Below are positions 1-64,000 of a stretch of DNA of 64,000 nt, piece after piece. The DNA lies in NCBI GenBank assembly GCA_014377695.1, contig JACMPA010000026.1, positions 4,873 to 68,872 on the forward strand, written 5' to 3'. The notes beneath the pieces are model-generated. The model saw only the letters and a program-made list of their open reading frames with translations, was not told where the DNA came from and did not search any database. Position 1 is the first letter of the stretch, and each line of letters starts with the position of its first letter. The translations under genes were made by a program, and so were the position numbers. This DNA comes from Candidatus Saccharimonadota bacterium (GTDB lineage: Bacteria > Patescibacteriota > Saccharimonadia > Saccharimonadales > UBA4665).

Positions 1-509
1 TTGCCGTATCTGAAATACTTCTTGTTTTGGGTATCCATGCCGCTGCTCGTGATGTTACTCGGATAACCATTGCTATCCGTGCATTGGTTCGTTCCTTTGT
101 CGAGCAAGGTCATCTTGAGATTACCCTGTCCGTCGGTGGCTAAGTTCTCACGTAGGTTCTTGAAGCACTGCCCGCCCCAGCTGGAACCGCCTAGTATGCG
201 CCACTTGGTGCTATCGGGTGCGGTATTGGCAGCAGTATCGAAGTCATCACAGAAAGCGAGATTCGTCAGGTCGGCGCATTTATTGCCGCCTTGCCCTGTG
301 GATGCAGCACTGAACTTGATCGCCTTACCGCTAGACGCCGAAGTCGCATTCGTAATGGTCGCACCTGAGCCGAGCGTGCCGGCTTCCGGCTCGATGCTTG
401 CTACCGGCGTGGCCGCCGTAGCGAGTATCAACAGAGAGCAACCCAACAGAGCGAAGACAAGGGCGAACAGGATGTTCCGGTTAATTCTAAATGGTTTTCT
501 ATTTTGCAT
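1..509 (-). CDS. Secreted glycoside hydrolase family 16-like (laminarinase/glucanase fold), 5' part only; the gene runs off the window
   Basis: Own translation of the minus strand from ATG at 507-509: MQNRKPFRINRNILFALVFALLGCSLLILA (signal peptide), IEPEAGTLGSGATITNATSASSGKAIKF, then FCDDFDTAANTAPDSTKWRILGG...NLATDGQGNLKMTL...ITSSGMDTQNKKYFRYG, a typical GH16 N-terminal strand pattern. Absent from the ORF track because there is no stop inside the window. Confidence 0.6.
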   Translation of the reverse strand, partial: MQNRKPFRINRNILFALVFALLGCSLLILATAATPVASIEPEAGTLGSGATITNATSASSGKAIKFSAASTGQGGNKCADLTNLAFCDDFDTAANTAPDSTKWRILGGSSWGGQCFKNLRENLATDGQGNLKMTLLDKGTNQCTDSNGYPSNITSSGMDTQNKKYFRYG

Positions 510-654
510 AGTACAAAAGTTGTATTGTTTGCGTGAATTTACCTTAAACATTATTATAGTCTACCGGCTATGTGATGGCAAGTCAGTTGACAGTCGCTAA
601 AAGAAACATTTCCTTATTTCATGCCATAAAGCTTATGCTTAATAGCCTTCGATC

Positions 655-1095
655 GTGAGGTCTACTTTTTGTATGATATATCTCATGACTAGCTCTAAAA
701 TAGAGATAGCCATCGGCATTGTCACAAATTATGACTTGGTCCTATTGGCGGAACGCGTTAAAACAGAATCTAAGGATACTGGCGAAGTAGTATCCTGGGT
801 TTTTCGGGGGGTAAATTCGAGTCCGTCGAATCACCAGAACAAGCGGCAGCTAGAGAAGTCCTAGAAGAAACGGTTTTGAAACCGATATTGAGCGCCGTAT
901 CTCGGAGGGTCACATCCACACATCCCTGTTTATGTTTACTATATTACCTGCAAACTGAAACGAAATGTCGATACAGTTGAGACCTCGGACACCGCAGTTC
1001 GGAATAGTTTATTGGTATCAAAGTATGAAATTTTTGATTATGTTACTTCACCGATCAATCCGAAGGATGCTCATTTCCTCGAGATTGAACAATAG
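655..1095 (+). pseudogene. NUDIX (MutT-like) hydrolase pseudogene with at least three frame changes
   Basis: Frame 1 gives IEIAIGIVTNYDLVLLAERV...VSWVFRG. After the G6 run at 806-811 the Nudix box continues in another frame (GGKFESVESPEQAAAREVLEET). Further frames give GFETDIERRISEGHIHT, then IPVYVYYITCKLKRNVDTVE...KDAHFLEIEQ*. Confidence 0.6.
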
Positions 1096-1566
1096 ATCCT
1101 TAAGCAAAAAAGTTCTAAGTACGTCAACTTAGTTAAAGCTGGTGCAGACCAGTACAAAATTGATGTTAGCCGGAATGTAGCAAAAAATTTCCGGTACTTC
1201 AGACATATAATATCCACCTTGTTGAGTTGGTATGCGCCAAAAATACCTCAGCAAACAATCAGTTTGTGAAGATGCTACATAAAAAGTTCGTGAGTTTAGT
1301 GGCACTGGTGGGAAAGAATGGTTTCATATCTCAGCCGATCAGGTCGTAGAGATTGCAATTGAAATTAACAAAGCCCCTGATGTTAATATCGCTGAGAATA
1401 TTGTTCAAGACTTGAAGAAACAAATTGCCAATATTGTAGACACCTATGAGAATAAAATTGCCGAAGAGCTTAACGAGCTGAGGACTGAGCGGAGGGCATT
1501 CCTAAAAGAGAAAAAAGATGTAATTAAACTTCTAAGAGTTGAAACCTACCAAGAGACAAAGGAGAG

Positions 1567-1758
1567 TTGCGAAGAAAGGCTGACGAGGCAGAATACGATG
1601 CGGCCAAAACTTTAGTCCGAGAACATATGTACGTTTCGACTACATTTCTTCAAAGGCATCTTCGAATTGGTTATGGGAAAGCGGCTCGCCTGGTTGAACG
1701 AATGGAAGTTGACCGCATAGTCGGTCCCCTAGATGGTATACGCCGAGAAGTATTATGA
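1567..1758 (+). pseudogene. Isolated FtsK/SpoIIIE gamma (winged-helix) domain, probably the remnant of a degraded DNA translocase
   Basis: [36 protein letters not shown] matches the FtsK-gamma consensus (S.LQR.LRIGYNRAAR..D.LE..GIVGP..G). The frame opens only about 70 codons upstream (stop at 1540-1542). No motor domain is present, and the preceding coiled-coil ORF 1412-1615 is in another frame. Confidence 0.5.
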
Positions 1759-2947
1759 GCGGTTGTTGTTTCGGACTAACAACAGCGAACGAGCCTGAAC
1801 GGATATGCTCTACACCTGGTAATAAAAACCCATGCCACATATGTACCTACAGTGGCGACTTCACTTGGGAATAGTTTTTTAGTTCTTTTGTTGGTAGGCT
1901 TTTTGCTTGAACTCTAAATCTCTTTGAAGGTTTTGGTATGCTTCGCCTCGAAGTTTACCTACGTCAAACAACATTATTACTCCAGCAACTAACGCACCGT
2001 AAAAGAAAGTTCGAGCAAATAGAGCTGTTAGTCCAAGAACGACAAAATTCGCTCGAGCGACGTGGCGGACTGGATGTTATCTACAGTCGAAGAGCGGGGT
2101 GAGCCCACTCAGAATAATGCTTTTTACAAGATCAATATGCAGTTCGGTACCGGCTTTACCACCATAACGACTAGCGGTAGCCCCTCTCAATCAAAGGTGG
2201 CGTACTGACTGCTTTCAAGCGAATAAGTGAAGCTACGGTCGTCTGGGAACGAGGAGATAAAAAATGGCGTGAGCGAGAGTTCTATGACGCGCCCGGACGT
2301 GACCGGTTCTAAGGATCAGCGTCATTTATCGCGCCCATCGATCTGAATACAAGGCGGTAATTGGCGAACAGGTTTTTGATGGCAGTACCTATTTGGCGAT
2401 TGGCGAAACCAAGGATAGCCCGCTAGCCGAAAAGTTTATCTACATGCTGGCTCGTATATATGTGCGGAGTCCTGAAACCGCCGAGTATATCATCGACATC
2501 GGCCGCTTACCAGGCTTGAAGTAGCTGGGCAATCGATATCTACATCCCGGATTAGTTGCATCGAATCTTCACAAAATCCAACTTTCTCATAGAACAATTA
2601 CACTGCGAATGAAGCGAGGTACTCATAAAACTTATAATGGCTTCCTAGCAATTAGGCCATCTAGCAATCTAAAACCTGGGTGATATGTAGGAGAGATTGT
2701 GAGATCACATGTCGAGGCTAACGCAGTAGCGAGGACGAGTAGACGGACTACACAGACTGCCGATTATACGGACATAGTACGATCCAGCAAACAAGATCAG
2801 CCTCACGCTGGTGACGCGGTACGATTAAACCGGAAATAAAGGCTGCTAGATATATTTTTGTCTTTTTAAACTTAACCAACATTACGCACCGCAAGGCATA
2901 TCTCTTATGCTATTATTACGATATTAAGTAATAAGCAAGGAACATGT

Positions 2948-3700
2948 ATGGATTCTGCAAATGTCTGGCTCTGGTTCGGTTTAATAGGTATGTTAGTAGG
3001 AAGTTTCGTCATATTTGTAATGACGCAGCTGCTTCGAAAAGAAGATCAGCATCATGGGTATGTGGCCCTCAGTATCACGTTAATAGCAGCGACTGCTTAC
3101 TACGCACTCGCTACGCATCTCGGTGACTTCTCATTCAATGGCAAGACCGTTCAGGTAGCTCGCTATGCTGACTGGGTGATCACTACACCGCTTTTGCTGC
3201 TCGGGCTGCTGGCAGTCGGTTTACCAACAGTATTGAAACTAAAAAACCTGAATTACCGGCTTGGGTTAATACTGGCCATCCTCGGGTTGGATATCTACAT
3301 GATACTAACCGGCTTCCTTGCCGTACTTGCCAATTCAAACAACTCATACGTTTGGTACGCCGTCAGCTGCGGAGCTTTCCTGGCCATAACGCTGCTGCTG
3401 TTCAGTGAAGTGAGGAACCTCTCATTACACAACGGTGGTAAAAAAGTGGCCGCTTTGTACATGCGCTTGACTTACTTCCTGACGGTCGTTTGGATATTCT
3501 ACCCGGTCGTATGGTTCCTAGGAAACGATGGCACCAGTACTATCAGCTACACGACGGAGAATGCCCTCTACGCGATTCTTGATGTGACTGCGAAAGTCGG
3601 TTTCGGTCTCCTCACGATATCTGGGATACTCAGTTTACAACGTGACATCAAGCCTGCTAGCGGCGAGTCCACTATCGACGCCGCCGCTTCGCGTCAATAG
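2948..3700 (+). CDS. Type-1 microbial rhodopsin with a D-T-G motif; predicted light-driven proton pump
   Basis: Seven hydrophobic helices. Helix C RYADWVITTPLLLLGL (BR: RYADWLFTTPLLLLDL). Helix F WIFYPVVWFLG. Helix G LDVTAKVGFG with the Schiff-base Lys (K216, codon 3593-3595) and counterion D212. Confidence 0.93.
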   Translation: MDSANVWLWFGLIGMLVGSFVIFVMTQLLRKEDQHHGYVALSITLIAATAYYALATHLGDFSFNGKTVQVARYADWVITTPLLLLGLLAVGLPTVLKLKNLNYRLGLILAILGLDIYMILTGFLAVLANSNNSYVWYAVSCGAFLAITLLLFSEVRNLSLHNGGKKVAALYMRLTYFLTVVWIFYPVVWFLGNDGTSTISYTTENALYAILDVTAKVGFGLLTISGILSLQRDIKPASGESTIDAAASRQ

Positions 3701-3740
3701 TCTGAACTACCGTTGTTGATCTGACTCAGATTAAACATAT

Positions 3741-3769
3741 AAATAAGACCCAAAAACTGGGTCTTATTT
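3741..3769 (+). terminator. Rho-independent terminator after the rhodopsin gene
   Basis: Hairpin aaataagaccc-aaaaact-gggtcttattt followed by a T-rich tail. Confidence 0.6.
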
Positions 3770-3863
3770 ATTTATACCTATAGCAGTGCGCTGCTCTTAT
3801 TTTGGGAGAAGTTGAACATCTTCTTAGATGTCGAAGGGTAGAACTACTACGCCCAACAGAAGC

Positions 3864-4466
3864 TCAGAGTGCATCAGTAAGCTTGGGCCGGTTGTGCGTT
3901 ATTAGATGCGCATCTGCGCGCCGCAGCAGTTCTGGACGAAGCTTAGCTATCTTTTGGATTTGATTGTACGCGCTGTAGCTATGTTTTGCCGGGCCAGACA
4001 TCACAGATAAATTTAAGTCGTCCTGGGCGAAATATATATCGTAGAATGGGATTAATACAGACCCTTTGAATCGGAACATTGATGCCAACGCAATAAGTGG
4101 CGTACCCCATTTATTAAGTGGCCTGTTTATATCAGTGCCGAGTTCTATGATTCGTCGCAACAATGGCTGTTCTGATTCAAAATCATGGTCATGAGCTCTC
4201 CTATAAATGATCAAAGGGTTACCTAAGCGTACATCAGCGCCGTCATCAAGTAACTTATTCGCTATCTTAATCCTGGAGGCAATATCGTTATTCGAAAGTG
4301 CATCGCTCAGTAGTTTCCGGCCGCCACTCCCGTACATGATGTTGCGATCAATACGTTTGTAGGTAGCTATGAATTCATCATAGCTACCCTCACGGGTCAC
4401 TCTCTCGATCGCTACATGATCACGAAGAACTTCATGCCAAAACTGAATGTAGGCTCTGAAGCGCAA
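3864..4466 (-). CDS. Ankyrin-repeat-like protein
   Basis: Two ANK-like units: LLSDALSNNDIASRIKIANKLLDDGADV and GTPLIALA...IIELGTDIN. TTG start in the ORF track. Confidence 0.5.
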   Translation of the reverse strand: MRFRAYIQFWHEVLRDHVAIERVTREGSYDEFIATYKRIDRNIMYGSGGRKLLSDALSNNDIASRIKIANKLLDDGADVRLGNPLIIYRRAHDHDFESEQPLLRRIIELGTDINRPLNKWGTPLIALASMFRFKGSVLIPFYDIYFAQDDLNLSVMSGPAKHSYSAYNQIQKIAKLRPELLRRADAHLITHNRPKLTDAL

Positions 4467-4639
4467 CTTAATTGGTCAAATCATAACAATTCACAGTATA
4501 CACGGATGTACCTAACGGGTGCTGCCGTCGCCGCGGGCATACGTATTCACCGATCAGCAAAACTTATAGGAAACTGAGCGGTCCCACTGACGTTTTTTCG
4601 GCTGTCATCTCAATTACTGCTATGTCTGAAACATGGTTG

Positions 4640-5185
4640 CTATGAATAGGCGGCACAACCACCAATTACATAAGTGAAAATAGTCACGAAATTATCAATT
4701 TTCGTGAAACCCAACCGCAAATAATATCCCAAGACCACTAGGATGATTGTTAACGTGGCGCTGCCGAGAAATGTAAAAAATAGAAACCGAGTATACAGTA
4801 TATGCTGGTATCCGGCCGGCACGGTTACTGCCGTGCGAATACCGGGCACGAATCGCCCAAAAAGACCGTCCGACGGACGTGAGTATCAAATAACTTGCCT
4901 GCTCGATCAATCTTGCGGGTCGTGATACCAAGCCACTTCCCGTGCTTTTCCAAGAATCGTGTAACCTTCTCACGATTTACAAGAGGTGCAACAATATAGA
5001 CTGATACCGAGCCAAGAGTGGAACCGATGGCGCCAGCCACGATAGCGGCCATTAAGTTCAGCGAGCCACGGGACGCAGTATATCCGACAAACGGCATGAC
5101 CGCCTCCACTGAAAAAAAAGAACATGAGGACGATAATACCGGCGTACTTTAATGACAGAATTGTCTCGTAGATGAAGCCGTTCAA
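4640..5185 (-). pseudogene. DedA/SNARE-associated membrane protein, disrupted by two homopolymer frameshifts
   Basis: Three ORF pieces join into a DedA pattern: ...YAGIIVLMFFF|SVEAVMPFVGYTASRGSLNLMAAIVAGAIGSTLGS...RRTVFF|GRFVPGIRTAVTVPAGY. The breaks lie at the A8 run 5112-5119 and the A5 run 4859-4863 (plus-strand coordinates). Confidence 0.7.
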
Positions 5186-5212
5186 ACTACAAGTATAGCC
5201 GAGGTCGTACTC

Positions 5213-5668
5213 TTAGCTATAATTGTTCAACTCTATATTGCTCTTTAGCTTTTTCAGCGCCCTGTCGAACATGCTATTCATGAGTGGTTTAATCAAAAAA
5301 AGACCAGCTTGACCGATAAGCCCGAACGGAACCGGGGTAATCTCCTGCCAGACGAATGTGCAGCTGTCATCCGCATGCGGGTGAACGCTGAATACCCCTT
5401 TGCCGAGGACGATCCTTCCGGTGTGCTCGACGACGATAGTATCGTACGGCTGCCATGTGGTAACTACCATAGTGTCACTGAATTTAAGCGGTCCGAATCC
5501 GGTAACAGCGAGCAGGCTGGCGCCTTGTCCTTTGACCGATTCAGACAAGTTTTTGACAGTAGTAAACGGTATCCAGCCGGACTGCCGTTCCCAGTCCGAA
5601 ACGTACTCAAAGACTGTCTGTTGAGTAGCCTGTATGTCAATTTTAAACGTGAGTGTGATTGTATTCAT
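5213..5668 (-). CDS. SRPBCC (START/polyketide-cyclase-like) family protein
   Basis: About 150 aa. The N-terminus IDIQATQQTVFEYVSDWERQSGWIPF is typical of SRPBCC ligand-binding proteins. Confidence 0.65.
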   Translation of the reverse strand: MNTITLTFKIDIQATQQTVFEYVSDWERQSGWIPFTTVKNLSESVKGQGASLLAVTGFGPLKFSDTMVVTTWQPYDTIVVEHTGRIVLGKGVFSVHPHADDSCTFVWQEITPVPFGLIGQAGLFLIKPLMNSMFDRALKKLKSNIELNNYS

Positions 5669-5697
5669 GACCTTACTGTACCAAACCGCGTTAGAAA

Positions 5698-6804
5698 TTG
5701 GACTATACTAGAATGATGAAACGGTTATCGCTCACAGAACTTGAGAAGTACATCGAGAGCATCGATACGGCCGAGTATGCCAAGACCCGAAATTATATTG
5801 ACGGCTCGACCAAGTTGTCGGAGTATATCAGCCGTGGCTTCATTAGTCTGCCGCGCGTGCAGGAATTGATTCTCAAGAACAATACCAAATCGAGCGCCTT
5901 CAAGCTACTGAGTGAACTATCGTGGCGCGAATATTGGCAGCATACTTGGCGGGTGCGAGGCGACGAGATTTTTGAATACTTTCGCCCCCTCCCCTTCGAG
6001 CCGCGCAGTGGCCTGCCGACCGCCGTACTAGAGGCTAGCACTGGAATAAAAGCCCTGGATGAAGGCATTCACCAGTTATATGAGACAGGTTTTATAGATA
6101 ATCATATGCGCATGTGGCTGGCTGGACTTGTCTGCAACGTAGCTAAATGCGACTGGAAAATCGGTGCGGCTTGGATGCATTCCTATCTGATCGATGGCGA
6201 TTTTGCGAGCAATCATCTGAGCTGGCAATGGGTCGCCGGCAGCTACACGGGCAAGCCGTATTTACCCCAGCAGGCCAACATCAATACATATACCGAAACT
6301 GAGCAGGATGACACATATCTGAACAATACTTATGCGCACATCGCGGACATGGATGTACCTGATGAGTTAAACGATTTGACCAAAACATTGCCCGCGCACA
6401 AAGCGACGATGCTGCATGACACAATAACGATCGATGAGATACACGCTGCTGAGACGGTGCTGTTGTGCAGTCCGTGGACCCTTGATCCTACCTGGCGCTC
6501 CGCCGACACAGGTCAGCGCGTGCTAGTTATTCCGAGTGATATATATCAAGAGGGTGCATACAGCCAACATGTCCTGGATAGCATACAGCACTTCGTACAG
6601 CAGATTGATGAGCTAAGGATATGCAATTTGTCAGATAAACAGATCAAACAGCTTAGCCCCAACACGATACTTCGAAAAGACTATCCTGGTATTGCCACCT
6701 GGCCTGGCCAGGTGGACGGGGCAGAATTACTGCAACCAAACCTACCTGAGAAGTTCTACCCGTCCTACTCTGCCTACTGGAAGGCAATCGAGAAAAGTCA
6801 GTAG
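5698..6804 (+). CDS. Photolyase/cryptochrome-superfamily protein with inverted topology (FAD domain N-terminal; NewPHL-like)
   Basis: The protein starts directly with FAD_binding_7 motifs: YAKTRNYIDGSTKLSEYISRGFISLPRV, ELSWREYWQ, TGFIDNHMRMWLAGLV, DGDFASNHLSWQWVAGS. About 170 further aa follow. There is no N-terminal alpha/beta domain. The TTG at 5698 or the ATG at 5713 could be the start. Confidence 0.75.
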   Translation: MDYTRMMKRLSLTELEKYIESIDTAEYAKTRNYIDGSTKLSEYISRGFISLPRVQELILKNNTKSSAFKLLSELSWREYWQHTWRVRGDEIFEYFRPLPFEPRSGLPTAVLEASTGIKALDEGIHQLYETGFIDNHMRMWLAGLVCNVAKCDWKIGAAWMHSYLIDGDFASNHLSWQWVAGSYTGKPYLPQQANINTYTETEQDDTYLNNTYAHIADMDVPDELNDLTKTLPAHKATMLHDTITIDEIHAAETVLLCSPWTLDPTWRSADTGQRVLVIPSDIYQEGAYSQHVLDSIQHFVQQIDELRICNLSDKQIKQLSPNTILRKDYPGIATWPGQVDGAELLQPNLPEKFYPSYSAYWKAIEKSQ

Positions 6805-7041
6805 TCCTGCGTTTGTGGTATTCTAGACTTCGCGTACAGTCGTGAACATGATCCAGTCCGACATGTGTTCCCACGTCGTACTATACTCAAAGACCATTGC
6901 CAGCTCGGCGTGTATGGTTAGGTTAAATGAAAGCGTCACAACACTCATATCCTGACTGCATTCATAGCTACGAGCCGATGGATGAACGCACGACACACAA
7001 ATGCAGGCTCTGAAGCCAATATCGCCTGAACAACCAGTTGT

Positions 7042-8532
7042 TTAAACAAGCCATTGTCGCGCGGTTGATTCAATTGTCTGTTGCTTGTCGCTGCTAAATT
7101 TATCGTAAATTCTAACGACCATTTGCATGCGAAAGTTTTGCTTTATAATCTCTCGGTGATCATCTATAAATTTCCAGTACAAGGCATCCCAGACACCAGA
7201 CCACGGCTCTTTCTTGTAATCACTCATTTTTATTATGTAGTTGCTACCGCTGATATATGGCTTAGTCGTTATCAAGGTGCCGGCGGCAAACTGACTCATA
7301 GCGTAGACATTTGGAACCATAACCCAATCGTAGGCGTCAATAAACATCTCCATGAACCACCTATACACATCATCTGGATCAATACGTAGTAAAACCATTG
7401 CATTGCCTAAAATCATGAGACGCTCAATATGATGAGCGTAACCCGTGTCGAGCACTCGCTTGATCGTCACATCAATTGGCTTGATGCCGACGCTGCCGGT
7501 CCACCAGCCATGTTTCAGCTTTTGATGTGCTTCTAAGTAATTTGCAGTACGCATTTCTTTTCCAAAGTGCACATATGTCGCCCGCATGTATTCGCGCCAG
7601 CCAATTACTTGGCGTATAAATCCTTCTAGACTTTCGATCGGTGCCTCGTGCGATTTACTATAGCTAATTGTCGCCTCGACGACCTGACCAGGCGTCAATA
7701 GACCGCAGTTAATGAGCGGGCTCAATATGGAATGGAATAATTCTGATTCTGATTCAGCTATTGCATCCTCGTAGGGCCCAAAGTCAGCTAACCGTTCATT
7801 CAAGAACCGCTCTAACTGCTCCATGGCTTGATCGTGAGTTACCGGGTAGACAAAGGTTTGACTGGTTCCGGGATTGCCTCCAAACGATTCATCAACCCAT
7901 TGCATGGCTTCGGCGACATGGTCCGATGTGTTCGTCGGATAGCATGGCGGCAAGACTATACTCTTGGGCAACTTTTTACGGTTAGAAGCGTCAAAACTCC
8001 AGGCGCCTCCAATCGGTTTATTATCGGCAGTCATTAGAATGTTCAAGCGTTTGCGCTGCCAGGCATAGAAGCTCTGCATACGATTTGGGTTATTACTGAA
8101 GTAATCGTCAATCAAACCGAGGCTGGTTAAAAATCCTGGGGACTCATGCCGCTGGGCCGACACGCCAAGCTCTTCGAAGAGCTTAAACAATGATTCTTGT
8201 AGCCAATCGTCAGTGAGTTCATAGTACGTAATTGCGGACGGTTTTAGGCTACTGAGTGCCTCACCGACTACATCCATACTTTTGCGGTCCGACGTCTCTA
8301 CCACTATTACTCGAAATCCACGAGATTCCAATAGGTCTTTGAAATGACGGATAGACGCACGATGTAGTAGTAATTTCTGTTTATGAAATTTGTATTGCTT
8401 AAAGAACAGGTCGTCTTCAATCAGCAGCATCGTGGTATCCGCCGGGGCGGTAGTGTGCTCAAGGAATAGCTGATTTGGAAATATCAACCTCACCGGTTGT
8501 CGTGTTGGAGTGGGATCAGATATAGCACTCAA
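7042..8532 (-). CDS. FeS-BCP/COG3046-type cryptochrome/(6-4) photolyase-like protein lacking the Fe-S cluster cysteines
   Basis: LIFPNQLF...LLIEDDLFFKQYKFHKQKLLLHRASIRHF, IGWREYMR, TGYAHHIERLMILGN, DAYDWVMVPNVYAMSQFA, KPYISGSNYIIKMSDY. There are only two Cys in 496 aa, and neither sits in the C-terminal DYCxxC...C region. Confidence 0.8.
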   Translation of the reverse strand: MSAISDPTPTRQPVRLIFPNQLFLEHTTAPADTTMLLIEDDLFFKQYKFHKQKLLLHRASIRHFKDLLESRGFRVIVVETSDRKSMDVVGEALSSLKPSAITYYELTDDWLQESLFKLFEELGVSAQRHESPGFLTSLGLIDDYFSNNPNRMQSFYAWQRKRLNILMTADNKPIGGAWSFDASNRKKLPKSIVLPPCYPTNTSDHVAEAMQWVDESFGGNPGTSQTFVYPVTHDQAMEQLERFLNERLADFGPYEDAIAESESELFHSILSPLINCGLLTPGQVVEATISYSKSHEAPIESLEGFIRQVIGWREYMRATYVHFGKEMRTANYLEAHQKLKHGWWTGSVGIKPIDVTIKRVLDTGYAHHIERLMILGNAMVLLRIDPDDVYRWFMEMFIDAYDWVMVPNVYAMSQFAAGTLITTKPYISGSNYIIKMSDYKKEPWSGVWDALYWKFIDDHREIIKQNFRMQMVVRIYDKFSSDKQQTIESTARQWLV

Positions 8533-8542
8533 TGTATTCTCC

Positions 8543-9427
8543 TTATTTCATGTACCGTTTATACGCGTCGGCGGTATAGCGACCATAGTTGACGACTGTT
8601 TCATGTACCGTTACTGCGCTACTCAATTCTAATCCCTTTTCTTGGATTATACGCTCGCGCACTGATTTACGGATGTCTGAAATAACTTTACCATTACTTT
8701 TTCTAGTTGTATCAAAATCGAGCATTGGTTTGGCTGACTCAAGAATTGCTGCGACTGTTCGGTCGTTTGTTTCAGGCAACCAAAAATGAACATACGCCGC
8801 GGTCGGATCACGCTCTTTAAAATTCTTAGTTGGATTATTCATTCTAAACGTTGGACTGAGCGGGCTGGTAATCCCAGCTTGCATCTGCCATTGCCAATGG
8901 TTAGTGGCGATATCTCCATCCACCAGGTAATTCTTAAAATGCCGCGCGCCATGATGCTAGCTCACTCCACAGTTTATGGTAAGAAAAGTAGTTGCCATGG
9001 CTCGCATTCTGAAGTTTATAAAGCCATCAGTACCTAGCTGGATCATTGCAGCATCAAGCAACGGATAGCCAGTCCGGCCATCCTTCCAGCGTTCAAAATA
9101 TTCGAGCTTTTGGCCAGCTAATGGCTCATCGCAGTACACAGCATCAAATTCTGGCAAGCGATTGTGCCACATCAAGTCTGGGTGAAACCACAGGCGCTGC
9201 GTAAAGCTATCGCGCCAACGCAATCGATTCAGGTAGGCAGCAATATCAAAAGCTTTTTTAGGACTAGCCTGCTCAAGCTTAGATCTATGTTTTGCTGCTG
9301 CCTGAAACACCGCGCGACTGGCAATTGTGCCAAACGCGAGGTGGGGCTCTAGCAGTGAGGTAGCACCGTGTTGGGCCAAATATGGCCGAGATATCTTCCA
9401 ACGATAGCCCTCAACCCGGTTTTTCAA
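8543..9427 (-). pseudogene. Photolyase FAD-domain gene remnant: no N-terminal domain and an in-frame TAG
   Basis: ORFs 8957-9427 and 8543-8923 are in the same frame, separated by a TAG at 8957-8959: ...FINFRMRAMATTFLTINCGVS*HHGARHFKNYLVDGDIATNHWQWQMQAGI. The stop sits where the family has Trp. The protein begins at the FAD domain (TSLLEPHLAFGTIASRAV). Confidence 0.7.
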
Positions 9428-9624
9428 GAACGAATATACCTGCTGGCGGGCTGCCGTCTCACCACTTGTAAATTCGCCCCGACAGCAGCTAACATCGGCG
9501 CTAGGATAGTGCCTACTACGCCAATTGACGGCGGAATCTCGATAATTGTTTCGTTATCTTTATTTTTAATATGTATACGTCTGACAGTACTCTCGGCGAT
9601 TAGTGATTTTACTTTCTTAAGCAA
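9424..9624 (-). CDS. DUF4342-like small protein
   Basis: VRRIHIKNKDNETIIEIPPSIGVVGTILAPMLAAVGA matches the pattern I recall for DUF4342. Its stop overlaps the start of the downstream remnant (ATGA). Confidence 0.5.
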   Translation of the reverse strand: MLKKVKSLIAESTVRRIHIKNKDNETIIEIPPSIGVVGTILAPMLAAVGANLQVVRRQPASRYIRS

Positions 9625-9863
9625 GTCTTCACCGTTGACTCTAAATTATTCCGTTCGCTTTGACATTTTAATTATCCTTTCTGAATTTGATTGACTGTAT
9701 ACTTGACCTAATTATGCTAAGCACCCCTCTACGCAGTGCCGTAATGATGCTAGCGAAACTTGTAAGTCTCTGTATGGCGACTACATAGGCTACTGCTACG
9801 ACGTCTTCCCGGCCTCTCGCCAGAATTGCGGTCGCATCACGTTGTCCACCACTTGCCCTATAT

Positions 9864-10401
9864 TTATCGTGATAAATCATCGACGTTATACTCAAATGTT
9901 TCAAGTGTCTTGAATAAATCGGTATACTCGCCGTGGTCCGGGCAGGCGTACACAGCCATCCGAACCTGCACCGGTTTAATACTGAAGCTAACATAACTGC
10001 CAGCCTCCAGTTAGCTTAGTGGCGGGACGCCAGTCTGACTACTAGCCAGGCTTGTGTCCAATACCCGGGCGGCGTCCGCATTCATAGCAAACCCATTATC
10101 TACTTCTCAAGGCTATGCCGCTCAGCTGAACGGTAGGCTGAGTAAGCGGCTCGAATACAGTCAGCATGAAACGATCATTGTGCATTAAGTTATCGTATTT
10201 TTTTGTTTCCGACTTTGTCAGAAATGCAACCTCAAACTGTTTGTTAATCGTATAATGGATGCCTGCCCCATGTGGATCACCATTCGCATCAATGGTGCTC
10301 AGCACCCCCATCGAAGTCGCAAATAAGAAATCATACATGCGCTTCTGCGTATCGGAAAATTGTTTTGTTTCCTGCTCTAGTCCGTCGGTCACTATGTGCA
10401 T
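9864..10401 (-). pseudogene. Pyridoxamine 5'-phosphate oxidase-like (FMN-binding split barrel) pseudogene
   Basis: The intact N-terminal 101 aa include LFATSMGVLSTIDANGDPHGAGIHY...AFLTKSETKKYDNL. After about 10105 the family pattern continues in another frame and through a stop: EVDNGFAMNADAARVLDTS...PPLS*LEAGSYVSFSIKPVQVRMAVYA. Confidence 0.5.
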
Positions 10402-10473
10402 TGTGCGTGCTACTACATCGCAGTAAACAACTAATACTACTAAGCTACCGTGCGTCTTATCACATGGATATAT

Positions 10474-11133
10474 TCAACTCAGTTCTTGTAGCAACCGTTC
10501 GGCATCTAGGATTACAAACAAATGCTGATTCTGTACTACAAGCTCATCGTAAAACAACAGTTCTAAGGCTCGGCTAGCAGTCTCACGCGTCATGTTTATA
10601 GAATCGGCGATGTCTTGGTGAGTAACCGGGGCTTCGATAACAATACCCTCGGCTGTAGCGTGCCCAAAACGGTCAGCTAAATCAAGTAACCGGGCGATAA
10701 CCCGCTCCCGTGGCAGACGATATTCAAGGCTTTGTATCCGTTGAGCATACACCGTAAAAATGCTTACTAGCTGTTGTAGAATCTGCTCAGTGAGCCATAT
10801 ATCGCTACCCATAGCCAATCGAAGATCGTCCTTTGATGAGTTAATAATAGTGACGTCATTCATTGCCTCGTAGAACACACCGAGCTTCTGGACACCATCT
10901 AACGCCCAAGGTAGCGGCATGATTTCATTGCTACCATGTATTAACAGTAAGTTGTGCTGACCGGTTCGCGCTATTGTGTAGGCTCTCACATAACCTGACT
11001 GAATCAAATATACGCCTTTTGGCTCTTCGTCACCCTGTACTAGCACTTCGCCTTTTGAAAATCTTTTAGTTTTACCTCCGCTGAAATGAGAGATTATGTT
11101 TTCGGTGTCGTCATTGTGTTGCTTTACGTACAT
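10474..11133 (-). CDS. Crp/Fnr family transcriptional regulator
   Basis: cNMP-binding-like barrel (FSKGEVLVQGDEEPKGVYLIQSGYVRAY) plus a C-terminal HTH (THQDIADSINMTRETASRAL). Confidence 0.85.
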   Translation of the reverse strand: MYVKQHNDDTENIISHFSGGKTKRFSKGEVLVQGDEEPKGVYLIQSGYVRAYTIARTGQHNLLLIHGSNEIMPLPWALDGVQKLGVFYEAMNDVTIINSSKDDLRLAMGSDIWLTEQILQQLVSIFTVYAQRIQSLEYRLPRERVIARLLDLADRFGHATAEGIVIEAPVTHQDIADSINMTRETASRALELLFYDELVVQNQHLFVILDAERLLQELS

Positions 11134-11510
11134 AGCCTCAGTATAAGCTTTAAATCAATATGACGCGTGATAACCGACAATATAGCCGACTGAGCATACA
11201 TGCATATGCGTATCCGGCCGAGCTTATACCCTTGTACCCGGCAATCGGGCGCTAAAAAGAATCAGTATACGCCGGAGGTTATTGAAGACACCGACCGATG
11301 CTTGACGATAATCAGTCATCGAATACCCACTGCACATTGATGAGCCATAGGAAGCGTGTGATCCATATCTGCTATGTAGTATGTTGAATATTTAAGAGTT
11401 TAGTATTGCACCCACTATGGTTGGTGATTCTGATGCTGAAGTTAGGAAACAGTCTGGAGTCGTGCTCAGATGCCTAATCACGGCCAACACTATTTGTTGC
11501 TTGGTAAACT

Positions 11511-11540
11511 AGAACGGTCCTGTCTAAGCAGGTCCGTTCT
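11511..11540 (-). terminator. Hairpin terminator downstream of the FMN reductase gene
   Basis: agaacggtcctg-tctaag-caggtccgttct, 12-bp arms with one mismatch. Confidence 0.45.
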
Positions 11541-11563
11541 ACGAAGCGAAATGAATCTAGTGT

Positions 11564-12094
11564 TTACACTAATTCGTCAACGGCAACTTTAATCTGCGCC
11601 ATTGTATTGACCTCGTCGAGGAATGAACCGTCTGGGTTCAGATCTTTCATAAAACCGAGTTGAGCCATTTCGTGCTTAGCATCGGCTTTGAGGTTCTCGA
11701 GAACTTCACGTAAGTTTAGAACTGCAAGTGAACCACCGCTCCAACCATAGGCAACCGCGCTTACTGGCTTTTCGAGCCACTCGGCACCTAGTGAATCAAG
11801 GGCGTTCTTTTGGATTGCAGTCAATGAGTGGTTATACTCTGGAGTAATAAACAATACGCTGTCAGCAGCTTGCACCATGTCGCTCCAAGCCTGAACGAGT
11901 GGATCGCTAATGGTGTATTCAGGACTTATTGGCGCATTTTCGTTGTCGAAATACGGTAAATTTAGTTCCTTGAGGTCGGCAACAGTCAGTGTTACATCGT
12001 CGCGGGCAGCTATATCGGCTTTAATGTGTTCGAGGACTTTATCTGCGACACGGCCTGGGCGAGCACTGCCGATAACAACTAGTAGATTGGACAT
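11564..12094 (-). CDS. NAD(P)H-dependent FMN reductase family oxidoreductase
   Basis: LLVVIGSARPGRVADKV...VLFITPEYNHSLTAIQKNALD is the flavodoxin-like FMN_red signature. Confidence 0.85.
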   Translation of the reverse strand: MSNLLVVIGSARPGRVADKVLEHIKADIAARDDVTLTVADLKELNLPYFDNENAPISPEYTISDPLVQAWSDMVQAADSVLFITPEYNHSLTAIQKNALDSLGAEWLEKPVSAVAYGWSGGSLAVLNLREVLENLKADAKHEMAQLGFMKDLNPDGSFLDEVNTMAQIKVAVDELV

Positions 12095-12124
12095 ATGTAT
12101 GAGCTCCTTTAATGTAAGTGAGAC

Positions 12125-12161
12125 TATAGTATACCGCCTATACTATAAAAGGTATAGTATA
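12125..12161. promoter_or_regulatory. Three evenly spaced TATAGTATA half-sites (alternating orientation) upstream of the FMN reductase gene
   Basis: tatagtata(12125-12133)-ccgcc-tatactata(12139-12147)-aaagg-tatagtata(12153-12161), starting 31 bp upstream of the start codon at 12094. Confidence 0.35.
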
Positions 12162-12281
12162 GGCGAACATTTAATCAGTACAACTCAAATCGCTCTGAAT
12201 TTACATTTTATACGCTTTTAATGTACCGAATAAAATGATGAAGACAGTCATACGCTCTTTGTTGGATTGTCAGTACCAGGA

Positions 12282-13820
12282 CTATTGATTGAATTTATTG
12301 GCTAGGCGCGCAAAGTCGGCGATGTCAACCTTACCACTACTGTCAATATCAGCACGAGGATTAGTTAACTGAGCCGTAGTACGGTTGAAATTAGCTGACA
12401 AGATCGAGAAGTCGGCGATGTCGACTCTACCGCTCATATTTATATCTTCGGCGCGGAAGGTACTGTTGGTAACCGTTACGCTGACACTAGTGCTTGGCTT
12501 AGTATTTCCAGCAGCGTCACGAGCGATAGCAGTCAAGTTGTAAATACCGTTAGCAGTCGTAGTTGTATTCCAACTAGTGCTAAATGGTGACGACGTGACT
12601 TCAGCATTTAGATTAACGCCGTTTAGCTGGAACTGGACACCCGTTACTCCGACTGCATCGGAAGCTGTAGCAGTAAGCGTTACAGGGCCATTAAGAATTG
12701 CATTCGCAATTGGTGCGGTTATAGAAACTGTCGGTGCCGTAGTATCGGCAGCTGGAGCTAACGTTGTCAGTGTAGCGTCAGGTGACATCGTCAAGTTACT
12801 GGCTGCGTCTTTGGATTTCACTCGGTAGTGATACAGCGTGCCGGCCGTCAAGCCGCTAACATTGACACTATGAGTAGTCACTTTAGTGGTTGCGAGGGTC
12901 GAAGTACTACCATATGCAGTCGTAGTACCATATTCAACTTGCGAGTCCGCAGCTTCATTTGTCGTCCATGTGACCGTGGCCGAGGTTTGAGTGATGCTGC
13001 TGCTAGCAACCACACTCACGGTTGGCGCCGTACTATCCGGGATAGTAAAGGTTACCTGGCTACTTGATCCGACATTACCGACGCTATCTGTGGCCTTCAC
13101 GACTAACGTATGTGACCCGACGCTCAAACCGTTCAAGCTGAGCGGTATCACATATGCACCTGTAGTAGGCGTAGCATCAGTAGCGGCGGCCGTAGTACTA
13201 CCGTCTAAGTAAGCAGCAATACTCGTAATTGAGCTTGTGTCGGTAGTAGTTCCGGTAATATTAGTGGTAGCACCACTCACAGAAGCAGCATTAGCCGGGG
13301 CAGTTACCGTAACAGTTGGGGCAATCGTATCGCTCGAAGCACAATTTTCACCGTAATAATTAACGCCACCGATTGCCACGGCCGTATTATCGGGCACACA
13401 GCTGCTGTCGCCGGTCATAATAATGCGATCAACTTCGACGTTGTCATCTTTTCCAGCCATGGTAACCGTGAACGCTCCGGCTGAGTTAGAACTAACAACG
13501 ACTGGCGTAGCGTACTTGACCCAGGTCCATGTGTTAGCAGTTAGGGTCGTGCCGCCCATGGTCGCCCCACACAGCAAGTTTGAACCAGCGTTATCTATGT
13601 TCATATAATACGCGTTATTGGCCGGTGTAGCCGTGCGAATACGACTCCAGATCGTATAAGTACCCGCAGTCAGTGATGCGGACTGGGTCACAGTACCTCT
13701 GTCGGTTGGCAAGGCGGCACAAGCAGCTGAAACAGGTTGCTGAGATGTCGTATACATGAGACAGGTTGTAACCGTTAATACGGCTATCAAGAATCCAGCC
13801 ACTCCACTTTTGATCGTCAT
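12282..13820 (-). CDS. Secreted multidomain protein: CBM-like module, Ig-like repeats, FN3, C-terminal dockerin
   Basis: Signal/anchor GFLIAVLTVTTCLMYT. CBM-like TAGTYTIWSRIRTA...VEVDRIIMTG. FN3 ATVTWTTNEAADSQVEYGTT...LYHYRVKS. Two dockerin Ca-loops: DINMSGRVDIADFSILSANF and DIDSSGKVDIADFARLANKF. Confidence 0.8.
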   Translation of the reverse strand: MTIKSGVAGFLIAVLTVTTCLMYTTSQQPVSAACAALPTDRGTVTQSASLTAGTYTIWSRIRTATPANNAYYMNIDNAGSNLLCGATMGGTTLTANTWTWVKYATPVVVSSNSAGAFTVTMAGKDDNVEVDRIIMTGDSSCVPDNTAVAIGGVNYYGENCASSDTIAPTVTVTAPANAASVSGATTNITGTTTDTSSITSIAAYLDGSTTAAATDATPTTGAYVIPLSLNGLSVGSHTLVVKATDSVGNVGSSSQVTFTIPDSTAPTVSVVASSSITQTSATVTWTTNEAADSQVEYGTTTAYGSTSTLATTKVTTHSVNVSGLTAGTLYHYRVKSKDAASNLTMSPDATLTTLAPAADTTAPTVSITAPIANAILNGPVTLTATASDAVGVTGVQFQLNGVNLNAEVTSSPFSTSWNTTTTANGIYNLTAIARDAAGNTKPSTSVSVTVTNSTFRAEDINMSGRVDIADFSILSANFNRTTAQLTNPRADIDSSGKVDIADFARLANKFNQ

Positions 13821-13823
13821 AAG

Positions 13824-15305
13824 CTAGAGTACCTTCCCTGCTTCGTCATCATGATGTGGCTGTACGACACTACCAGGTGCAGGTATATGAATTGTTCGCG
13901 GCGGGGTTATGCTAGGCGCAGCTTGATACGGACTAGGTGGCGACTGCAGGATTCCCACTGTAGGCACAGAAGCGGTATTAGCAGTTAGAGTTTGCCAACG
14001 TTCCATGAGATTCAGTCGGCTGCGCAGTACGTAAGCTGCCGCGGCTGCGACTAGCAGCAAAAGGAACACAACTGGGACAACTAGTGGCACTGATTTACTG
14101 GCGGAAACCGGAAGTTTTACGGAAACATTTTGCAAAGCAGATGTCTGGGTGCCAGTTGAAGGATTAGTAACGATGTTGTTGTCGACCGCAATAGCTTGGC
14201 TGTACTCTTTGCCATCAGCCTTGTAGCTAACATGGTGATTTCCTGGGGCTACGTCAGTGAACATGGCTACACCGTCAGAGTCAGTTTTGACAGTCTGTGG
14301 GTCAGAGTGAAGCACTATTTCAGACTTTTTGAGTGGCTTGTTATCTTTATCGAGCATTGTGACTCGCAGCCTAAAGCCTTTAGTCTTAAATGTTTTGATG
14401 TCGGACTGCATCATGTTACCACCAGCATCTTTAGCGTAAACCTGGTAAGAATATGACACACCCGGTAGCAGCCCTGCAGTGGCTATATCTATATCATGGG
14501 CCGTTGCTAACTCCGACAGACCAGTTTGAAGATTCAGTTGGTCACCAACGCCATACTTGATGTACACCTGTGTTGGTTCGTTAGTCATTAAACTCACACT
14601 GGCGCTATTGTAGTTTAGCTTATCCTTTGGAATCTCAACGTTTTGAACTTCAGGCGGCAGTGTATCAACGGCAGTAGATGTTGGTGTAGGTGTAGGTGTC
14701 GATGTCGGGGTCGGGGCGGTCGAAGGAGTAGCTGGTTTTGGTGTCGTAGTTGTTGGTGTAGGTGTTGGTGTTGGTGTTGGTGTTGGTGTTGGTGTTGGTG
14801 TTGGTGTTGGTGTTGGTGCACTAAAAGCAACAGTACCGTTGCTCACTGCTGGGTTTGTATACGTACCATCAGGTGTACTAGCATCGGCAGCCGACAAAGT
14901 TAGGCCAGTTGAACCGCTACCACTTAGAGCTTGAAATGTCACATTTGCAATAAGTGAGTCGCCCGATACTGCAGCTCCGCCTAGACTAATGCCCCGTGCC
15001 AAACTTAAACTATTGGTAGACACAGATTGTGCTAAACCAGTGCTAAATGCTGACTGTGACGAGTCTAGGCTAATGTATCTGAGTTTACTACTATCCCAGT
15101 TAAGGCTAAATTGCACAGCGCCCACCGTACTGCCCGGGTTAATTCGGATAGCGACAGTTACATTTGCTTGATTTAATACGCTGATCGCACCTGGACTTAC
15201 GTATATTTGGCCGGTACCAGCTAGAGCGGTGCTTGCAGTTAACACACCCATAGCCATAGTGACGGCGATTAGGACGGCTACTTTTATTGTTTTTGAATGA
15301 CTCAT
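13824..15305 (-). CDS. Membrane-anchored cohesin-domain protein with PT linker, FN3-like and CarboxypepD_reg-like domains
   Basis: Signal peptide AVLIAVTMAMGVLTASTALA. Cohesin-like segment GQIYVSPGAISVLNQANVTVAIRINPGSTVGAVQFSLNWDSSKLRYISL...GDSLIANVTFQAL...VSNGTVAF. (PT)n linker. RLRVTMLDKDNKPL...DSDGVAMFTDVAPGNHHV. C-terminal TM VPLVVPVVFLLLLVAAAAAYVL. Confidence 0.8.
   Translation of the reverse strand: MSHSKTIKVAVLIAVTMAMGVLTASTALAGTGQIYVSPGAISVLNQANVTVAIRINPGSTVGAVQFSLNWDSSKLRYISLDSSQSAFSTGLAQSVSTNSLSLARGISLGGAAVSGDSLIANVTFQALSGSGSTGLTLSAADASTPDGTYTNPAVSNGTVAFSAPTPTPTPTPTPTPTPTPTPTPTTTTPKPATPSTAPTPTSTPTPTPTSTAVDTLPPEVQNVEIPKDKLNYNSASVSLMTNEPTQVYIKYGVGDQLNLQTGLSELATAHDIDIATAGLLPGVSYSYQVYAKDAGGNMMQSDIKTFKTKGFRLRVTMLDKDNKPLKKSEIVLHSDPQTVKTDSDGVAMFTDVAPGNHHVSYKADGKEYSQAIAVDNNIVTNPSTGTQTSALQNVSVKLPVSASKSVPLVVPVVFLLLLVAAAAAYVLRSRLNLMERWQTLTANTASVPTVGILQSPPSPYQAAPSITPPRTIHIPAPGSVVQPHHDDEAGKVL
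14761..14814. repeat. Perfect hexanucleotide microsatellite (GGTGTT)x9 encoding the Pro-Thr linker
   Basis: Nine perfect ggtgtt units were counted directly, flanked by imperfect copies. The repeat is in frame within the cohesin gene. Confidence 0.95.
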
Positions 15306-15661
15306 CGGTGTTTTTTCCTTGAGTTGTCAATTGGTCAGTTGGCTTTGTAACCCCGGCTGACAGTTGTTGACAGGCTTATTGAAGCACTATTTATTATGTG
15401 TATGTCCTTGGTATGATGTACCTTACGCTTATGTATGTCAAGTTATTTATTGCTCAGCTAGAGTTATTTCTACGTACCGCTGCAATTGCGGATGGCTAGC
15501 CCATAAGAGCATAAGTATATCTAACGTCATCAATAGCAATCTGCTAGCCTCTTCTGGCTTGGGGAGGCGGGATACTGTTCACGCCTCCCCAGTTGGTTAA
15601 TGAGTAAACTGAAAGTTTTCGAGCGTATTATGCATCTCTATGCATCTCACATTAAGGAGAT

Positions 15662-16711
15662 CTATGCCATGGTCGCAACGTCGATGACAAAGCGATACCG
15701 GACATCCGAATGTACTACGCGTTCGTATGCATCGTCTATATCGTCAGCCGAGATGACTTCAATCGTCGCACCCAGCCTGTGCTCAGCGCAAAAGTCTAAC
15801 ATTTCTTGGGTTTGCTTAATGCCACCGATCATCGAACCGGCAAAACTACGGCGGTTCGTGAGCAAATTGAATACTCCAACAGACATCGGCTCTGGTGGCG
15901 CACCGACGTTGACCATGGTTCCATTTACCCTCAGAAGCTTGAGGAAACTGTCTAGTTCAACGTTTGCACTAACTGTGTTAATGATTAGGTCAAACGAGCC
16001 GGCAAGTTTATCGAATGTGGCGTCATCCTTCGTTGCATAGTAGTGGTCAGCCCCAAACATCTTGCCATCTTCTTCCTTATCCATCGTCTGCGATAGGACA
16101 GTCACTTCTGCGCCCATGGCATGGGCTATTTTCACTGCCATGTGGCCTAACCCACCCAAACCAACAATTGCAACATGCTTTCCTGGCCCTGCTTCCCAGT
16201 GGCGCAGCGGCGAGTAAGTTGTGATGCCTGCACAGAGTAACGGCGCAGCTTCGTCTAGTTCAATACTGTCCGGAAGCTTTAGAACAAAATTTTCGGTTAC
16301 AACTATATGGGTCGAATAGCCGCCTTGAGTTTTTTCGCCGTTACCGTACTGGTCAACACCAGCATATGTACCAACCATGCCCTTGAGACAATACTGTTCT
16401 TCACCCTTTACGCAGTTTTCGCACTCACCACAAGAATTCACCATACAGCCAACACCCACATGATCACCGATTTTGTATTTAGTAACCTCAGTTCCTACTT
16501 CGCTCACGACACCAGCGATTTCGTGACCTGGAACCAATGGGTATTCGATGTCGCCCCATTCTTCACGAGCAGTATGAATATCTGAATGACATATACCAGC
16601 AAATTTAATGTCGATGAGTACATCTTTGGCGCCTACGTCGCGGCGCTCGATTGTTGTAGTCTTGAATTTTTTATCTTTACCAAATACGGCACGAGCATTA
16701 ACTGTCTTCAT
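15662..16711 (-). CDS. Zn-dependent NAD(P) alcohol dehydrogenase (cinnamyl-ADH/YahK-like)
   Basis: [16 protein letters not shown], the structural Zn Cys cluster CGECENC, and the Rossmann motif [11 protein letters not shown]. Confidence 0.9.
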
Positions 16712-16845
16712 AGTTCCCCCATACGGATTATTTAGAATTACTAACTTAGCTTATTAAACACGCCTAGATATTTTGTTACAGTTCACTATTTCACTATGAG
16801 CACGTGGTACGTGTGCAATGTCTAACTTAATACAGCTGCCAACAA

Positions 16846-17799
16846 TCACTTTTCCTTGTCACGGGTATTCGTATAGCCGCGGTGCCATGATTCGATGATT
16901 GCCCCTATGCCATTTTGCGAATCGAGCGTGAAAGTTTCATGTTTTAAGGCAAAGCGTTTAGCGTTAAAACCAATACCTTGTGTGCGACAATAGACCTTGA
17001 CTCCTTCAGCTCCAAAGTACAAGATTTGACCACTATAGTAGACCCAAAGCAGCAATGTTATTAACGAAGCTGCTGCGCCATATGCCCCAGCCGTACCATT
17101 GCGACCAATGACTATGCCCAAAATTATCTTGCCAAGGATAAATAAAACTGCGACAGCAAGCGCAGCCGTCATGACAATTTTACGAGGGATTCTGACGTCC
17201 GGCACGATGCGGTACAGTGCGTAAATCAAACCGATGAAGACAGTTAGCGATACAACAGTATTGATTGATTCCAGGGCGATGGCCGGAATACCGAACTGAT
17301 CTTCGATCTTTTTACCTAAGCCTGCTATAAACGCCGACAAGACTAACGAAGCCAATACCAAGGCACTTCCAGCAATTATTAAACCTACATTCTTGAGTTT
17401 TACATAGATCGCTCTTTTGAATCCGGCTTTTGGGTCTGGAACAACTTCAAAGATAGTATTGAGCGAGGTTTGCAATTGACCGGTGATTGCACTTGCTCCC
17501 AGCAAACTGCCGACGATTCCAATCGCTAAAGCTAGAACCCCGCTACCACTACTTTGAGAGCTGGAGATAACACCTTGTAGTGTCTTGGCTGTATCTGCAC
17601 CAATGGTACCTGATAATTTATCGGCTAACTGACCCTGGGCCGCTTGGTCGCCGTATATTAGTCCTATAACACTGATGAGTATTAACAGCACTGGACCAAT
17701 AGAGAAGATAGCAACGTATGCAAAAGCAGCACTCAGCTGACTTACCTTGTCTTTACTAAATTCTTTAAATGTTTGCTTTATGAAGCTAACAAGCTTCAT
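16846..17799 (-). CDS. YihY/BrkB family membrane protein
   Basis: FSKDKVSQLSAAFAYVAIFSIGPVLLILISV plus a six-TM pattern typical of YihY. Confidence 0.85.
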   Translation of the reverse strand: MKLVSFIKQTFKEFSKDKVSQLSAAFAYVAIFSIGPVLLILISVIGLIYGDQAAQGQLADKLSGTIGADTAKTLQGVISSSQSSGSGVLALAIGIVGSLLGASAITGQLQTSLNTIFEVVPDPKAGFKRAIYVKLKNVGLIIAGSALVLASLVLSAFIAGLGKKIEDQFGIPAIALESINTVVSLTVFIGLIYALYRIVPDVRIPRKIVMTAALAVAVLFILGKIILGIVIGRNGTAGAYGAAASLITLLLWVYYSGQILYFGAEGVKVYCRTQGIGFNAKRFALKHETFTLDSQNGIGAIIESWHRGYTNTRDKEK

Positions 17800-17801
17800 G
17801 G

Positions 17802-18041
17802 TTATTTCTTAAAAGCGCGCTTAGCTTTTCGTAGCGCACCTGTTCCAGCCATAGCAGTCAATGCACCACCCTTTTCAGCAATTATCGAAAAAATATCGAG
17901 TTTACGCTCAATCGCATCATGTATGGTATTAATTTTTTGACGGATTACTATTACAGTTGCCAGTAGTCCAATGAGCATCAAAAAGCTTAAACTCATAAAA
18001 ACAATAGCCATGATGTAAAAAGTTGTTTCTAATCCGGTCAT
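17802..18041 (-). CDS. Small membrane protein, unknown function
   Basis: One N-terminal TM (FYIMAIVFMSLSFLMLIGLLATVIVI). Packed 2 nt upstream of the YihY gene. Confidence 0.45.
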   Translation of the reverse strand: MTGLETTFYIMAIVFMSLSFLMLIGLLATVIVIRQKINTIHDAIERKLDIFSIIAEKGGALTAMAGTGALRKAKRAFKK

Positions 18042-18209
18042 GGTACATCCTCAAGTTTTAAATAGTCGACTGTATTAATATAGCGTACCGCTTGACTTCT
18101 AGTTATAAGAATACTTACATGACATTCATAAGTACGATAGGCTCAGTTTAATGAGTTCGGAATGTAAAGTCGGGTTAACAATTCACATTTCATCTGCTAC
18201 AATTTAGGT

Positions 18210-18704
18210 ATGGCTAATAAAACAATATATCTAGCCGGCGGCTGCTTCTGGGGGCTCGAAGACCTATTTAGGGCAGAGCCCGGTATTGTAGATACTGAGG
18301 TTGGGTATACTGGTGGTTCAAACGAAAATCCGGACTATCATAACCATCCTGGCCATGCTGAGGCCTTGGCAATAACTTATGATGCATATCAAACGAGTTA
18401 TGCGGCAATTCTCAACTTTTTCTTTCGCATCCACAATCCTACAACTAAGGACCGCCAAGGAAATGACGTGGGCTCCTCCTACCGGTCCGCTATATTCTAC
18501 CAAGACAATGACGAGCTGAAGAGTGCCCAAGACATGATCGAAACAGTTAATACATCTGGACTATATCCTGACCCGGTCGTCACAACGCTTGAGACATACC
18601 AAAAGTTTTATTCAGCTGAGGACTACCACCAGGACTATTTGCAAAAAAACCCCGGTGGTTACACCTGTCACTACGTGCGCTCAGACAAAAGCCTGATTGC
18701 TTAA
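18210..18704 (+). CDS. msrA: Peptide-methionine (S)-S-oxide reductase
   Basis: GGCFWGLE active-site motif, HAEALAITYD, YHQDYL. Confidence 0.93.
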   Translation: MANKTIYLAGGCFWGLEDLFRAEPGIVDTEVGYTGGSNENPDYHNHPGHAEALAITYDAYQTSYAAILNFFFRIHNPTTKDRQGNDVGSSYRSAIFYQDNDELKSAQDMIETVNTSGLYPDPVVTTLETYQKFYSAEDYHQDYLQKNPGGYTCHYVRSDKSLIA

Positions 18705-18792
18705 ACTGGGATTGTCTATTACTGATATTGGCTTCTGTACACTTGAAATTGAATTACAGTCAAACAAAGCTATTCGAATTAACTACTAAGTG

Positions 18793-19602
18793 CTACTGTG
18801 ATGTTTTGCGGCGGAAGAGCCAGGCAGCCAATGGCATTGCGACGACCAAGATACCGACGCACCATACGATGGCCAACCAAGCTTGATCACCAACTGGTTT
18901 TCCCAAAATAAGCGCTCTAACCGTTTCAACGACGTGGGTAATGGGCTGATTAACTGCAAAGGCTTTAAGCACGCGGTTCATGCCTTCGGCGGGCACAAAC
19001 GCGGTGCTAGCGAAGGTTAACGGAAAGATGATCACAAACGTCAACCACTGCACTGCTTCAACGCTTTTGGCGAATACGCCGACGATGGCTGCAAGCCATG
19101 AGAACGACAGCGTAAACAATAATAAGATACCCGTGATGCACAACCAATCGAGCACGCTGGCGCTACTTCTAAAGCCAATGACAAGTCCAGTAACTAGCAT
19201 CACGGTTGTCGAAATGGAATTGCGAAGTAAGTCTGAGATCACATGACCGTTGAGTACCGCGAGATTATTCATTGGTAGCGAACGAAAGCGATCAACGATG
19301 CCTTTTTGCAGGTCATTGCAAACGGCGATGGCTGTAGTCGTCGAGCCGAAGGCGACAGTCTGGACTATAATGCCCGCCATTAGGAAGTCTAAATACGACA
19401 CGCCCGGCGGCAGCGCTTTAGAAACTGCGCCACCGAATACGGTGGCGAATAGAACCAAGAACATGATTGGTTGAAAGAACGCGCCGAGTAGCTGATCGGA
19501 GTTACGTAAGATGTGCGTACAGCTCCGTTTAATCATCAACAGTGAATCATTTATAGCCGCGATAAATCGCGGCTTCTTTTCGAATACTAATTCAACCGCC
19601 AT
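18793..19602 (-). CDS. ABC-2 type transporter permease (DrrB-like)
   Basis: Six-TM ABC-2 pattern. Its start overlaps the stop of the upstream ATPase gene. Confidence 0.85.
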   Translation of the reverse strand: MAVELVFEKKPRFIAAINDSLLMIKRSCTHILRNSDQLLGAFFQPIMFLVLFATVFGGAVSKALPPGVSYLDFLMAGIIVQTVAFGSTTTAIAVCNDLQKGIVDRFRSLPMNNLAVLNGHVISDLLRNSISTTVMLVTGLVIGFRSSASVLDWLCITGILLLFTLSFSWLAAIVGVFAKSVEAVQWLTFVIIFPLTFASTAFVPAEGMNRVLKAFAVNQPITHVVETVRALILGKPVGDQAWLAIVWCVGILVVAMPLAAWLFRRKTSQ

Positions 19603-20573
19603 TACTTAGTCTCCTTTATTCGCTGAGATACATCAGACTTCTGTTTGCCGGTAAGCGACAAAAACACGTCATCAAGAGTCGGTTTGTGAATTGCCATTTC
19701 ACTAATGTTAAGCTTGGCTGCCGCCAGTACTTCGAGTGTCGTCCGGATATCTTCGTTATTGTCTTGGATGACGATAGTAACCGAGAGTGCTTTATCAGAT
19801 GAGTCAGCAACTCTATTTCCCAAAACCTTGACCGCTTGATCAAGCATTTTAGCATTACTAAAGGTGAGCTCTAAACGATCTTTGCCGACTTTGCTTTTAA
19901 GTTCAGCGGCCGTACCTTCGGCGATGACTTTACCACCATCTATAACAACTATTTTATCGGCTAGTTGATCGGCTTCCTCTAGATACTGGGTAGTCAACAG
20001 AATGGTTGTCCCAGCCGCCATCAGCTTCTTGATTATTTCCCACATCGCTAAACGGGACCGCGGGTCTAAGCCGGTAGTTGGTTCATCGAGAAAAATAACG
20101 GGTGGCGTGGCAATTAAGCTCACGGCTAGATCCAGACGCCGACGCATGCCACCACTGTATGTTTTGGCCGGGCGGTCTGCCGCCTTCACGAGGTCAAATT
20201 CCCCTAATAATTCCTCCGCTCGAGCCGTGGCACTGGCTTTTGTTAGACGGTACAACCGGCCCATCATGACCAAATTCTCACGGCCAGTTAGCAGCTCGTC
20301 AACAGCAGCTGACTGACCAGTCAGACCAATCACACTACGGACATCGTCAGCTGCCGACTGTACATCATAGCCCTCAATTGTGGCCGTGCCACCGTCAAAT
20401 TTAAGGAGAGTACTAAGTATACGAACCGTCGTAGTTTTGCCGGCGCCATTAGGGCCAAGCAACGCCAACATTGTTCCACGTTCGACTCGGAGGCTAATTC
20501 CTTTCAAGACTTCGACACTGCCGTATGATTTAGTTAAATTTTTGGCTTCTATTGCCCAATCGGTGTGTGGCAT
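19602..20573 (-). CDS. ABC transporter ATP-binding protein (DrrA/daunorubicin-resistance type)
   Basis: Walker A GPNGAGKTT, signature YSGGMRRRL, Walker B VIFLDEPTTGLD. Confidence 0.9.
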   Translation of the reverse strand: MPHTDWAIEAKNLTKSYGSVEVLKGISLRVERGTMLALLGPNGAGKTTTVRILSTLLKFDGGTATIEGYDVQSAADDVRSVIGLTGQSAAVDELLTGRENLVMMGRLYRLTKASATARAEELLGEFDLVKAADRPAKTYSGGMRRRLDLAVSLIATPPVIFLDEPTTGLDPRSRLAMWEIIKKLMAAGTTILLTTQYLEEADQLADKIVVIDGGKVIAEGTAAELKSKVGKDRLELTFSNAKMLDQAVKVLGNRVADSSDKALSVTIVIQDNNEDIRTTLEVLAAAKLNISEMAIHKPTLDDVFLSLTGKQKSDVSQRIKETK

Positions 20574-20672
20574 TACAGTAATTCTCTTTATATACTTACC
20601 AGTATAGCGCGCTATAGGTATTCTGCAATTGTGGCCATTAAGTTACGAAATATGAGCGTTTGACTGTAAGTG

Positions 20673-22397
20673 TTAACTTCCAAATGTGAACGCATTGATC
20701 CTTACACCGTTCGGAAAAGTTAGCTTTAACTGCCCATTACGCACAAAGCTAACAGCACTTACTAATTCGTAGAGGCGGGGTCCATCAAGCAAAACCTGAC
20801 CATTTGCGTCAACGTCCTTACCGGCAAACAGCTTTTGACCATTTAGCTGTACGTCGACTCTTGATCCCACTGGCCCATCCATCACTAAGTAGACATGCTT
20901 GGCGTTAAAGTTGTATTTGAGCACGGATTTGTCGGCTTTCGACAATGATGACTGCTCACCAACTTGCCACATGCCTGCTAAACCCCATTGATTGCTGGCA
21001 AGGCTGTTTGCCAATGAGTATGTGACGTCCGTATCGGCTTTAAATTGATCCATATTCTGAAAGCGTTCACCGCGGCTGTAGCTAAGGTACGTTTCTGGGG
21101 TCTCGGCGGAATTTTGGGCTACAGCTGATTCTTTGGTGATACTGGCGCTAACTTTGGAACCTTTTTCTTTGAGCAATGTCTGGATAGCTGACTCTGTCTC
21201 TTCATATTTGCCCTCACCGAAGTGGGTGTAGCGCACTTGGCCGTCCTTATTTATCAGATATTTTGCAGGCCAGAATTGGTTCTTGTAGGAATTCCACGTC
21301 TTAAAGTCGTTATCGAGTGCTACGGGGTATTTGATCTTTTCGTCCTTGACGGCATTTCGGACATTAGCCGAAACCTTTTCGAAGCTGAACTCCGGAGCGT
21401 GTACCCCAATGATGACGAAGCCGTCTTTCTCATACTTGTCGTACCAAGTATTGAGGTATGGTTGGGTTCGTTGACAGTTTATGCAGCTGTAGGTCCAGAA
21501 ATCGATGAGTACAACCTTGCCCTTCAAATTCTCCATGGTTAGTGGCTGCGTATTAATCCAGTCTACAATACCAGCGAATTCCGGTGCTCTATAGGGGTTC
21601 ACATTAAATCGCTTCTCGCCGTTACTCAGTGCACTAACTGGAATGTTTGAATCTGATACATTAACATTCTTTGGTAGGAGTCGCTCTTCGATGCTACTGA
21701 CGCCAGGTATGTGTTCGGCTGCCCATACTTGGAAGCGAGCATCAAGACCAGTCGCGACCAGCAATCCAACAAGTATCAGTATGACGGCAAGGACTTTGCG
21801 AAATACCCCGTTTGGGTTTACTGCCCAGCCAATCTTTGAGGTCAAACGTTTGCCAAGGAGTGCAATGGCTATTAACGCCACGCCGAGCCCAAGAGCATAC
21901 ACAACTATGTATACCAAGCCCTGAGCCAAATTTACCGGTAGGATAGTCGCCAAAATCAGCGCATAGACTGGGCTACAACTCGAGAATACCGGGCCAAGAG
22001 CTGCACCAGTCAGAACCGCCCCAGTAGTCCCTTTTTGCTGGTACGCCTTGCCGAGGAACTTATTTGAGCTGTGTTCAAAACCGACAGCTGCGCTCATGCG
22101 CACCCAGAGCATGGGGAATAACATTGCCACACCGATGATAACCACCAGACCACCCGACAGATAGAGCAACACGTCCGGGTTAATGCCCGTCGCAATACTG
22201 GAGACTTTTAAAAGCAAGGTGAAGGCTATTACGGACACAATTAAGCTCGTAACTATTATGAACGGCTTGCGGCGGTTAGCCTTCTCATCACCCTCGGAAA
22301 GTACTGAGCTACCGATGATTACCGGTAGCAAAGGCAGTATGCACGGTGCGAGCGACGTGAGCACACCGGCTAGAAACGAAGAGATGAGTAGAAACAT
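20673..22397 (-). CDS. DipZ-like fusion: CcdA/DsbD membrane domain + thioredoxin-like domain + C-terminal beta-sandwich
   Basis: TM cysteines LAPCILPLLP and SSCSPVY. Redoxin CxxC FWTYSCINCQRTQP. Long C-terminal domain. Confidence 0.85.
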   Translation of the reverse strand: MFLLISSFLAGVLTSLAPCILPLLPVIIGSSVLSEGDEKANRRKPFIIVTSLIVSVIAFTLLLKVSSIATGINPDVLLYLSGGLVVIIGVAMLFPMLWVRMSAAVGFEHSSNKFLGKAYQQKGTTGAVLTGAALGPVFSSCSPVYALILATILPVNLAQGLVYIVVYALGLGVALIAIALLGKRLTSKIGWAVNPNGVFRKVLAVILILVGLLVATGLDARFQVWAAEHIPGVSSIEERLLPKNVNVSDSNIPVSALSNGEKRFNVNPYRAPEFAGIVDWINTQPLTMENLKGKVVLIDFWTYSCINCQRTQPYLNTWYDKYEKDGFVIIGVHAPEFSFEKVSANVRNAVKDEKIKYPVALDNDFKTWNSYKNQFWPAKYLINKDGQVRYTHFGEGKYEETESAIQTLLKEKGSKVSASITKESAVAQNSAETPETYLSYSRGERFQNMDQFKADTDVTYSLANSLASNQWGLAGMWQVGEQSSLSKADKSVLKYNFNAKHVYLVMDGPVGSRVDVQLNGQKLFAGKDVDANGQVLLDGPRLYELVSAVSFVRNGQLKLTFPNGVRINAFTFGS

Positions 22398-22402
22398 ACG
22401 GC

Positions 22403-22711
22403 TTAGCGACTCATCGCATCAACAGGTGCATCGCTTGGAGTGGCAGTTGGGGTACCGACGCTGGTGTCACTTACAACTGCAGCGTCATCGGTTTTTAGCA
22501 TCATTGCATCGTCGGTTTTATTCATGGCATCGGCATTGGATTCCTTCGACATGGCGGCATCTTCAGTCTTTTGCTTTTGCATGGCGCTCGATTCAATCAT
22601 TTTATCGTTTTTGGTGGCATTATTGTTGGCGTTGGAAGTACCAAGCGCATAGGCACCACCGCCGACTGCTAAAATTGCTAGTATGGCGACAACTATGAAT
22701 TCTTTACGCAT
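22403..22711 (-). CDS. Small secreted Met/Lys/Asp-repeat protein (MXKDX-repeat-like)
   Basis: Signal peptide, then repeats AMQKQ, AMSKE, AMNKT, MMLKT. Confidence 0.5.
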   Translation of the reverse strand: MRKEFIVVAILAILAVGGGAYALGTSNANNNATKNDKMIESSAMQKQKTEDAAMSKESNADAMNKTDDAMMLKTDDAAVVSDTSVGTPTATPSDAPVDAMSR

Positions 22712-22795
22712 GTATTCTCTCCGTGTTAGTTATAAGTGCTAGCTTAATTCTACTAATTCACAATGTCAAGTCGACTTTACATTTGAGAAGTGTGT

Positions 22796-23152
22796 TTAAT
22801 GCCTGGAAAATGATACAGCTATTTTAGATAGGATCATGCTTGCTAGCCCAACTACGAGCCATACATCAACATCATGTTGCAAAGTTTGGACGGCTACGCC
22901 AGCCGTCAAAACGGCACTACCCACCAGATACGCTGCTCGGCCAGCCTGAGCGACCTGAACGTATTCACGCTCATCGCGCGGGGTTTCTCGCCACACGAAA
23001 ATACTTAATCCAAATACCAGTACGGCTAACGTCGCGCTGGATATAACGACAACTCCCATAGGCATCCAATATGGATGGATCAACAGGGCTAACACGCCCA
23101 AAACGGCAAGGCTCATTACCAGCTCACTCTTGAAGTTTTTAGGGTGGCTCAT
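22796..23152 (-). CDS. Membrane protein co-transcribed with an XRE regulator
   Basis: Four hydrophobic segments. Its start overlaps the stop of the HTH gene. Confidence 0.5.
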   Translation of the reverse strand: MSHPKNFKSELVMSLAVLGVLALLIHPYWMPMGVVVISSATLAVLVFGLSIFVWRETPRDEREYVQVAQAGRAAYLVGSAVLTAGVAVQTLQHDVDVWLVVGLASMILSKIAVSFSRH

Positions 23153-23361
23153 AGTTCAAATATCCCCTCTACACTACAGTCTAACCGACGGCTGAGCTTG
23201 AGCGCTAACAATACCGATGGTACATAATTACCTTTTTCGATCGATATTATCGTTTGGCGCGTTACAGCCACATCGTCGGCCAATTGTTGCTGCGTCAGTT
23301 TAGCAGCCTTCCGTAGAACAGATAACTGGTTCTTAACGACTTCGGTGCGTTTATAAAACAT
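23149..23361 (-). CDS. XRE-family helix-turn-helix transcriptional regulator
   Basis: LTQQQLADDVAVTRQTIISIEKGNYVPSVLLALKLSRRL. Confidence 0.8.
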   Translation of the reverse strand: MFYKRTEVVKNQLSVLRKAAKLTQQQLADDVAVTRQTIISIEKGNYVPSVLLALKLSRRLDCSVEGIFEL

Positions 23362-23523
23362 TAGACATACTTTATTATTTTATTCATAAATGTATAGTCA
23401 ACTTTACTCTTTATGCAACCATAAATCAACTTTGTACATTATTTACGATTGCTGACGGTGAGGCGTGCAACGTCGCTTGCCATTAAGCTCTATAATTAAG
23501 TACACAATACAAGGAGGCACGGT

Positions 23524-23904
23524 ATGATCAAAATAGTAGAGACGTTCAGTGGCTTTTGGGTGGACAATCTCGAAGTTGCCAAAAAGTTTTATACTGAAGC
23601 GCTTGGCTGTGAAGTCAGCGATGTGATGGGTGGCACAAACCTAAAAATGCCTACCGGTGCTACGCTATCGGTTTACCAGAAGACCGATCACGTTCCGGCC
23701 GCATACACAATATTGAATTTGGTAGTCGAAGACATCAGTGAAGCTGTAGATCAGCTACTAGCCAGTGGTATCAGACTTGGATTATATGATGGGTTTGGAC
23801 AGTATGAGCGTGGCATAGCCTGGGGCAAACGAGTGTCCATGGGCCCGAACATTGCCCGGTTTAAAGATCCAGCAGGTAATGTACTAGCGGTCATAGAACA
23901 GTAG
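23524..23904 (+). CDS. VOC (glyoxalase/bleomycin-resistance fold) family protein
   Basis: About 125 aa. FYTEALGCEV ... FKDPAGNVLAVIEQ is a typical VOC C-terminus. GGAGG RBS 6 nt upstream. Confidence 0.7.
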   Translation: MIKIVETFSGFWVDNLEVAKKFYTEALGCEVSDVMGGTNLKMPTGATLSVYQKTDHVPAAYTILNLVVEDISEAVDQLLASGIRLGLYDGFGQYERGIAWGKRVSMGPNIARFKDPAGNVLAVIEQ

Positions 23905-23932
23905 GTACGCGCAAAACGCAGGCTGCAGCTGT

Positions 23933-25285
23933 TTGCCTCTAGACAAATTTGCATTCATGGTTATAATCATGCTTAAGGATACAAAAAAGAAAACTATGAC
24001 AAAAAAGATGCTCAAAAGCAAACCAGTTAGTAAGATATCAAAGGCTAAGCCCGCAGTAAAACCACGAGCCACCAAAATTGTCAGTAAAGCCAAGGTAACG
24101 ACCAAATCACACCCAACGACAGCGTCGAAAACGGTCGTAGCTAAAAAAGCCCGCAAATCAGTTACGTCTAAAAAAAGTGTCCAACCTAAAGGCTTCAAAC
24201 ACCACGCAAAGCGGATTTATCATCTAACTCCAAAGTTTATCCACGGTATGGTGGCTGGTGCGTTCGTTGGCGTAGTACTAGTAACGTCCCTCGGCATCAC
24301 TGGCGGTGCGGTTAACGCCAACCCAGCCCCGGCTGGTTGTATAAAAGTAACTGACGGCATTAACGTCAATAACGCCAATGCCAATGCTACCGTTAAGCTC
24401 AACGATGGCTGTGGGGTTCGTAAATTTGTACTAAAAGCCTACTACGCACCGAACGATAAAGGCGGTGCTTTTGGATCACAGCAAGTACAATTTGCTGTGA
24501 CAACACCACCAGCAGTCGTAAAAACTGCTGGACACGAACCAGTCAAAATCCACGTAAATATGTTTGATAACAGTTGTTTCTACCAAGTTGATTTGGTAGA
24601 TGTTACAAATGGTGACAACGACGGGAAGAATCCGATCGCGGCTGTCGCAACCGGCGGCAAAAAAGACTGTCGACCCGATCAATCACATGCCTACGCTTGT
24701 GGGAGTCTCGGACTAACGCCTGGTGATCACACAGCTACAATTTCTACCTTCACGACAACTCAGACGAACGCCACGTTTACAGGCGCTACCATTGACTGGG
24801 GTGATAATACAATCGTCCAGGCCACCGCTGTACAAGGGCAAACCCACAAATACTCAGCCGACAATACCTACACTGTCTCAGTAATCGCTAAATTCACCTA
24901 TACTGGCCGATTTGACGGCGTACACAATGTAACCGCACCGGCCTGTAGCCAATCAATTACGTTTGCCACGCCGCCACCCAACACTAAGTTGATTTATATC
25001 TGCCAAATCAGTTCCAAGCAGATTGTGAATATCGACGAGAAACTGTTTGGCACACCGCAGTACCCTGTCGACCAGTACACAAAAGATTTGACACAGTGTG
25101 TGGTCGTTCCACCGCCAACAGCCCCTCCAACCACGACTCCACCAACTAATGCGCCCCCTGCAACCTTAGCCAACACTGGTCCCGGCGCCGTACTCGTAGT
25201 ATTTGGCCTGGCCATGATCGGCGGCTATGTGTTCCACATGACCCACCGCCACGTCCAACACAAAAAACGCTCACACCGGGCTTAG
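23933..25285 (+). CDS. Cell-wall-anchored surface protein with a PKD-like domain and an LAxTG sorting signal
   Basis: Lys-rich N-tail, signal-anchor MVAGAFVGVVLVTSLGITGGAVNA, PKD-like IDWGDNT...HKYSADNTYTVSV, PT-rich stalk. The C-terminus is LANTG + hydrophobic stretch + HRHVQHKKRSHRA. The start is uncertain: TTG at 23933, ATGs at 23957, 23969 and 23996. Confidence 0.7.
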   Translation: MPLDKFAFMVIIMLKDTKKKTMTKKMLKSKPVSKISKAKPAVKPRATKIVSKAKVTTKSHPTTASKTVVAKKARKSVTSKKSVQPKGFKHHAKRIYHLTPKFIHGMVAGAFVGVVLVTSLGITGGAVNANPAPAGCIKVTDGINVNNANANATVKLNDGCGVRKFVLKAYYAPNDKGGAFGSQQVQFAVTTPPAVVKTAGHEPVKIHVNMFDNSCFYQVDLVDVTNGDNDGKNPIAAVATGGKKDCRPDQSHAYACGSLGLTPGDHTATISTFTTTQTNATFTGATIDWGDNTIVQATAVQGQTHKYSADNTYTVSVIAKFTYTGRFDGVHNVTAPACSQSITFATPPPNTKLIYICQISSKQIVNIDEKLFGTPQYPVDQYTKDLTQCVVVPPPTAPPTTTPPTNAPPATLANTGPGAVLVVFGLAMIGGYVFHMTHRHVQHKKRSHRA

Positions 25286-25301
25286 ATAGCTAGTAAGTTG
25301 T

Positions 25302-25562
25302 TTAGTCTTCGGACTTATCAGCAGACCGCTCAAGAGACTGAGCTTTGGCCATCGACTTAGCATAGATGGCCTTTAGCTTGGCCTTAATACTGTCAGCATA
25401 CTTGCCGGCCCATTCAAATTCATTCGATAACAAGACTAAAGCGATAAACATCACCAACAGGCCTGGCCCCGGCAATGGAACTAATATTGCGCCCACTACT
25501 AATAGCGGAAAGCCAATTAACCCAACACCTACCTTGCGTATAATTTTTTTGGGAGAACTCAT
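25302..25562 (-). CDS. PGPGW-domain small membrane protein
   Basis: LVPLPGPGLLVMFIALVLLSNEFEWA. The ATG at 25562 (MSSPKK) is preferred over the longer ORF. Confidence 0.6.
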   Translation of the reverse strand: MSSPKKIIRKVGVGLIGFPLLVVGAILVPLPGPGLLVMFIALVLLSNEFEWAGKYADSIKAKLKAIYAKSMAKAQSLERSADKSED

Positions 25563-25676
25563 AAGAACATAGTATACAGGTCCCCTAGGATCTACCTGTA
25601 ACCAATTAGCTTGTGCGGCCAGCGTGCACACTAAATCAGTGTAGAAATATCGTTGCTACGTGTACGTTGTGCTGAT

Positions 25677-26078
25677 TTAGAAACTTGGTGTCTTTAATAT
25701 GCCCGCAACTAAATTATCGATGTCATCGTTGGCCATGTTGGCTTTTATGACGTACCCGGCAATGCCCAATTCGGCTAGATTAGAAGGTGCTTCGGCTTGG
25801 TTTAGGTTCGAGATAATTAGCACTTTGATATCTTTGCCCCATGAGCTGGCGCGCATTGTTTCGAGGACTTTGCCGCCAGGGATATCTGGTATCATCAGAT
25901 CCAGGAGCACAAGGTCGGGCACTTCTTGTTGAATAAAATATAGACCGGTTATACCGTTGTAGCCGATAAAGCAGGTGTAGCCGAGTAGTTCGAGCCGAGT
26001 TTTGTAAATCTCGGCTAAGGCGCTATTGTCTTCGACAATAACAATTTTTTGGGTAGGTGGGGTAGTTGGTGTATCCAT
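25677..26078 (-). CDS. Single-domain response regulator (receiver only)
   Basis: IVIVEDN, phospho-acceptor context PDLVLLDLMIP, conserved K in YVIKA. Confidence 0.85.
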   Translation of the reverse strand: MDTPTTPPTQKIVIVEDNSALAEIYKTRLELLGYTCFIGYNGITGLYFIQQEVPDLVLLDLMIPDIPGGKVLETMRASSWGKDIKVLIISNLNQAEAPSNLAELGIAGYVIKANMANDDIDNLVAGILKTPSF

Positions 26079-26125
26079 GGGATCATTCTAGCACCTGTCA
26101 GCTGAATCAAGGTATACTTTACTCA

Positions 26126-27742
26126 ATGAACGCCTTTTATGCGGTGCTGCGACATCGATCCCGAGTACTAGCCTATTTGTTCGGCAGTTTCGTGGTGAGT
26201 TTGTGGACTGTATTACGGCACATTAGCAATGGGGTAAACTTCGACGTCGTCGGTCAAATCGGCTTAGCTCAACAATGGGCGAATGGCTTTCACAGTGGGG
26301 CGCAACTTGGCGCTACCAACTACGTACTAAAAATACCCCTTTACATGCTAGTGAACGACTTTGGGTTTATTAGCCCGATGCACCGCTTACTGCTACTTGC
26401 TCTACTCTGTAATATCGCGACTTTTGCGTTGCTGTTCTTAGTGTTCGAAAAGATTGCCAAGTTGTATGAAATTCGCAATACGCTTTGGTTGTACCTGGCT
26501 ATGATCTGGCTAGCTACGATAGCCGGTAACGTCTTCTGGACTGATTACGCTAATTCTCGTAACTTAGAAACCGTTGGCGGAATTTTATTCCTGTACCTTG
26601 TCCTCAAGTTTATCCGTTCACAGTCGGTTGGTACGGCCAGTCTAGCCGTACTAGCTGGTAGTATCGCATTCTTTGCCGATTCACTACAGTTGTATATTTG
26701 TGGCGGTGGCGCCTGCTTATTTGTCGTAGCTAGGTGGCTGATACGCCGCCAATGCCAGGCTGCAGTTGTAGCTGCTAAAATCATTGGTATTATCCTTCTG
26801 AGCTACGGTGGGGCTAGATTAATCCGTATCATCGTCGAACATACACTACACGTTAGCTTTTTGCTGGCACCACGAGTGGAAATCAAGCTTGACGCGGCGA
26901 CAGTCAGCCAAACCCTGCGAACGGTTTGTAGTAGCACTCTGGATATTTTTGGAGCGAATGTCTTTAAACGACCTTATGATCTTAACTCGGTCCGTGAGGC
27001 TTTGAGTCTCGTAGTACTGGTTGTAGTTATTGCTTTACTCATCCGAGCGGCTGCCACAATACGTTCTAGATCGGCAATGGGTCTTGGACTTAGCGCAATT
27101 TTCGTGAGCTATGTGATTTATGTGGCTAGTGGTCAAGTGCTGGTTCCAGTAACCTACCGTTACCTCATCATGGTACCGCTACTCCTAATACTACTCATTT
27201 CGAATGCGGGTGATGCCATTGGCGGTAGACGTACTGTTGCTGTCGCACGGTTACAGTTTGTTTGGCTAGCCGTCTCACTTGTGAGTAGTGTCATGCTGGC
27301 TGGTGCAGTCGCAACTCATTGGCCAACACGACACGCCAACGACGCACACATCTACGCCACGAGCTCATTTTTGACTAGCAACAACTTGCAGTACAGCCTA
27401 TCTTCACGAGAAGCCGGCATCACTACTACGTATTTTGCCGGTGGCAGAGAAACCGTACTACCCCTCCTCTGTACTGCCGATAACCGTTTAGTTCTGACAG
27501 ATTTATTCTACGACAAGGCTGCCTTCGAGAGCTTTCAGAATTACCAAGGTAACACTGCCATCATTGTGCCCGGTACGGGCATTGTGTCCGGTAGTGACGT
27601 TTGCGACACTACCGCCATTACCGCGCAGTTTGGGCCTCCAGATAGTCAGGGACCCGTCCCCGGAGTTGGTACAGCACTCGTGTACACGCCGGCCGAGCTG
27701 CGGGCACACTTAGCACCGCTGCCAGTTGAGGATGTGCGCTAA
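26126..27742 (+). CDS. Polytopic membrane protein; possible GT-C-type glycosyltransferase
   Basis: More than 10 hydrophobic helices and a soluble C-terminal region of about 120 aa. No diagnostic motif was recognised. ATG at 26126 (MNAFY) preferred. Confidence 0.5.
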   Translation: MNAFYAVLRHRSRVLAYLFGSFVVSLWTVLRHISNGVNFDVVGQIGLAQQWANGFHSGAQLGATNYVLKIPLYMLVNDFGFISPMHRLLLLALLCNIATFALLFLVFEKIAKLYEIRNTLWLYLAMIWLATIAGNVFWTDYANSRNLETVGGILFLYLVLKFIRSQSVGTASLAVLAGSIAFFADSLQLYICGGGACLFVVARWLIRRQCQAAVVAAKIIGIILLSYGGARLIRIIVEHTLHVSFLLAPRVEIKLDAATVSQTLRTVCSSTLDIFGANVFKRPYDLNSVREALSLVVLVVVIALLIRAAATIRSRSAMGLGLSAIFVSYVIYVASGQVLVPVTYRYLIMVPLLLILLISNAGDAIGGRRTVAVARLQFVWLAVSLVSSVMLAGAVATHWPTRHANDAHIYATSSFLTSNNLQYSLSSREAGITTTYFAGGRETVLPLLCTADNRLVLTDLFYDKAAFESFQNYQGNTAIIVPGTGIVSGSDVCDTTAITAQFGPPDSQGPVPGVGTALVYTPAELRAHLAPLPVEDVR

Positions 27743-27767
27743 ACCATAAACCAGGGGAAACTGGTGA

Positions 27768-28250
27768 CTACCCGTTAGCTGCTGCTTGCAGGCCAGCTAT
27801 GTCAATCCGCTTCATTTTAAGCATTGCTGCCATAACTCGACCAGCCTTGTCGGTGTCGGGATCACTTAACAGCTCACCCAGGATTGGTGGGACAATCTGC
27901 CAAGACAGGCCAAACTTATCTTTGAGCCAACCACACTGCTCGGATTCCGGCACTGCTGACAGTGCGTCGTACATATGATCGATTTCCTCCTGTGTCTCGC
28001 AGCTTACTAACAGTGATACCGATTCATTAAATTTAAATAATGGCCCACCATTCAGTGCCATGAATTGCTGCCCTTCTAATTCAAATTGGATTGTCATGAC
28101 AGTCCCAGCCGTTTGACCAGTACTGTCTTGGCCGCTGTCGCCGTATCGGCTCGCGCTGACAATTCGAGATTGAGCGAAGGTTGCTACGTACAGATTTGCT
28201 GCTTCTTCGGCTTCGCTATCAAACCATAAAAAAGGTGTTATTTTTTGCAT
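27768..28250 (-). CDS. VOC family protein, PhnB/YjdN-like
   Basis: The MQKITPFLWFDSEAEEAANLYVATF N-terminus is characteristic of this subfamily. Confidence 0.8.
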   Translation of the reverse strand: MQKITPFLWFDSEAEEAANLYVATFAQSRIVSASRYGDSGQDSTGQTAGTVMTIQFELEGQQFMALNGGPLFKFNESVSLLVSCETQEEIDHMYDALSAVPESEQCGWLKDKFGLSWQIVPPILGELLSDPDTDKAGRVMAAMLKMKRIDIAGLQAAANG

Positions 28251-28611
28251 GTGGGCTCCTACTTCATAGGTTTATTATCGTCATACCGGTAGTATAAACA
28301 AATAGCCAATGTATTCGGTATCTAATCTGTTATCTGGCCATTTAATACTAGTAATACAATACTAGTTCATACTTGTCAATATCTCCGTGCTAACTTTTAA
28401 AAGCCCCAAGTGTGTAGGGTTAGCGTCCTGCCAGCCGTGCTTACGAGGCAGCGACTGCAGTTGCTGAGCTGGTGATCAAAAAAATGAGCGTAACAGCTGG
28501 CAGAAATCGTGGATATTTAAAGACTAGTTTCATGTTGAATGTGTTTGTATGTACGAGATTACGTTTTTATATTGCACCGTTGGGTTAGAGCTGTCAATAG
28601 CAAGGCGGTGA

Positions 28612-30147
28612 TTAAGGGTCAGTCCGGTATTGGCGACTCAAATAATCGCCATAGTCACCACGTGAAGCACATAAGCTGGCCGTACCACAGACAAAGGGAT
28701 CATATCCAGAATACGCAAAGAACGCTTGTTCTTTGGCATATAAGTCATCACCCGTAACGTTTGGCTCGAGTTGGCGGATTGGATACCCGGTGTAGTAGGC
28801 TAGCTTAGCTGTTGGATTATCAGTGCGAAAAGCCATGAATGCCGTTGCCGCCAGTTGCCCGGCAGATTTGTGGTCACTATGATCAGTATACATAGCGCCG
28901 AAGTCATAGGTCAGTTGCGTGCGCACTTCTGTAGGCCGATAGGCATCGAAGATCTTCTCTAGGGCCAGAACTAGCTGGCCATAACTATACGACGATTGTC
29001 CGTCGACAGTTTTAATTGACGCATCAGCTCTTGATATCAGCCTAGAAATACTCTCGTTGCCAGTCGATCCAAAACCACCACCTGAACCGCCGTCCGGCAA
29101 ATGCAAAAACAGCAAAGATATACCCGGGTTAGACGTTGAAGTAACTATCGTCGCGAACTCCCTGGTACCAAGCTTGACGGTCTGATTAGTCCATTCATCC
29201 GGTAAGCCCGTCAATGAAGCATAGGCCGCCTCGGCCCCACGTTCTCGACCCAACCAATAATAATTTGAATTACCAGCATCACCGGCTGTTAGGTAAACCG
29301 TACGGATGCAATCACCCTGCTGAATACTGTGTAGCAAATCGGGGTTCATAAATAATAGATCATCATCCTGGTGTGCTACCACTTGAACAATATTGTTATG
29401 GCCTGGACAGGCCGATGGCGGCAAGTCACTGAGCGCTAGCTGCTGCACCGCGTCATTATAAACCGTTAGGTCTTGGGTAGGCCGTGCAAAAATTTGGAGC
29501 GGCCGTGGCGGGCGAGCAGTTCGGTGTTGTACCCCATGATCATAGAATAACAAGGCTTCTAGCGGTTGCTCGCTTGTCCCCGCGGTGATTGTCACTGCAG
29601 ATGGTCGACCATAGGCAGCGTACGTGGCTTGTAGGCTACAGCCATGGCCGGCATTGCCTGATACATTTGTTAGCAGATAGGCAAAACTACCCTGACCATG
29701 CCGCGCACCCATAGCCGTTTGAGCATTAGCGGCAGTTGGGCAACCATCAAGCGTAATCATAGTTGTCGCGCCGTTGGCTACCGGTTGCTGAAGCGTTAGT
29801 AGCCGGCGAAAATCACCGACCAGGTTCGTTGCATGATGGTCAACCAAAGCCTGGGTAACAGACGCGTTACGTTCGACTAGATTATTAGTCTCGGATACTG
29901 ACATTTCAAGAGTGTTAGTACCTATCGTTAACGCTACTACGCCTACCAAAGCGACGACAACCAGGAGCCCAGAGAACAGAATACGGTGTTTGGTACGACG
30001 TTGTGCAGACAGCATCAAATGCAAGTTAGTAATGGCCTGCTGTTTTACGTTCAAGGGTATCTGGCGATGCAAAGATACTACATGCGTACGGTTGTTTCGA
30101 TTAGGCTGTTTCACAATTGAATTAGTAGAGAGGTTCCTCGGCCCCAC
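28612..30147 (-). CDS. PIG-L/LmbE-family deacetylase with an N-terminal signal-anchor
   Basis: VVAHQDDDLLFMNPD (AHPDDE-type motif) and YTDHSDHKSAG (HxDH). One TM (ILFSGLLVVVALVGVVALTI) preceded by RRTKHR. Alternative ATG at 30015. Confidence 0.8.
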   Translation of the reverse strand: MGPRNLSTNSIVKQPNRNNRTHVVSLHRQIPLNVKQQAITNLHLMLSAQRRTKHRILFSGLLVVVALVGVVALTIGTNTLEMSVSETNNLVERNASVTQALVDHHATNLVGDFRRLLTLQQPVANGATTMITLDGCPTAANAQTAMGARHGQGSFAYLLTNVSGNAGHGCSLQATYAAYGRPSAVTITAGTSEQPLEALLFYDHGVQHRTARPPRPLQIFARPTQDLTVYNDAVQQLALSDLPPSACPGHNNIVQVVAHQDDDLLFMNPDLLHSIQQGDCIRTVYLTAGDAGNSNYYWLGRERGAEAAYASLTGLPDEWTNQTVKLGTREFATIVTSTSNPGISLLFLHLPDGGSGGGFGSTGNESISRLISRADASIKTVDGQSSYSYGQLVLALEKIFDAYRPTEVRTQLTYDFGAMYTDHSDHKSAGQLAATAFMAFRTDNPTAKLAYYTGYPIRQLEPNVTGDDLYAKEQAFFAYSGYDPFVCGTASLCASRGDYGDYLSRQYRTDP

Positions 30148-30526
30148 GAAAAATGCTCGCTTTATACAGCTGAAAATTCCAAAGTGTCGTGATTAATAAA
30201 GCAACAGTACGGGTTATAGTCGCTGCGATGTGTCCTTCAAGTAATTTAGTGAGGGCGATTGTAAAGGCAAAGTTCCACACCACTAAAGCCGTGACTGCAG
30301 CCGTCTGTCTGAGCAAGACCTTGTGGTGGGTACGTTTGTCACCGAATGTTACGAATTTTTGCAGGATAAACGAAACGACCAGTCCAACGCAAAATGCTAT
30401 CGCAACTGCTGGGACGGCCGACAATCCGGCTCCCTGCCCGACCAGAATTACACCGAGTTCAAGGACGTACACACTCCCCCCAACGAGTAGGTAGCGCACG
30501 AACCGACGCTGTAGCAGGGCTTTCAT
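30122..30526 (-). CDS. GtrA family membrane protein (lipid-linked sugar translocation)
   Basis: RFVRYLLVGGSVYVLELG...QKFVTF, four TM segments. Overlaps both neighbouring genes. Confidence 0.85.
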   Translation of the reverse strand: MKALLQRRFVRYLLVGGSVYVLELGVILVGQGAGLSAVPAVAIAFCVGLVVSFILQKFVTFGDKRTHHKVLLRQTAAVTALVVWNFAFTIALTKLLEGHIAATITRTVALLITTLWNFQLYKASIFRGAEEPLY

Positions 30527-31491
30527 AGCTGTTGCGAGGAATTTGCTTCGTCAATTATATAGAGCGGGCGACTCTGAGACTCAGCGTGTATATGCGACAG
30601 ATATAATCCAATAATTCCCTGAGACACCATTAGGATACCCACCAGGCATAGCGTGATAACTTCGATGTAGGCTCCACCTGTAGCATGCAAGCCCAACACG
30701 TCACCGAAGATGGCATTAATGATCATGCCAAGAAGCAGCAACAGGGCTAGTGGCAACACGACAACCCCGATGTATGCGACGAAGTATAGCGGCGATACGC
30801 TCAACGATATGACACTGTCGATCGATAATTTGATCAGCTGTCGCACCGAGTACGTGGCATCGCCAGCTATCCGCTCGTCGGCCTCAAAATCAATGAATTC
30901 CTGTTTGTAACCCAACCAGTCGATCAGACCACGAGTAATTCGATTACGCTCGGTAAGTCGATTGAACTCACGCTGGACTGTATGGTCTATCAGGCGAAAA
31001 TCGGTTGAGCCAGAAATTAATTGTGTCCCAGAAATACGATTAAACAACTTGTAGAAATACTTTGACCCAACACGTTTCATAAACCCTTGGTGGCGATCAA
31101 GCGTCCGGACACCGACTACTACCTTAGCACCGGCACGCCAGCGGGCTACGAACTCAGGAATGTGTTGTACCGGGTGCTGCCCATCGGCATCAATCGTCAA
31201 AACAGCTGCCCCTCGGGCAGCGTGAATACCGGCAGTAATTGCCAATTCTTTGCCAAAATTACGGCTAAAGCTGATAATGCGGACCGTTTTGTCGCGGCTA
31301 GCCAATTCGTGTAGTGTTTGCAGCGAGTTATCCCGGCTGCCGTCATTACAGTATATGATTTCACACGGCATTTTGAGTCCACTCAATACCTTGGTAACTG
31401 AGTGGTGAAAAGCCGCAATGCCGGCTTGCTCGTTGTAGACGGGCACGACAACCGATAGTTCGGGATGGATTGTGTTCATACGTTCAGCCAA
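30523..31491 (-). CDS. GT2 polyprenyl-phosphate glycosyltransferase (GtrB/DPM1/ArnC-like)
   Basis: LSVVVPVYNEQ, NDGSRD, IDADGQHP, C-terminal two-TM hairpin. Confidence 0.9.
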   Translation of the reverse strand: MAERMNTIHPELSVVVPVYNEQAGIAAFHHSVTKVLSGLKMPCEIIYCNDGSRDNSLQTLHELASRDKTVRIISFSRNFGKELAITAGIHAARGAAVLTIDADGQHPVQHIPEFVARWRAGAKVVVGVRTLDRHQGFMKRVGSKYFYKLFNRISGTQLISGSTDFRLIDHTVQREFNRLTERNRITRGLIDWLGYKQEFIDFEADERIAGDATYSVRQLIKLSIDSVISLSVSPLYFVAYIGVVVLPLALLLLLGMIINAIFGDVLGLHATGGAYIEVITLCLVGILMVSQGIIGLYLSHIHAESQSRPLYIIDEANSSQQL

Positions 31492-31540
31492 TTGTAGCAG
31501 TAATCACCCCTGTTTCAAAGCATCACAGGCGCAACGAAAT

Positions 31541-31942
31541 TTATAGGAATAAGCGTTCGAGACGAGCCAACAAGTCATTGAGTGAAACATCGGCTTTGAC
31601 GATGAAGTCGACAGCCCCTAGCCCGCGGGCTTCCTGCTCATCACTGAGCTGTGAAAGATTAGTGAACACAGCAATCGGAATACCGCTGAGCGTAGGATCT
31701 GCCCGTACCGCTTGCAGTACCTCAAACCCATTCAATTTAGGCATAATCAAATCAAGGAGAACTAAATCAGGCGCCGCGGTTTTGATGAGAGCCACTGCTT
31801 CAGCACCATCATGAGCCAACACTACAACGTAACCAGCTCGTTCTAAACCGTCTTTATAAGCGACGAGGATGAACTCCTCGTCATCGGCCAGGAGGATAGT
31901 TTTGGGCTTAGTTTGGGTAGGTTGTAGTGCATTATCTTCCAT
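31541..31942 (-). CDS. Single-domain response regulator (receiver only), divergent from pilB
   Basis: ILLADDEE, PDLVLLDLIMP, FIVKA. Confidence 0.85.
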   Translation of the reverse strand: MEDNALQPTQTKPKTILLADDEEFILVAYKDGLERAGYVVVLAHDGAEAVALIKTAAPDLVLLDLIMPKLNGFEVLQAVRADPTLSGIPIAVFTNLSQLSDEQEARGLGAVDFIVKADVSLNDLLARLERLFL

Positions 31943-32109
31943 GTGCCACTACTGTATCATAAAGCACTCGCCGTGGCAGGTCTGGGCCCGTAATGTACTC
32001 TGGTAATTGTCTAGACTGATTGCTACAATACTGCTAACGTTTGAGGCGTCAAAACAGCTCTATTTGCAATAAGTAGATAAGCTAGCAAGCATAGGGTGGA
32101 ACATAGTAC

Positions 32110-33804
32110 ATGACACTGACCGATGATGAACTCGCCAAGGTACTAGAGCACCTTAAGTATTTGCCGCCCGCCAAATTAGCTTCTGCCCAGGCTGATGCTA
32201 AGCTCGAAGAGCTCAGTCTATCTGATGCCTTAGTTCAACATGATTATCTCAGCGAGGATGAAGTTGGCAAGGTAATGGCTTTCCATTATCAATTGCCCTA
32301 CGTATCGCTAACGAGCGTGAATATTGCTGATCCGTTACTACGGCTTATTCCTGAACAAGTTGCTAGTCAATTTCAGACCGTACCATTCAAAATAACAGAT
32401 AACAGCATGCACATCGCTACCAATAATCCTACGGCCACTGACTTATTTGGCATGTTGGCCAAAAAAGCCGGAGCAGCTGATTACAAAGTATCGTTTGCTA
32501 CCGAAGCCGGTATTGCGGCTGCGCTTCATTTGTATAAGCAACAGCTCCAAGGCGTCTTCGATGCGCTACTTGCCCAATCGAAACGTAATGCCACTGAGCC
32601 GATCGCCAAACTTGTCGACAAACTGTTTGAGTATGCCTATGACGCGCGCGCCTCAGACTTACACATTGAACCACTGCGCGAAAAGACGGTGGTACGTTTT
32701 CGAATCGACGGTGTGCTACATGACGAGGTGTTCTTCCCGAAGAAGATTCACGATCAGATTGTCAGTCGGTTAAAAGTACTGGCTCGCCTAAGAACCGATG
32801 AGCATTTAAGTGCCCAAGACGGTCGATTGCACGTCACACTCGGTAGTGAGCAGTTAACTGTTCGTGTTTCGATTGTCCCGAATGTGATGGGCGAAAAAGT
32901 TGTGATGCGGTTACTAGCTAAGCATAGCCGTCAGTTTAGCCTGACAGATCTTGGTATGAGTGATTCTGATCTGAAACAAGTGCGGACGGGCTTTGCCCGG
33001 CCGTTTGGAATGATTCTATCGACCGGACCAACCGGGTCCGGTAAGACTACCAGCATGTACGCCATCCTAAAGATTCTCAACACCCGCGAGCGCAACATTG
33101 CCACGATCGAAGACCCCGTCGAATACGAACTTGATGGAATTAATCAGATTCAGGTCAATGCCAAAACTAACCTGACCTTTAGCGAGGGCTTACGGTCGTT
33201 ACTACGCCAAGATCCAGATGTGCTATTCGTCGGCGAGATTCGCGACCAAGACACGGCGAGTATCGCCGTAAACGCTGCTATGACTGGTCACTTAGTGCTC
33301 AGCACCATGCACACTAACGATGCAGTTACGACGCTGCCCCGTTTAGTGGATATGCAGATCGAACCGTTCCTAGCCGCGTCTACGGTCAATGTGATTGTGG
33401 CTCAACGTTTGGTCCGCAAAATATGTAGTCATTGTAAATCTAGCTTGGAGCTAAAACGTACCAGTAAAGGCTGGCTTGGCGACGCCGCTCAAGCAGCCGT
33501 CCTGAATGCTTTGAATCCCGTAGTCATCGATAAGCATTTTGGCAAAAAAGCCTCCGTCCGAGTTTATCGCGGCACGGGCTGTAGCGCCTGTCACGATACT
33601 GGCTATCAAGGTCGAATTGGTATTTTTGAGGTATTAGAGGTCACGCCAAAGCTAGCACAATTAATCAGCGCCCGGGCTGACACCGACAGTTTGCTCGCTC
33701 AAGCTGTTGCTGACGGTATGGAGACAATGCTGGATGATGGTTTAGAAAAAGTCCTTAGCGGCGAAACGACGCTACTCGAAATTCTAAGAGTCACTGAGGT
33801 CTAG
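32110..33804 (+). CDS. pilB: Type IV pilus assembly ATPase (GspE/PilB family)
   Basis: T2SSE N-domain, Walker A GPTGSGKTT, Asp box, Walker B VLFVGEIRD, His box, tetracysteine CSHC...CSAC. Confidence 0.93.
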   Translation: MTLTDDELAKVLEHLKYLPPAKLASAQADAKLEELSLSDALVQHDYLSEDEVGKVMAFHYQLPYVSLTSVNIADPLLRLIPEQVASQFQTVPFKITDNSMHIATNNPTATDLFGMLAKKAGAADYKVSFATEAGIAAALHLYKQQLQGVFDALLAQSKRNATEPIAKLVDKLFEYAYDARASDLHIEPLREKTVVRFRIDGVLHDEVFFPKKIHDQIVSRLKVLARLRTDEHLSAQDGRLHVTLGSEQLTVRVSIVPNVMGEKVVMRLLAKHSRQFSLTDLGMSDSDLKQVRTGFARPFGMILSTGPTGSGKTTSMYAILKILNTRERNIATIEDPVEYELDGINQIQVNAKTNLTFSEGLRSLLRQDPDVLFVGEIRDQDTASIAVNAAMTGHLVLSTMHTNDAVTTLPRLVDMQIEPFLAASTVNVIVAQRLVRKICSHCKSSLELKRTSKGWLGDAAQAAVLNALNPVVIDKHFGKKASVRVYRGTGCSACHDTGYQGRIGIFEVLEVTPKLAQLISARADTDSLLAQAVADGMETMLDDGLEKVLSGETTLLEILRVTEV

Positions 33805-33810
33805 TCAATA

Positions 33811-34878
33811 ATGTCTACAACCGACAAACACCTAAACATACACTTGAAGGGTAAAGAACGGCTTAGTTTATTTAGTGATTTATCAACCATGCTAACTGCC
33901 GGGATTCCGATCTTAGAAGCCGTCGAATCGCTCGAGGAAGACGTCCGTGGCAACATGAAGAAAGTTCTAGCGATCTTGCACCACAACCTCAATAACGGCG
34001 AGCCTTTGTCGATGGGGTTAGAACGTATGCCCCATGCTTTTGACCCGATTACCGTCAACCTGATACGGGCTGCAGAAGCGGGTGGCACGTTAGAGGAAAC
34101 GCTGCATGACATTGTGCAGACTACCAAAAAAGAGCTGGCTTTCAGCGAGCAACTCCGTAACACCATGATCTACCCTCTGTTTGTAATGGGCGTGTTCATG
34201 ACCATCGTCATCCTGATGTTGACCTTCGTAATTCCACGAGTCGCCAAAGTATTCGAAACGATGCACGTCCAAATGCCGTTCGTAACCCGGATGATGATAT
34301 CGGCATCAAAAACATTCAATGATCACTGGATACTCATTGGTATCGCTTTTATCGCGCTGATCATTTTTGCAGTTGGTTTCGTCAAGGTTAATAGCCGTCC
34401 GATTGCCCGCTTACTTTTGTCGTTACCCGGTTTGAAAATACTCGGGACTAACATTGACCTAACACGCTTTACGCGCAGCTTCGGTTTGCTCATGCATGCT
34501 GGCGTCCCAGTTATCGAAGCGCTCGAGTTATCAGAGAAAGTTGTTCGCAAGAAACAGCTTGTTGAGCTCGTGCAAGACATGAAGCGCAATGTAGAGAACG
34601 GTAAACCGTTATCGACCGGGATGCGTGGCAAAAGAGGCCTAATACCACCAATTATGTCTCGGTCAATCGAAACTGCCGAGGAATCCGGCACGCTCGAACA
34701 GACGATGCAGAATCTGACCGAATATTTCGATGACCAAGTTGCCGGCAGCGTCAAAGTCGTCAGTAGCCTGATTGAGCCAATATTACTGGTCATGGTCGGT
34801 TTAATGGTTGGAGCACTGATGATTACGATTATCGCCCCAATTTATGGCTTAATATCTCAAATTAATCCGAAGTCATAG
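33811..34878 (+). CDS. pilC: Type IV pilus platform protein (GspF/PilC family)
   Basis: Two T2SSF repeats (LSTMLTAGIPILEAV; FGLLMHAGVPVIEAL) and three TM segments. Confidence 0.9.
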   Translation: MSTTDKHLNIHLKGKERLSLFSDLSTMLTAGIPILEAVESLEEDVRGNMKKVLAILHHNLNNGEPLSMGLERMPHAFDPITVNLIRAAEAGGTLEETLHDIVQTTKKELAFSEQLRNTMIYPLFVMGVFMTIVILMLTFVIPRVAKVFETMHVQMPFVTRMMISASKTFNDHWILIGIAFIALIIFAVGFVKVNSRPIARLLLSLPGLKILGTNIDLTRFTRSFGLLMHAGVPVIEALELSEKVVRKKQLVELVQDMKRNVENGKPLSTGMRGKRGLIPPIMSRSIETAEESGTLEQTMQNLTEYFDDQVAGSVKVVSSLIEPILLVMVGLMVGALMITIIAPIYGLISQINPKS

Positions 34879-34883
34879 GGCAT

Positions 34884-35369
34884 ATGTTCCGCAGCATCAC
34901 TACTGACCAATCGGGATTTACACTCGTTGAAGCGTTGGTTGTAACTGGCATACTCGTCATCCTGTTTGCGGTTGGGGCAGTAAACCTCGGTCAGCCTCAG
35001 ACTAACGCTCGGTCAATCAGTGCCGTGGACACACTGGTTAACGACCTAAAGTCGCAGCAGATCGCTGCCATGGCTGGAGCAACGGGCAGCACGGCTGCTC
35101 AACAGGCAGCAGGTATATTTGTGCAATCCAATCAATACACCTTGTTCAATGGCGCCAGCTTTAGTGCTGGTAACAGTTATAACTACATGTTTACGCCCGC
35201 TATCGGCGTCGCATTCGGCACAACCTTCCCCGGCGGCATCATATTGTTTACCAAGGGGGCTGGTGAATTAAGCGGTTTCACGGCGGGTAATAATACCATA
35301 ACCGTAACCGCTGGCGGTGTCAGTAAAGTCATCACTATCAGCCGCTTTGGAGCGGTGACAGTCACATGA
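34884..35369 (+). CDS. Minor (pseudo)pilin with prepilin-type N-terminus
   Basis: QSG|FTLVEALVVTGILVILFAV. Confidence 0.8.
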   Translation: MFRSITTDQSGFTLVEALVVTGILVILFAVGAVNLGQPQTNARSISAVDTLVNDLKSQQIAAMAGATGSTAAQQAAGIFVQSNQYTLFNGASFSAGNSYNYMFTPAIGVAFGTTFPGGIILFTKGAGELSGFTAGNNTITVTAGGVSKVITISRFGAVTVT

Positions 35370-37240
35370 TACATCGGCAATTCGGACAACATTGGGAATC
35401 GGGAGCGACCATCGTCGAGGTCTTAGTAGCAATTGCTCTGACCGGAATATTTTTGCCGGTTTTAGCGACTGCACTGGTGACGGCAAATGCCGGTCATGCA
35501 ACCACAACCCAACAGCTCCAAGCCCAGAGCCTATTACGCGAAGCCACTGACGCTGTCCGAAGCGTCCGTGAAAAAGGTTGGGCGAATGTTGTCGCTGATG
35601 GAACATACCACCCAGTAATTTCTGGCAGCACCTGGAGCTTAACGAATGGTGCCGAAACCATCGGTGGTCTAACTAGGCAAATAGTCATTACGACGCCGCA
35701 GCGGAATGTAGCTGGCGCTATCGTACCGAGCGGTGGTGCTAACGACCCGTCAACTAAGCATGTCGTAGTGACGGTGTCGTGGACTAAGCCGGCTAGTGGC
35801 TCGCTCAGTACCGACTCATATATGACCCGCAATCTGAGCAACGTCGTCTGGACCCAAACTAGTCAAACAGACTTTACTGCCGGCACGCTGAATAACGTCA
35901 ACATTACCAACACAGCTGGGGGCGAGGTTATGCTAAATGCTGGTGGAAGTGGCATATCCTATGCTAGTCCAACGGTGGCTAGCACACTGGATATAACTGG
36001 TGTTACCGATGCCAACGATGTTTACATGGATACCAATACCAGCCGGGCATATGTTGTCAACGGCACCTCCCTGAGTATCATAAATGTCGCGAATCCGGCC
36101 GCTCCAGTTCTGCTGGGTACCTACTCGGCAGGCCTGCTATTGAATGGGGTGTATGTGGTGGGAAATTATGCCTACATTGCATCCTCATCGGATACAGCCG
36201 AACTGACAGTAGTGAACGTGACTACTCCGTCGAGCCCGACTTTGGCAGGCTCTTTGAATCTCGGCGACACCGCTGATGCCACGAGCATTTATGTCAGCGG
36301 AAGTAACGCCTACGTTGGCAAAATCCTCAGTAGCACCACCAATATCAATGAGTTCTACGTCGTCAATGTCAGTACGCCGACTAGCCCCAGCCTTGCTGGC
36401 TCCTTGAACCTGACAGGCAATATCAACTCCGTCTGTGTCAAAGGAAATTATGCCTACGTTGCCACCGCCATCACGACCGCCGAGCTGACGATAATTAACA
36501 TTACGACGCCAACTCTACCAGTCCAGGCAGGCGTCTACGATGCCGCCGGGACGGCAGCCGCTAACGATGTTTTTTGTGGCAGTACATATATCTACCTAGC
36601 TGAGGCTAGCAATACCGGCGGACCAGAGCTTTTCATCATCGATCCTTCAACACCAGTCAGTCCAACATTGACCGGCTCATATGAGGTTGGTAATACCGTA
36701 TATGGGGTAGCCGTCGCCGGCGCTGAGGCATTTTTGCTTACGGCTGTAAACAATAAGCAATTCACTGTTCTGGACACGACCATACCTTCAGCGCCGGTAG
36801 TTGAGGGCGTTGCTAAAATCACCGTAGCCAATGATATCTATGTAGCCAATAACAATGCTTATTTGGCATCGACTGATAACGTTGGTGAGCTTACTGTTAT
36901 GCAGGGGAGTGCCAGCACCGGCGGCCAGTCTGCCAGCGGAACTTATGAGTCACCGACACTCGACAGCGGCAATGGTGGCGGGGGGTTCAATTCCCTGGCC
37001 TTTACTATCAGCCAACCGACAAATACAACCGTTTCATTCCAAATCGCCACCAATAATGATAATGCCACTTGGTCGTATGTCGGGCCTGATGGTACCGCAA
37101 GAAGCCAATATACCGCCGCCGGAGCCATCCCGTTGGGCTTGGTTGGTAACCGCTATTTACGCTATAAAGCTGCGCTTTATACAACTACGAAGACCGTCTT
37201 GCCATTGATATACGACGTAACGGTGAATTATTCGCCATGA
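35366..37240 (+). CDS. Large minor pilin carrying a 7-blade LVIVD-repeat beta-propeller and a C-terminal beta-sandwich
   Basis: Prepilin-like ESG|ATIVEVLVAIALTGIFL. Seven repeats of the type NYAYIASSSDTAELTVVNVTTPSSPTLAG. ATGA overlaps at both ends. Confidence 0.75.
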   Translation: MIHRQFGQHWESGATIVEVLVAIALTGIFLPVLATALVTANAGHATTTQQLQAQSLLREATDAVRSVREKGWANVVADGTYHPVISGSTWSLTNGAETIGGLTRQIVITTPQRNVAGAIVPSGGANDPSTKHVVVTVSWTKPASGSLSTDSYMTRNLSNVVWTQTSQTDFTAGTLNNVNITNTAGGEVMLNAGGSGISYASPTVASTLDITGVTDANDVYMDTNTSRAYVVNGTSLSIINVANPAAPVLLGTYSAGLLLNGVYVVGNYAYIASSSDTAELTVVNVTTPSSPTLAGSLNLGDTADATSIYVSGSNAYVGKILSSTTNINEFYVVNVSTPTSPSLAGSLNLTGNINSVCVKGNYAYVATAITTAELTIINITTPTLPVQAGVYDAAGTAAANDVFCGSTYIYLAEASNTGGPELFIIDPSTPVSPTLTGSYEVGNTVYGVAVAGAEAFLLTAVNNKQFTVLDTTIPSAPVVEGVAKITVANDIYVANNNAYLASTDNVGELTVMQGSASTGGQSASGTYESPTLDSGNGGGGFNSLAFTISQPTNTTVSFQIATNNDNATWSYVGPDGTARSQYTAAGAIPLGLVGNRYLRYKAALYTTTKTVLPLIYDVTVNYSP

Positions 37241-37734
37241 TACAACTACGTCGTCTCGGTTCAAAGGGGGTAACATTTGTAGAGATCTTGCTCGTTATGG
37301 GTTTGCTTTCAATCTTTTTGGTTGTCATGACAACCATTTTTACCAGTGCCCTTGATGTTCAGACTCAATCGGAGACGTATAGTGCAACGCTGAGTGACGG
37401 GCGCTTCATCATGGCACGTTTAAACTATGACATCAGTCGGGCCACAGCCGTTACTACGCCAGCAGCGCTCGGCGCTGCTGGCACGTCCCTGGTGCTTACA
37501 ATCAACGCCACACCTTATACCTTCGCCGTGGTGGGTTCTAACCTACAACTAACTGACCCGACTGGTAGCGCCAACCTGACGGGTGGCACCAGCATATCGA
37601 GTGTTTCGTTCCAACGGCTTGGCAACGTCGGCGGCAAAGACACCGTCCGCTACACCTTCATTTTATCGAGCCTCGCCCGCAATGAGGGTGTCAGTAACAC
37701 GCAAACATTCACAAGCACGGCGGAGCTCCGATAA
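37237..37734 (+). CDS. Minor pilin with prepilin-type N-terminus
   Basis: SKG|VTFVEILLVMGLLSIFLVV. Confidence 0.75.
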   Translation: MIQLRRLGSKGVTFVEILLVMGLLSIFLVVMTTIFTSALDVQTQSETYSATLSDGRFIMARLNYDISRATAVTTPAALGAAGTSLVLTINATPYTFAVVGSNLQLTDPTGSANLTGGTSISSVSFQRLGNVGGKDTVRYTFILSSLARNEGVSNTQTFTSTAELR

Positions 37735-38135
37735 TGCAGCGAGGCGCTGAAAGTAGTCAAACTGGTCAAACAATCATTGCGCTGCTGATATTCATGTTGC
37801 TATCTATTTTGATAACAACAACGGCTGTCACAATCACAGTCATCAACTCTGCTGGGAACAATCAAAGCAGCCTTGGTGAGTTAGCTCGTCAGGCGGCCGA
37901 AACTGGTGCCGAGAATGCTTTGCTGCAATTAGAACGCGATCCTACCTATAGCGGTGAAACGATGTCTATAAATAGTGCTACAACTGCTACAATAACCGTA
38001 AGCGGTACCACGACACGCACCATCACTTCGACTGGAGCAGTTGCTGGCATCGGCACATTCAAGCGAACAGTAGTTGTTACCGCCACGTACAGCGGTTTTG
38101 CATTTACCGTCACAAACTGGATCGAAACACCATAA
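37734..38135 (+). CDS. PilX-like minor pilin (no Glu5)
   Basis: QTG|QTIIALLIFMLLSILITTTAV. Confidence 0.6.
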   Translation: MQRGAESSQTGQTIIALLIFMLLSILITTTAVTITVINSAGNNQSSLGELARQAAETGAENALLQLERDPTYSGETMSINSATTATITVSGTTTRTITSTGAVAGIGTFKRTVVVTATYSGFAFTVTNWIETP

Positions 38136-38139
38136 GCCC

Positions 38140-38697
38140 ATGCCTATATTTAGTAAGCCTAACGCAATTGTGTATGTCCGCCGCAGTGGATTGATTGTCG
38201 CCGGCAAAAAGCTAACGCCGGCTCGTCTGAATTTTGATCCGAAGCAGATTGAGAATTTAGAAGTATTAGACGAAGCAGCCTTCGTTGATACACTGACCGA
38301 ATTCTTTCGTAATCATAATCTTAAAAATAAACACGTCTTGATGGTATTGGACGATAGTGTGCTATTCACAAAACATGTAGCGCTGGATGCAGCCGGTAAA
38401 CCGGCTGCTATAACTGATGCCTTTATCGAATCTATGCCATTGCATCCTGGCAAGCGAGCTTGCTTGAGGGTTGTCCACGACAGCAAACTGACGTTATATG
38501 CCAGTAACGGTGACCTATACCGTAGTGTCGCAGGAGCCTTAGACTATGCAGGAGCATCAAAAGTACTAGCCATAACACCGGCCAATGCCTACCCTTCGGC
38601 CTCTGGTAAGCAACCATTGGCAGCTGCAGTACAGCAGTATGTCAATGATACAACTGTGCGCTCTTCAGCCAACTTTCAGAATACGCCTTTAGTTTAG
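38140..38697 (+). CDS. Pilus-locus protein resembling the N-terminal half of PilM (tentative)
   Basis: ATG at 38140, 5 nt after the previous stop. The pattern ...IENLEVLDEAAFVDTLTEFFRNHNLKNKHVLMVLDDSVLFTKHVAL... resembles PilM domain 1. No TM segment. Confidence 0.4.
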   Translation: MPIFSKPNAIVYVRRSGLIVAGKKLTPARLNFDPKQIENLEVLDEAAFVDTLTEFFRNHNLKNKHVLMVLDDSVLFTKHVALDAAGKPAAITDAFIESMPLHPGKRACLRVVHDSKLTLYASNGDLYRSVAGALDYAGASKVLAITPANAYPSASGKQPLAAAVQQYVNDTTVRSSANFQNTPLV

Positions 38698-38734
38698 ATA
38701 TTGTGATATTTGCAACGTATAACCATAGTTAATA

Positions 38735-38763
38735 TTGACAACTTCTCTCAACTGAATAAAGAT
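38735..38763 (+). promoter_or_regulatory. Sigma-70-like promoter ahead of pilin paralog 1
   Basis: TTGACA(38735-38740)-N17-AAAGAT(38758-38763), followed by AGCAGCA. Confidence 0.4.
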
Positions 38764-38794
38764 AGCAGCATTAACGTAACGAGGTTATGCTTAC

Positions 38795-39478
38795 ATGCAA
38801 AACTTAAAACTAAAAAGTACAGCAACAAACCAGGGTGGGTTTACGCTTATTGAACTTTTAGTAGTAATTGGCATCCTTGCCATCCTACTCGCAATCACCC
38901 TAATCGCTATCAACCCTACTAAGCACTTCCAGGATACAAGGAATGCCAAGCGCTCATCAGATGTCGCAGCAATTCTCGATTCTATCTATGAGTACGAGTC
39001 AGGCAATAACGGAGCCCAGCCAGCATCTGTGTCAGGTGTGACCGCAACCCCAACAGCTGTCGGCGGAGTTTCTCAGGCCGCTACCGGCACTACGTTTGCC
39101 AACCCTAACCTGACCTACACCGGATTTACGGCTAATACGATTACTAGCGGTACTGTAAAAGTAACCGGCTGTGCCACAGCAGCTAACAACGGCAGCTATC
39201 CTGTTACGACCGGAAACGCAACGAGTATCACAGTCACCAACGCCAGCGGCGTTGCCGGCGATACTACTTGTGTCATCACTGGATGGTCAAGCCGCATTAA
39301 CATCTGTGCCGACGTCGTACCGACCTATCTAGCAGCCTTACCAATGGATCCAAGCGCAACGGGAACTTCTTGTACCTCAAGCTTCAACACCGGCTACACC
39401 ATAGCCGCTACTGGTGGACGCTTTACTATCGCTGCACCTAGTGCCGAAGGCGGCGCAGTCATTACCGTTACCCGCTAA
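38795..39478 (+). CDS. Type IV major pilin paralog 1
   Basis: G|FTLIELLVVIGILAILLAITLIAINP. Cys-bracketed insert. C-terminus RFTIAAPSAEGGAVITVTR. Confidence 0.88.
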   Translation: MQNLKLKSTATNQGGFTLIELLVVIGILAILLAITLIAINPTKHFQDTRNAKRSSDVAAILDSIYEYESGNNGAQPASVSGVTATPTAVGGVSQAATGTTFANPNLTYTGFTANTITSGTVKVTGCATAANNGSYPVTTGNATSITVTNASGVAGDTTCVITGWSSRINICADVVPTYLAALPMDPSATGTSCTSSFNTGYTIAATGGRFTIAAPSAEGGAVITVTR

Positions 39479-39520
39479 GACTGCCGAAATACATTAACTG
39501 ACCGAATAAGGAAACCAAAA

Positions 39521-40207
39521 ATGAAACAACTCAATTTCCAACGTAATCTGAAAGACCAAAGCGGTTTTACCCTGATAGAGCTACTTGTAGTTATCGGTAT
39601 CCTTGCCATCTTACTAGCTATCACGCTGATTGCCATTAACCCAACCAAGCACTTCCAAGATACCCGAAACGCCAAGCGTTCGTCCGATGTTGCGGCTATC
39701 CTCGACTCAATCTACGAGTACGAGTCCAGCAATAACGGTGCCCAGCCACCAGCAGTTACCGGTGTTAGTGCTGCCGTTGCATTAGGTGCGATTCCATCAC
39801 AAACTGCTACCGCCACAAGCTTTTCAACACCGAACCTAACCTTAACCGTTCCATCTGGTAACATCATTACTACTGGTACCGTCACCATCACTGGCTGTAG
39901 CCAGGCTGCCGACAACGGTGCCTACCCTGTCACAGCCGGAACGCTTACGAGCATCACCGTTACCAACGCTACTGCTTCCGCTACCAGTGCCACCGGTTGC
40001 GTAATATCAGCTTGGACCGGCCGCGTCGACCTCTGTGCAAACGTTGTTCCGACCTACCTCGCTAACCTACCAATGGACCCATCCTCAGCTGATACAGCTT
40101 GTGCTCCAACCTACAATTCTGGCTACACCATTGCTCGTGCCAACGGCCGCTTTACCATCGCTGCACCTAGTGCCGAAGGTGGCGCAGTAATCAGCGTAAC
40201 CCGTTAA
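39521..40207 (+). CDS. Type IV major pilin paralog 2
   Basis: Same N- and C-terminal blocks as paralog 1, with a different central cassette (TVPSGNIITTG). Confidence 0.88.
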   Translation: MKQLNFQRNLKDQSGFTLIELLVVIGILAILLAITLIAINPTKHFQDTRNAKRSSDVAAILDSIYEYESSNNGAQPPAVTGVSAAVALGAIPSQTATATSFSTPNLTLTVPSGNIITTGTVTITGCSQAADNGAYPVTAGTLTSITVTNATASATSATGCVISAWTGRVDLCANVVPTYLANLPMDPSSADTACAPTYNSGYTIARANGRFTIAAPSAEGGAVISVTR

Positions 40208-40217
40208 GGAGATTGAA

Positions 40218-40712
40218 ATGATTACGCAAAAGCTTAAACAGTCGAATCAAAACGGCTTCACACTCATCGAACTCTTAGTTGTTATCGGCATCCTGGCAAT
40301 CTTGCTAGCGATCACCCTAATAGCTATCAATCCGAACAAGCACTTCCAGGACACCCGTAATGCGAAGCGCTCGTCCGATGTTGCAGCACTCTTAGACGGA
40401 ATCTATGAGTACCAATCAGCCAACAGCGGTACATTGCCCCTAAGCGTGCGGGCTGGCACCATCCCAGCTGCCAGCAAAGTTGCCAGCACCGACATAAACC
40501 TGTGTGATGTCGTTCCAACGTATCTAGCTGATCTGCCAATGGACCCTGACTCAACAGTAACTGGCAGCTTTAGCACTGGTGCTTCGACACCGTGTAATGT
40601 CGCTACAACGTCATACGATACCGGTTACGAGATTGCTAAAACGGCAAATGGCCGCTTCACCCTATCTGCACCTTCCGCTGAAGGAGGCAGTACAATTAAC
40701 GTAACCCGCTAA
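40218..40712 (+). CDS. Type IV pilin paralog 3 (short form lacking the central insert of about 65 aa)
   Basis: NG|FTLIELLVVIGILAILLAITLIAINP ... RFTLSAPSAEGGSTINVTR. Confidence 0.85.
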   Translation: MITQKLKQSNQNGFTLIELLVVIGILAILLAITLIAINPNKHFQDTRNAKRSSDVAALLDGIYEYQSANSGTLPLSVRAGTIPAASKVASTDINLCDVVPTYLADLPMDPDSTVTGSFSTGASTPCNVATTSYDTGYEIAKTANGRFTLSAPSAEGGSTINVTR

Positions 40713-40735
40713 AACGGTTAGAACGTACATTTCAT

Positions 40736-40993
40736 ATGCCTACAGCTACAAAGCGCACTACGAAAACATCCCCCGCTAAGAGTCAATCCACTAAAAAGGC
40801 AGTTTCCAAAAGGCTGCCCAGCAAAAAACCGATAGCCCCCCGGGCTATCGGTAACACCGCAAAAACCCAGCCAACTCGCCGTGGTCGACTAACCAGCAGC
40901 GAAGAGTACTCTACGGCTACCTGGATACTGATCAGCATTTGGCTGGTATTGATAGCCATATTTATTGGTACATTCGTCGGCAAGAGTGGTTGA
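40736..40993 (+). CDS. Small basic tail-anchored membrane protein inside the pilin array
   Basis: K/R/T-rich N-terminal 60 aa and a single C-terminal TM (WILISIWLVLIAIFIGTFV). Confidence 0.4.
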   Translation: MPTATKRTTKTSPAKSQSTKKAVSKRLPSKKPIAPRAIGNTAKTQPTRRGRLTSSEEYSTATWILISIWLVLIAIFIGTFVGKSG

Positions 40994-41039
40994 ATAAGTT
41001 CGTAGTACTGCTTAACGACAAGATAGCAAAGCGCTTATG

Positions 41040-41068
41040 TTGACATTTTTATATATTTAATCAATGAT
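41040..41068 (+). promoter_or_regulatory. Sigma-70-like promoter ahead of pilin paralog 4
   Basis: TTGACA(41040-41045)-N17-AATGAT(41063-41068), followed by AGTATCA. Same architecture as at 38735. Confidence 0.4.
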
Positions 41069-41098
41069 AGTATCAACAACACTAAACGGTAAACCAAC

Positions 41099-41785
41099 AT
41101 GAAAAAAACACACAGTTCCCAGGACGGATTCACCCTTATCGAGCTATTAGTCGTAATCGGCATCTTAGCAATCCTATTAGCCATTACGCTCATCGCCATA
41201 AACCCAACTAAGCACTTCCAGGATAGTCGTAATGCCCAACGTCAGTCTGATGTAGCAGCACTTCTTGATGGAGTATACGAGTACCAAGCTGCTAACTCCG
41301 GTACCATTCCAGCAGTCTTAACTTCATATGTGAGCCCAACGGTCGCTAAAAGCCTCGGAGCACTGCCAAACCAAACAGCAACAGGCACAACGTTCGCGAA
41401 CCCTAACCTTACCTTCACCGGTCTCACTACCAACACCATCACATCAGGTACTGTCACCATTACTGGCTGTTCGCAAGCTGCTGACAACGGCACATTCCCT
41501 GTCACTTCCGGAACAGCCACTACTTTGGTTGTCACCAATGCCAGTGGCGTAGCTGCTGCAACCGGTTGTGTAATTGCTGGTTCTCGCATTGACCTCTGTT
41601 CTGCCTTAGTCCCAAGCTATATTGCAGCGCTTCCAATGGATCCAAGCACCACAGTCAGCAGTGGTACCCAATGTACCGCTACCTACAATACTGGTTACAC
41701 TATTCAGTCTAACGTCGCCGGTAACCGCTATACTGTCGCTGCACCTGGTGCTGAAAACTCAGTTGTCATCAGCGTAACTCGTTAA
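41099..41785 (+). CDS. Type IV major pilin paralog 4
   Basis: DG|FTLIELLVVIGILAILLAITLIAINP ... NRYTVAAPGAENSVVISVTR. Confidence 0.88.
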   Translation: MKKTHSSQDGFTLIELLVVIGILAILLAITLIAINPTKHFQDSRNAQRQSDVAALLDGVYEYQAANSGTIPAVLTSYVSPTVAKSLGALPNQTATGTTFANPNLTFTGLTTNTITSGTVTITGCSQAADNGTFPVTSGTATTLVVTNASGVAAATGCVIAGSRIDLCSALVPSYIAALPMDPSTTVSSGTQCTATYNTGYTIQSNVAGNRYTVAAPGAENSVVISVTR

Positions 41786-41803
41786 CACTTACATCCAGAC
41801 GTC

Positions 41804-42529
41804 ATGACTAACCCTTTCTATATCGCCTTGACTAATAAGTTGCAGCCCTCCGTCAAAAACGAAGATGGCTTTACGCTCATAGAATTACTCGTGGTCATAG
41901 GTATCCTAGCAATCTTGTTAGCCATTACAATCGTCGCAATCAATCCGACATTACAGTTCCAAAATGCCCGCAATGCGCAACGTCAATCGGACGTTGCGGC
42001 AATCCTCGACGGCGTGTATGAGTATCAAGCATCGAATGCTGGGGCCGTACCGTCTAATTTGTCATCGTACATCAGTACCACCGTCGCCAAAAACTTGGGT
42101 GCACTGCCGAACCAAACAGCTACGAGTACAACGTTCGCGAACCCTAACCTTACCTACACTGTTCCATCAGGCAACATCATTACCTCAGGTACGGTTACGG
42201 TCACCAGCTGTACTCAAGCCGGTGACAATGGTACTTTCCCTGTAGTATCGGGCACCCTCACGACGATCGTCGTTACAAATGCTGGCGGCTCGGTTATCAG
42301 TGCAACCGGCTGCGTGATTGCTGGCTTCCGCATTGACCTCTGTTCTGCACTTGTCCCTACTTTTATTGCGGCCCTCCCAATGGACCCTAGCCCGACTGTG
42401 AGTAGCGGGGCACAGTGTGCTCTCACCTTCAATACAGGCTATACCATCCTGTCCAATGCCGCCGGTAACCGCTACACGGTTGCTGCTCCTGGAGCGGAAG
42501 CCGGTGCTACTATTAGCATTACTCGTTAA
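41804..42529 (+). CDS. Type IV major pilin paralog 5
   Basis: DG|FTLIELLVVIGILAILLAITIVAINP ... NRYTVAAPGAEAGATISITR. Confidence 0.88.
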   Translation: MTNPFYIALTNKLQPSVKNEDGFTLIELLVVIGILAILLAITIVAINPTLQFQNARNAQRQSDVAAILDGVYEYQASNAGAVPSNLSSYISTTVAKNLGALPNQTATSTTFANPNLTYTVPSGNIITSGTVTVTSCTQAGDNGTFPVVSGTLTTIVVTNAGGSVISATGCVIAGFRIDLCSALVPTFIAALPMDPSPTVSSGAQCALTFNTGYTILSNAAGNRYTVAAPGAEAGATISITR

Positions 42530-43467
42530 GCTCGTGCCTTCAAGTAGCCTCTTTTCACGACAAGTATAAATGCTCCCGAGCCAATAATCAGCGGTATCCA
42601 AAAAGTACATACTCGGTATAGCAGCGCGGTGGCTAAGGCCATGTCGTTGTTGACGCCCATTGCGACTAATCCGGTATAGGCGCCGGCTTCAGCCGCACCA
42701 ACCCCACCCGGTGTAGGGACAATCGAAGTAGCCAACACGCTTGCACTCAGCGCAATGATTGCCGTCGCAAGTGATAAGTGCACACCGACTGCTGCAGCTG
42801 ACGCAAAGAGACTCACTGCGTAACTCAGGGTAATGAGCATCGAAGCGCTGAGCGCCTTGAGCAAGTCGCGCGGATGGGTCAGTAAAGACTTGAGTGGCTG
42901 TACGAAGTTCGCTAACTTGCTGCGCAGCAGTATCGCAAGACCGGCGGCGAGTAGCCCGACAACACTTAGGATTTGGATACCGGTCGTAACCGTATTGGAT
43001 GCAATATCCAGTGACCCCAAAGCACTTGGCTCGAACAGAATAAAAAATAAGAATAAAAGTACGTGTCCTAGTAGCCCAAGTATGTTGTTGAGGAGTACGA
43101 CCGCTCCGGCCTGAACGGTGGAAACCTTATTTGCTCTCAGGTACAAAAAACTTGTTCCAGCTGCACCGGATCCGCTTGGTAACAGCTTGTTTACACAAAA
43201 GCCCGCCATCTGAACCAATAGCGTACGGCCAAAGCGCAGCGGTTTTGGACTAAGTACTTTGTATACAAGTGTTGAAGCTGGCAGGGTAGCAAACATTGCA
43301 ACGATACCAAGTACGAGCCAGCCAGTGTTGGCATGTGTGGCAGATTGCGCTGCTTGCACTATAGTAGCCCGCTGGCGAACTAGTAATACTACTAATAGAC
43401 ATATAATACCGATATATAGTAGGTAACGGATATACCCGTGCTGATTCGCTTGCACCGGCTTTGACAT
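42526..43467 (-). CDS. Flippase-like / lysylphosphatidylglycerol-synthase TM-region family membrane protein (UPF0104)
   Basis: Eight TM segments; NKLLPSGSGAAGTSFLYL and VPTPGGVGAAEAG motifs. Confidence 0.75.
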   Translation of the reverse strand: MSKPVQANQHGYIRYLLYIGIICLLVVLLVRQRATIVQAAQSATHANTGWLVLGIVAMFATLPASTLVYKVLSPKPLRFGRTLLVQMAGFCVNKLLPSGSGAAGTSFLYLRANKVSTVQAGAVVLLNNILGLLGHVLLFLFFILFEPSALGSLDIASNTVTTGIQILSVVGLLAAGLAILLRSKLANFVQPLKSLLTHPRDLLKALSASMLITLSYAVSLFASAAAVGVHLSLATAIIALSASVLATSIVPTPGGVGAAEAGAYTGLVAMGVNNDMALATALLYRVCTFWIPLIIGSGAFILVVKRGYLKARA

Positions 43468-43519
43468 GGGTTAAGCGTAAAAGTTTTTAAGTCTAAACGC
43501 AAGTGTGGGTGCTAAATCG

Positions 43520-43549
43520 TTAACCAATATATTTACATATATTGGTTAA
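43520..43549. promoter_or_regulatory. Perfect 13-bp inverted repeat; candidate MarR operator
   Basis: ttaaccaatatat-ttac-atatattggttaa, ending 30 bp upstream of the marR start codon. Confidence 0.45.
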
Positions 43550-43579
43550 GATACTATACTATTTAGGTACTTAACTATT

Positions 43580-44020
43580 ATGAATAGATCTCACATCATC
43601 GCTAGTCTGTTCGATACCATGGATATCGCTAAACGTTCCATGCAAAGCCAGATGCATAGCATTCTGGCTGGGTATAGTATTTCTCGAACTCAGTTAGAGC
43701 TATTATTCACTATCAAGCACTCTCAACCGGTTACTGCGGTTCAGTTAGCTAAGAAATTGCAGCTCACACCAGGTGCGATTTCTCAGTTAGCTGAGGAGCT
43801 CGATAAACAGTTCTTAATTGTACGTGCGGTAGACCAATCAGATCGGCGCCGACAGGTGCTCATAGTTTCACCCACTGGTATTGAACTACTGCGAACAATC
43901 GATAAGCGCCGGCGAGCAGTTATGGAGCGCGTCATGCTAGAACTATCTGATGCAGAATTAGCCACCTGGCTTACCATCAACAACACAATGATTAAAGAAT
44001 TTAAAGATCACCAAAGTTAA
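43580..44020 (+). CDS. MarR family transcriptional regulator
   Basis: Winged HTH: [41 protein letters not shown]...[10 protein letters not shown]. Confidence 0.85.
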
Positions 44021-44040
44021 CATTAGAAAGAGTATCGGCT

Positions 44041-45669
44041 ATGTTTATATGCAAATTTGTGCCTAAAAAGCTGTCTCGACAAATAGTACGTGGCGCGGAA
44101 GTTGCTTCCCAGCCTAGCATTGGGCTACCCGTAGACGCGCAACCCGACCAACGGCCTCATGCCGAAATAATGGTAATTATTTCGGCGTTAATCCTCGTAA
44201 TGCTACTGGCTGCTTTGGATCAAACCATTGTATCGACTGCCCTCCCCACCATTGCGAATGAATTAGATGGGTTTAGTAAGTATTCATGGGTTGCAACGGC
44301 GTATTTACTTGCGAGTGCCGTCAGTACCCCGATCTATGGCAAGATCAGTGATATGTTCGGCCGTAAAAAAATTCTTCAAATAGCAATTACCATCTTCCTG
44401 ATTGGATCAGTCCTCTGTGGCGTCGCCCAAAGCATGAACCAACTAATCTTCTTCCGAGGCCTGCAAGGCCTCGGTGCCGGTGGTCTGATGACCCTAGTCT
44501 TTGCCGTTATTGGTGACGTGGTACCGCCGCGGGAACGTGGTAAATACCAAGGCTATTTTGGCGGTGTCTTTGCTATCTCTAGCGTTGTCGGCCCATTACT
44601 GGGCGGGCTCTTTACGGACCATCTGAGCTGGCGCTGGGTCTTCTTCGTGAATATACCGGTTGGTGCTATTGCGGCAGCTGCTATCGCCTATCGCCTACAC
44701 CTTCCAACTAAAACGTCCCAACACAAAGTAGACTGGGCTGGAGCTAGCATCCTGGCTATCGCAATCACGTCTCTGCTGCTGGCCACCATTTGGGGCGGCG
44801 TCAACTACCGCTGGGGTTCATTTCAAATTATCGGCCTCTTTGCAGCCGCCATTATTAGTACTGGGTTATTTATCTGGCGCGAAAGCAAAGCCGCCGAACC
44901 GATCATCTCGCTTGATCTGTTCAAAAACCGTGTCTTCCGTGTCATAACCATCCTCAGTACTGTTGTCGGCTTAGTTATGTTTGGCGCAATCATTTTCATC
45001 CCACAGTATCAGCAGGTTGTACGGGGTGATTCAGCCACGAAGTCCGGACTGATGATGCTACCGCTGGTGCTCGGCATCATGACCGCTTCACTGATTTCTG
45101 GCCGATTGATCAGTAGGTTCGGTAGCTACCGCAAATTCCCTATTATTGGTAGCGTTCTAATGATCGTGGCTTTCTTCCTGTTCGGGCACATCGCTATTGA
45201 TACGAGCCGAGTGGCAATTGGAATATGGATGTTCATCCTTGGTGCTGGCATTGGTCTGATCATGCCCGTCCTGACACTAGCCGCACAAAACGCCGTTGAA
45301 CGTAAAGACCTGGGGACCGCTACATCTACGGTGGTCTTCTTCCGAAGTATCGGCAGCACACTTGGCGCCGCAATTTTTGGCGCGATTTTGACTAACCGCT
45401 TGGCGCATCACGTCAGCGAACAGGTATCTGGCGCTAATGGAACCGCGGTGGCGGAACAATTGCACAAAAACACGGCTGTCATTCAAACCTTGCCGACCGA
45501 AACACAAGGAAAGGTGTTACTAGCTTTCGCAAACTCGTTCCATGATGTCTTCCTGATAGCGATTCCCTTCGCAGTTGTTGCGTTACTTGTAACGCTGTTC
45601 TTACAAGAAGCTCCGCTTAAAACTGGCAAAGAGCGCGCCAGTGAAGCCGCCCACTACCCCACCGAATAA
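44041..45669 (+). CDS. MFS transporter, DHA2 (EmrB/QacA-like, 14-TMS) family
   Basis: [28 protein letters not shown], and about 14 hydrophobic segments. Confidence 0.88.
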
Positions 45670-45903
45670 ACCAAAGCCGTACTCTCTGCAGGTTGATTTA
45701 GGTGCAACGGCCAGTTTCAACTGCAGCTTTTTGCTACGCGGTAAAATCCTCAACGGCGAACAGTTCTGCATCCCTGGCTGACATATCGCACGGCAATCGA
45801 TCCATAACTTCAGTGAAAGTATGCATGCGGCAACTCCGCTCGGTGCCCTCGAGCAAACTTACTACAATTGGTATCGTAAGGTTATGCTCTCGGGCATGGA
45901 AGC

Positions 45904-46239
45904 TTACGTAGTCAGCTTCGGCCAAATTACTTTGGCGGAAATTGTTTTAGCCGGAAGCCATCCCAGGGTTCGGCTATCAGTACTTTCGCTCGGGTTATCT
46001 CCCAGTAAATATACTAAGTCGCCTTCATGATGTTCAATGCGCTTAATTTTTTCCAAACCATCATGGGTAACGATAACCACGTCCCCAACGGTTAAATCTC
46101 GCGTTTGGCGGGCAACGACCAATTGGCCATCAGCTAACGTTGGCAGCATGCTGTTGCCGTTGACCCGTCGTAGCACAACTGGCGCTGGCGCTAGTCTACG
46201 ATTTCTTCGTGGCCCAGAATATTTCCGCGATCTCATCAA
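45904..46239 (-). CDS. sodX: S26-family peptidase; Ni-SOD maturation protease
   Basis: GNSMLPTL (catalytic Ser), GDNPSESTDSRTLG. Lies immediately downstream of sodN and overlaps it. Confidence 0.8.
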   Translation of the reverse strand: MMRSRKYSGPRRNRRLAPAPVVLRRVNGNSMLPTLADGQLVVARQTRDLTVGDVVIVTHDGLEKIKRIEHHEGDLVYLLGDNPSESTDSRTLGWLPAKTISAKVIWPKLTT

Positions 46240-46579
46240 TCATATCCAATAACTTTTGACCTTCTTCGGGCTCAGAATGATGCTTACATTCGCCGGCTTG
46301 TTTAGTTGCCTTCCAGAATTTATCATGCAACTCTGGATATTTGTCGAGGTGCTCAGGTTTGAAATAATCGGTCCATAATACCCATAGGTGGTGCTTTACG
46401 AGCTCAGCGCGTTCATCTTTGATAAATAAAGCACGTACGCGGTCGTCACCCTCAAAGTTCGCCATTTTTTCTTGAATCGCCTTGACGCTTTGGGCTTCAA
46501 TTTTGGCTTGGGCTGGATCATAGACACCACATGGCAGATCACAATGGGCATATACTGGTTTGATAAACGGTATTTTCAT
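46196..46579 (-). CDS. sodN: Nickel-containing superoxide dismutase precursor
   Basis: Ni-hook HCDLPCGVYDPAQA after a 12-aa propeptide (MKIPFIKPVYA|H). HHLWVLWTDYFKP, IFWATKK. Confidence 0.93.
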   Translation of the reverse strand: MKIPFIKPVYAHCDLPCGVYDPAQAKIEAQSVKAIQEKMANFEGDDRVRALFIKDERAELVKHHLWVLWTDYFKPEHLDKYPELHDKFWKATKQAGECKHHSEPEEGQKLLDMIDEIAEIFWATKKS

Positions 46580-46695
46580 GATTAGAACTCCTACTAGTGT
46601 TACTCCTAGTATAGTCTACATGCGGCCAGAGATCGTAAGATTTATACGACTGCCCGACAGTTGTTAGTTCGGACTAAGGCAGTTTTCTACTCGCC

Positions 46696-47355
46696 TTAAG
46701 CTTTTTTGCCTTCTTGAGCCCGCCATTTGGCTATCTCGGCATGATGGCCGTTTTGCAGCACTTCAGGTACTTTCAAACCTTGGAACTCGGCCGGTCGTGT
46801 GTATTGGGGGTATTCAATGCTCACATCATCGGCTTGGAACGATTCAATCTCGGCACTAGATTCACCGCCAAGTACACCGGGGAGTAAACGGACGACACTG
46901 TCTACAATGGTCATGGCCGGCAATTCTCCGCCAGTGAGCACGTAGTTGCCCAAACAATATTGCTTATCAACCCACTTGGTAATCCGCTCGTCGTAGCCTT
47001 CGTACCGAGGGCAAATCAGGATTATACCGTTACCCGCGACTCCTTCGGCCGCCAGGGCCTTCGCATCAGACTGCTTATAGACTTCACCCCTTGGAGTCGG
47101 CACAATGACTAGTGCTGACGGATCTCGAGCCTTAGCGGCCTCTATGGCCGCCACAACGGGTTCTATCATCAATAACATACCGTCGCCGCCGCCGTACGGC
47201 GTATCATCAACCTGCCGACGAGGCCCTACGCCATATTCCCGTAGATTAAGGAATTCGTATTCCACAATACCCCGGTCAGCGGCTTTCCAAAGCATTGAGT
47301 TGCCGAATACACCGGTGAACATGTCCGGGAATAGCGTGATTATCTGTATTTTCAT
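46696..47355 (-). CDS. trmD: tRNA (guanine37-N1)-methyltransferase
   Basis: IITLFPDMF, VDDTPYGGGDGML, ICPRYEGYDERI, GNYVLTGGELPA. Confidence 0.93.
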   Translation of the reverse strand: MKIQIITLFPDMFTGVFGNSMLWKAADRGIVEYEFLNLREYGVGPRRQVDDTPYGGGDGMLLMIEPVVAAIEAAKARDPSALVIVPTPRGEVYKQSDAKALAAEGVAGNGIILICPRYEGYDERITKWVDKQYCLGNYVLTGGELPAMTIVDSVVRLLPGVLGGESSAEIESFQADDVSIEYPQYTRPAEFQGLKVPEVLQNGHHAEIAKWRAQEGKKA

Positions 47356-47412
47356 CTGTTAATAGCCTACCATCATTGCATAATATTGACAAGTGTGTTA
47401 TAATTAGTAATA

Positions 47413-47823
47413 ATGACAGCTTCAGAATGCAATGATCTTCAATGCCCCATAGTAGCCTGGAACGGCAGCGCAGAAGCTGAAGCCCAGATGATCGAGACTG
47501 CTACGTATCAGCACGATGGCTTGGCAGAGCTAACCATAAAGTACGTTAACGAGTTTGAAGCAATGCTGAGGTCTGAACACACGCCGGATGATCTACGTGG
47601 ACGGGTGGAACTTTTAATTGAGCGAAGCCGTGCTGAATTACATAAAGCTATGGATACCCCCGATACATTACGATCTTTATCATTTGATTTACCGAGAGTA
47701 CGTCAATCATGTTTCGAGGGCACAACGCTCAGCAACGCAGCAAATGGTTGCCGCCGGCTCTGCGGCTCACTGGCTATAAATGAAGCTCAACGGCAAGACT
47801 TTTCACTGATCGCCGACGCTTAA
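47413..47823 (+). CDS. Hypothetical protein
   Basis: ORF only. Followed by a strong terminator. Confidence 0.4.
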   Translation: MTASECNDLQCPIVAWNGSAEAEAQMIETATYQHDGLAELTIKYVNEFEAMLRSEHTPDDLRGRVELLIERSRAELHKAMDTPDTLRSLSFDLPRVRQSCFEGTTLSNAANGCRRLCGSLAINEAQRQDFSLIADA

Positions 47824-47827
47824 AACC

Positions 47828-47854
47828 AAAAAGAACCCTGAAAAGGGTTCTTTT
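47828..47854 (+). terminator. Rho-independent terminator
   Basis: aaaagaaccc-tgaaaa-gggttctttt plus a T tail. Confidence 0.65.
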
Positions 47855-48066
47855 TGTCACATAAAGCTCCCAATCTGACCTATTGGCCTGACTGGCTCGC
47901 AAGAGCTCATCGTATCTGTTTATTTTTAAAGGATTCGTCCTTGGGACTAGCCGTAACTATAGCGAAAGCGCTATGCGATATCAAGCGTAAAATTAGATTT
48001 GAATCAGGCTAGCGTTACGGCCTCACATCGACACGCTACATACATAGCTCTAAGGATGCTACTGCT

Positions 48067-48558
48067 CTAGATATCTAGATCGTCGAGCTCCGCGAGTTCG
48101 CGGCGGGTCTTGCTAACCGCATCGTTGTGCTGTGGTTCAGGTCGGGCCGTTGATCGATCATCATCGTCACTTAAGTCACTCAGGTCACGGCTAGTGCTAG
48201 ATACACTACTTGGGGCGCTGTCCTCAGTAAGTGTCGATGCATAAGAATGATCATTATGACTTGCATTAGATGCATCACTACCTGATGCGTTATGATCTGG
48301 GCGGGGCTCACCGTTATCAATGATCTTTAAGTTGTAGCGAGCTTCGTTTTTAGTACCAAGAGCGCGCAGCAGTGTGCGCAAGCTCTGCGCGGTTGCCCCG
48401 CGTTTGCCTATTACTCGGCCAAGGTCTTCCGGGTCGACGGTGAGCTCTAGTAGGACCCCTTTTTCATCTATGCGACGATCGACCTGGACGGCGTCGGGGT
48501 TACCGACTAATGACTTTACTACATATTCTACAAATTGCTGGTCGATACTATGGTCCAT
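48067..48558 (-). CDS. KH-domain RNA-binding protein (YlqC/UPF0109-like) with a long acidic/Ser-rich tail
   Basis: VEYVVKSLVGNPDAV...GRVIGKRGATAQSLRTLL. Located downstream of rpsP, as in many bacteria. Confidence 0.8.
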   Translation of the reverse strand: MDHSIDQQFVEYVVKSLVGNPDAVQVDRRIDEKGVLLELTVDPEDLGRVIGKRGATAQSLRTLLRALGTKNEARYNLKIIDNGEPRPDHNASGSDASNASHNDHSYASTLTEDSAPSSVSSTSRDLSDLSDDDDRSTARPEPQHNDAVSKTRRELAELDDLDI

Positions 48559-48666
48559 TAATACTCCCTATGTGCTCGGTTACTACAGTCAATAGAAAGA
48601 CTATAGGAAAGCCAGCCGGCTGACTGTAAAGAATTTGGCTAACACTAATCTAGAAGTGCGCTAAGA

Positions 48667-49074
48667 CTAGGCGGCTTTTGATTCTGTCGTGGCAGCGTCT
48701 TCGGCAGCTGGTGCTTCTGGACTGACTTCAGCTTCTGGGGCTGCTTCGACGACTGGTTCTGGTTCTTGGTTACGGCGAAGCTTATCCGGGTTACGGAGTT
48801 TGCCGGCTTTTTTGTCACTGACTTTGACCCAATCAGGTAACTTGATACCTTCTTTGGATAACAGCATGGCAACGCGCTCAGAGGGCTGAGCACCGTGCTC
48901 TAGATAGAAGCTGGCCTTCTCTTTATCTATTGCGATTGTTTTAGCATGAGGATCGTAGCTGCCGAGGCCGGCGACGATCTTTCCGCTAGTAGGGGTCCGG
49001 CGCGAGTCTTGAACTACGACGCGGAATTGAGCGTGACCTTTACGGCCAGTACGCTGCAGGCGAATGACTAACAT
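48667..49074 (-). CDS. rpsP: 30S ribosomal protein S16
   Basis: MLVIRLQRTGRKGHAQFRVVV...GSYDP. Confidence 0.93.
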   Translation of the reverse strand: MLVIRLQRTGRKGHAQFRVVVQDSRRTPTSGKIVAGLGSYDPHAKTIAIDKEKASFYLEHGAQPSERVAMLLSKEGIKLPDWVKVSDKKAGKLRNPDKLRRNQEPEPVVEAAPEAEVSPEAPAAEDAATTESKAA

Positions 49075-49164
49075 CCCTATCTCCTTGTGCTCTAAGAGCT
49101 TGATTTATTAAGACTAAGGCATATTACAGGTTTTCACCCCTGTTGTCAACATTGGGAACTGGTG

Positions 49165-49695
49165 CTAAGTCTGTACCGGGAAAAGCGCGGTTTGGATTTC
49201 TTCAACGAGAATACTAAACTCACTGAGTTCTTGCAGGGTACCGGCTGCACAAGCTTGTGCTCCCGCCCATAAGTTACGACTATTAGATTGGGTGATGAAT
49301 TCGGCAGTGCTGATGGTGTGAATCAGTCGCTCGGCAGGCCCTGTCAACCATAGCGACGAAAGATATGTATCTTCTGTTCTCCTTTTGAAAGGTGGCCACA
49401 TCTGAGTGATCAGTTGGATAGATCCCTCGGCACCAGTCTGCATACTTTTGTAACGTATGAGCGGCGTAGCAGCCATAAATTGCTCTGCTTCGGGACCCTT
49501 GATGACGGCATGTCGTGGCAATGTGATATCTATCGGGTCGAAGCGCGCACATAACGCCACGACTGACCGCAAGACATCTGGGCAACGCGCTAACACAGCT
49601 GGATCTTGCTCTAATGGCCTAGTTTCTTCATGAAGCGCAAACTCCAAAGCAGCACTACCGTACCTACTTCCAATAACTTTTGGCGCCTCTATCAT
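49165..49695 (-). CDS. Hypothetical protein
   Basis: 176-aa ORF between rnc and rpsP with no recognised motif. Confidence 0.45.
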   Translation of the reverse strand: MIEAPKVIGSRYGSAALEFALHEETRPLEQDPAVLARCPDVLRSVVALCARFDPIDITLPRHAVIKGPEAEQFMAATPLIRYKSMQTGAEGSIQLITQMWPPFKRRTEDTYLSSLWLTGPAERLIHTISTAEFITQSNSRNLWAGAQACAAGTLQELSEFSILVEEIQTALFPVQT

Positions 49696-49744
49696 GGCAA
49701 TGATTCTATACTAAATGTGTTTATGTGGCAATTGTATGTTAATT

Positions 49745-50437
49745 TCAGCCATACTGCTTGAGGGCGGCAGTGGCGGCTTGTTGTTGAGCGTGCTGCTTAC
49801 TAGGGCCTTTGCCTTGGCCTTTTAAAGCATCGCCGACGAAGACGCCGATGGTAAAGATTTTGTCGTGGTCTGGGCCGGTTTCCTCCATTATGCGGTACTG
49901 TGGCGTTTGGTTGTCATGGCTTTGTACGAGTTCTTGGAGGTGCGACTTTGGGTCCATCCAGGAGCCAGTTTTGAGGATTTCATCGAAAGTTACGAGCAGC
50001 GATTCGGTAATAAAGCGTTCGGCTTCATCGTAGCCTTGGTCGAGGTATATGGCACCGACGACGGCTTCGTAGCTATTCGCCAAGATTTGGGCACGAGCGC
50101 GGTCAGTACCGCGCTTTTCACCGCGGCTCAGGCGGAGCAGCGGTTCGAATTCGTAGCGCTCAGCGGCAGCACCGATGCTCTCGGTACGCACCAAGCTACT
50201 GCGCCAGTTGGTTAGGATGCCCTCAGGATCGGTGTAATTGGTGTAGAGGAACTTGGTCGTGACAAGTTCAAGTACGGCATCGCCAAGGAACTCCAGGCGC
50301 TCGTTGTGGGCACTGACGCTCTTTTTGTGCTCGTTAAGGTACGAACGGTGTGTAAACGCAGTTATAAGTAGCTGGATGTCGTTGAACGTAACGCCAAGGG
50401 TATCCTTGGCAAAGACGACGTATGGGTTGGTATCCAT
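49745..50437 (-). CDS. rnc: Ribonuclease III
   Basis: NERLEFLGDAVLELV signature and a C-terminal dsRBD (PDHDKIFTIGVFV...GPSKQHAQQQAA). Confidence 0.93.
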   Translation of the reverse strand: MDTNPYVVFAKDTLGVTFNDIQLLITAFTHRSYLNEHKKSVSAHNERLEFLGDAVLELVTTKFLYTNYTDPEGILTNWRSSLVRTESIGAAAERYEFEPLLRLSRGEKRGTDRARAQILANSYEAVVGAIYLDQGYDEAERFITESLLVTFDEILKTGSWMDPKSHLQELVQSHDNQTPQYRIMEETGPDHDKIFTIGVFVGDALKGQGKGPSKQHAQQQAATAALKQYG

Positions 50438-50544
50438 GGTGGTTATTGGGTAGAACTTACGAATTGAAAACTATTACCGCTGCTACATAGGCCGCGATTA
50501 GTTCCTGATTGCTAACTTCTAGTGTTGATTCCTTTCATAGTTAA

Positions 50545-51132
50545 TTAAAATTTACCTTCGCGGATTCGTTTCATGCCAATTAGAATTAGTTTACCAATGT
50601 CTTCGTAGGCAATCTTATCAACGGCTTCAGTGGCCGGCAGCCACTTCATATCCATTAACCAGTCTTCGCCCTGAAGTTTGTTGGTGTCGCCAAGACCCTC
50701 AACCAAGAATATGTGCATGGTCATCAATACCAGTGTATGCGCGCGGCGGTAACGAAAGTTGACTTTGCCCAAGTAGCTGCCGACCTTCATTTCTTGTAAG
50801 CCGGTTTCTTCATTGATTTCACGCTCAGCGGTGTACTTAGTTTCTTCACCCTCTTCGACGTGGCCTTTAGGTATGGTCCAACGGCCCTTAGCGTCTTGGA
50901 TAAGTAAAATCTCAACCTGTTTTTCGTCGTTGTGACGAAAAACGATGCCACCGGAAGTCGTCTCGCGGACGACCTCTTCTATTACGGGGCGCCGCTTAGT
51001 TACAAAGTTACGAAAGCCTTGGATCGGTTTGGGGGTGCTGAAACGGCGTTTATCAAGTTCGAGATCTGGCGGATCTTGGCGCGGCACATTCATGGGCGCG
51101 TTCTCACCCTCTGGCTTACTTGTCATCACCAA
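50545..51132 (-). CDS. NUDIX hydrolase (intact)
   Basis: Nudix box [24 protein letters not shown]. Confidence 0.85.
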
Positions 51133-51661
51133 TCTCCTTCTTGCTAGTTTCTGTAGCTTTTGTTTGTTTCGTTGCTTCGGCCTTTTTTCGAGCGGCCACG
51201 GTTACGGCTTTGTTTGGTTTTTCGTCGGTGGACTCGCCCGTAATGTTGCGAAGCGCTGTACCGAGTACGCCGTTGATAAACTTACTTGAATTGTCACCAC
51301 CAAAAGCTTTCGCTAATTCGACAGCCTCATTAATAACAACCTTTGGTGGCACATCACCACCATTTTCGAGTTCGTATAAACCGATGCGCAGCACGGCGCG
51401 GTCCATCCTAGCAATTTGATCAATTGGCCACTCCGGCGCAATCGGCTGTAATGTAGTGTCTAGTTCACTCGTCTTCGCGGTAACACCTTCAACGAGATTA
51501 CGTATAAAGTCGACATCATCAACCATCTCGGAATAGCGAGCAACGTTCCGCAACAGCACTTCTTCTGAATCGAGAGTAGTGTCACCAGACTCACGACGAA
51601 AATCCAGCTCATACAGTGTCTGGAGGGCGATGATACGGCCAAGGTGTCGGTTTGATGCCAT
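51116..51661 (-). CDS. nusB: Transcription antitermination factor NusB
   Basis: [41 protein letters not shown]. Confidence 0.9.
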
Positions 51662-51787
51662 GATGCTTGCTGTTCGTCTTTAGGTTTATGCTATACCCTC
51701 AGTATATCAGTCGACATACGTTTGATACCTGTACAAAATACGCGTATTTCATACCGTGGACCTTGGGCTCCCTTAGAAGATCAGTCG

Positions 51788-51967
51788 TTAAGCTGAGATT
51801 TTCTCAGTTGTAGGCTTGGCTTTTGCTACTGGCTTGCTGGACTCTTTGGTCGTCGTAAAAACTTTGACTGGTGATGAACCGTTCACTTTGCGGGCCAGCT
51901 TGAGGACCAAGTGGCTGCGGCGAGTGCCAGTACGGCGGGGACTAGTTCGTTTCTTTGGCTTACCCAT
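51788..51967 (-). CDS. rpmF: 50S ribosomal protein L32
   Basis: Own translation: MGKPKKRTSPRRTGTRRSHLVLKLARKVNGSSP... (59 aa). Below the ORF-track size cut-off. The K(K/R)RTS..R...RR.H motif is diagnostic of L32. Confidence 0.85.
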   Translation of the reverse strand: MGKPKKRTSPRRTGTRRSHLVLKLARKVNGSSPVKVFTTTKESSKPVAKAKPTTEKISA

Positions 51968-52097
51968 ACTAAAATTAACTCCTTATCTGTCAGTGCACAA
52001 TTACTTAGAGTATTGACTAACGTTAAACTTGAATGTTATTGTAGCAAAATTTACCGAAGTTGACAAGGCTAAATCGAGCATCAGTCCAATGCGTACA

Positions 52098-52126
52098 TTG
52101 ACAAATACCATGTAATACTGTATTAT
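52098..52126 (+). promoter_or_regulatory. Near-consensus sigma-70 promoter, possibly giving a leaderless mRNA
   Basis: TTGACA(52098-52103)-N17-TATTAT(52121-52126). The second in-frame ATG (52134) lies 7 nt after the -10. Confidence 0.35.
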
Positions 52127-52601
52127 GCGCTTTATGCGTACTGAAAGTGCCTCAGGACTAGATAATTATGTACAACCCCGGACGAACCGCCGATTGCTGC
52201 ATGCCCTTGCCATGGGCATGCTATTGCTGCCTACCAGCGCATGTGGTGCCGCGGGGCGCGAAGGCGACAGTAGTACTCCGGCCTGCTTTAACCCGTTACA
52301 TGGCAAATTTGAACTTACGATTGCCAAAGGAGCCGCCATCCGCGAGACTAACCATCGAGCAGCTGATCCTAGCGTATATTTATTAGACCGCCCAGCTAAA
52401 GACACCAGCTTTGAGGCTGGTAATCGCGGCAGACTAGTTACTGTATGCATCTCTGAAAATACCGGCGACGGCACCGTGTGGGCCGGCTTTGACGCTCAGG
52501 AACTCGGTGGGCTGACTCATACTAATCTCGACAATGATGATAATGGACGAGTATGGGTCAATAGCGTGAACATTACCGGCTTACCTCAAACTACAAAGTA
52601 A
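52125..52601 (+). CDS. Hypothetical secreted protein or lipoprotein
   Basis: LHALAMGMLLLPTSAC resembles a lipobox. The true start is probably the ATG at 52134. Confidence 0.45.
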   Translation: MRFMRTESASGLDNYVQPRTNRRLLHALAMGMLLLPTSACGAAGREGDSSTPACFNPLHGKFELTIAKGAAIRETNHRAADPSVYLLDRPAKDTSFEAGNRGRLVTVCISENTGDGTVWAGFDAQELGGLTHTNLDNDDNGRVWVNSVNITGLPQTTK

Positions 52602-52611
52602 ACTGCGGCCC

Positions 52612-55035
52612 TTAGCGCGCGACGATGTTAACAATTTTGCCGGGAATATAAATCGTATTTAGAATGTCATGGCCCTCAGTGTGGGCCCGTACTCGCTCGT
52701 TACTTTGTGCGGTAGCTATAACGTTTTCTTCCGTTTCATTAGCGGCAATTTCGATCTGGCCGCGCAGCTTGCCATTAACCTGGACTGCAATTTTTATAGT
52801 GTCTTGGACTAGGTATTTAGCTTCAAACTTTGGCCAAGTATCAACATGCACGCTACTGTGATGGCCGAGGTCAAACCACAATTCCTCGCTAGCGTGTGGT
52901 GCAAACGGTGCCATACAGGCGACAACTGCTTCAAGTGCCTGCTGCCAGGCGTCATTCCGACCTAACGCTTGGACTTTCAATTTATACAATTCATTAATGG
53001 CGCTCATACCGGCCGAAATTGCGGTGTTATAGCGATTGCCCTCAATGTCCTCAGTTACCTTTTTGATCATCTGATGGGTTACGCGCAATAGTTCTTTCGC
53101 TTGATCAGATGAGGCAGGGGCTGGTTCGGTTGCAACATATTCTTGTACCAAGTTCCAAATACGTGAGATAAATCGATAGGTTGCCGGCACACCTTGGGGA
53201 TCCCATTTTGCCCAAGTATCCAGCGGTGCCGCGAACATCAGGAACATCCGGAGCGCATCCGCCCCGTAGCCCTGGTTGATAATTTCTAACGGATCAATGC
53301 CATTACCCTTGCTCTTACTGAACATCGTACCGTCGGCCGCTGTAACTTTGCCATTAAACAAGAACTGTTTGAACGGCTCTGGTTCGTCGACTAAGCCGAT
53401 GTTTTTGAAGAAATGACCGATGAAGCGGGCGTACAACAAATGAGCCGTAGCGTGGTCACCGCCGTTATAGAAATCAATCGGCTCCCACTTCTGGACGATG
53501 GCTTTATCAAAGATTTCGGCTTGGTTTCGTGGATCCAGGTAACGGTACATATACCAGCTGCTACAGATGTAGGTGTCTAAGGTGTCGGTTTCGCGCTCCG
53601 CCGGACCGCCACACTCGGGACACTCCACTGCCAACCAATCTTTAGCGCGCGCCAGCGCGCTGCGGCCATCACCGGTCGGCTTGAAGTCATCGAGTTCTGG
53701 CAATATGACTGGCAGCTCCGTATCCGGGACCAAGACTGGGCCGCACTTGGCACAGTGAATAATTGGAATCGGAGCGCCCCAGTACCGCTGCCGGCTGACA
53801 CTCCAGTCCCGCATTTTGTAATTAATCTTGGAAATAGCTTGGTCTGTCGTTACTAATTGCCCAACGATAGCTTCGCGAGCTTCGTTGGCGTTCTGGCCAT
53901 CAAATCCGGCTGAGTTGATAAGAGCGTTGTTATCATCGACGACTTGGATGATCGGCAAGTTGGCCATAACGGCAAACTCTTCGTCGCGCTCATCATGAGC
54001 AGGCACGGCCATAATGGCGCCGGTGCCGTAGCCAGCTAGCACGTAGTCGGCGATCCAGATTGGAATTTTTTCGCCGTTAATCGGATTGATAGCGTATGCT
54101 CCCGTGAACACACCGGTTTTGGTTTTTTCAGTTTGGCGCTCTAATTCGGATTTCTTTTGCGTTGCAACTATATAGGCCTGGACAGCAGCCGATTGGTCTT
54201 CAGTAAAAATCGAACGAACCAATTCGTGTTCCGGAGCCATAACCATAAAGGTCACCCCGTACAAAGTATCCGGACGAGTCGTAAAGACACTGAGCGACTG
54301 CTCACTGTCAGTGATCTTGAAAGTAATTTCAGCACCGACGCTGCGCCCAATCCAGTTCTTTTGGGCCAGCTTGACGCTGTCGGTCCAATCTAGCCCGTCG
54401 ATTGATTCGAGGAGTTCGTCGGCGTAGTCGGTGATTTTAAAGAACCACTGTTTGACTTCTTTTTTCTGGACTAATGGATCGTCCGGACCATCGTGGCGCC
54501 AACATCTACCGTCGATGACTTGCTCATTTGCCAGAACTGAGTTGTCGAGTTCACACCACCACTGCATGCGGCTATCCTGATAGGCCAAACCGCTGCGGTG
54601 CATCTGCGCAAATATCCACTGGGTCCACTTGTAGTACTCCGGCAAGTGGCTGGCGATTTCCTTTTCCCAGTCATTGCTCCAACCCATGGCTTTATAGGCC
54701 TTGCGGTACTCGGGAATCAACTCCGCCATGCTCTCCTGCGGGCTTTTGCCGACTTTGATGGCCCGGTTTTCCGCCGGTAAACCAAAGGAGTCCCAGCCGA
54801 CTGGGTGATAGCTCTCGAACCCCTGTTGGCGCTTGAATCGCGCCTTTACATCGCTAATCGTGAAGTTCATGGCATGCCCAATGTGCAAATTACCGCTCGG
54901 ATAATTAAACATACTCATAGCAACGTATTTGGGCTTGCTACTCTGCAAATTAGTAGTGTAAACGCCGGTGGCATCCCATATGTCCTGCCACTTGGGTTCA
55001 ACATCTTTTGGTTTATAGCGTTTCATCATGAACAA
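52612..55035 (-). CDS. leuS: Leucine--tRNA ligase
   Basis: HIGH-type YPSGNLHIGH, editing domain, KMSKS-type FSKSKGN, bacterial LeuRS length (807 aa). Confidence 0.95.
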   Translation of the reverse strand: MFMMKRYKPKDVEPKWQDIWDATGVYTTNLQSSKPKYVAMSMFNYPSGNLHIGHAMNFTISDVKARFKRQQGFESYHPVGWDSFGLPAENRAIKVGKSPQESMAELIPEYRKAYKAMGWSNDWEKEIASHLPEYYKWTQWIFAQMHRSGLAYQDSRMQWWCELDNSVLANEQVIDGRCWRHDGPDDPLVQKKEVKQWFFKITDYADELLESIDGLDWTDSVKLAQKNWIGRSVGAEITFKITDSEQSLSVFTTRPDTLYGVTFMVMAPEHELVRSIFTEDQSAAVQAYIVATQKKSELERQTEKTKTGVFTGAYAINPINGEKIPIWIADYVLAGYGTGAIMAVPAHDERDEEFAVMANLPIIQVVDDNNALINSAGFDGQNANEAREAIVGQLVTTDQAISKINYKMRDWSVSRQRYWGAPIPIIHCAKCGPVLVPDTELPVILPELDDFKPTGDGRSALARAKDWLAVECPECGGPAERETDTLDTYICSSWYMYRYLDPRNQAEIFDKAIVQKWEPIDFYNGGDHATAHLLYARFIGHFFKNIGLVDEPEPFKQFLFNGKVTAADGTMFSKSKGNGIDPLEIINQGYGADALRMFLMFAAPLDTWAKWDPQGVPATYRFISRIWNLVQEYVATEPAPASSDQAKELLRVTHQMIKKVTEDIEGNRYNTAISAGMSAINELYKLKVQALGRNDAWQQALEAVVACMAPFAPHASEELWFDLGHHSSVHVDTWPKFEAKYLVQDTIKIAVQVNGKLRGQIEIAANETEENVIATAQSNERVRAHTEGHDILNTIYIPGKIVNIVAR

Positions 55036-55073
55036 TTATAACAGAGGTGACTTACTCTACGTAAGATATACTG

Positions 55074-55976
55074 GTGTTAATGGCAAACATACATGTAATA
55101 TCCGGTGGCACTTCTGACGAACGCGCTGTCTCATTGCGTTCCGGTGCAGCCGTGGCAGCTGGTCTGGAGGCAGCCGGCCATTCAGTACGTATTTTAGATT
55201 CGGCCACCATCGGCATTGACGAGATTGCCGCAGCCGATGCTGTGTTTTTGGCGCTGCATGGGGCCGGTGGCGAGGACGGTACCGTGCAGGCACAGCTTGA
55301 AACCCGTGACGTAAAGTTTGTTGGCACTGACTCAGTCGCCTCAGCGTTGTGCTTTGACAAATGGCGCTACCGCCAATTTGTTCAAACTGATTTACCACTG
55401 CCTGACGGTGCGCTCGTTACGTTAGATGAATTTTCCGGCCACCCGCTAAGCCAACAGCCCTTTGTATTAAAGCCGTTTGATGGCGGATCGAGCGTCGACA
55501 CGTTCATAATTCGTGATGTCCAGTCTATCCCCGTCGAAGCAGTTAGAGCTAGTTTTGATAAACATGGCAAGATGCTGCTCGAGCAGTTAATCGTTGGCAT
55601 TGAGCTCACGGTCGGTGTGCTCATTGACAAAGCGATTGGCATCGTTGAAATTATTCCACCCAGCGATGGTGAGTTTGACTATGAAAATAAATATAACGGT
55701 ATGACGCAGGAGTTATGTCCGCCGGAGCATTTGAGTGCGACCGTGCAGGCTGAAGCACGCAAGTTAGCTGAAACCGCCCATCGCATCACCGGCTGTCGAG
55801 ATTTCTCGCGAACAGATCTGATGCTAGAACAATCTAGCGGCAAACTCTTCGTGCTCGAAACAAATACCATCCCAGGCATGACCGACCAAAGTTTATTCCC
55901 CAAGGCAGCCCTGTCGGCAGGAATTACGATGTCGCAGTTGTGTGATCAGCTAGTACAGCTGGCTTTGCGTCGTTAA
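55074..55976 (+). CDS. ddl: D-alanine--D-alanine ligase
   Basis: GGTSDERAVSLRSG, ALHGAGGEDGTVQ, ATP-grasp, LETNTIPGMT. GTG at 55074 or ATG at 55080. Confidence 0.92.
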   Translation: MLMANIHVISGGTSDERAVSLRSGAAVAAGLEAAGHSVRILDSATIGIDEIAAADAVFLALHGAGGEDGTVQAQLETRDVKFVGTDSVASALCFDKWRYRQFVQTDLPLPDGALVTLDEFSGHPLSQQPFVLKPFDGGSSVDTFIIRDVQSIPVEAVRASFDKHGKMLLEQLIVGIELTVGVLIDKAIGIVEIIPPSDGEFDYENKYNGMTQELCPPEHLSATVQAEARKLAETAHRITGCRDFSRTDLMLEQSSGKLFVLETNTIPGMTDQSLFPKAALSAGITMSQLCDQLVQLALRR

Positions 55977-57228
55977 ACTGTTTTGCCTTAAGGGCTAACC
56001 AGTATGGTGACTGACGAACAAGTTGAGTCGCATCCGCTGAGTCAGCCAGTATGGTTTTAACTGCCTCTTCGGCAAAGACACGATTTTGTGAACCCTTTAT
56101 TAGTACAACCGTGCCCGGTTGCAGCAAACTGGCCAGATGCTGTCCAGCAGCATAGGGACTAGTGAACTCGCTGACGCTGCAGCCTTTTTGACGGGCGGCC
56201 TGGGCCGTGTACTTATTGGCGTCTGGGCCGAGCGTCAGTACTTCAGTCAGCTGGTTTGGGTCGCAGTACTCACCAATATCCGTGTGGGCAGCGGGGGCAA
56301 ATGAGCCTAGCTCGTTCATGTTACCTAAAACTACCACTTTGTGAGGCGCATCGATAGCATACAAGGTATCCAAAGCAGCCTTTACTGCTTCTGGGCTGGC
56401 ATTGTAGCTGTCATCTAGAATTATGCTGCCCTGCTGGCCCGCAAAGCGACGCATCCGGCCGGCGGCCGGCTGGATGGCCGCAATACCGGCGGCGATTGCC
56501 GCCGGTGACATGCCAAGGGCATCGCCGACGGCGGCGCTAGCCGCCGCTGAATACAGCACAGCAAGCGACGAATTAAAGCAGGTAGCTTGCAGGTATGCGG
56601 CACCGAATTTATTAACAGTAAAGGCTAGATCAAGGCCTTGGGGCCGTGCTGACACAATTTGATAATCACCGCCGTTATTTCCGTAGGTCGTGACTTTGTT
56701 GTCGCCAATATATTGAGCGGCACATAAATCACGGTTCACAATCGTCCGTTTGCTATAGTCGATGACTGCTAATTCCTCACTGGCAACCGCCGCAACATCA
56801 GTAAAAAATTCCATGTGCTCGTAAGCTATAGCCGTGACTACTGCTATATCGAGCTGCAAATATCTTTCAAATGCAGCGATCTGGCCTGGCCCGTCAGTAC
56901 CGAGTTCAACCACAACAACATCATACGGATACTCTTGTTTAATTTGGCAATGGTTGCGGATAAATATTTTTGTCCAGGCAGTGGCGTTGAGCAAACTGGG
57001 CAGTTCCTCACCAAAAAATATCAGTGGCACAGTAACGATGTCGTTATAATTGCCCTCCTGATAGCGAACGCGCATACCCTGCGCTAGTACCGTAGTGAGG
57101 GCTAACTTGGTACTGGTTTTGCCATAGCTACCGACCACACCGACCACTTTTACCGGATGTTTCGCAAGAAGTTGTTGTAACTGAAATTTCAGAACCCACA
57201 GGACCAAAGCTTTACCGATTTTTTTCAT
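55924..57228 (-). CDS. murF: UDP-N-acetylmuramoyl-tripeptide--D-alanyl-D-alanine ligase
   Basis: VVGSYGKTSTK P-loop, NYNDIVTVPL, DDSYNASPEA. Confidence 0.9.
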   Translation of the reverse strand: MKKIGKALVLWVLKFQLQQLLAKHPVKVVGVVGSYGKTSTKLALTTVLAQGMRVRYQEGNYNDIVTVPLIFFGEELPSLLNATAWTKIFIRNHCQIKQEYPYDVVVVELGTDGPGQIAAFERYLQLDIAVVTAIAYEHMEFFTDVAAVASEELAVIDYSKRTIVNRDLCAAQYIGDNKVTTYGNNGGDYQIVSARPQGLDLAFTVNKFGAAYLQATCFNSSLAVLYSAAASAAVGDALGMSPAAIAAGIAAIQPAAGRMRRFAGQQGSIILDDSYNASPEAVKAALDTLYAIDAPHKVVVLGNMNELGSFAPAAHTDIGEYCDPNQLTEVLTLGPDANKYTAQAARQKGCSVSEFTSPYAAGQHLASLLQPGTVVLIKGSQNRVFAEEAVKTILADSADATQLVRQSPYWLALKAKQFNDAKPAVLADHTTATS

Positions 57229-57341
57229 CTACGACAATTATACCTTAGATGCCGTGTCCTGCAGTCTGCTTGAATGACTATCGATGCTAGACCGTATGCA
57301 CATGCATTACGGGCAAAGAATCACTGAATTGCACTACAACT

Positions 57342-57369
57342 AAATAGAACCCTCGGAAGGGTTCTATTT
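57342..57369 (-). terminator. Hairpin terminator downstream of tRNA-Leu
   Basis: aaatagaaccct-cgga-agggttctattt, a perfect 12-bp stem. Confidence 0.6.
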
Positions 57370-57372
57370 AGT

Positions 57373-57458
57373 TGGTGGGCAAGGAGGGACTCGAACCCTC
57401 AAGGTCGTAAAACCAGCGGATTTTAAGTCCACCGCGTATACCATTCCGCCACTCGCCC
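57373..57458 (-). tRNA. tRNA-Leu (anticodon UAA), type II with a long variable arm and encoded CCA
   Basis: Reverse complement: GGGCGAG-TG-GCGGAATGGTATACGC-G-GTGGA-CTTAAAA-TCCGC-variable arm-GAGGGTTCGAGTCCCTC-CTTGCCC-A-CCA. Confidence 0.9.
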
Positions 57459-57524
57459 GTGATGTGATTTGAGACGTCCACTAAGGACAACATCAAGATT
57501 ATACTATTAATCAGCTACTAAGGG

Positions 57525-57915
57525 CTACTGATCCCCTAACAAACTTTTGAGTAGCACCTGCATATTGGCTGAAAGAGCCACACTTATTAGATCTTCAATA
57601 TCGAAATAATCTAGATCATCAAATGTATGGGGCTCTTTAATGCTGGGCGTACCAGCTAGTACTTTTACTTGGTACCAAGTATAGCTGTATTCATTCTCCC
57701 CTTCCTCAAATTCACCCTTACCTAATGAATTTGTAATGTGCACGTCGACGCCAAGCTCCTCCTGTAGCTCACGGGTGGCCGCCTGTTCAGCAGTTTCATC
57801 TTTCTCGATACCGCCCGGGTAGTTCCCATTGGGCATGTGTACTGGTGCTGCGGTGCAGGAGGAGGATGCGGCCATAGTCATCGATGATAACTCCGCCAGC
57901 GAGTTTAATTTTCAT
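57525..57915 (-). pseudogene. NUDIX hydrolase with a single frameshift
   Basis: Own translation from ATG at 57913-57915: MKIKLAGGVIIDDYGRILLLHRSTSTHAQWELP. The frame then slips at cccggg (57814-57819) into GGIEKDETAEQAATRELQEELG (Nudix box). Length 391 nt, not a multiple of 3. Confidence 0.65.
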
Positions 57916-57973
57916 ACAAATATGCTAGCACATCTGGCCATGCTTCTGGATGCAAACAATAACATTTGAACAT

Positions 57974-58005
57974 AAAACCCCGCTTTTTTATTAAAAAGCG
58001 GGGTT
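57974..58005 (-). terminator. Hairpin terminator downstream of tRNA-Cys
   Basis: aaaccccgcttttt-tatt-aaaaagcggggttt, a 14-bp perfect stem. Confidence 0.65.
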
Positions 58006-58016
58006 TATATACAACT

Positions 58017-58090
58017 TGGAGGCACCTACCGGGTTCGAACCGGTGTACGCGGTTTTGCAGACCGCTGCGTAACCACTCCGCCAAGGCGCC
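58017..58090 (-). tRNA. tRNA-Cys (anticodon GCA), encoded CCA
   Basis: Reverse complement: GGCGCCT...GCGGT-CTGCAAA-ACCGC...ACCGGTTCGAACCCGGT-AGGTGCC-T-CCA. Confidence 0.9.
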
Positions 58091-58124
58091 TAGTTATACA
58101 ACTAGCGTACCGAGAGATTATAGC

Positions 58125-58658
58125 CTATTTTAGCGATGGGAGCACTGTCACATTATCGAACTTATCGAATACCTCAGCAACCTCAGGCATTACAGCGTCA
58201 GGTATAAAGCCTTGTTTTACTGGATCAGCCCCGTGATCTAAGGCATCATGGACCAATTCTCGGGTAATATGGTCGGGCACTATATCAGATTCTTCGGCGC
58301 GAGTAACATTCCGCTTTAGAATGCCAAAACCGATATTCCTGAGCTCTTCTGCTTCATCGATTTTCTCCGCAGCCAATCGTACGGCTGGCTGATGATCGAG
58401 CAATGCACCTACCGATTTAAAAGCTATGGCATCGTTTAACGCTCGATTGCCAGCTCGCAGTGCCTTTATCCCGACCGATGCTTCACTAATCGGATTTTGC
58501 TTCATTAATTGAGTCGTAAACTCTTCCTGACAGGAAGTAGGCAGCACTAGGTCTGCTACCATAGCGACAGAACCACGCAGTGCGTCGACTGCCCGGCCAG
58601 AAAGCCATAGCAGTGAGTTTTGCTTATATATATTCTCTACGATTCGCGTCATTTGCAC
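58125..58658 (-). CDS. Hypothetical protein
   Basis: 177-aa ORF with no recognised motif. Confidence 0.45.
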   Translation of the reverse strand: MQMTRIVENIYKQNSLLWLSGRAVDALRGSVAMVADLVLPTSCQEEFTTQLMKQNPISEASVGIKALRAGNRALNDAIAFKSVGALLDHQPAVRLAAEKIDEAEELRNIGFGILKRNVTRAEESDIVPDHITRELVHDALDHGADPVKQGFIPDAVMPEVAEVFDKFDNVTVLPSLK

Positions 58659-58938
58659 TCCTAATTTATTGGCTGCTTAAGCCAGGCATCTTTTATATCT
58701 AAGTCAAATTACGGCGGGTATAGCTGGGCGTTTAGTCAAATAGCTACGTGGCTATAAGCTTACACCGATGGTACTGGTGTTGGCTGTAAGATATAAGCAT
58801 TTTAGCCCCTGAACTTTAAAACTGATCTAAATCGCCGTTATTCTGATACATTATACCATATATGTCAATACTTATCTTCAGTATTCTAGTGGCATACTGT
58901 CTAGCTACATCTATACATAATGGGTATGAGTCAGCCAA

Positions 58939-59599
58939 ATGCCTAGCTTTATCAGTCGAATGCTAACCTATAAGCTCACCCTGCTGGCCCTGCTGCCGGC
59001 GTTACGCTTTGTGTTTCTGGCAGTATTAGCTACTAAATCTATGCCACCGGCCCACGACGCTACCCTTCTAAATTGGATTTATGCGCATAGCACTCGGTTT
59101 TTTGGATGGATTCTTCCTGGCAGTAACTACCCTTAGTAACTTCATAATCATCGCACCTGTCGCTTTGCTAGCAGCCAGGTATGTATGGCACCGTACGCAG
59201 TGGTACCAAGCCACCGTGCTTGCAATAGGGTGCTTTGGAGCTGGAGCTATCGATTTTGTTTTAAAGCAGCTATTCGAAAGCGTTCGGCCCGACTTGCGGC
59301 AGTCTTCGATCCACGAAACAAGCTATTCATTCCCAAGTGGCAACGCTGTGCTTAGCAGTGAGTTACTGTTTAGTATTATGGCTATTCTTTGGCGCACTAA
59401 ATGACACTGGACGAGCATAGTTGGTGGTACCCTATTTGTATTGTTGGTAGGTACGTCTCGCTTGTATCTGGGCCTGCATTATCCGACAGACATTGTAGCC
59501 GGCTGGTGTGTGAGTATGGTATGTGTTTATGAGTGTCAGACATGTAGTAGCCATCAGACGAAATTCTCAACCGGGAGTAGTTACCAACATTTCTACTAA
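58939..59599 (+). pseudogene. PAP2-family phosphatase pseudogene (frameshift, in-frame TGA, active-site His replaced)
   Basis: ...LNWIYAHSTRF|LDGFFLAVTT requires removal of one T from the T6 run at 59098-59103. Motifs are KQLFESVRPD; SFPSGNAV (PSGH with H replaced by N); then RTK*HWTS (TGA at 59402-59404); then the same frame continues GTSRLYLGLHYPTDIVAGW. Confidence 0.7.
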
Positions 59600-59653
59600 A
59601 TAGTGCGGCGGTGCTTGGAAGCATACTGTTTGGAAAATGGCACTCTGAACGAG

Positions 59654-59965
59654 CTAGCGTTGGGGGTTATACCGAAGTTCAAGCTCGGCATAACTGACGT
59701 AAAAACTTATACCATAGGCGAACAAGTTTAACTCGTCGGTGCTCGGTACTTCGGGTGTGTGGAGAGCTACCAACCAGTCACCCGGCGTTCCTGGTGCTGG
59801 TTCGTGACTGATTGAATCGCTTGACTGCGTTTTCCCGCGCATAGTTTCTCTGCCATCGCCTTCCATAAAACCGAAGGGGCGATCCGTAGACATAACCACT
59901 GCATTGCCGCCAATCACAGTAAATGTTGGGAGGAAATAGGAGAGTGTGTGAGCCTGGCATTTCAA
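59654..59965 (-). CDS. Hypothetical protein (weak)
   Basis: ORF only. Confidence 0.3.
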   Translation of the reverse strand: MKCQAHTLSYFLPTFTVIGGNAVVMSTDRPFGFMEGDGRETMRGKTQSSDSISHEPAPGTPGDWLVALHTPEVPSTDELNLFAYGISFYVSYAELELRYNPQR

Positions 59966-60058
59966 ATATAGCCTTGTGTCGTATATAGTTATTATACCAT
60001 AACTATTACTTTATACAATACTGGCTGAATAATGCTGTGATAGCGACTGAACTGGGTG

Positions 60059-60364
60059 TTAGTTAAATAAGTCTTCGTCGAGACCTTGGGTGAGCGATGT
60101 CTTCGCTTCCTCTACCTGCTCGCGGAAATTAGACTCAAGCGCCTCAGCCATAATTGGTTCAAGTGCACAGAGTAAATTGTTGAGGGCGACTTTTTGGGCA
60201 AAATCAGGATTCGAAAAGTCTACATCATCCTCGGTATCGATTCGCGACGACAAAAAATCAAACAGGACCAGGCATTCGTCATGTGTTAAATCTAGTTCTG
60301 GTTCAATATTCATATATAAATAATACCAAATAAATGCGAACCTGAGCGGCCAAAGTTTATACAA
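60059..60364 (-). CDS. Hypothetical acidic protein
   Basis: ORF only; Asp/Glu-rich. Confidence 0.4.
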   Translation of the reverse strand: MYKLWPLRFAFIWYYLYMNIEPELDLTHDECLVLFDFLSSRIDTEDDVDFSNPDFAQKVALNNLLCALEPIMAEALESNFREQVEEAKTSLTQGLDEDLFN

Positions 60365-60381
60365 ACACTGCGTGATCTTAG

Positions 60382-60687
60382 CTAACTATCGATTTTTTTT
60401 GGTTTTAGCACCCGTACGAACGGTTTCTTTCCCGCCCGGTGCATGCAGCCAACCCAACAACAAGGCCGTCGCATACCACTGCGCAGCATTTTATCTTGCA
60501 TAACGATAATGTGTTTGGCCCTGGTTTCTGGTTTTGCAACCGTTATCACCCAACAAACCCATTCGTTGCGCGCGAGAGGAGTTAGGTCTTCCCACATGTT
60601 GCATAATGATTTGTTGGCGTGAATGGCTTTACGCATATCAGCCGGTAAGGTGTGCTCTACGCCGCCGGCTATTTGTCTTGTAAGCAT
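60382..60687 (-). CDS. YdeI/OmpD-associated family protein
   Basis: WEDLTPLARNEWVCWVITVAKPETRAKHI...MRRPCCWVGCMHR. Confidence 0.7.
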   Translation of the reverse strand: MLTRQIAGGVEHTLPADMRKAIHANKSLCNMWEDLTPLARNEWVCWVITVAKPETRAKHIIVMQDKMLRSGMRRPCCWVGCMHRAGKKPFVRVLKPKKIDS

Positions 60688-60879
60688 ACATATAGTTTAA
60701 CCTATTATTTTGCTGAATGAATGGGTATACGGTGTACTGTTTTACTAGTTAGCACATGCATGCACTCAAATAATTTATATAGTTTAGTAAGTACCGTAGT
60801 TGGCTGTAATCATTAGTGTACTTTCTGCATTGCAGTTGGCTGTGTTTGAAGTACTTAGGTGACACAAGGAGACCCTACT

Positions 60880-61425
60880 ATGATTAAAAAAGTATTACGA
60901 ACCGGTGCAGTTAGCGCTAGCTTGGCTGCAGCCGGCTGTTTGGGAATAAGCGGCTTAGCCTCAGCCTCAAGCATAACTACTATTGGTCCAAACTCTAACA
61001 ATTCGATCAGCAGCGGCTGGAGCATGTATCAGTCTATGCGCAACAGCACATACGGTACTTCTGCTAATCAGAACAATCAGTTGGCTAATTTAGGCATAGC
61101 CAACAACTCTGGTAATACAACCGGCGGTAATGCAGACAGTGGCAACGCATCAAATAACAACGGGTCCAACTCTAATGTCGGCATAACGAACGCTTCTAGG
61201 GCAAATGGCAACAGTGGCTACAGCGGCGGTAGCAACGGTTCCATCTCGAACACCTGTCCGAACTCGAATAATAGTGTTACCTCGTCATCGAGCTACAACT
61301 ATAGCTCAAGCAGTAACACAACGGTGCACTGCAATAGCAGCAATACTGTTGACGGCTCGGCCACCAGTGGCTCAGCAATCAACAACAACTATGCCTCACA
61401 GAATGTGAACGCATACAACAACTAA
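60880..61425 (+). CDS. Secreted Asn/Ser/Gly-rich low-complexity protein
   Basis: AAGGAGA RBS 7 nt before the ATG at 60880. Signal peptide ...GISGLASA. Repeated GPNSNNS / CPNSNNS motifs. Confidence 0.55.
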   Translation: MIKKVLRTGAVSASLAAAGCLGISGLASASSITTIGPNSNNSISSGWSMYQSMRNSTYGTSANQNNQLANLGIANNSGNTTGGNADSGNASNNNGSNSNVGITNASRANGNSGYSGGSNGSISNTCPNSNNSVTSSSSYNYSSSSNTTVHCNSSNTVDGSATSGSAINNNYASQNVNAYNN

Positions 61426-61460
61426 ACACAGGAGAGGAAGTTTAACTAGCGTTAGGTGAT

Positions 61461-63989
61461 TCATTCCTCTGTGTCAGAAGGGTTGCCGGTTGGAGTATCG
61501 GTTGCAATTGGCTGGTCGGTAAGTGGAGTAGCGGGAGTTTCTGGTTCTACTTCAGGCTTTGCTGACTGTGATTCGCCAGTGTCATCTGGAGTGGCCGTTG
61601 CAATAGCGCCAAGTCGTTGCTGTAATACCTGTTGCGGATCAGCGGGGGCAACCTGCCGCTCATCGTTATGGTTATCAATTTTGGTTTGCTTATCAAAGTG
61701 AATGAATTTGATTTGATTCTTTTGCTTTTGTAAATCAGCTTTGGTTATGCCACTTATGCTGAACATACCGGTGCCGCCGTTATTATATTGGCTGATAATG
61801 ATTGTGCCGTTAGCCATCACTTTTTCGACGTAGGCTTCATGGCCCATTGAACTGTGCTCGGGCCCATTTGTGTCCCACGTAATTGCTGCACCGACTGTTG
61901 GTGTGTCATCAACTACATAGCCAGCAGCCCGAGCATTACCAGCCCAGTACTGAGCAGTACCCGATTGCGTGCCAGGAACATCCGGTTGGTTATCCTTCCC
62001 ACCCCAAACCGGCACAACGCCGTTGACACTATCATTTGATACGCGCCAGGCAACGTATGACACACATTCTCGGCTATACATGTTCCAGTCATCTACAAGC
62101 GCGTCGAGTGGTTGGCTACGGTATTGCTCTAGATATCCACCGTATTCGGGGATATTCAGCATTTTTTCGCCGGCGGTACGCTCGAACTCGATGTGTTGGA
62201 AACCATTAGCTTCGTGAATAGTAATAGCATCTGACGAGATGTTAAGTTGCTCCGCATAGTACTTCACTAAGTCGCTACTACTAGTAGATTCAGGTGATTG
62301 CTTTGCAACGGCCTCAAGTGCCGATTGGACATCATTGAACGTTTGGACGGCGTAATCCAAGCGCAAGCCTAACACACTCGCTGCTGGTCTTTCATATTTA
62401 TTCATGAAGCTGTCGGCTGCATCTTTGACACTGCTGGCTTTCAGTAAATCCTGACCGGCGGCCTGCTCTGTGTTTTCGAGTTCCCAATGGATAAACTGTA
62501 TCTGCGTATCGATTGAATCCCAAGCAGTGCCGTCCAGGATTGAATCAGCAAACCATTTTAAGGTATTTGCTTGACCAAAATAGCCATAGCGGTCTAACGC
62601 TTGGTCTGTATCGTTGCCCCACTGCCCGATACCTCGTCCGGGACCACCTCCACCCTGCTCAACTTTCGGATTAAGTTCCGGCCCGGCGGACTCGACCCAT
62701 AGGTTGCCAATCATACCGGTTATTTGCTCGAGGCTTAAGTATTCACCGTTAACTGGATGGGTCAAAAAGTAGCTTATAAGTTTGGTGCGATTTGCCCAAG
62801 CGGGGCCTTTTTCAGCTAAATTGTGTAAAGCGGTCTGCTGAGTTTCTGAAAGTTCTCGACTACCTTCTGCACTGGTCGTTTGCTCTTTATTAGCTGCAGT
62901 ACTTTCAGTTGATGGTGGCTGTTTAGTGGTGTCGGGCGGCTGTGGTACTGCTTGCTGGGCATCGTTGGACTCCACTGCAACGTCGTTATTTTTTTGGGCC
63001 TTTTCCAGAACTGCAGCTTGGGCTGACTCAGGTATAATTTGTTCGCTGGCGCTCGCAATAAGTAGTGAAGCCAATGGATTGGCCGCGGTTGCCTCGGCAC
63101 CGAGGACGCTGTTTTTCTGAAGATACTTATGAATATAGGCATCAACAAAATCGGTTTGCAAGCTTGCCATGTCGATGCCGAGCGCGGCTTCCAAGGCCGG
63201 ATACTCGGTTACCATACGTGCTTCGGCCACAAGTGTACGATAGTGCAGAAACGTAATAGCATCGATTTTGCCATCATTATAAAATTGGACAGCTTGTTGA
63301 TCCATAGCAACAGTTTCATCAATGACACGGTTCAAGAAATCTGTATTGGTAGTACTCGATGCTTCGGGCATTGCTGGTAATGCCTGAGCAACTAAGGCAT
63401 CGGTGGCTTGTTGGATGGTGCCACTCACTAGCGACCGGCGTAATGATTCGGTAACTGCGCTCGTAGTTATTTTTTCGACAGTGCCGAGGGACTGAGCTAC
63501 GGCCTTGTTATTGATACCGACTTCGGGTAGCGTGGATTGATGCACAGGGTTGTTTGTAGTCACAGCATTTGAATCAGCAGTTGTGGTTTCAGGTAGTAAC
63601 TTTTTGAGTGCTCCGTTGCCTACGCTTGGCAGTGGAATTGCCGGCGCTACCGCTTCTGGCTGGGGCGCGGGTTCAACTATTGCAGGCTCAGCTGGTATAA
63701 CTTCAGCTGTTGCTGTTACGGGTGAAGTTTCAGCGATGGGTGTCTTGGCTGTAGATGGATTGACGCCGTCAGCAACCGTTCGTGATGGACTACTGTTCGG
63801 TATGACATATTCAACTAATCCGGATTGCTGCCCGGCTGCAATAATGATTGCGGCAGTAGCGAGGCTACTTAAACGGTTGACGTGCCAACGTTCGCGTCGA
63901 GGCTGCGCTTTTACAGCGGTAACATTAAAGGTCCCAGACGCATCATCTGATTGGCTAACTACAGTTATGACGGCTTCATCTTGTTGCAA
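61461..63989 (-). CDS. Large membrane-anchored/secreted peptidoglycan hydrolase: phage-tail-type lysozyme domain + CHAP domain
   Basis: N-terminal TM LSSLATAAIIIAAG. Lysozyme-like IGNLWVESAGPELNPKVEQGGGGPGRGIGQWGN...FMNKYERP. CHAP CVSYVAWRV...GHEAYVEKVMANGTIIISQYN. Confidence 0.8.
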   Translation of the reverse strand: MQQDEAVITVVSQSDDASGTFNVTAVKAQPRRERWHVNRLSSLATAAIIIAAGQQSGLVEYVIPNSSPSRTVADGVNPSTAKTPIAETSPVTATAEVIPAEPAIVEPAPQPEAVAPAIPLPSVGNGALKKLLPETTTADSNAVTTNNPVHQSTLPEVGINNKAVAQSLGTVEKITTSAVTESLRRSLVSGTIQQATDALVAQALPAMPEASSTTNTDFLNRVIDETVAMDQQAVQFYNDGKIDAITFLHYRTLVAEARMVTEYPALEAALGIDMASLQTDFVDAYIHKYLQKNSVLGAEATAANPLASLLIASASEQIIPESAQAAVLEKAQKNNDVAVESNDAQQAVPQPPDTTKQPPSTESTAANKEQTTSAEGSRELSETQQTALHNLAEKGPAWANRTKLISYFLTHPVNGEYLSLEQITGMIGNLWVESAGPELNPKVEQGGGGPGRGIGQWGNDTDQALDRYGYFGQANTLKWFADSILDGTAWDSIDTQIQFIHWELENTEQAAGQDLLKASSVKDAADSFMNKYERPAASVLGLRLDYAVQTFNDVQSALEAVAKQSPESTSSSDLVKYYAEQLNISSDAITIHEANGFQHIEFERTAGEKMLNIPEYGGYLEQYRSQPLDALVDDWNMYSRECVSYVAWRVSNDSVNGVVPVWGGKDNQPDVPGTQSGTAQYWAGNARAAGYVVDDTPTVGAAITWDTNGPEHSSMGHEAYVEKVMANGTIIISQYNNGGTGMFSISGITKADLQKQKNQIKFIHFDKQTKIDNHNDERQVAPADPQQVLQQRLGAIATATPDDTGESQSAKPEVEPETPATPLTDQPIATDTPTGNPSDTEE

Positions 63990-64000
63990 ATAATCTATGA

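Follow-up and report, generated by a model that had tools for sequence, protein, structure and literature searches.

Within a 64-kb stretch of contig sequence, analysed as a whole and referred to here as the window, we identified an intact open reading frame of 250 amino acids with an ATG start that encodes a type-1 rhodopsin. This identification, first made in an initial annotation from the nucleotide sequence, is upheld by a Pfam profile search in which PF01036 (Bac_rhodopsin) covers residues 5-227 with E 7.8e-47 and a score of 160 bits, the cutoff being 24.6, and by the predicted fold; NCBIfam returned no model for the protein. The protein was known to NCBI before this analysis, as the 100% identical entry MBC7581884.1, named "bacteriorhodopsin [Candidatus Saccharibacteria bacterium]", and the top match among GTDB species representatives stands at 54%. 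The features of the locus are:

2893..2942, + strand: conserved leader or promoter-proximal stretch
2948..3700, + strand: type-1 rhodopsin coding sequence, 250 aa, DTG motif, Schiff-base Lys216 (PF01036, AF2 fold, identity to MBC7581884.1)
3739..3771, no strand: perfect 15-bp hairpin (consensus scan)
5213..5668, - strand: SRPBCC / Polyketide_cyc2 protein, 151 aa (Pfam)
5698..9427, no single strand: photolyase/cryptochrome-family gene cluster, a light-related context outside the pump
5698..6804, + strand: FAD_binding_7 protein (Pfam)
7042..8532, - strand: DPRP-type protein of the photolyase/cryptochrome cluster
8543..8923 and 8957..9427, - strand: two FAD-binding-domain fragments of the same cluster

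The leader matches the sequence upstream of two orthologues (L085 and L086) at 86% identity over 51 nt and closes with a Shine-Dalgarno-like AAGGA at 2937-2941, 6 nt ahead of the ATG; most of the remaining intergenic DNA is not alignable with these loci. A scan for sigma-70-like promoters upstream of the rhodopsin gene found none, with fewer sites than in shuffled sequence. Downstream, the hairpin falls between the rhodopsin gene and a convergent 200-aa open reading frame (3864..4466, - strand), and likely represents a bidirectional terminator. Homologues of the SRPBCC protein directly adjoin a rhodopsin gene in two other loci, L006 (41% identity) and L085 (51% identity), and a functional tie between the two proteins is unproven. 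In a further locus, L082, homologues of the FAD_binding_7 and DPRP-type genes (39-40% identity) were found upstream of a DTG rhodopsin. Also observed among relatives was the pairing of the DTG rhodopsin with a neighbouring heliorhodopsin or second rhodopsin. In loci of the DTS rhodopsins of Saccharibacteria (SacRs), the gene directly downstream encodes a conserved 294-aa SDR that had not been annotated before.

The contig carrying the gene is saccharibacterial (CPR). Its LeuRS has top matches, at 79% identity, in Ca. Microsaccharimonas and Saccharimonadales, and among its best 120 matches every named one belongs to Saccharibacteria/Saccharimonadales except the self-match label. That label, "Aeromicrobium sp.", is the NCBI source label of both the rhodopsin and LeuRS, for which the nr name is "Candidatus Saccharibacteria bacterium", and it raises the alternative that a rhodopsin from a non-CPR organism was mis-binned, a circumstance that the initial annotation had itself named as one that would refute its reading. 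We find this scarcely credible: the rhodopsin shares one contiguous sequence with housekeeping genes, including this LeuRS, and its GC and GC3 are typical for the contig; the GC of the window is 47.9%, compared with 62-67% in the Aeromicrobium bins of the candidate source study (PMC7701988); and Logan, which assembled that run independently, has the same stretch of 13.7 kb with 99.95% identity. Mis-binning is already refuted at the contig level, and a chimeric joint between 3.7 and 52 kb is the sole route by which it could still apply.

An AF2 model of the rhodopsin (pLDDT 92.2, pTM 0.89) comprises seven long transmembrane helices and a B-C beta-hairpin resembling that of bacteriorhodopsin (BR), and its top structural matches are rhodopsins (TM 0.8-0.93). 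Sequence searches of the PDB matched 165 distinct rhodopsin sequences, with 130 bits to the leading cyanorhodopsin as opposed to 91 bits to Pseudomonas putida PspR (7W74). By sequence and fold, CyR N2098R and deltarhodopsin, both of them outward pumps, are the nearest structures. Cyanorhodopsins have a carboxylic proton donor, within a DTE motif. Related sequences from cyanobacterial MAGs carry, in our alignment, a DTD motif and Phe in place of His at query position 36. Resemblance to the cyanorhodopsins (N2098R, PDB 6LM0; PMC7541481) lies in their being outward proton pumps and in their providing the best solved structure (1.2e-36, TM 0.82-0.90). Comparison of the rhodopsin gene with its closest relative gave a dN/dS of 0.05, which indicates an intact gene under strong purifying selection.

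Residues were mapped through a MAFFT alignment of the query with BR and 120 homologues. Query residues R72, D75, W76, T79, L83 and G86 correspond to BR R82, D85, W86, T89, L93 and D96, respectively, and W182, Y185, P186, W189, D212 and K216 bear the same numbers in both proteins; every residue that the initial annotation had named is among them. The motif reads DTG, with Gly where BR has its proton-donor carboxylate, as first claimed, and Leu occupies the colour-tuning site. In helix G, D212 and the Schiff-base K216 of the DxxxK pattern are aligned with those of BR, the retinal pocket is complete (W76, T80, L83, W182, Y185, P186, W189), and the pocket residues and Schiff-base Lys are unchanging throughout the query clade. 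The proton-release positions of BR are occupied by D194 and E204. His36 is present in all donor-less clades of the alignment, and Phe takes its place in 20 of the 20 DTD relatives. It aligns with the His of the PspR-type sequences of Pantoea and Sphingomonas, taken to be PspR His33 (BR F42), which in PspR hydrogen-bonds a water adjoining the motif Gly (PMC8927995). The PspR cavity also contains a conserved His37 (BR T46 position) and Tyr213 (BR F219 position, 95% conserved) (PMC8927995); the query has Ala40 and Phe219 at these positions, and so lacks two hydrophilic residues of the uptake cavity. The protein ends in a conserved, predicted-helical cytoplasmic tail, G-E-S-T-I-D-A-A.

Phylogenetic reconstruction, by neighbour-joining over approximately 240 columns with 100 bootstraps, grouped the query with four metagenomic relatives (P0002-P0005) in a single clade at 100% bootstrap, and all four share its DTG motif. 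This clade joins the DTS Saccharibacteria-type clade, whose motif is that of the published SacRs, with a moderate bootstrap of 71%, and in none of the 100 replicates did it join a large actinobacterial DTG clade that takes in proteins labelled Thermoleophilia and Solirubrobacterales. The Pantoea and Sphingomonas sequences group with Kushneria, away from the query subclade. Within the DTS clade lies P0012 (244 aa), 47-48% identical to the query, whose gene neighbourhood is that of SacR_NC315 (Table S2, PMC9296517), a match made by neighbourhood and not by sequence. The query, a variant with Gly, belongs to the DTS SacR clade or adjoins it. The phylogeny called for in the initial annotation therefore sets the query beside the SacRs and apart from the PspR-type and actinobacterial DTG clades.

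Saccharibacterial rhodopsins had been mentioned in the initial annotation as reported before; this is borne out, with the qualification that those described are DTS and not DTG (PMC9296517, PMC8406219). Three of them, SacR_NC315, SacR_NC335 and SacR_LP818, were described by Jaffe et al. 2022 in ISME J (PMC9296517), having first been noted by Jaffe et al. 2021 (PMC8406219); for SacR_NC335 a "hole" for the entry of retinal has been described. With these the query shares its host phylum, the type-1 fold, a motif that starts with D-T and has a non-carboxylic third residue, the Leu colour-tuning site, the invariant His36, the conserved C-terminal tail and the absence of blh and crt genes nearby, in addition to its sister position and 45-54% identity. 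Among the differences, Gly replaces the Ser of the SacRs at BR D96; at BR E194 the query has a carboxylate (D194) in place of the T, S or V of the DTS SacRs; its C-D loop is longer by 4-5 residues, as in the P0006-P0011 group; and it has no copy of the SDR gene that directly follows DTS SacRs. The protein is an additional, minor motif variant of the known SacR group published in 2021-2022, with Gly for Ser at the proton-donor position as the main difference.

The proteobacterial DTG pumps that the initial annotation had cited as precedent provide a functional analogy but are not the closest family. PspR (PDB 7W74), the Pantoea rhodopsins and Sphingomonas SpaR (PMC8927995) resemble the query in their DTG motif, the absence of a donor on the cytoplasmic side, the His at the His33 position, and an expected direct uptake of protons from solvent with pH-dependent pumping. 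They are, however, only 30-32% identical to it, differ from it at His37 and Tyr213, have in Pantoea and Sphingomonas a Ser where the query keeps E204, and in those genera are plasmid-borne with blh immediately 3', a gene missing from the window. KaDTS and HsDTS of Kushneria and Halomonas, tested experimentally (PMC9296517), are donor-less outward proton pumps of the same broad clade with an equivalent of His36; their hosts are gammaproteobacterial, they are 36-41% identical to the query, and both position 96 and position 194 are Ser in them.

Pfam scans, which took in essentially all open reading frames of at least 130 aa, identified no crt, blh or carotenoid-oxygenase genes in the 64 kb, and tblastn with two Blh proteins against the window reached nothing better than an E of about 1, in agreement with the initial claim that genes for retinal or carotenoid synthesis are missing here. 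When a heliorhodopsin and a second rhodopsin served as tblastn queries, the window yielded only the rhodopsin gene itself, and the SacR-linked SDR was not found by the same means. Among the scanned open reading frames there was likewise no ATP synthase (atp) gene, nor any known partner such as an Htr-like transducer (HAMP/MCPsignal), a transducer being what the initial annotation had named as evidence against a pump.

We favour, with a probability of roughly 0.8, the reading that the gene encodes an outward proton pump of the SacR lineage driven by green light, which would operate with scavenged retinal and direct cytoplasmic reprotonation of the Schiff base. The apoprotein would fold into seven transmembrane helices and bind all-trans-retinal at K216 as a protonated Schiff base, the chromophore being supplied by hosts or neighbours to a cell presumably unable to make any. 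Green light, at about 550 nm as suggested by Leu83, would isomerise the retinal; the Schiff-base proton would then pass to D75 and a proton would exit outward via R72 and the D194/E204 pair. Since position 86 is Gly and provides no carboxylate donor, the Schiff base would be reprotonated straight from water on the cytoplasmic side, by way of a hydrophilic cavity with the invariant His36, and turnover, like that of PspR, might be expected to vary with the pH of the cytoplasm. Proton motive force built up in this way could drive secondary transporters as well as the F1Fo ATP synthase. Experiments on relatives lend support to this scheme: SacR_NC315, the two other SacRs and a Kushneria aurantia relative are CCCP-sensitive outward proton pumps absorbing at about 550 nm, and the three SacRs need no more than 30 s to bind retinal supplied from outside (PMC9296517). 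Furthermore, DTG and DTS rhodopsins pump without a donor, the proton being taken directly from solvent, as seen in the PspR structure (PMC8927995). The donor-less green pump with scavenged retinal proposed initially is thus supported by sequence, phylogeny and published work on sister proteins. What may count against a pump is the replacement of the PspR-cavity residues His37 and Tyr213, the 71% value of the key neighbour-joining node, the derivation of the pumping evidence from DTS sisters, the absence of an ATP synthase from the window, and the second rhodopsin or heliorhodopsin that accompanies the DTG gene in close relatives.

That a cytoplasmic donor is missing might instead point to a photosensor, in which a slow photocycle would serve to control light-response genes in the vicinity, for instance those for the photolyases and a Crp-family regulator, and not to pump for energy. 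Consistent with this, the gene lies within the photolyase/cryptochrome cluster and 7 kb from a Crp/FNR regulator, a Crp gene is found directly 3' of the DTS rhodopsin in locus L089, the conserved helical tail could offer an interaction site, and the extra rhodopsin of the relatives could take over pumping. This window, however, contains one rhodopsin only and no transducer or other known partner. CPR rhodopsins surveyed by Chiriac et al. likewise have no transducer nearby, which again speaks against sensing. The query moreover retains the pump-like D75, D212 and D194/E204 release pair, and the tested DTS sisters pump protons while being equally donor-less; on balance a photosensor is decidedly unlikely. 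A further proposal is that the DTG subclade is a functionally specialised SacR lineage and not a trivial Ser-to-Gly variant, acting as a strongly pH-gated pump or a light sensor of cryosphere Saccharibacteria whose chromophore is perhaps handled by other accessory proteins; an SRPBCC protein carrying retinal might, for instance, stand in for an SDR whose role might be the oxidation of scavenged retinol. This proposal draws on Gly86 together with the restored BR-like D194/E204 pair, on the absence of the SDR, on the photolyases and the SRPBCC lipid-binding protein encoded nearby, and on the heliorhodopsin or second DTS rhodopsin next to the DTG gene in close relatives, which leaves room for a specialised and possibly non-energetic role. 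We regard it as rather unlikely.

A role independent of retinal, with the opsin acting as a constitutive phospholipid scramblase or a structural membrane protein, gains some plausibility from a 2025 preprint describing light- and retinal-independent scramblase activity of a bacterial rhodopsin, which it offers as an explanation for opsins in genomes without the last enzyme of retinal synthesis (10.1101/2025.08.17.670764), and from the absence of blh and crt from the window. Yet the pocket and Schiff-base Lys, needless without a chromophore, are invariant under strong purifying selection, and SacRs take up external retinal within seconds and pump; we judge such a role very unlikely, and any scramblase activity that the protein had would come on top of pumping and not replace it. 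Other modes of transport, namely an inward proton pump of the xenorhodopsin kind or an anion or sodium pump, are suggested by the presence of BcXeR, cyanobacterial chloride pumps and the TTG "glycilhalorhodopsin" 8xx8 (Gly at D96) among the best sequence and structure matches. In xenorhodopsins and Anabaena sensory rhodopsin, Pro replaces BR D212, and in anion and sodium pumps T or N replaces D85 (TSA, TSD, TTG, NTQ, NDQ). The query has Asp at both positions (Asp212 and Asp75), and its nearest tested relatives are outward proton pumps, making these modes highly improbable.

That rhodopsin is one of few routes to a proton motive force open to an organism of this kind, as had been suggested for this locus, was already concluded by Jaffe et al. 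2022 (PMC9296517). Reliance on retinal from other cells would bind the episymbiont to its host metabolically in a concrete way, a point already published for the DTS SacRs, and the overall picture is unchanged by this locus. New from it are a conserved DTG branch of the lineage, represented by five sequences under strong purifying selection, a gene neighbourhood unlike that of DTS SacRs, and a source that is probably glacier ice rather than the lakes of the DTS SacRs. A High Arctic glacier study (PMC7701988) fits as the probable origin, with bins of both Aeromicrobium and Saccharimonadales and deposit dates that agree. The natural Gly/Ser and D194/T194 variants should also be useful for studies of donor-less proton uptake and release.

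Elsewhere in the window, two large open reading frames without a Pfam match (23933..25285 and 26066..27742) were considered as hidden carotenoid oxygenases and rejected, neither having PDB relatives; they encode an LPXTG-like surface protein and a multi-transmembrane protein, the latter putatively glycosyltransferase-like by inspection. An Rfam search over the window returned two tRNAs only, the best match in the 1.19-kb gap upstream of the rhodopsin gene, to Chlorobi-1 RNA (E 0.69), being dismissed as chance. Also encoded in the window are a type IV pilus operon and cohesin/dockerin proteins.

The rhodopsin reading frame (window 2948..3700, forward strand; 250 codons, ATG start) was recovered in an ORF listing of the window, and the profile search proposed in the initial annotation matched residues 5-227 of its product to Bac_rhodopsin (PF01036) with 160 bits against a Pfam cutoff of 24.6 (E 7.8e-47). 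A search of the PDB with this query protein matched 165 distinct rhodopsin sequences, among which the cyanorhodopsins 6LM0 and 6LM1 ranked first (1e-36). An AlphaFold2 model built from a 24-sequence alignment (mean pLDDT 92.2, pTM 0.89) comprised seven long helices, a B-C beta-hairpin resembling that of bacteriorhodopsin (BR), and a short C-terminal helix, and its top Foldseek matches were microbial rhodopsins only (target-normalised TM-scores 0.83-0.93). Purifying selection on the gene is strong: comparison with an 84%-identical orthologue on the metagenomic contig L085 gave a dN/dS of 0.05, with synonymous sites close to saturation. A Shine-Dalgarno-like AAGGA lies 6 nt 5' of the ATG, the 51 nt 5' of the start are 86% conserved among orthologous loci while the remaining intergenic DNA is mostly unalignable, and a perfect 15-bp hairpin lies 3' of the stop codon.

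Residues were mapped from an alignment of the query, its 120 best homologues from the database search, and mature BR, and all those named in the initial annotation were confirmed. R72, D75, W76, T79, T80, L83 and G86 correspond to BR R82, D85, W86, T89, T90, L93 and D96, and W182, Y185, P186, W189, D212 and K216 carry identical numbers in both proteins. With D75, T79 and G86 at BR D85, T89 and D96, the motif is D-T-G; the cytoplasmic donor carboxylate is thus missing, as had been proposed, and L83 provides the predicted Leu at the BR L93 colour-tuning site. The outward-pump set is complete (acceptor D75, T79, second counter-ion D212, R72, K216, and the retinal pocket), and D194 and E204 fill the BR proton-release positions.

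Motif classes among the 120 best homologues included DTG (62), DTS (36) and DTD (20). In a neighbour-joining tree rooted on BR (100 bootstraps), the query formed a clade with four metagenomic proteins, P0002-P0005 (74-84% identical; 100% bootstrap); every member of this clade is DTG and carries D or N at residue 194. The phylogeny called for by the initial annotation places this subclade with a DTS clade of SacR type (71% bootstrap), and in 0/100 replicates with a large E194/E204 DTG clade whose named members come from Thermoleophilia and Solirubrobacterales. The published group of Saccharibacteria rhodopsins (SacRs) is the DTS clade, which includes P0023 and P0038, labelled Ca. Saccharibacteria, rhodopsins of Swedish and Finnish lake MAGs (L005, L009, L014), and P0012. 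The gene order around P0012 (inositol-1-P synthase, CarS-like, CDP-OH transferase, phosphatase, rhodopsin, 294-aa gene, DEAD helicase, Nramp) agrees with the Table S2 entry for SacR_NC315 (PMC9296517), the two being likened by gene order alone. Position 194 carries a carboxylate beside E204 in the DTG subclade, compared with T, S or V in DTS SacRs, and in the alignment this pairing is a BR-like proton-release pair.

The C-terminal tail G-E-S-T-I-D-A-A-A (window 3656-3691, residues 237-248) is shared by most SacR-type proteins (consensus KPKxGESTxDAAAK), with a short helix predicted at 242-248 after helix G. No description of this tail was found in the rhodopsin literature examined; it may serve in interaction or sorting.

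His occupies query position 36 (BR F42; codon at window 3053-3055) in 90/90 donor-less (DTG/DTS) homologues, comprising the DTG subclade (5/5), SacR-type DTS (21/21), Kushneria-type (7/7) and Thermoleophilia-type DTG (57/57) proteins, whereas Phe is found in 20/20 DTD relatives. His36 therefore covaries cleanly with loss of the carboxylic donor. Through alignment with Pantoea and Sphingomonas rhodopsins, members of the PspR-type family, we take it to be the equivalent of His33 in the Pseudomonas putida rhodopsin PspR. In the PspR structure, which has hydrophilic cytoplasmic cavities, His33, His37 and Tyr213 hold a water beside the motif Gly (PMC8927995); the equivalents of the latter two are Ala40 and Phe219 in the query. 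The initial comparison with proteobacterial DTG pumps stands insofar as these likewise lack the donor, but they share only 30-32% identity with the query, attach to the Kushneria group in the tree, and are represented by a PspR (7W74) match of 91 bits, where cyanorhodopsin reaches 130 bits. DTG/DTS rhodopsins reprotonate the Schiff base straight from the cytoplasmic solvent (PMC8927995), so that the reprotonation rate follows [H+]; the donor-less arrangement is a known, workable one. CCCP-sensitive outward proton pumping has been demonstrated for five DTS rhodopsins, namely three SacRs and two gammaproteobacterial relatives; absorption near 550 nm, an M intermediate, and binding of added retinal within 30 s were recorded for the SacRs, whose genomes lack blh (PMC9296517).

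Given the full set of pump residues, this donor-less precedent, and His36, the query is expected to be a green-absorbing, pH-dependent outward pump for protons, and we put the probability that it is one, using scavenged retinal, at roughly 0.8. From retinal binding onward, the steps are inferred from homologues: scavenged retinal would be bound by the protein, D75 would accept the proton, release would proceed via the D194/E204 pair, and the Schiff base would be reprotonated directly from cytoplasmic solvent with no carboxylate donor.

A sensory role would be in keeping with the absent donor, the light-related gene neighbourhood, and the extra rhodopsins of relatives, but there is no transducer in the window, the pump residues are conserved, and the DTS sisters pump. 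A retinal-independent scramblase role, after a recent preprint (10.1101/2025.08.17.670764), would leave unexplained an invariant retinal pocket under purifying selection, while an inward pump or an anion or sodium pump is excluded by the presence of D212 and D75.

Consistent with outward pumping on scavenged retinal, the reported lack of carotenoid and retinal genes in the 64 kb was borne out. Pfam scans of essentially all window ORFs of at least 130 aa revealed no crtE/B/I/Y-type domains, Blh/Brp, or carotenoid oxygenase, and tblastn with Pantoea and Sphingomonas Blh gave nothing better than E ~1 in the window. As a positive control, blh was located directly 3' of plasmid-borne DTG/DTS rhodopsins in Pantoea anthophila and Sphingomonas parapaucimobilis. 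Two large Pfam-less window ORFs considered as Blh-like proteins were rejected, one being a surface protein of LPXTG-like type and the other a multi-TM protein. Neither a heliorhodopsin nor a second rhodopsin was found within the window.

The query protein is already annotated in NCBI (MBC7581884.1, on a 77,965-bp contig), where its source reads 'bacteriorhodopsin [Aeromicrobium sp.]' against '[Candidatus Saccharibacteria bacterium]' in nr; the leucyl-tRNA synthetase (LeuRS) record P0136 carries the same conflict ('Aeromicrobium sp.' versus 'Candidatus Saccharibacteria bacterium'). The NCBI label would favour mis-binning of the rhodopsin from a non-CPR organism, which the initial annotation had raised as grounds for refutation, but this is excluded at the contig level. 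LeuRS (window 52612..55035, reverse strand) has best matches of 79% to Ca. Microsaccharimonas, and named matches among its best 120 are all Saccharibacteria/Saccharimonadales except the self-match with the old NCBI label. Rhodopsin GC (0.491) and GC3 (0.57) fall inside the spread of other window genes (0.490 +/- 0.021 and 0.503 +/- 0.056; window GC 47.9%), and in an independent Logan assembly of run SRR9661224 the first 13.7 kb recur at 99.95% identity. Gene content also fits a Saccharibacterium, with housekeeping genes (including Mur ligases, Ddl, RNase III, NusB, TrmD and S16) and a set of cell-surface genes of the kind usual in episymbiotic Saccharibacteria:

window 12282-15305, reverse strand: dockerin/Big-domain protein adjoining a cohesin-domain protein
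window 23933-25285, forward strand: LPXTG-like ('LANTG') anchored protein
window 32110-42529, forward strand: type IV pilus operon with PilB and PilC homologues, six prepilin-like genes, and an LVIVD beta-propeller protein

Together, these lines of evidence free the gene-organism link from the mis-binning problem. The contig likely stems from the High Arctic glacier study of Zeng et al. 2020 (PMC7701988), in which Aeromicrobium and Saccharimonadales bins are both present and whose Saccharibacteria MAGs are cited as rhodopsin carriers by Jaffe et al. 2021 and Chiriac et al. 2022. Since 'Aeromicrobium' bin LF-bin-295 of that study (5.0 Mb, 61.8% GC) is flagged for >15% multi-copy markers, the label suggests that the contig may at one time have shared a bin with an actinobacterium.

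Saccharibacteria rhodopsins had indeed been reported previously, as stated in the initial annotation, and its suggestion that the rhodopsin offers one of few ways to build a proton motive force agrees with the published concept of type-1 rhodopsins in Saccharibacteria without retinal synthesis, for which this force is otherwise hard to obtain (PMC8406219, PMC9296517, PMC9166423); the idea is hence not new. By alignment, the query differs from the published SacR motif by one residue (DTG versus DTS), and we found no description of a DTG branch of this lineage in the papers examined, which report DTS only.

Directly downstream of DTS SacRs, on the same strand, eight loci encode a 294-aa atypical SDR (54-96% identity between loci):

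L004 1421-2302: SDR next to rhodopsin
L005 10826-11707: SDR next to rhodopsin
L006 10820-11698: SDR next to rhodopsin
L009 6443-7312: SDR next to rhodopsin
L011 8187-9035: SDR next to rhodopsin
L090 7069-7950: SDR next to rhodopsin
L091 6782-7669: SDR next to rhodopsin
L092 6828-7712: SDR next to rhodopsin

This SDR matches Pfam NAD_binding_10, Epimerase and NmrA, has NDUFA9-like subunits as its closest PDB relatives, is annotated 'None' in Table S2 of Jaffe et al. 2022 (PMC9296517), and was not found in the window or in the two flanked DTG loci, L082 and L085. Any part it plays in retinol/retinal handling is purely speculative.

Other rhodopsin-linked genes were also identified. In three contigs the gene directly 3' of the DTG rhodopsin P0005 (75% identical to the query) encodes a heliorhodopsin (PF18761), and another contig has one immediately upstream of the DTS rhodopsin P0018. 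An SRPBCC/Polyketide_cyc2 protein, of a hydrophobic-ligand-binding fold, adjoins rhodopsin in three loci (41-51% identity):

L082 9054-9740: heliorhodopsin beside P0005
L083 2577-3263: heliorhodopsin beside P0005
L084 1645-2331: heliorhodopsin beside P0005
L091 4993-5754: heliorhodopsin beside P0018
window 5213-5668, reverse strand: SRPBCC/Polyketide_cyc2 gene
L006 9482-9922: SRPBCC/Polyketide_cyc2 gene
L085 2351-2796: SRPBCC/Polyketide_cyc2 gene, seemingly frameshifted

The contig of P0002 (84% identical to the query) also encodes, at a distance of 8 kb, a further type-1 rhodopsin (L085 10073-10804), which is DTS, 37% identical to the query, and of another clade (with P0083-P0096); some relatives thus hold two paralogous pumps.

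A photolyase/cryptochrome-family cluster adjoins the rhodopsin (window 5698-9427). Its members include a DPRP-type protein and a protein that has FAD_binding_7 only and is extended C-terminally by 170 aa; L082 has homologues of both upstream of its DTG rhodopsin. Neighbouring fragments at 8543-8923 and 8957-9427 jointly cover just part of the photolyase FAD domain and look like a split or decaying photolyase gene. Three overlapping ORFs in different frames (window 4640-5185, reverse strand), one with a weak match to UptA, an undecaprenyl-phosphate transporter of the DedA family, similarly look like a frameshifted membrane-protein gene. The 1.19-kb gap upstream of the rhodopsin (1759-2947) is unusually long and has no ORF of at least 60 aa; a small ORF there (window 2062-2312), ~62% identical in amino acids to an intact 79-aa copy at L085 989-1228, is broken by a frameshift near 2190, a site at which both assemblies agree. 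The frameshifts in the DedA/UptA-like gene and the photolyase FAD domain are likewise apparent in both assemblies.

Follow-up and report, generated by a model that had tools for sequence, protein, structure and literature searches.

Type IV pili have been implicated in the way in which ultrasmall epibiotic bacteria recognise and hold their hosts. The locus considered here, which lies in a 64-kb stretch of DNA (the window), raises the question of what a cohesin gene and a dockerin gene lying side by side might accomplish in such a cell. Our reading, to which we assign a probability of about 0.6, is that the two genes, A and B, make up an operon in a Saccharibacteria-like bacterium for the non-covalent display of a protein at the cell surface. 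The layout of the pair is as follows.

13824-15305, minus strand: gene A, 493 aa plus stop, a putative membrane-anchored scaffold with one cohesin (open reading frame, Pfam, family alignment A1)
12282-13820, minus strand: gene B, 512 aa plus stop, a putative cargo protein, secreted and dockerin-bearing (open reading frame, Pfam, the 24-member collinear family A3)
13821-13843, minus strand: A-B junction, an RBS-like motif GGGAAGG within the 3' end of A, then TAG-CTT-ATG
15413-15441, minus strand: weakly supported promoter-like site, TTGACA-17-CATCAT, upstream of A

Both minus-strand reading frames, and the TAG-CTT-ATG that leaves a gap of 3 nt between them, agree exactly with the coordinates and spacing given in the original prediction. 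The pair is set apart from the ADH gene upstream by a strong hairpin at 15561-15590, while promoter-like sites in the region around 15413-15441 do not exceed in number those in shuffled sequence. A type IV pilus cluster is also present in the window, consistent with Saccharibacteria.

Protein A can be divided into seven parts.

15219-15305, minus strand: signal peptide, aa 1-29, with a hydrophobic segment at aa 9-27 and putative cleavage between TALA and GTGQ
14820-15218, minus strand: cohesin module, type-I-like, aa 30-162 (Pfam, AlphaFold2, Foldseek)
14661-14819, minus strand: Pro/Thr-rich linker of about 55 residues, aa 163-215 (read from the sequence)
14379-14648, minus strand: FN3-like spacer, aa 220-309 (hhalign)
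14106-14375, minus strand: CarboxypepD_reg-like beta-sandwich, aa 311-400 (sub-threshold Pfam match and annotation of homologues)
14022-14087, minus strand: transmembrane helix, aa 407-428, then RSR (Kyte-Doolittle peak 2.79 at aa 409-427)
13827-14021, minus strand: predicted cytoplasmic tail, aa 429-493, with PAPGSVVQP at its end (sequence and family alignment)

The cohesin-like module proposed for this protein is borne out by profile search, since Pfam Cohesin (PF00963) matches aa 48-159 at 37.7 bits against a gathering cut-off of 24.1 (E 2.9e-9), and the fold agrees. An AlphaFold2 model of the module (pLDDT 93.4) superposes on the nine-stranded beta-sandwich of cohesins, and the top 50 matches of a Foldseek search of the PDB are cohesins without exception (50/50), the best being 6kgf_C (E 9.8e-10, TM 0.83). 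Solved type I cohesins, among them OlpA and OlpC of Clostridium thermocellum (3ul4, 4dh2) and those of the type I pairs of C. acetobutylicum (CohA2, 6kgf) and C. cellulolyticum (2vn5), superpose at TM 0.79-0.83, and those of types II and III lower, at 0.59-0.77. The module is only 10-20% identical in sequence to solved cohesins, and a single-sequence search of the PDB with it gave no matches. The remainder of the module list first drawn up for A (signal peptide, PT linker, FN3-like module and transmembrane anchor) also stands, except that the CarboxypepD_reg-like module, at 23 bits, lies below the Pfam cut-off of 32.3; the same family is found in the precomputed annotation of homologues P0001, P0003, P0004 and P0005, weakly in two of the four. 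The A-x-A motif of the signal peptide is kept across homologues. The FN3-like module of the spacer, at aa 227-309, has no match of its own in the Pfam scan and resembles the fn3/PAP-N domain of B when the two family alignments are compared (hhalign of A1 against A3, probability 95.3%, E 2.3e-8). The PAPGSVVQP motif of the tail is common to close homologues only (17 of the 147 A-family representatives).

The anchor of A is one C-terminal transmembrane helix followed by RSR. Anchoring by sortase was considered and rejected, the LPXTG motif being absent, and the Pfam scan of A returned no SLH match. Going by its predicted modules, A acts like an anchoring scaffoldin, and stands outside that class as defined by SLH repeats or LPXTG. 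SLH repeats serve as the anchor of the single-cohesin anchoring proteins of C. thermocellum. Like OlpA and OlpC, A is a predicted cell-bound protein with a single type-I-like cohesin, and it could hold a single dockerin protein; it differs from these, and from the other type I pairs named above, in that anchorage is by a C-terminal transmembrane helix rather than by SLH repeats or sortase, in that a lectin-like protein with no catalytic domain takes the place of an enzyme as cargo, and in that the genes for scaffold and cargo are joined in a tight two-gene cassette.

In protein B, a head is followed by a stalk of spacers and a C-terminal dockerin.

13725-13820, minus strand: signal peptide, aa 1-32, with a hydrophobic segment at aa 6-24 and putative cleavage between PVSA and ACAAL
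13332-13724, minus strand: N-terminal jelly-roll of CBM6/35/36-like fold, aa 33-163, in which 4 Cys are invariant (AlphaFold2 and Foldseek)
13035-13328, minus strand: Ig-like spacer 1, Big_7-type, approximate boundaries ~aa 165-262 (Pfam)
12762-13025, minus strand: FN3 / Pur_ac_phosph_N-like spacer, aa 266-353 (Pfam)
12471-12734, minus strand: Ig-like spacer 2, Big_7, aa 363-450 (Pfam)
12288-12449, minus strand: type I dockerin, aa 458-511 (Pfam), containing the Ca loops 12411-12446 and 12315-12350

The NCBI gene call for B, of 440 aa, cuts off the signal-peptide segment. An A-rich, A-x-A-like stretch directly before the invariant Cys34 is common to 23 homologues in alignment A3. The possibility that B is a lipoprotein was rejected: D, P and L precede the invariant Cys in homologues, unlike a lipobox. 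Ig-like and FN3 domains had been predicted for the stalk, and Pfam finds both, in the form of two Big_7 stretches (81.6 bits, the better at aa 363-431), Big_3_3 at aa 223-280, Big_13 at aa 381-450, and, for the FN3 spacer, Pur_ac_phosph_N at 39.5 bits (cut-off 30) and fn3 at 25.4 bits (cut-off 25). The double Ca-loop claimed for the dockerin is likewise complete. The loops DINMSGRVDIAD and DIDSSGKVDIAD carry D, N/D, S, D and D at positions 1, 3, 5, 9 and 12, and Dockerin_1 (PF00404) matches aa 458-511 at 31.7 bits, above its cut-off of 22.9. The same profile is matched by every member of the B family (24/24), and positions 1 and 12 of the loops (D459, D470, D491 and D502) are invariant in 24/24 homologues. 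With helices predicted after the loops from the alignment, the module is a near-symmetric duplicated F-hand, as in type I dockerins, and a PDB search with it gave weak matches to the solved dockerins 2y3n_B, 2ccl_B and 1ohz_B. In all six frames of the window there are no dockerin-like loops beyond these two. As to other anchors, B contains no transmembrane helix and no LPXTG motif, and the Pfam scan found in it no cell-wall-binding families such as SLH or LysM.

The most likely arrangement, judging from these modules, is that B is kept at the cell surface by A, by way of Ca-dependent binding of cohesin to dockerin. Protein A would be exported and anchored in the membrane by the one helix near its C-terminal end, and its two beta-sandwich spacers and Pro/Thr linker would push the type-I-like cohesin outward through the envelope. 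Protein B, secreted with probable cleavage of its signal peptide and having no anchor of its own, would plug its C-terminal dockerin into the cohesin of A, and its Big_7-FN3-Big_7 stalk and disulfide-bonded CBM6/35/36-like head would end up at the outer tip. In relatives, a similar scaffold adjoins other dockerin cargos, which could be held in the same manner.

The logic of scaffold and cargo is strengthened by the conserved adjacency of the two genes, by junctions suggestive of coupling, and by the position of the dockerin as the sole anchoring device of B. An A-type gene lies directly upstream, on the same strand, in 16/16 distinct loci that have a B-type gene and sufficient upstream sequence. 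Three of these 16 paired loci were reached from the dockerin side, and all the named loci among the 16 belong to Saccharibacteria or Saccharimonadales. Because the adjacency holds in 16/16 distinct loci, the pairing is far beyond chance. In 11 pairs the junction measures from -4 to +3 nt, which suggests translational coupling. These observations bear directly on the alternative of a non-cognate pair, in which each module would have its partner somewhere else, encoded at another place in the genome or borne by a different cell, and adjacency would only reflect co-regulation of envelope proteins. Against it stand the adjacency in all 16 loci and the tight junctions, the constancy across cargos of exactly the cohesin and the dockerin, and the presence of one cohesin and one dockerin only in the window; B would also be left without a means of retention. 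Non-cellulosomal cohesins and dockerins without known partners are nevertheless common, which is established knowledge (see, in part, Peer et al. 2009), and relatives offer examples of their own: locus L001 has an additional cohesin-only gene (183 aa), and L025 and L048 have the same dockerin subtype with no cohesin inside about 2.4-4 kb. Co-variation of the two modules is also weak, a mirror-tree comparison of 12 pairs giving Pearson 0.50 and Spearman 0.27 between the distances of the cohesins and those of the dockerins, values which shared phylogeny alone could give. On this evidence a non-cognate pair appears quite improbable. Since the window covers only 64 kb of the genome, further cohesins or dockerins may exist outside it. 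If binding between A and B were to fail, the finding would shrink to one of ordinary co-located envelope proteins.

The head of B is the part that would meet the target. Its AlphaFold2 model (pLDDT 89.9) is a beta-jelly-roll of ~130 residues, the best Foldseek neighbours of which are CBM36 (1w0n, 1ux7), CBM6 (2cdp, 2cdo, 1nae) and CBM35 (2w3j, 2vzr, 2w87); Cry5B domain III is matched as well. The matches are weak (TM 0.43-0.54, E 2e-3 to 2e-2, identity 12-23%), and the jelly-roll fold is also found in Cry toxin domain III and in phage tailspike lectin domains. The CBM-like module of the original prediction is weakly supported at the level of the modelled fold and not by a family profile, since the Pfam scan found no CBM family on the head at E<=1. 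The head also differs from CBM6, CBM35 and CBM36 in having two probable disulfides and in turning up, among the proteins found, in the company of dockerins and never as part of a glycosidase. Members of the B family give weak GH115_C and CE2_N beta-sandwich matches only, a search of a viral structure library with the head gave generic jelly-roll matches only, and a single-sequence PDB search gave none. A search with the head alone returned 4 matches, all of them short proteins and 3/4 with a Pfam dockerin; none of the 4 is fused to a glycosidase, so they give no hint of the ligand. Judging from the modelled fold, a glycan is the most likely ligand of the head, whether part of a host cell envelope or of an environmental polysaccharide. 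To name a host cell as the target would be pure conjecture; for the environmental alternative some support comes from one sub-lineage, in which the pair is followed by GH16 and PL14 genes.

A reading along the latter lines exists in the literature. Starr et al. 2018 (PMC6031116) described a 'simple, two-subunit cellulosome' in the soil Saccharibacterium Candidatus Teamsevenus rhizospherense, consisting of adjacent same-strand genes 2 nt apart, the first for a 476-aa predicted membrane protein and the second for a 309-aa protein, which were annotated manually as cellulosome dockerin and cohesin proteins. In sizes and geometry the pair resembles A followed by the short form of B (~315 aa) of loci L004 and L010, and by these two measures only it would be the same cassette. 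The labels are reversed relative to the A/B family, with the dockerin on the first gene and a 'type II cohesin' on the second, and the function was read as cellulose degradation, whereas in the window pair the cohesin is type-I-like and catalytic modules are absent. Applied to A and B, this reading would have the pair assemble into a 'mini-cellulosome' for substrate capture, which tethers the cell to environmental polysaccharide (beta-glucan, plant or fungal wall) or harvests it, with digestion by nearby secreted glycanases and without host cells as the target. The CBM6/35/36-like fold of the head would suit such a role. So would the GH16 and PL14 genes that come next after the pair, on its downstream side, in loci L004-6, L010 and L097, but these neighbours contain no dockerin, and the adjacency to CAZymes is limited to the short-cargo sub-lineage; the annotated genes on either side of A and B in the window include no CAZyme. 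The soil organism with the pair of the same geometry also has 1,3-beta-glucan hydrolases. Against the reading, a catalytic module is absent from both A and B in the Pfam scan, and A offers a single cohesin instead of several. Substrate capture is, in our estimation, unlikely, if still to be reckoned with.

Judged by its domain content, the A-B pair is not a cellulosome. In place of a multi-cohesin scaffoldin there is one cohesin on A, the only one in the window. Dockerin-bearing catalytic subunits are lacking, B having no catalytic domain and the window no other dockerin. No cellulose-targeting CBM, such as CBM3, is found by Pfam on A, and the CBM-like module sits on the cargo B and not on the scaffold. 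The 'two-subunit cellulosome' label is corrected by the cassette, because no enzyme is involved. The pair is of a kind that uses known modules and has been noted once before (Starr et al. 2018), and so is worth following up without being surprising. Cohesins and dockerins outside plant-fibre degradation are also known from Archaeoglobus fulgidus (2xdh), the cohesin of which is among the best structural matches of the A cohesin (rank 7, TM 0.75-0.78), and from the glycosidases of Clostridium perfringens (2jh2, 2w1n, 2vo8). There the modules lie within enzymes or multi-module soluble proteins and, unlike A and B, none of these systems is known to combine a transmembrane-anchored single-cohesin scaffold with a cargo encoded next to it.

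The analysis defines a family of transmembrane-anchored single-cohesin scaffolds, comprising 481 clusters at E<=1e-30 with the same architecture in nearly all. Its full-length representatives have an N-terminal cohesin in 135/135 cases and a C-terminal transmembrane helix in 132/135, and its members are mostly hypothetical proteins in public annotation. Cohesin and dockerin are constant among relatives and the cargo differs. The CBM-like head occurs with 0, 1 or 3 spacer domains; in L008 a gene for an S53 peptidase-fn3-dockerin protein is convergent to the A-type gene, an arrangement repeated in L020, where the cargo clusters with L008-like proteins; 17 loci have a distant cassette in which a dockerin protein of ~640 aa is followed by a cohesin-transmembrane protein of ~520 aa; and adaptor-like cohesin-dockerin proteins exist as well. 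The description of A and B as a minimal pair is too narrow in view of the relatives, with their S53 peptidase and ~640-aa dockerin cargos and their adaptors. This variety also weighs on a structural role, in which A and B would make up a surface coat or spacer layer, S-layer-like, with the head bound to the cell's own wall polymer. Stalks of 0, 1 and 3 spacers and an S53 peptidase as cargo are more readily reconciled with effector display than with a coat of uniform make-up. S-layer, SLH and lattice-forming families are absent from the Pfam scans, and an NCBIfam scan gave only a chance-level match (E-value 0.31) to an anammox S-layer glycoprotein model. The abundance of Ig/FN3-like spacers and of Thr/Ser/Pro in both proteins would be in keeping with a coat, as would a widespread family of stereotyped architecture. 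We regard this role as very improbable.

A second Saccharibacterial surface protein provides context for the cassette. In Southlakia epibionticum, a cultured epibiont and the sole genetically tractable Saccharibacterium, the 'dockerin-domain' envelope protein SEML1_0315 is essential: Wang et al. 2023 (PMC10633639) found it to be required for epibiotic growth and suggested host glycans as its target. Compared by description, it resembles B in combining Ig/FN3-like with dockerin-like domains; it differs in its length of 927 aa and in its position, being flanked by an alpha/beta-hydrolase gene and a tRNA and not by a cohesin gene. The S. epibionticum annotation tables of that study list no Pfam cohesin or dockerin accession, which, like the missing cohesin neighbour, counts against the display reading and, with the different neighbours, gives no ground for equating SEML1_0315 with B.

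The proposed surface display by A and B provides a concrete and cheaply testable candidate for host recognition and holding by ultrasmall epibionts, and the targets are small: two modules for binding, and one jelly-roll for glycans. More tentatively, and with doubt prevailing, the cassette might be an instance of a modular 'plug-in' surface toolkit present across the Saccharibacteria, and perhaps in other ultrasmall bacteria, in which a monovalent membrane-anchored cohesin stalk receives interchangeable dockerin cargos and serves, alongside type IV pili, as an interface of the epibiotic lifestyle for recognising the host and processing its surface. The cargos that would belong to such a toolkit are lectin-like heads on 0, 1 or 3 spacers, the S53 peptidase, and adaptors carrying further cohesins.

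Genes A and B were found in the window exactly where they had been predicted, on the same strand:

13824-15305, minus strand: A, membrane-anchored cohesin scaffold, an open reading frame of 493 aa
12282-13820, minus strand: B, secreted dockerin cargo, an open reading frame of 512 aa

A scores 37.7 bits with the Pfam cohesin family (PF00963; gathering cut-off 24.1), and its cohesin region (aa 26-167) gave, from an alignment of 21 sequences, a model with pLDDT 93.4 whose top 50 matches in the PDB are all cohesins. The best of these matches are of type I (C. acetobutylicum CohA2, E 9.8e-10, TM 0.83; and C. cellulolyticum 2vn5), with type II and type III cohesins scoring lower and the non-cellulosomal Archaeoglobus cohesin 2xdh ranked seventh. 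Of the two further modules proposed for A, the FN3-like one has no Pfam match but is supported by profile-profile comparison, which relates it to the fn3/PAP-N domain of B with 95.3% probability; the CarboxypepD_reg-like one does match Pfam, but at 23 bits, below the cut-off of 32.3. The signal peptide and C-terminal anchor are recognisable as a signal-like N-terminal segment and a single transmembrane (TM) helix (aa 409-427) followed by RSR. The cytoplasmic tail (13827-14021) ends in P-x-P-G-[SN]-V-V-Q-P, a motif common to close homologues of A and present in only 17 of 147 representatives of the A family, which may be a lineage-specific site of cytoplasmic interaction.

B begins with a hydrophobic signal-like segment and has no TM helix; neither A nor B contains an LPXTG motif. 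The Ig-like and FN3 domains ascribed to B correspond to two Pfam Big_7 stretches (81.6 bits) and a Pur_ac_phosph_N/fn3 match, and its double calcium loop to Dockerin_1 (PF00404; 31.7 bits, cut-off 22.9). Apart from these two, the 64 kb contains no dockerin-like loop in any frame, and HMMs built from homologues detect exactly one cohesin and one dockerin across the window. In the dockerin an F-hand is duplicated almost symmetrically; all of 24 homologues of B pass Dockerin_1, and loop positions 1 and 12 are unchanged in every one. The N-terminal head of B (aa 32-169) was modelled as a beta-jelly-roll (pLDDT 89.9), in which four cysteines are invariant and aromatic residues are conserved. Its closest solved folds are Cry5B domain III, CBM36, CBM6, CBM35 and the lectin-like domain of a Klebsiella phage tailspike, and a viral structure library added only generic jelly-rolls. 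Because each of those solved folds is matched with no more than TM ~0.5 and E 2e-3 to 2e-2, the predicted CBM-like module holds at the level of fold and not beyond it.

The junction between the genes reads ...GGGAAGGTACTC-TAG-CTT-ATG..., a gap of 3 nt, with an RBS-like GGGAAGG inside the 3' end of A. Eleven A-B pairs have a stop-to-start spacing between -4 and +3 nt, which points to translational coupling. In the NCBI record B has 440 aa, starting at the internal Met73, and so lacks the signal peptide and some of the jelly-roll head; a Logan gene call and 23 collinear homologues support the full 512 aa. No protein identical to the 493-aa A occurs in the protein collection searched, so that A too has probably been called differently at NCBI.

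Relatives of B are numerous and collinear, with ~500 aa and 45-70% identity, while A has diverged faster (35-50%); all the named relatives belong to Candidatus Saccharibacteria or Saccharimonadales, and one homologue of A is already entered at NCBI as 'cohesin domain-containing protein'. Sixteen distinct loci carry a B-type gene (CBM-like head plus dockerin) with sufficient sequence on its upstream side (the window, L001, L004, L007, L009, L010, L011, L012, L014, L015, L016, L017, L021, L033, L035 and L097), and each of them has an A-type cohesin gene as the immediate upstream neighbour in the same orientation. For three, L014-L016, which entered the set through the dockerin, the cohesin is missing from the precomputed Pfam annotation but is recognised by the family HMM with E 1e-38 to 1e-61. 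An exhaustive profile search placed 481 clusters (50% identity level) in the A family at E<=1e-30; among its full-length top representatives the cohesin is N-terminal in 135/135 and a C-terminal TM helix is present in 132/135. An extra cohesin-only gene of 183 aa (L001:1862-2413, minus strand) lies ~6 kb from the A-B pair of a Candidatus Saccharibacteria MAG, and some genomes therefore hold more than one cohesin.

The cargo itself varies. The head may be joined to the dockerin through three spacers (~500 aa), through one (~315 aa; L004, L010) or almost directly (204-231 aa), and other arrangements depart further:

L008:5205-7013, minus strand: S53 (sedolisin/kumamolisin-like) peptidase-fn3-dockerin cargo, convergent with an A-type gene; peptidase match to PDB 1t1g, E 4e-14
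L020:2357-4174, plus strand: fn3-dockerin cargo, convergent to an A-type gene; linked to L008-like proteins by shared cluster, the peptidase match itself being that of L008 only
L063:2264-4174 and 4722-6257: example of a second cassette (L052-L090), dockerin protein, then cohesin-TM protein
L023:2801-4174 and L024:2810-4174: single proteins of ~455 aa with one or two cohesins, Big_7 and dockerin

The second, more distant cassette accounts for 17 of the 80 loci obtained by a metagenome scan with the dockerin subtype: a dockerin protein of ~640 aa, its N-terminal region without family assignment, is followed 0.5-0.9 kb downstream by a signal peptide-cohesin-TM protein of ~520 aa. Seven loci of the same cluster have the long dockerin gene and no cohesin, each with less than 730 nt of downstream sequence; L047, a short-ORF member, has no cohesin despite full flanks, and none lies near the same dockerin subtype at L025 and L048. 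The L023 and L024 proteins look like adaptors, an architecture that could stack on an A-type scaffold. What this comparison leaves constant is a cohesin on a TM-anchored stalk and a dockerin on a secreted protein.

That B has no other anchor, that the genes are tightly coupled and that the pairing is conserved speak for A and B as a probable cognate pair; cohesin and dockerin distances over 12 pairs correlate with Pearson 0.50 and Spearman 0.27, a level that common descent by itself could give. The finding is real, and at module level the original prediction was correct. The best-supported account, a plausible one with a probability of roughly 0.6, is that A displays B at the cell surface: A would be a type I membrane protein holding its cohesin distally, B would be kept on it by calcium-dependent dockerin binding, and the jelly-roll head would thereby lie outermost. 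A cellulosome was rejected, every defining feature having failed (one cohesin, no dockerin-bearing enzyme, no scaffoldin CBM). Host attachment as the role of the pair is speculation, and an environmental glycan is a live alternative target, given that in the short-cargo sub-lineage (L004-6, L010, L097) the pair is immediately followed by GH16 and/or PL14 genes:

L005:3047-6775: a GH16 gene, an unknown 540-aa gene and a PL14 gene with a similar N-terminal stretch of ~60 residues
L010:9588-10586: GH16 and/or PL14
L097:6496-7425: GH16 and/or PL14

These neighbours, however, bear no dockerin, and the annotated genes of the window include no GH16 or PL14 gene; there the pair is flanked by Zn-ADH, FMN reductase, a Crp regulator and similar genes.

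The modules were known before and the pair had been noticed once. A table in Starr et al. 2018 (PMC6031116; Candidatus Teamsevenus rhizospherense) lists two proteins, a membrane protein of 476 aa and one of 309 aa, whose genes are 2 nt apart; manual labels make the first a dockerin and the second a 'type II cohesin' protein, and the authors read the pair, in a soil Saccharibacterium, as a 'simple, two-subunit cellulosome'. By size and spacing, rather than sequence, this is the geometry of A followed by a short B, and on the same basis the labels seem swapped. In Southlakia epibionticum the dockerin-domain envelope protein SEML1_0315 is essential for epibiotic growth, with host glycans as its proposed target (Wang et al. 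2023, PMC10633639); unlike B it lacks an adjacent cohesin gene, and Pfam accessions for cohesin or dockerin are absent from the tables of that paper. No description of a conserved A-B cassette or scaffold family was found in the literature searched; what is added here is the conservation across the family, the TM anchor, the variation in cargo and a corrected 'cellulosome' label.

Elsewhere in the window, two ORFs without a Pfam match at E<=1e-5 adjoin PIG-L deacetylase and GT2 glycosyltransferase genes, and a type IV pilus cluster occupies 32110-37240 (plus strand), probably extending to ~42500:

23933-25285, plus strand: ORF of 450 aa
26066-27742, plus strand: ORF of 558 aa
32110-33804, plus strand: PilB-like T2SSE ATPase
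33811-34878, plus strand: PilC-like T2SSF
35366-37240, plus strand: LVIVD-repeat beta-propeller protein
8957-9427: FAD_binding_7 fragment, 156 aa, beside an intact photolyase-related gene (7042-8532)
61461-63989, minus strand: Phage_lysozyme2 and CHAP protein, 842 aa

Such pilus clusters are typical of Saccharibacteria, in which pili mediate host association; several ORFs of 160-240 aa after the LVIVD-repeat gene may encode pilins. The ~1.5 kb around the FAD_binding_7 fragment (8786-10400) holds only short overlapping ORFs and resembles the decayed remains of a second photolyase gene. The large muralytic protein of 842 aa could act on the cell wall of a host or neighbour.

What the first reader, a model, noticed from the sequence alone, without database searches (positions are those of the whole stretch)
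35366..37240. Minor pilin fused to a seven-bladed LVIVD beta-propeller: candidate pilus-tip adhesin
Seen in sequence:
- The 624-aa ORF starts with a prepilin-like segment (G|ATIVEVLVAIALTGIFL, with Glu5).
- About 200 aa follow, and then seven tandem repeats of about 40 aa with the consensus (G)NYAY(V/I)A...ELT(V/I)(V/I)N(V/I)T.P..P.L.G.
- A C-terminal beta-sandwich-like domain (RYLRYKAALYTT) ends the protein.
- The gene is translationally coupled (ATGA overlaps) to three smaller minor pilins.

Established: minor pilins prime the pilus and sit at its tip. Type IV pili are required for saccharibacterial host association.

Inference: the propeller is the host-recognition module presented at the tip, analogous to but unrelated to PilY1/PilC adhesins.
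Basis: partly seen in the sequence, partly recalled or inferred. Interest (0 to 1): 0.65.

Follow-up and report, generated by a model that had tools for sequence, protein, structure and literature searches.

The report
Propeller-bearing minor pilin of a Saccharibacterium
This gene encodes a type IV pilus minor subunit that carries a seven-bladed LVIVD propeller and a sugar-binding-like domain; it is a plausible pilus-tip adhesin of an uncultured Saccharibacterium, but it belongs to a large, already catalogued family and the idea has a tested precedent in a related organism.

Summary
ORF 35366..37240 (+) encodes a 624-aa protein with four parts:
- a prepilin-type N-terminus (G13|A14, Glu at +5, both at least 90% conserved in 58 homologues)
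- a pilin head
- seven LVIVD repeats (Pfam E = 1.3e-22), modelled as a seven-bladed propeller (pLDDT 89)
- a beta-sandwich

The gene is second in a PilB-PilC-H-I-J-K minor-pilin operon, which is followed by five major-pilin paralogues.

Two corrections:
- The sandwich is a split, carbohydrate-binding-module-like jelly-roll. The 330-residue propeller (residues 194-523) is inserted into one of its loops.
- Only two of the three junctions are ATGA overlaps.

The family is large: 1145 hits in Saccharimonadales and other Patescibacteria. It is also modular. The same operon slot can hold a ~295-aa form without a propeller, forms with one or two propellers, or forms with lectin-like or unknown inserts.

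The tip-adhesin reading is plausible but unproven. It is not new in kind:
- Pilin+LVIVD architectures were catalogued in 2021.
- In Nanosynbacter lyticus TM7x, a propeller-bearing minor pilin (PilX2) is needed for efficient host binding.

I recovered a TM7x-like PilX2. It is not homologous to this protein: it has an RCC1 propeller, sits in slot 4 and lacks Glu5.

Verdict: a new member of a known kind, of moderate interest.

The parts
32110..33804 (+). PilB-type assembly ATPase, first gene of the operon
   Evidence: Pfam T2SSE 2.4e-124 and MshEN 8.6e-11
33811..34878 (+). PilC-type inner-membrane platform protein
   Evidence: Pfam T2SSF 2.8e-49, 2 stretches
34884..35369 (+). Slot-1 minor pilin, 161 aa, N-terminus ..DQSG|FTLVE. 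It is GspH/FimU/ComGD-like. Its stop codon overlaps the start of the next gene (ATGA).
   Evidence: N_methyl 1.5e-5. Weak NCBIfam hits to ComGD, GspH and PpdA-type models. Overlap read.
35366..37240 (+). The finding: a 624-aa slot-2 (GspI/PilV position) modular minor pilin
35366..35404 (+). Leader peptide, residues 1-13, ending in Gly13. The predicted prepilin-peptidase cleavage site is G13|A14.
   Evidence: Read from the sequence. G13 is at least 90% conserved.
35405..35572 (+). Alpha1 helix, residues 14-69, with Glu18 at position +5 of the mature protein
   Evidence: AF2 helix 16-69. E18 is at least 90% conserved. The PDB profile search matches pilin N-termini.
35573..35839 (+). Pilin head beta-sheet, residues 70-158
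   Evidence: AF2 strands 79-154 with pLDDT about 87-95. Mean identity to homologues is 55%.
35840..35944 (+). First part of the split jelly-roll/CBM-like sandwich, residues 159-193
   Evidence: Collinear with short-form P0122 residues 156-190. Fold of the short form.
35945..36934 (+). Inserted module, residues 194-523: a seven-bladed LVIVD beta-propeller. It replaces a 6-residue loop of the short forms.
   Evidence: Pfam LVIVD 1.3e-22. AF2 blades. Repeat alignment. Insertion boundaries.
36935..37240 (+). Second part of the jelly-roll/CBM-like sandwich, residues 524-624, with the conserved VGPDGT and RYxRYKA motifs, plus the stop codon
   Evidence: 51% identical to P0122 residues 197-295, E = 8e-28. 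Conserved columns listed.
37237..37734 (+). Slot-3 minor pilin, 165 aa, N-terminus ..GSKG|VTFVE. It is PilW/GspJ-like and has an ATGA overlap with the 624-aa gene.
   Evidence: Weak N_methyl and PpdB-type hits. Overlap read.
37734..38135 (+). Slot-4 minor pilin, 133 aa, N-terminus ..SQTG|QTIIA, with no Glu at +5. It is GspK/PilX-like and has a TAATG overlap with the previous gene.
   Evidence: Sequence. The same G|QT(L/I)(V/I)A motif occurs in homologous operons.
38141..38697 (+). Conserved ~185-aa protein of unknown function that follows the minor pilins. The listed ORF starts at a TTG at 38074; the likely start is the ATG at 38141.
   Evidence: No family hit. Present at the same position in L003, L005, L006, L008, L009 and L022.
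38795..42529 (+). Five tandem major-pilin paralogues (227, 228, 164, 228 and 241 aa)
   Evidence: N_methyl 3.5e-8 and 9.5e-10. Alignment A5: invariant N-termini, heads 60-70% identical.

Best explanation
The 624-aa protein is a modular type IV minor pilin. It sits in the second (GspI/PilV) position of a four-gene core minor-pilin set (H-I-J-K), encoded directly after PilB and PilC.

**Proposed mechanism**
1. Inferred: prepilin peptidase cuts after Gly13.
2. Inferred: the hydrophobic alpha1 helix with Glu5 anchors the protein in the priming complex with the three small minor pilins. That complex ends up at the distal end of the filament built from the downstream major pilins.
3. Shown at the level of sequence and model: the pilin head carries a carbohydrate-binding-module-like jelly-roll, and a seven-bladed LVIVD propeller is inserted into one loop of that jelly-roll.
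4. Inferred: the jelly-roll plus propeller form the exposed ligand-binding head that contacts a surface polymer, most likely a glycan or wall polymer, of the bacterial host of this episymbiont.
5. Inferred: the exchangeable insert (none, one propeller, two propellers, or a lectin-like domain) tunes what is bound.
For: **Pilin identity**
- The G-1/E+5 motif is conserved in at least 90% of 58 homologues.
- The model has a long N-terminal helix and a pilin head.
- The profile matches pilin N-termini in the PDB.
- Sources name homologues as prepilin-type, PilV or PulG proteins.

**Operon**
- The order is PilB, PilC, 161-aa pilin, this gene, 165-aa pilin, 133-aa pilin lacking Glu5, then five major pilins, with overlapping stop and start codons.
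- The same order is conserved in Saccharimonadales loci L003-L022.

**Propeller**
- LVIVD E = 1.3e-22.
- Seven blades in a model with pLDDT 89.
- Foldseek matches seven-bladed propellers.

**Module behaviour**
- Short homologues of ~295 aa are 57% and 51% identical on either side of the insert and lack it.
- Among 258 complete family members the architectures are: 155 with one propeller, 22 with one propeller plus extra sequence, 12 with two propellers, 51 with none and 18 with other inserts.
- Three of the other inserts hit DUF4082 or Lectin_like.

**Binding-type fold and surface character**
- The short-form model (pLDDT 87) matches CBM6, CBM32, CBM35 and galactose-binding-like modules.
- The propeller is the least conserved domain, at 43% identity against 52-55% for the other domains. 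Its presumed top-face loops have the highest entropy, 2.1 against 1.6 bits.
- Gly+Ala+Ser+Thr make up 43% of the protein, as reported for surface pilins (PMC11623550).

**Precedents**
- TM7x PilX2 is a propeller-bearing minor pilin needed for efficient host binding (PMC12206443).
- S. sanguinis PilB and PilC are modular adhesive pilins (PMC8179133).
Against: - There is no experimental datum for this family: no cleavage, no presence in pili, no binding.
- The N_methyl and GspI model hits for this protein are below threshold. The slot assignment therefore rests on gene order and on the Glu5 pattern.
- No multimer prediction could be run, so tip exposure is inferred.
- The propeller is absent in many close relatives with the same operon. 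It cannot be essential for pilus assembly, and the conserved jelly-roll rather than the propeller may be the main binder.
- The structural matches to carbohydrate-binding modules are modest (E about 1e-4 to 1e-5, TM-score about 0.5 normalised to the target).
- The face assignment of the variable loops assumes a strand order read from the DSSP string only.
- No PilD, PilT or PilM/N/O gene lies in the window among the ORFs I scanned.
Confidence: 0.55

Rival explanations
1. Structural or regulatory cap rather than adhesin. The propeller would work like the C-terminal propeller of PilY1: it would stabilise or prime the minor-pilin complex and control extension and retraction, without binding the host itself.
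For: - It sits in the priming-complex operon.
- From established knowledge of PilY1, cited in PMC8179133 and PMC7541494, the PilY1 propeller is the carrier that docks on minor pilins, while other modules bind ligands.
- The TM7x pilX2 deletion also changed filament number and dimensions.
Against: - Many relatives run the same operon without any propeller, so it is not needed for priming.
- It is the most variable domain.
- It is replaced by lectin-like domains in some members, which fits a ligand-facing role better.
Confidence: 0.15
2. The conserved jelly-roll/CBM-like domain is the real ligand binder. The propeller would be a spacer, shield or secondary co-receptor module with little specificity of its own.
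For: - The jelly-roll is present in all complete family members and is better conserved, at 52% identity, with invariant VGPDGT and RYxRYKA motifs.
- Its fold matches carbohydrate-binding modules.
- One member carries a precomputed F5/8 type C (PF00754) hit.
Against: - Insertion, duplication and replacement of large modules at one loop are hard to explain if they add no function.
- The variable loops cluster on one presumed face of the propeller.
Confidence: 0.15
3. The operon builds a DNA-uptake (competence) pilus or a non-adhesive secretion pseudopilus. The large minor pilin would serve DNA capture or substrate handling rather than host attachment.
For: - No pilT lies next to pilB and pilC in the window.
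- The slot-1 pilin has weak ComGD and GspH hits.
- Sources name several homologues 'type II secretion system protein'.
Against: - Five major-pilin paralogues of 164-241 aa with large variable heads fit an exposed adhesive filament better than a short pseudopilus.
- Neither propellers nor CBM-like folds are known DNA receptors.
- In TM7x the pilT-less T4P-2 system contributes to host binding, not to competence (PMC12206443).
Confidence: 0.08
4. The propeller is an enzyme, for example one that cleaves a host surface polymer, delivered on the pilus.
For: - Some modular pilins carry predicted peptidase modules (PMC8179133).
- Some beta-propellers are glycosidases, and weak Foldseek matches of the short form include sialidase and GH43 chains through their accessory modules.
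Against: - There is no hit to any catalytic family.
- The conserved propeller residues are the repeated structural NYAY/G positions.
- From my own knowledge, LVIVD repeats have no known catalytic activity. The literature I read describes them as cell-surface repeats of unknown function (PMC10210494).
Confidence: 0.05

Closest known systems
PilX2 of Nanosynbacter lyticus TM7x (Grossman et al., ISME J 2025, PMC12206443)
   Same: - Saccharibacterial minor pilin in a four-gene minor-pilin operon that is followed by a major pilin.
- Carries a seven-bladed beta-propeller.
- Proposed to be the adhesin of a type IV pilus; its deletion roughly halves host binding.
   Different: - A TM7x-like copy recovered here (L036 2917-4647, 576 aa) has an RCC1-type propeller (PF00415, 9e-49), not LVIVD.
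- It is the fourth gene of the set and lacks Glu5 (MMRKKDG|YSLVL). The window protein is the second gene and has Glu5.
- Its propeller is C-terminal, not inserted in a jelly-roll.
- BLASTP between the two gives a best E of 0.29, and the family HMMs do not hit it.
- The relationship is therefore analogous, not orthologous.
Modular type IV pilins, with S. sanguinis PilB (vWA) and PilC (lectin) as the studied examples (Raynaud et al., PNAS 2021, PMC8179133)
   Same: - A pilin module carries a grafted functional module for presentation by the filament.
- That paper's Dataset S1 already lists IPR012902-IPR013211 (pilin + LVIVD repeat) architectures with 1, 2, 5 and up to 12 repeats, mostly from candidate phyla.
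   Different: - In that catalogue the LVIVD module is only a 'motif of unknown function'. No structure, operon context or function is given.
- Here the module is inserted into a second (CBM-like) domain rather than linked to the C-terminus.
- Here the carrier is a core (slot-2) minor pilin.
PilY1/PilC tip adhesins of Pseudomonas, Neisseria and Myxococcus
   Same: A large propeller-containing protein associated with the core minor pilins and thought to sit at the pilus tip.
   Different: - From established knowledge, PilY1 is not a pilin: it has no class III signal peptide or alpha1 helix, and docks through its propeller.
- There is no PilY1 family hit here at E <= 1.
- PilY1 is not among the top 50 structural matches.
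GspI/PilV core minor pilins of type II secretion and type IVa pili
   Same: - Second position in an H-I-J-K gene order, followed by a slot-4 pilin without Glu5.
- Small pilin head and Glu5 present.
- JGI names some homologues PilV.
   Different: - Model scores are far below threshold (TIGR01707 E = 0.81).
- From established knowledge, classical GspI/PilV proteins are about 120-190 aa with no extra domains.

Membership tests
Type IV pilin / class III signal peptide proteins (IPR012902, PF07963) | Short leader ending in Gly at position -1 | tested here: met
   The N-terminus reads MIHRQFGQHWESG|A. G13 is at least 90% conserved in 58 homologues and invariant in the 12 closest.
Type IV pilin / class III signal peptide proteins (IPR012902, PF07963) | Glu at +5, followed by a hydrophobic stretch of about 20 residues that forms alpha1-N | tested here: met
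   E18 is at least 90% conserved. The AF2 model has a helix at 16-69.
Type IV pilin / class III signal peptide proteins (IPR012902, PF07963) | Score above the curated threshold of the N_methyl model | tested here: inconclusive
   The window protein scores 11.9 bits against a cut-off of 21.2. Several full-length homologues carry a precomputed PF07963 hit. Position +1 is Ala or Gln rather than Phe or Met.
Type IV pilin / class III signal peptide proteins (IPR012902, PF07963) | Cleavage and N-methylation by prepilin peptidase, and incorporation into filaments | not testable with these tools
   This needs mass spectrometry of pili. No PilD gene was found among the window ORFs I scanned.
Core minor pilin of the GspI/PilV position | Second gene of an H-I-J-K set whose fourth member lacks Glu5 | tested here: met
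   The window order is 161 aa (E5), 624 aa (E5), 165 aa (E5), 133 aa (Ala at +5). The same order occurs in L005, L006, L010 and L022.
Core minor pilin of the GspI/PilV position | Significant similarity to GspI/PilV models | tested here: inconclusive
   TIGR01707 gives E = 0.81. The best of the five TM7x-like pilins is PilV2, but at only 12 bits.
Core minor pilin of the GspI/PilV position | Forms a complex with the slot-3 and slot-4 pilins | not testable with these tools
LVIVD-repeat beta-propeller (PF08309 / IPR013211) | Repeats score above the curated threshold | tested here: met
   79.3 bits against a cut-off of 20.2, E = 1.3e-22, 5 stretches. Seven repeats are aligned.
LVIVD-repeat beta-propeller (PF08309 / IPR013211) | Each repeat forms a four-stranded blade of a closed propeller | tested here: met
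   In the AF2 model, blocks across residues 210-510 have pLDDT about 90-98, with four strands per repeat. Foldseek matches seven-bladed propellers. This is a prediction, not a solved structure.
PilY1/PilC adhesins (IPR008707) | PilY1-type propeller domain detectable by sequence | tested here: not met
   No such Pfam family appears at E <= 1.
PilY1/PilC adhesins (IPR008707) | Non-pilin protein that docks on the minor pilins | tested here: not met
   The protein has its own pilin N-terminus and head.
TM7x PilX2-type propeller pilin | RCC1-repeat propeller at the C-terminus of the slot-4, Glu5-less pilin | tested here: not met
   L036 PilX2 scores RCC1 9e-49. The window protein has no RCC1 hit, the BLASTP E-value is 0.29, and slot and Glu5 status differ.
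Modular pilins (Raynaud et al. 2021) | An N-terminal pilin module plus at least one domain that is not specific to pilus biology | tested here: met
   Pilin module plus CBM-like jelly-roll plus LVIVD propeller. The IPR012902-IPR013211 architecture is listed in that paper's Dataset S1.

The most novel reading that the evidence does not exclude
The slot-2 minor pilin of Saccharimonadales and other Patescibacteria may be a hot-swappable display scaffold. One loop of its CBM-like jelly-roll accepts no insert, one or two LVIVD propellers, lectin-like domains or unknown domains, and this insert sets which host bacterium the episymbiont can attach to.

TM7x uses a different slot (4) and an unrelated RCC1 propeller. 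On this reading, propeller-tipped pili arose at least twice within Saccharibacteria, which marks the pilus tip as the main host-range determinant of the group.
Probability: 0.3. Interest if true: 0.7.

Novelty: new member of a known kind. Interest (0 to 1): 0.45.

Why it matters
How ultrasmall episymbiotic Patescibacteria find and hold their bacterial hosts is largely unknown, and type IV pili are the best lead.

This family gives a concrete and widespread candidate for the ligand-binding end of one such pilus. Its natural variants (no propeller, one, two, or lectin-like inserts at the same loop) amount to a ready-made domain-swap series. Those variants could be compared with host associations and tested with recombinant proteins.

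The family also shows that the propeller-bearing pilin studied in TM7x is not a one-off. It is one of at least two independent solutions within the same phylum.

The limit is that this organism is uncultured and nothing here has been tested at the bench.

Tried and rejected
**Steps that failed or added nothing**
1. The genome scan with the 58-sequence alignment failed for lack of a conserved stretch. A 12-sequence alignment worked.
2. A Pfam scan of the 122-sequence alignment A3 exceeded the residue limit. I replaced it with local HMMs of the four regions plus a Pfam scan of the ten members whose insert the propeller HMM did not match.
3. Table S5 of the TM7x paper contains only genome metadata and was no help for homology.
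4. The profile search of PDB sequences found no solved LVIVD propeller or close relative. It matched only pilin N-termini and weak WD40 hits.
5. The Foldseek search of the whole model returned only generic propellers. The short form was modelled separately so that the scaffold fold could be seen.
6. The promoter and terminator scan of 31400-43600 gave nothing that defines operon ends.

**Readings rejected**
- Orthology with TM7x PilX2.
- Membership of the PilY1 family.
- The C-terminal sandwich as a separate domain that simply follows the propeller.

**Left open**
- I could not tell whether this locus corresponds to TM7x T4P-1 or T4P-2. The pilB-pilC adjacency without pilT resembles locus two, but I had no TM7x PilB sequences to compare.
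Full report
**What is there**

The ORF at 35366..37240 (+) is real and encodes 624 aa. It is the fourth gene of a tightly packed plus-strand operon:

| Coordinates | Product | Evidence |
|---|---|---|
| 32110-33804 | PilB ATPase | T2SSE 2.4e-124 |
| 33811-34878 | PilC platform | T2SSF 2.8e-49 |
| 34884-35369 | 161-aa pilin | |
| 35366-37240 | the 624-aa protein | |
| 37237-37734 | 165-aa pilin | |
| 37734-38135 | 133-aa pilin | |
| 38141-38697 | conserved ~185-aa protein with no family hit | |
| 38795-42529 | five tandem major-pilin paralogues | |

The 624-aa gene overlaps both neighbours by ATGA. The next junction is a 1-nt TAATG overlap. No rRNA lies in the window and only two tRNAs do.

**The N-terminus**

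The sequence reads MIHRQFGQHWESG|ATIVEVLVAIALTGIFL. In an alignment of 58 full-length homologues (35-78% identical), Gly13 and Glu18 (position +5) are conserved in at least 90% of sequences. In the 12 closest homologues both are invariant. The Pfam N_methyl model scores below its threshold for this protein (11.9 bits against 21.2), probably because position +1 is Ala or Gln rather than Phe. Several homologues do pass it.

The three small neighbours read ..DQSG|FTLVE..GSKG|VTFVE and ..SQTG|QTIIA. The last one lacks Glu5. From established knowledge, a Glu5-less fourth pilin is the hallmark of GspK/PilX. The order of four pilins after the assembly genes also mirrors gspH-I-J-K and fimU-pilV-pilW-pilX. 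On gene order, the 624-aa protein therefore occupies the GspI/PilV slot. Direct model scores for that assignment are not significant (TIGR01707 E = 0.81), so this is a positional inference. The same order, with the same N-terminal motifs, recurs in Saccharimonadales loci L003, L005, L006, L008, L010 and L022.

**The repeats and the fold**

Residues 216-523 contain seven repeats of 36-48 aa with the pattern (D/S)VYV-GNYAYVA-ELT(V/I)(V/I)N(V/I)T-P--P-L-G. Their mean pairwise identity is 33%. Pfam LVIVD scores E = 1.3e-22, well above the curated cut-off.

An AlphaFold2 model built on the 58-sequence alignment has mean pLDDT 89.1. It contains:
- a helix at 16-69
- a pilin-head sheet at 79-154
- further strands at 160-208
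- seven groups of four strands from 216 to about 517
- a final sandwich at 524-623

Foldseek against the PDB returns generic seven-bladed propellers: TLE/Groucho WD40, a bacterial WD40, BamB, DDB1 and the phage P22 gp10 hub. TM-scores reach 0.72-0.78 normalised to the target. PilY1 is not in the top 50. No solved structure is related by sequence beyond pilin N-termini.

**The main correction: the propeller is an insertion**

The species-representative genome scan found several Saccharimonadales loci in which the same operon slot holds a protein of only ~295 aa. BLASTP of one of them (P0122) against the window protein gives two collinear blocks:
- window 11-193 against short form 8-190, 57% identical, E = 1e-64
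- window 524-624 against short form 197-295, 51% identical, E = 8e-28

The 330 residues 194-523 therefore replace a six-residue loop. The short form was modelled with 43 homologues (pLDDT 87.3). It is a pilin module followed by one compact beta-sandwich. The best structural matches of that sandwich are carbohydrate-binding modules and related jelly-rolls: CBM6, CBM32, the CBM35 of Xyn30D, a sialidase galactose-binding module and the PNGase C-terminal domain. E-values are about 1e-4 to 1e-5 and TM-scores about 0.5 normalised to the target. The match is modest but consistent. One family member also carries a precomputed F5/8 type C hit.

**The family is large and modular**

- The full protein finds 1145 clusters at E <= 1e-3, from Saccharimonadales and also Woykebacteria, Parcubacteria/Paceibacteria and unclassified Patescibacteria.
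- Residues 1-210 alone find 2002 representatives at 50% clustering, 104 of them at E <= 1e-30.
- I built local HMMs of the four regions and classed 258 complete members:

| Architecture | Members |
|---|---|
| One propeller | 155 |
| One propeller plus extra sequence | 22 |
| Two tandem propellers | 12 |
| No insert | 51 |
| Insert not matched by the propeller HMM | 18 |

- The two-propeller forms are clear duplications of the insert. The closest one is 75% identical to the window protein in the pilin domain.
- Ten members whose insert the propeller HMM did not match (nine of ~620-970 aa) were scanned against Pfam. Three hit DUF4082 and/or Lectin_like (PF18560); the rest hit nothing.
- Short forms mostly cluster together: 43 of 51 have a short form as nearest neighbour. 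They are nevertheless up to 73% identical to propeller forms in the pilin domain. This fits few loss or gain events among close lineages.
- Within the one-propeller alignment the propeller is the least conserved domain, at 43% mean identity to the window protein, against 55% for the pilin head and 52% for the C-terminal part of the sandwich. The B-C and D-A loops, the presumed top face, have higher entropy (2.1 bits) than the A-B and C-D loops (1.6 bits). The face assignment rests on the strand order read from the DSSP string and should be checked on coordinates.

**How it most likely works**

- *Shown.* The protein has a conserved class III-type N-terminus. It sits in a conserved minor-pilin operon next to the assembly ATPase and platform. 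It carries a CBM-like domain with an inserted, variable, confidently modelled propeller.
- *Inferred.* It is cleaved after Gly13. It joins the three small minor pilins in the priming complex and so ends up at the distal end of filaments made of the downstream major pilins. The jelly-roll and propeller head contact a surface polymer of the host bacterium. I put this at 0.55.
- *Rivals.* A structural or regulatory cap like the PilY1 propeller (0.15), weakened by the propeller-less relatives. The jelly-roll as the true binder with the propeller as an accessory (0.15). A competence or secretion pseudopilus role (0.08). An enzymatic module (0.05).

**Comparison with what is known**

Two publications bear directly on novelty.

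*Raynaud et al. 2021 (PMC8179133).* They showed that modular pilins are widespread. Their Dataset S1 lists IPR012902-IPR013211 architectures with one, two, five and up to twelve repeats, and the text calls IPR013211 a motif of unknown function. IPR013211 is the LVIVD repeat (PMC10210494). The pilin+LVIVD architecture is therefore already catalogued, though not studied.

*Grossman et al. 2025 (PMC12206443).* They showed that Nanosynbacter lyticus TM7x makes two pili. The minor pilin PilX2, with a seven-bladed propeller 'with RCC1 repeats' and a non-canonical signal peptide, is needed for efficient host binding (10.6% of hosts bound for wild type, 4.6% for the mutant). They proposed it as the adhesin of T4P-2.

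*Test of identity with PilX2.* To see whether the window protein is the same thing, I used a published primer (PilX2_Dwn_F) as an exact 22-nt probe of the metagenome collection. It recovered three contigs. L036 has the published gene order and sizes: pilins of 163, 154 and 275 aa, then a 576-aa protein, then a 142-aa major pilin.
- The 576-aa protein scores RCC1 9e-49 and RCC1-like domain 6e-59.
- It begins MMRKKDG|YSLVL, without Glu5, and is the fourth pilin of the set.
- It has no significant similarity to the window protein (best BLASTP E = 0.29).
- None of the family HMMs hit it.

The two proteins are therefore analogous, not orthologous. They differ in carrier slot, in propeller family and in topology: a C-terminal graft in one, an insertion into a jelly-roll in the other. 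The caveat is that L036 is a TM7x-like metagenome contig, not the TM7x genome itself.

**Verdict**

Pilin identity, the propeller and the lack of relation to PilY1 stand. Tip location and host recognition are reasonable inferences with a good precedent, but they are untested, and the conserved jelly-roll may matter as much as the propeller.
- The protein is a new member of a known kind, a modular minor pilin with a presumed adhesive module.
- What the papers I searched do not describe is the insertion topology, the slot-2 carrier, and the natural series of none, one, two or lectin-like inserts at a single loop.
- Interest is moderate (0.45). The family would be useful for anyone working on host recognition by Patescibacteria, but it would not surprise them.

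Noticed in passing
window 38795-42529 (+): Five tandem major-pilin paralogues of 227, 228, 164, 228 and 241 aa. Residues about 15-67 are almost invariant and the heads are 60-70% identical. The 164-aa copy lacks a head segment of about 60 aa. This could allow filament variation or recombination between copies. Related loci carry 1-6 copies.
   Followed up: partly
window 38141-38697 (+): A ~185-aa protein directly after the slot-4 pilin has no Pfam or NCBIfam hit. It is conserved at the same position in related operons, with the N-terminal motif MF-KPN-IVYVRR--LIVAGK. It may be an unrecognised pilus assembly component.
   Followed up: partly
family members P0166, P0175, P0182 (not in the window): These have the same pilin and jelly-roll scaffold, but the insert hits DUF4082 and/or Lectin_like (PF18560) instead of LVIVD. 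Seven further members scanned with them (for example P0127, P0198, P0177, P0216 and P0243) have inserts that hit no non-pilin Pfam family.
   Followed up: partly
L036 1172-5168 (TM7x-like contig ERZ773263.2257): The published TM7x 'locus three' reads, in coding direction, pilZ2-pilV2-pilW2-pilX2-pilA2. PilX2 is thus the slot-4, Glu5-less pilin, which would explain why no PilD signal peptide was predicted for it in the paper.
   Followed up: yes
window 12282-15305 (-): A cohesin-domain protein (493 aa) lies next to a protein with Big_7, purple-acid-phosphatase N-terminal and dockerin domains (512 aa). They form a possible cohesin-dockerin surface pair.
   Followed up: no
window 61461-63989 (-): An 842-aa protein with phage-tail-lysozyme and CHAP domains. 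It may be a wall-degrading enzyme relevant to the episymbiotic lifestyle.
   Followed up: no
window 2948-3700 (+) and 5698-8532: A bacteriorhodopsin-like protein (E = 7.8e-47) lies near two photolyase-family genes.
   Followed up: no
window 28612-31942 (-): A PIG-L-type deacetylase, a GtrA-like membrane protein, a GT2 glycosyltransferase and a single-domain response regulator lie just upstream of pilB and are divergently oriented. A role in glycosylating or regulating the pilus is possible but untested.
   Followed up: no
L018 and L023: Contigs from MAGs labelled Bdellovibrionales and Gammaproteobacteria carry the same PilB-PilC-pilin operon type with an LVIVD-bearing pilin. This could reflect mis-binning or a wider distribution of the family.
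   Followed up: no
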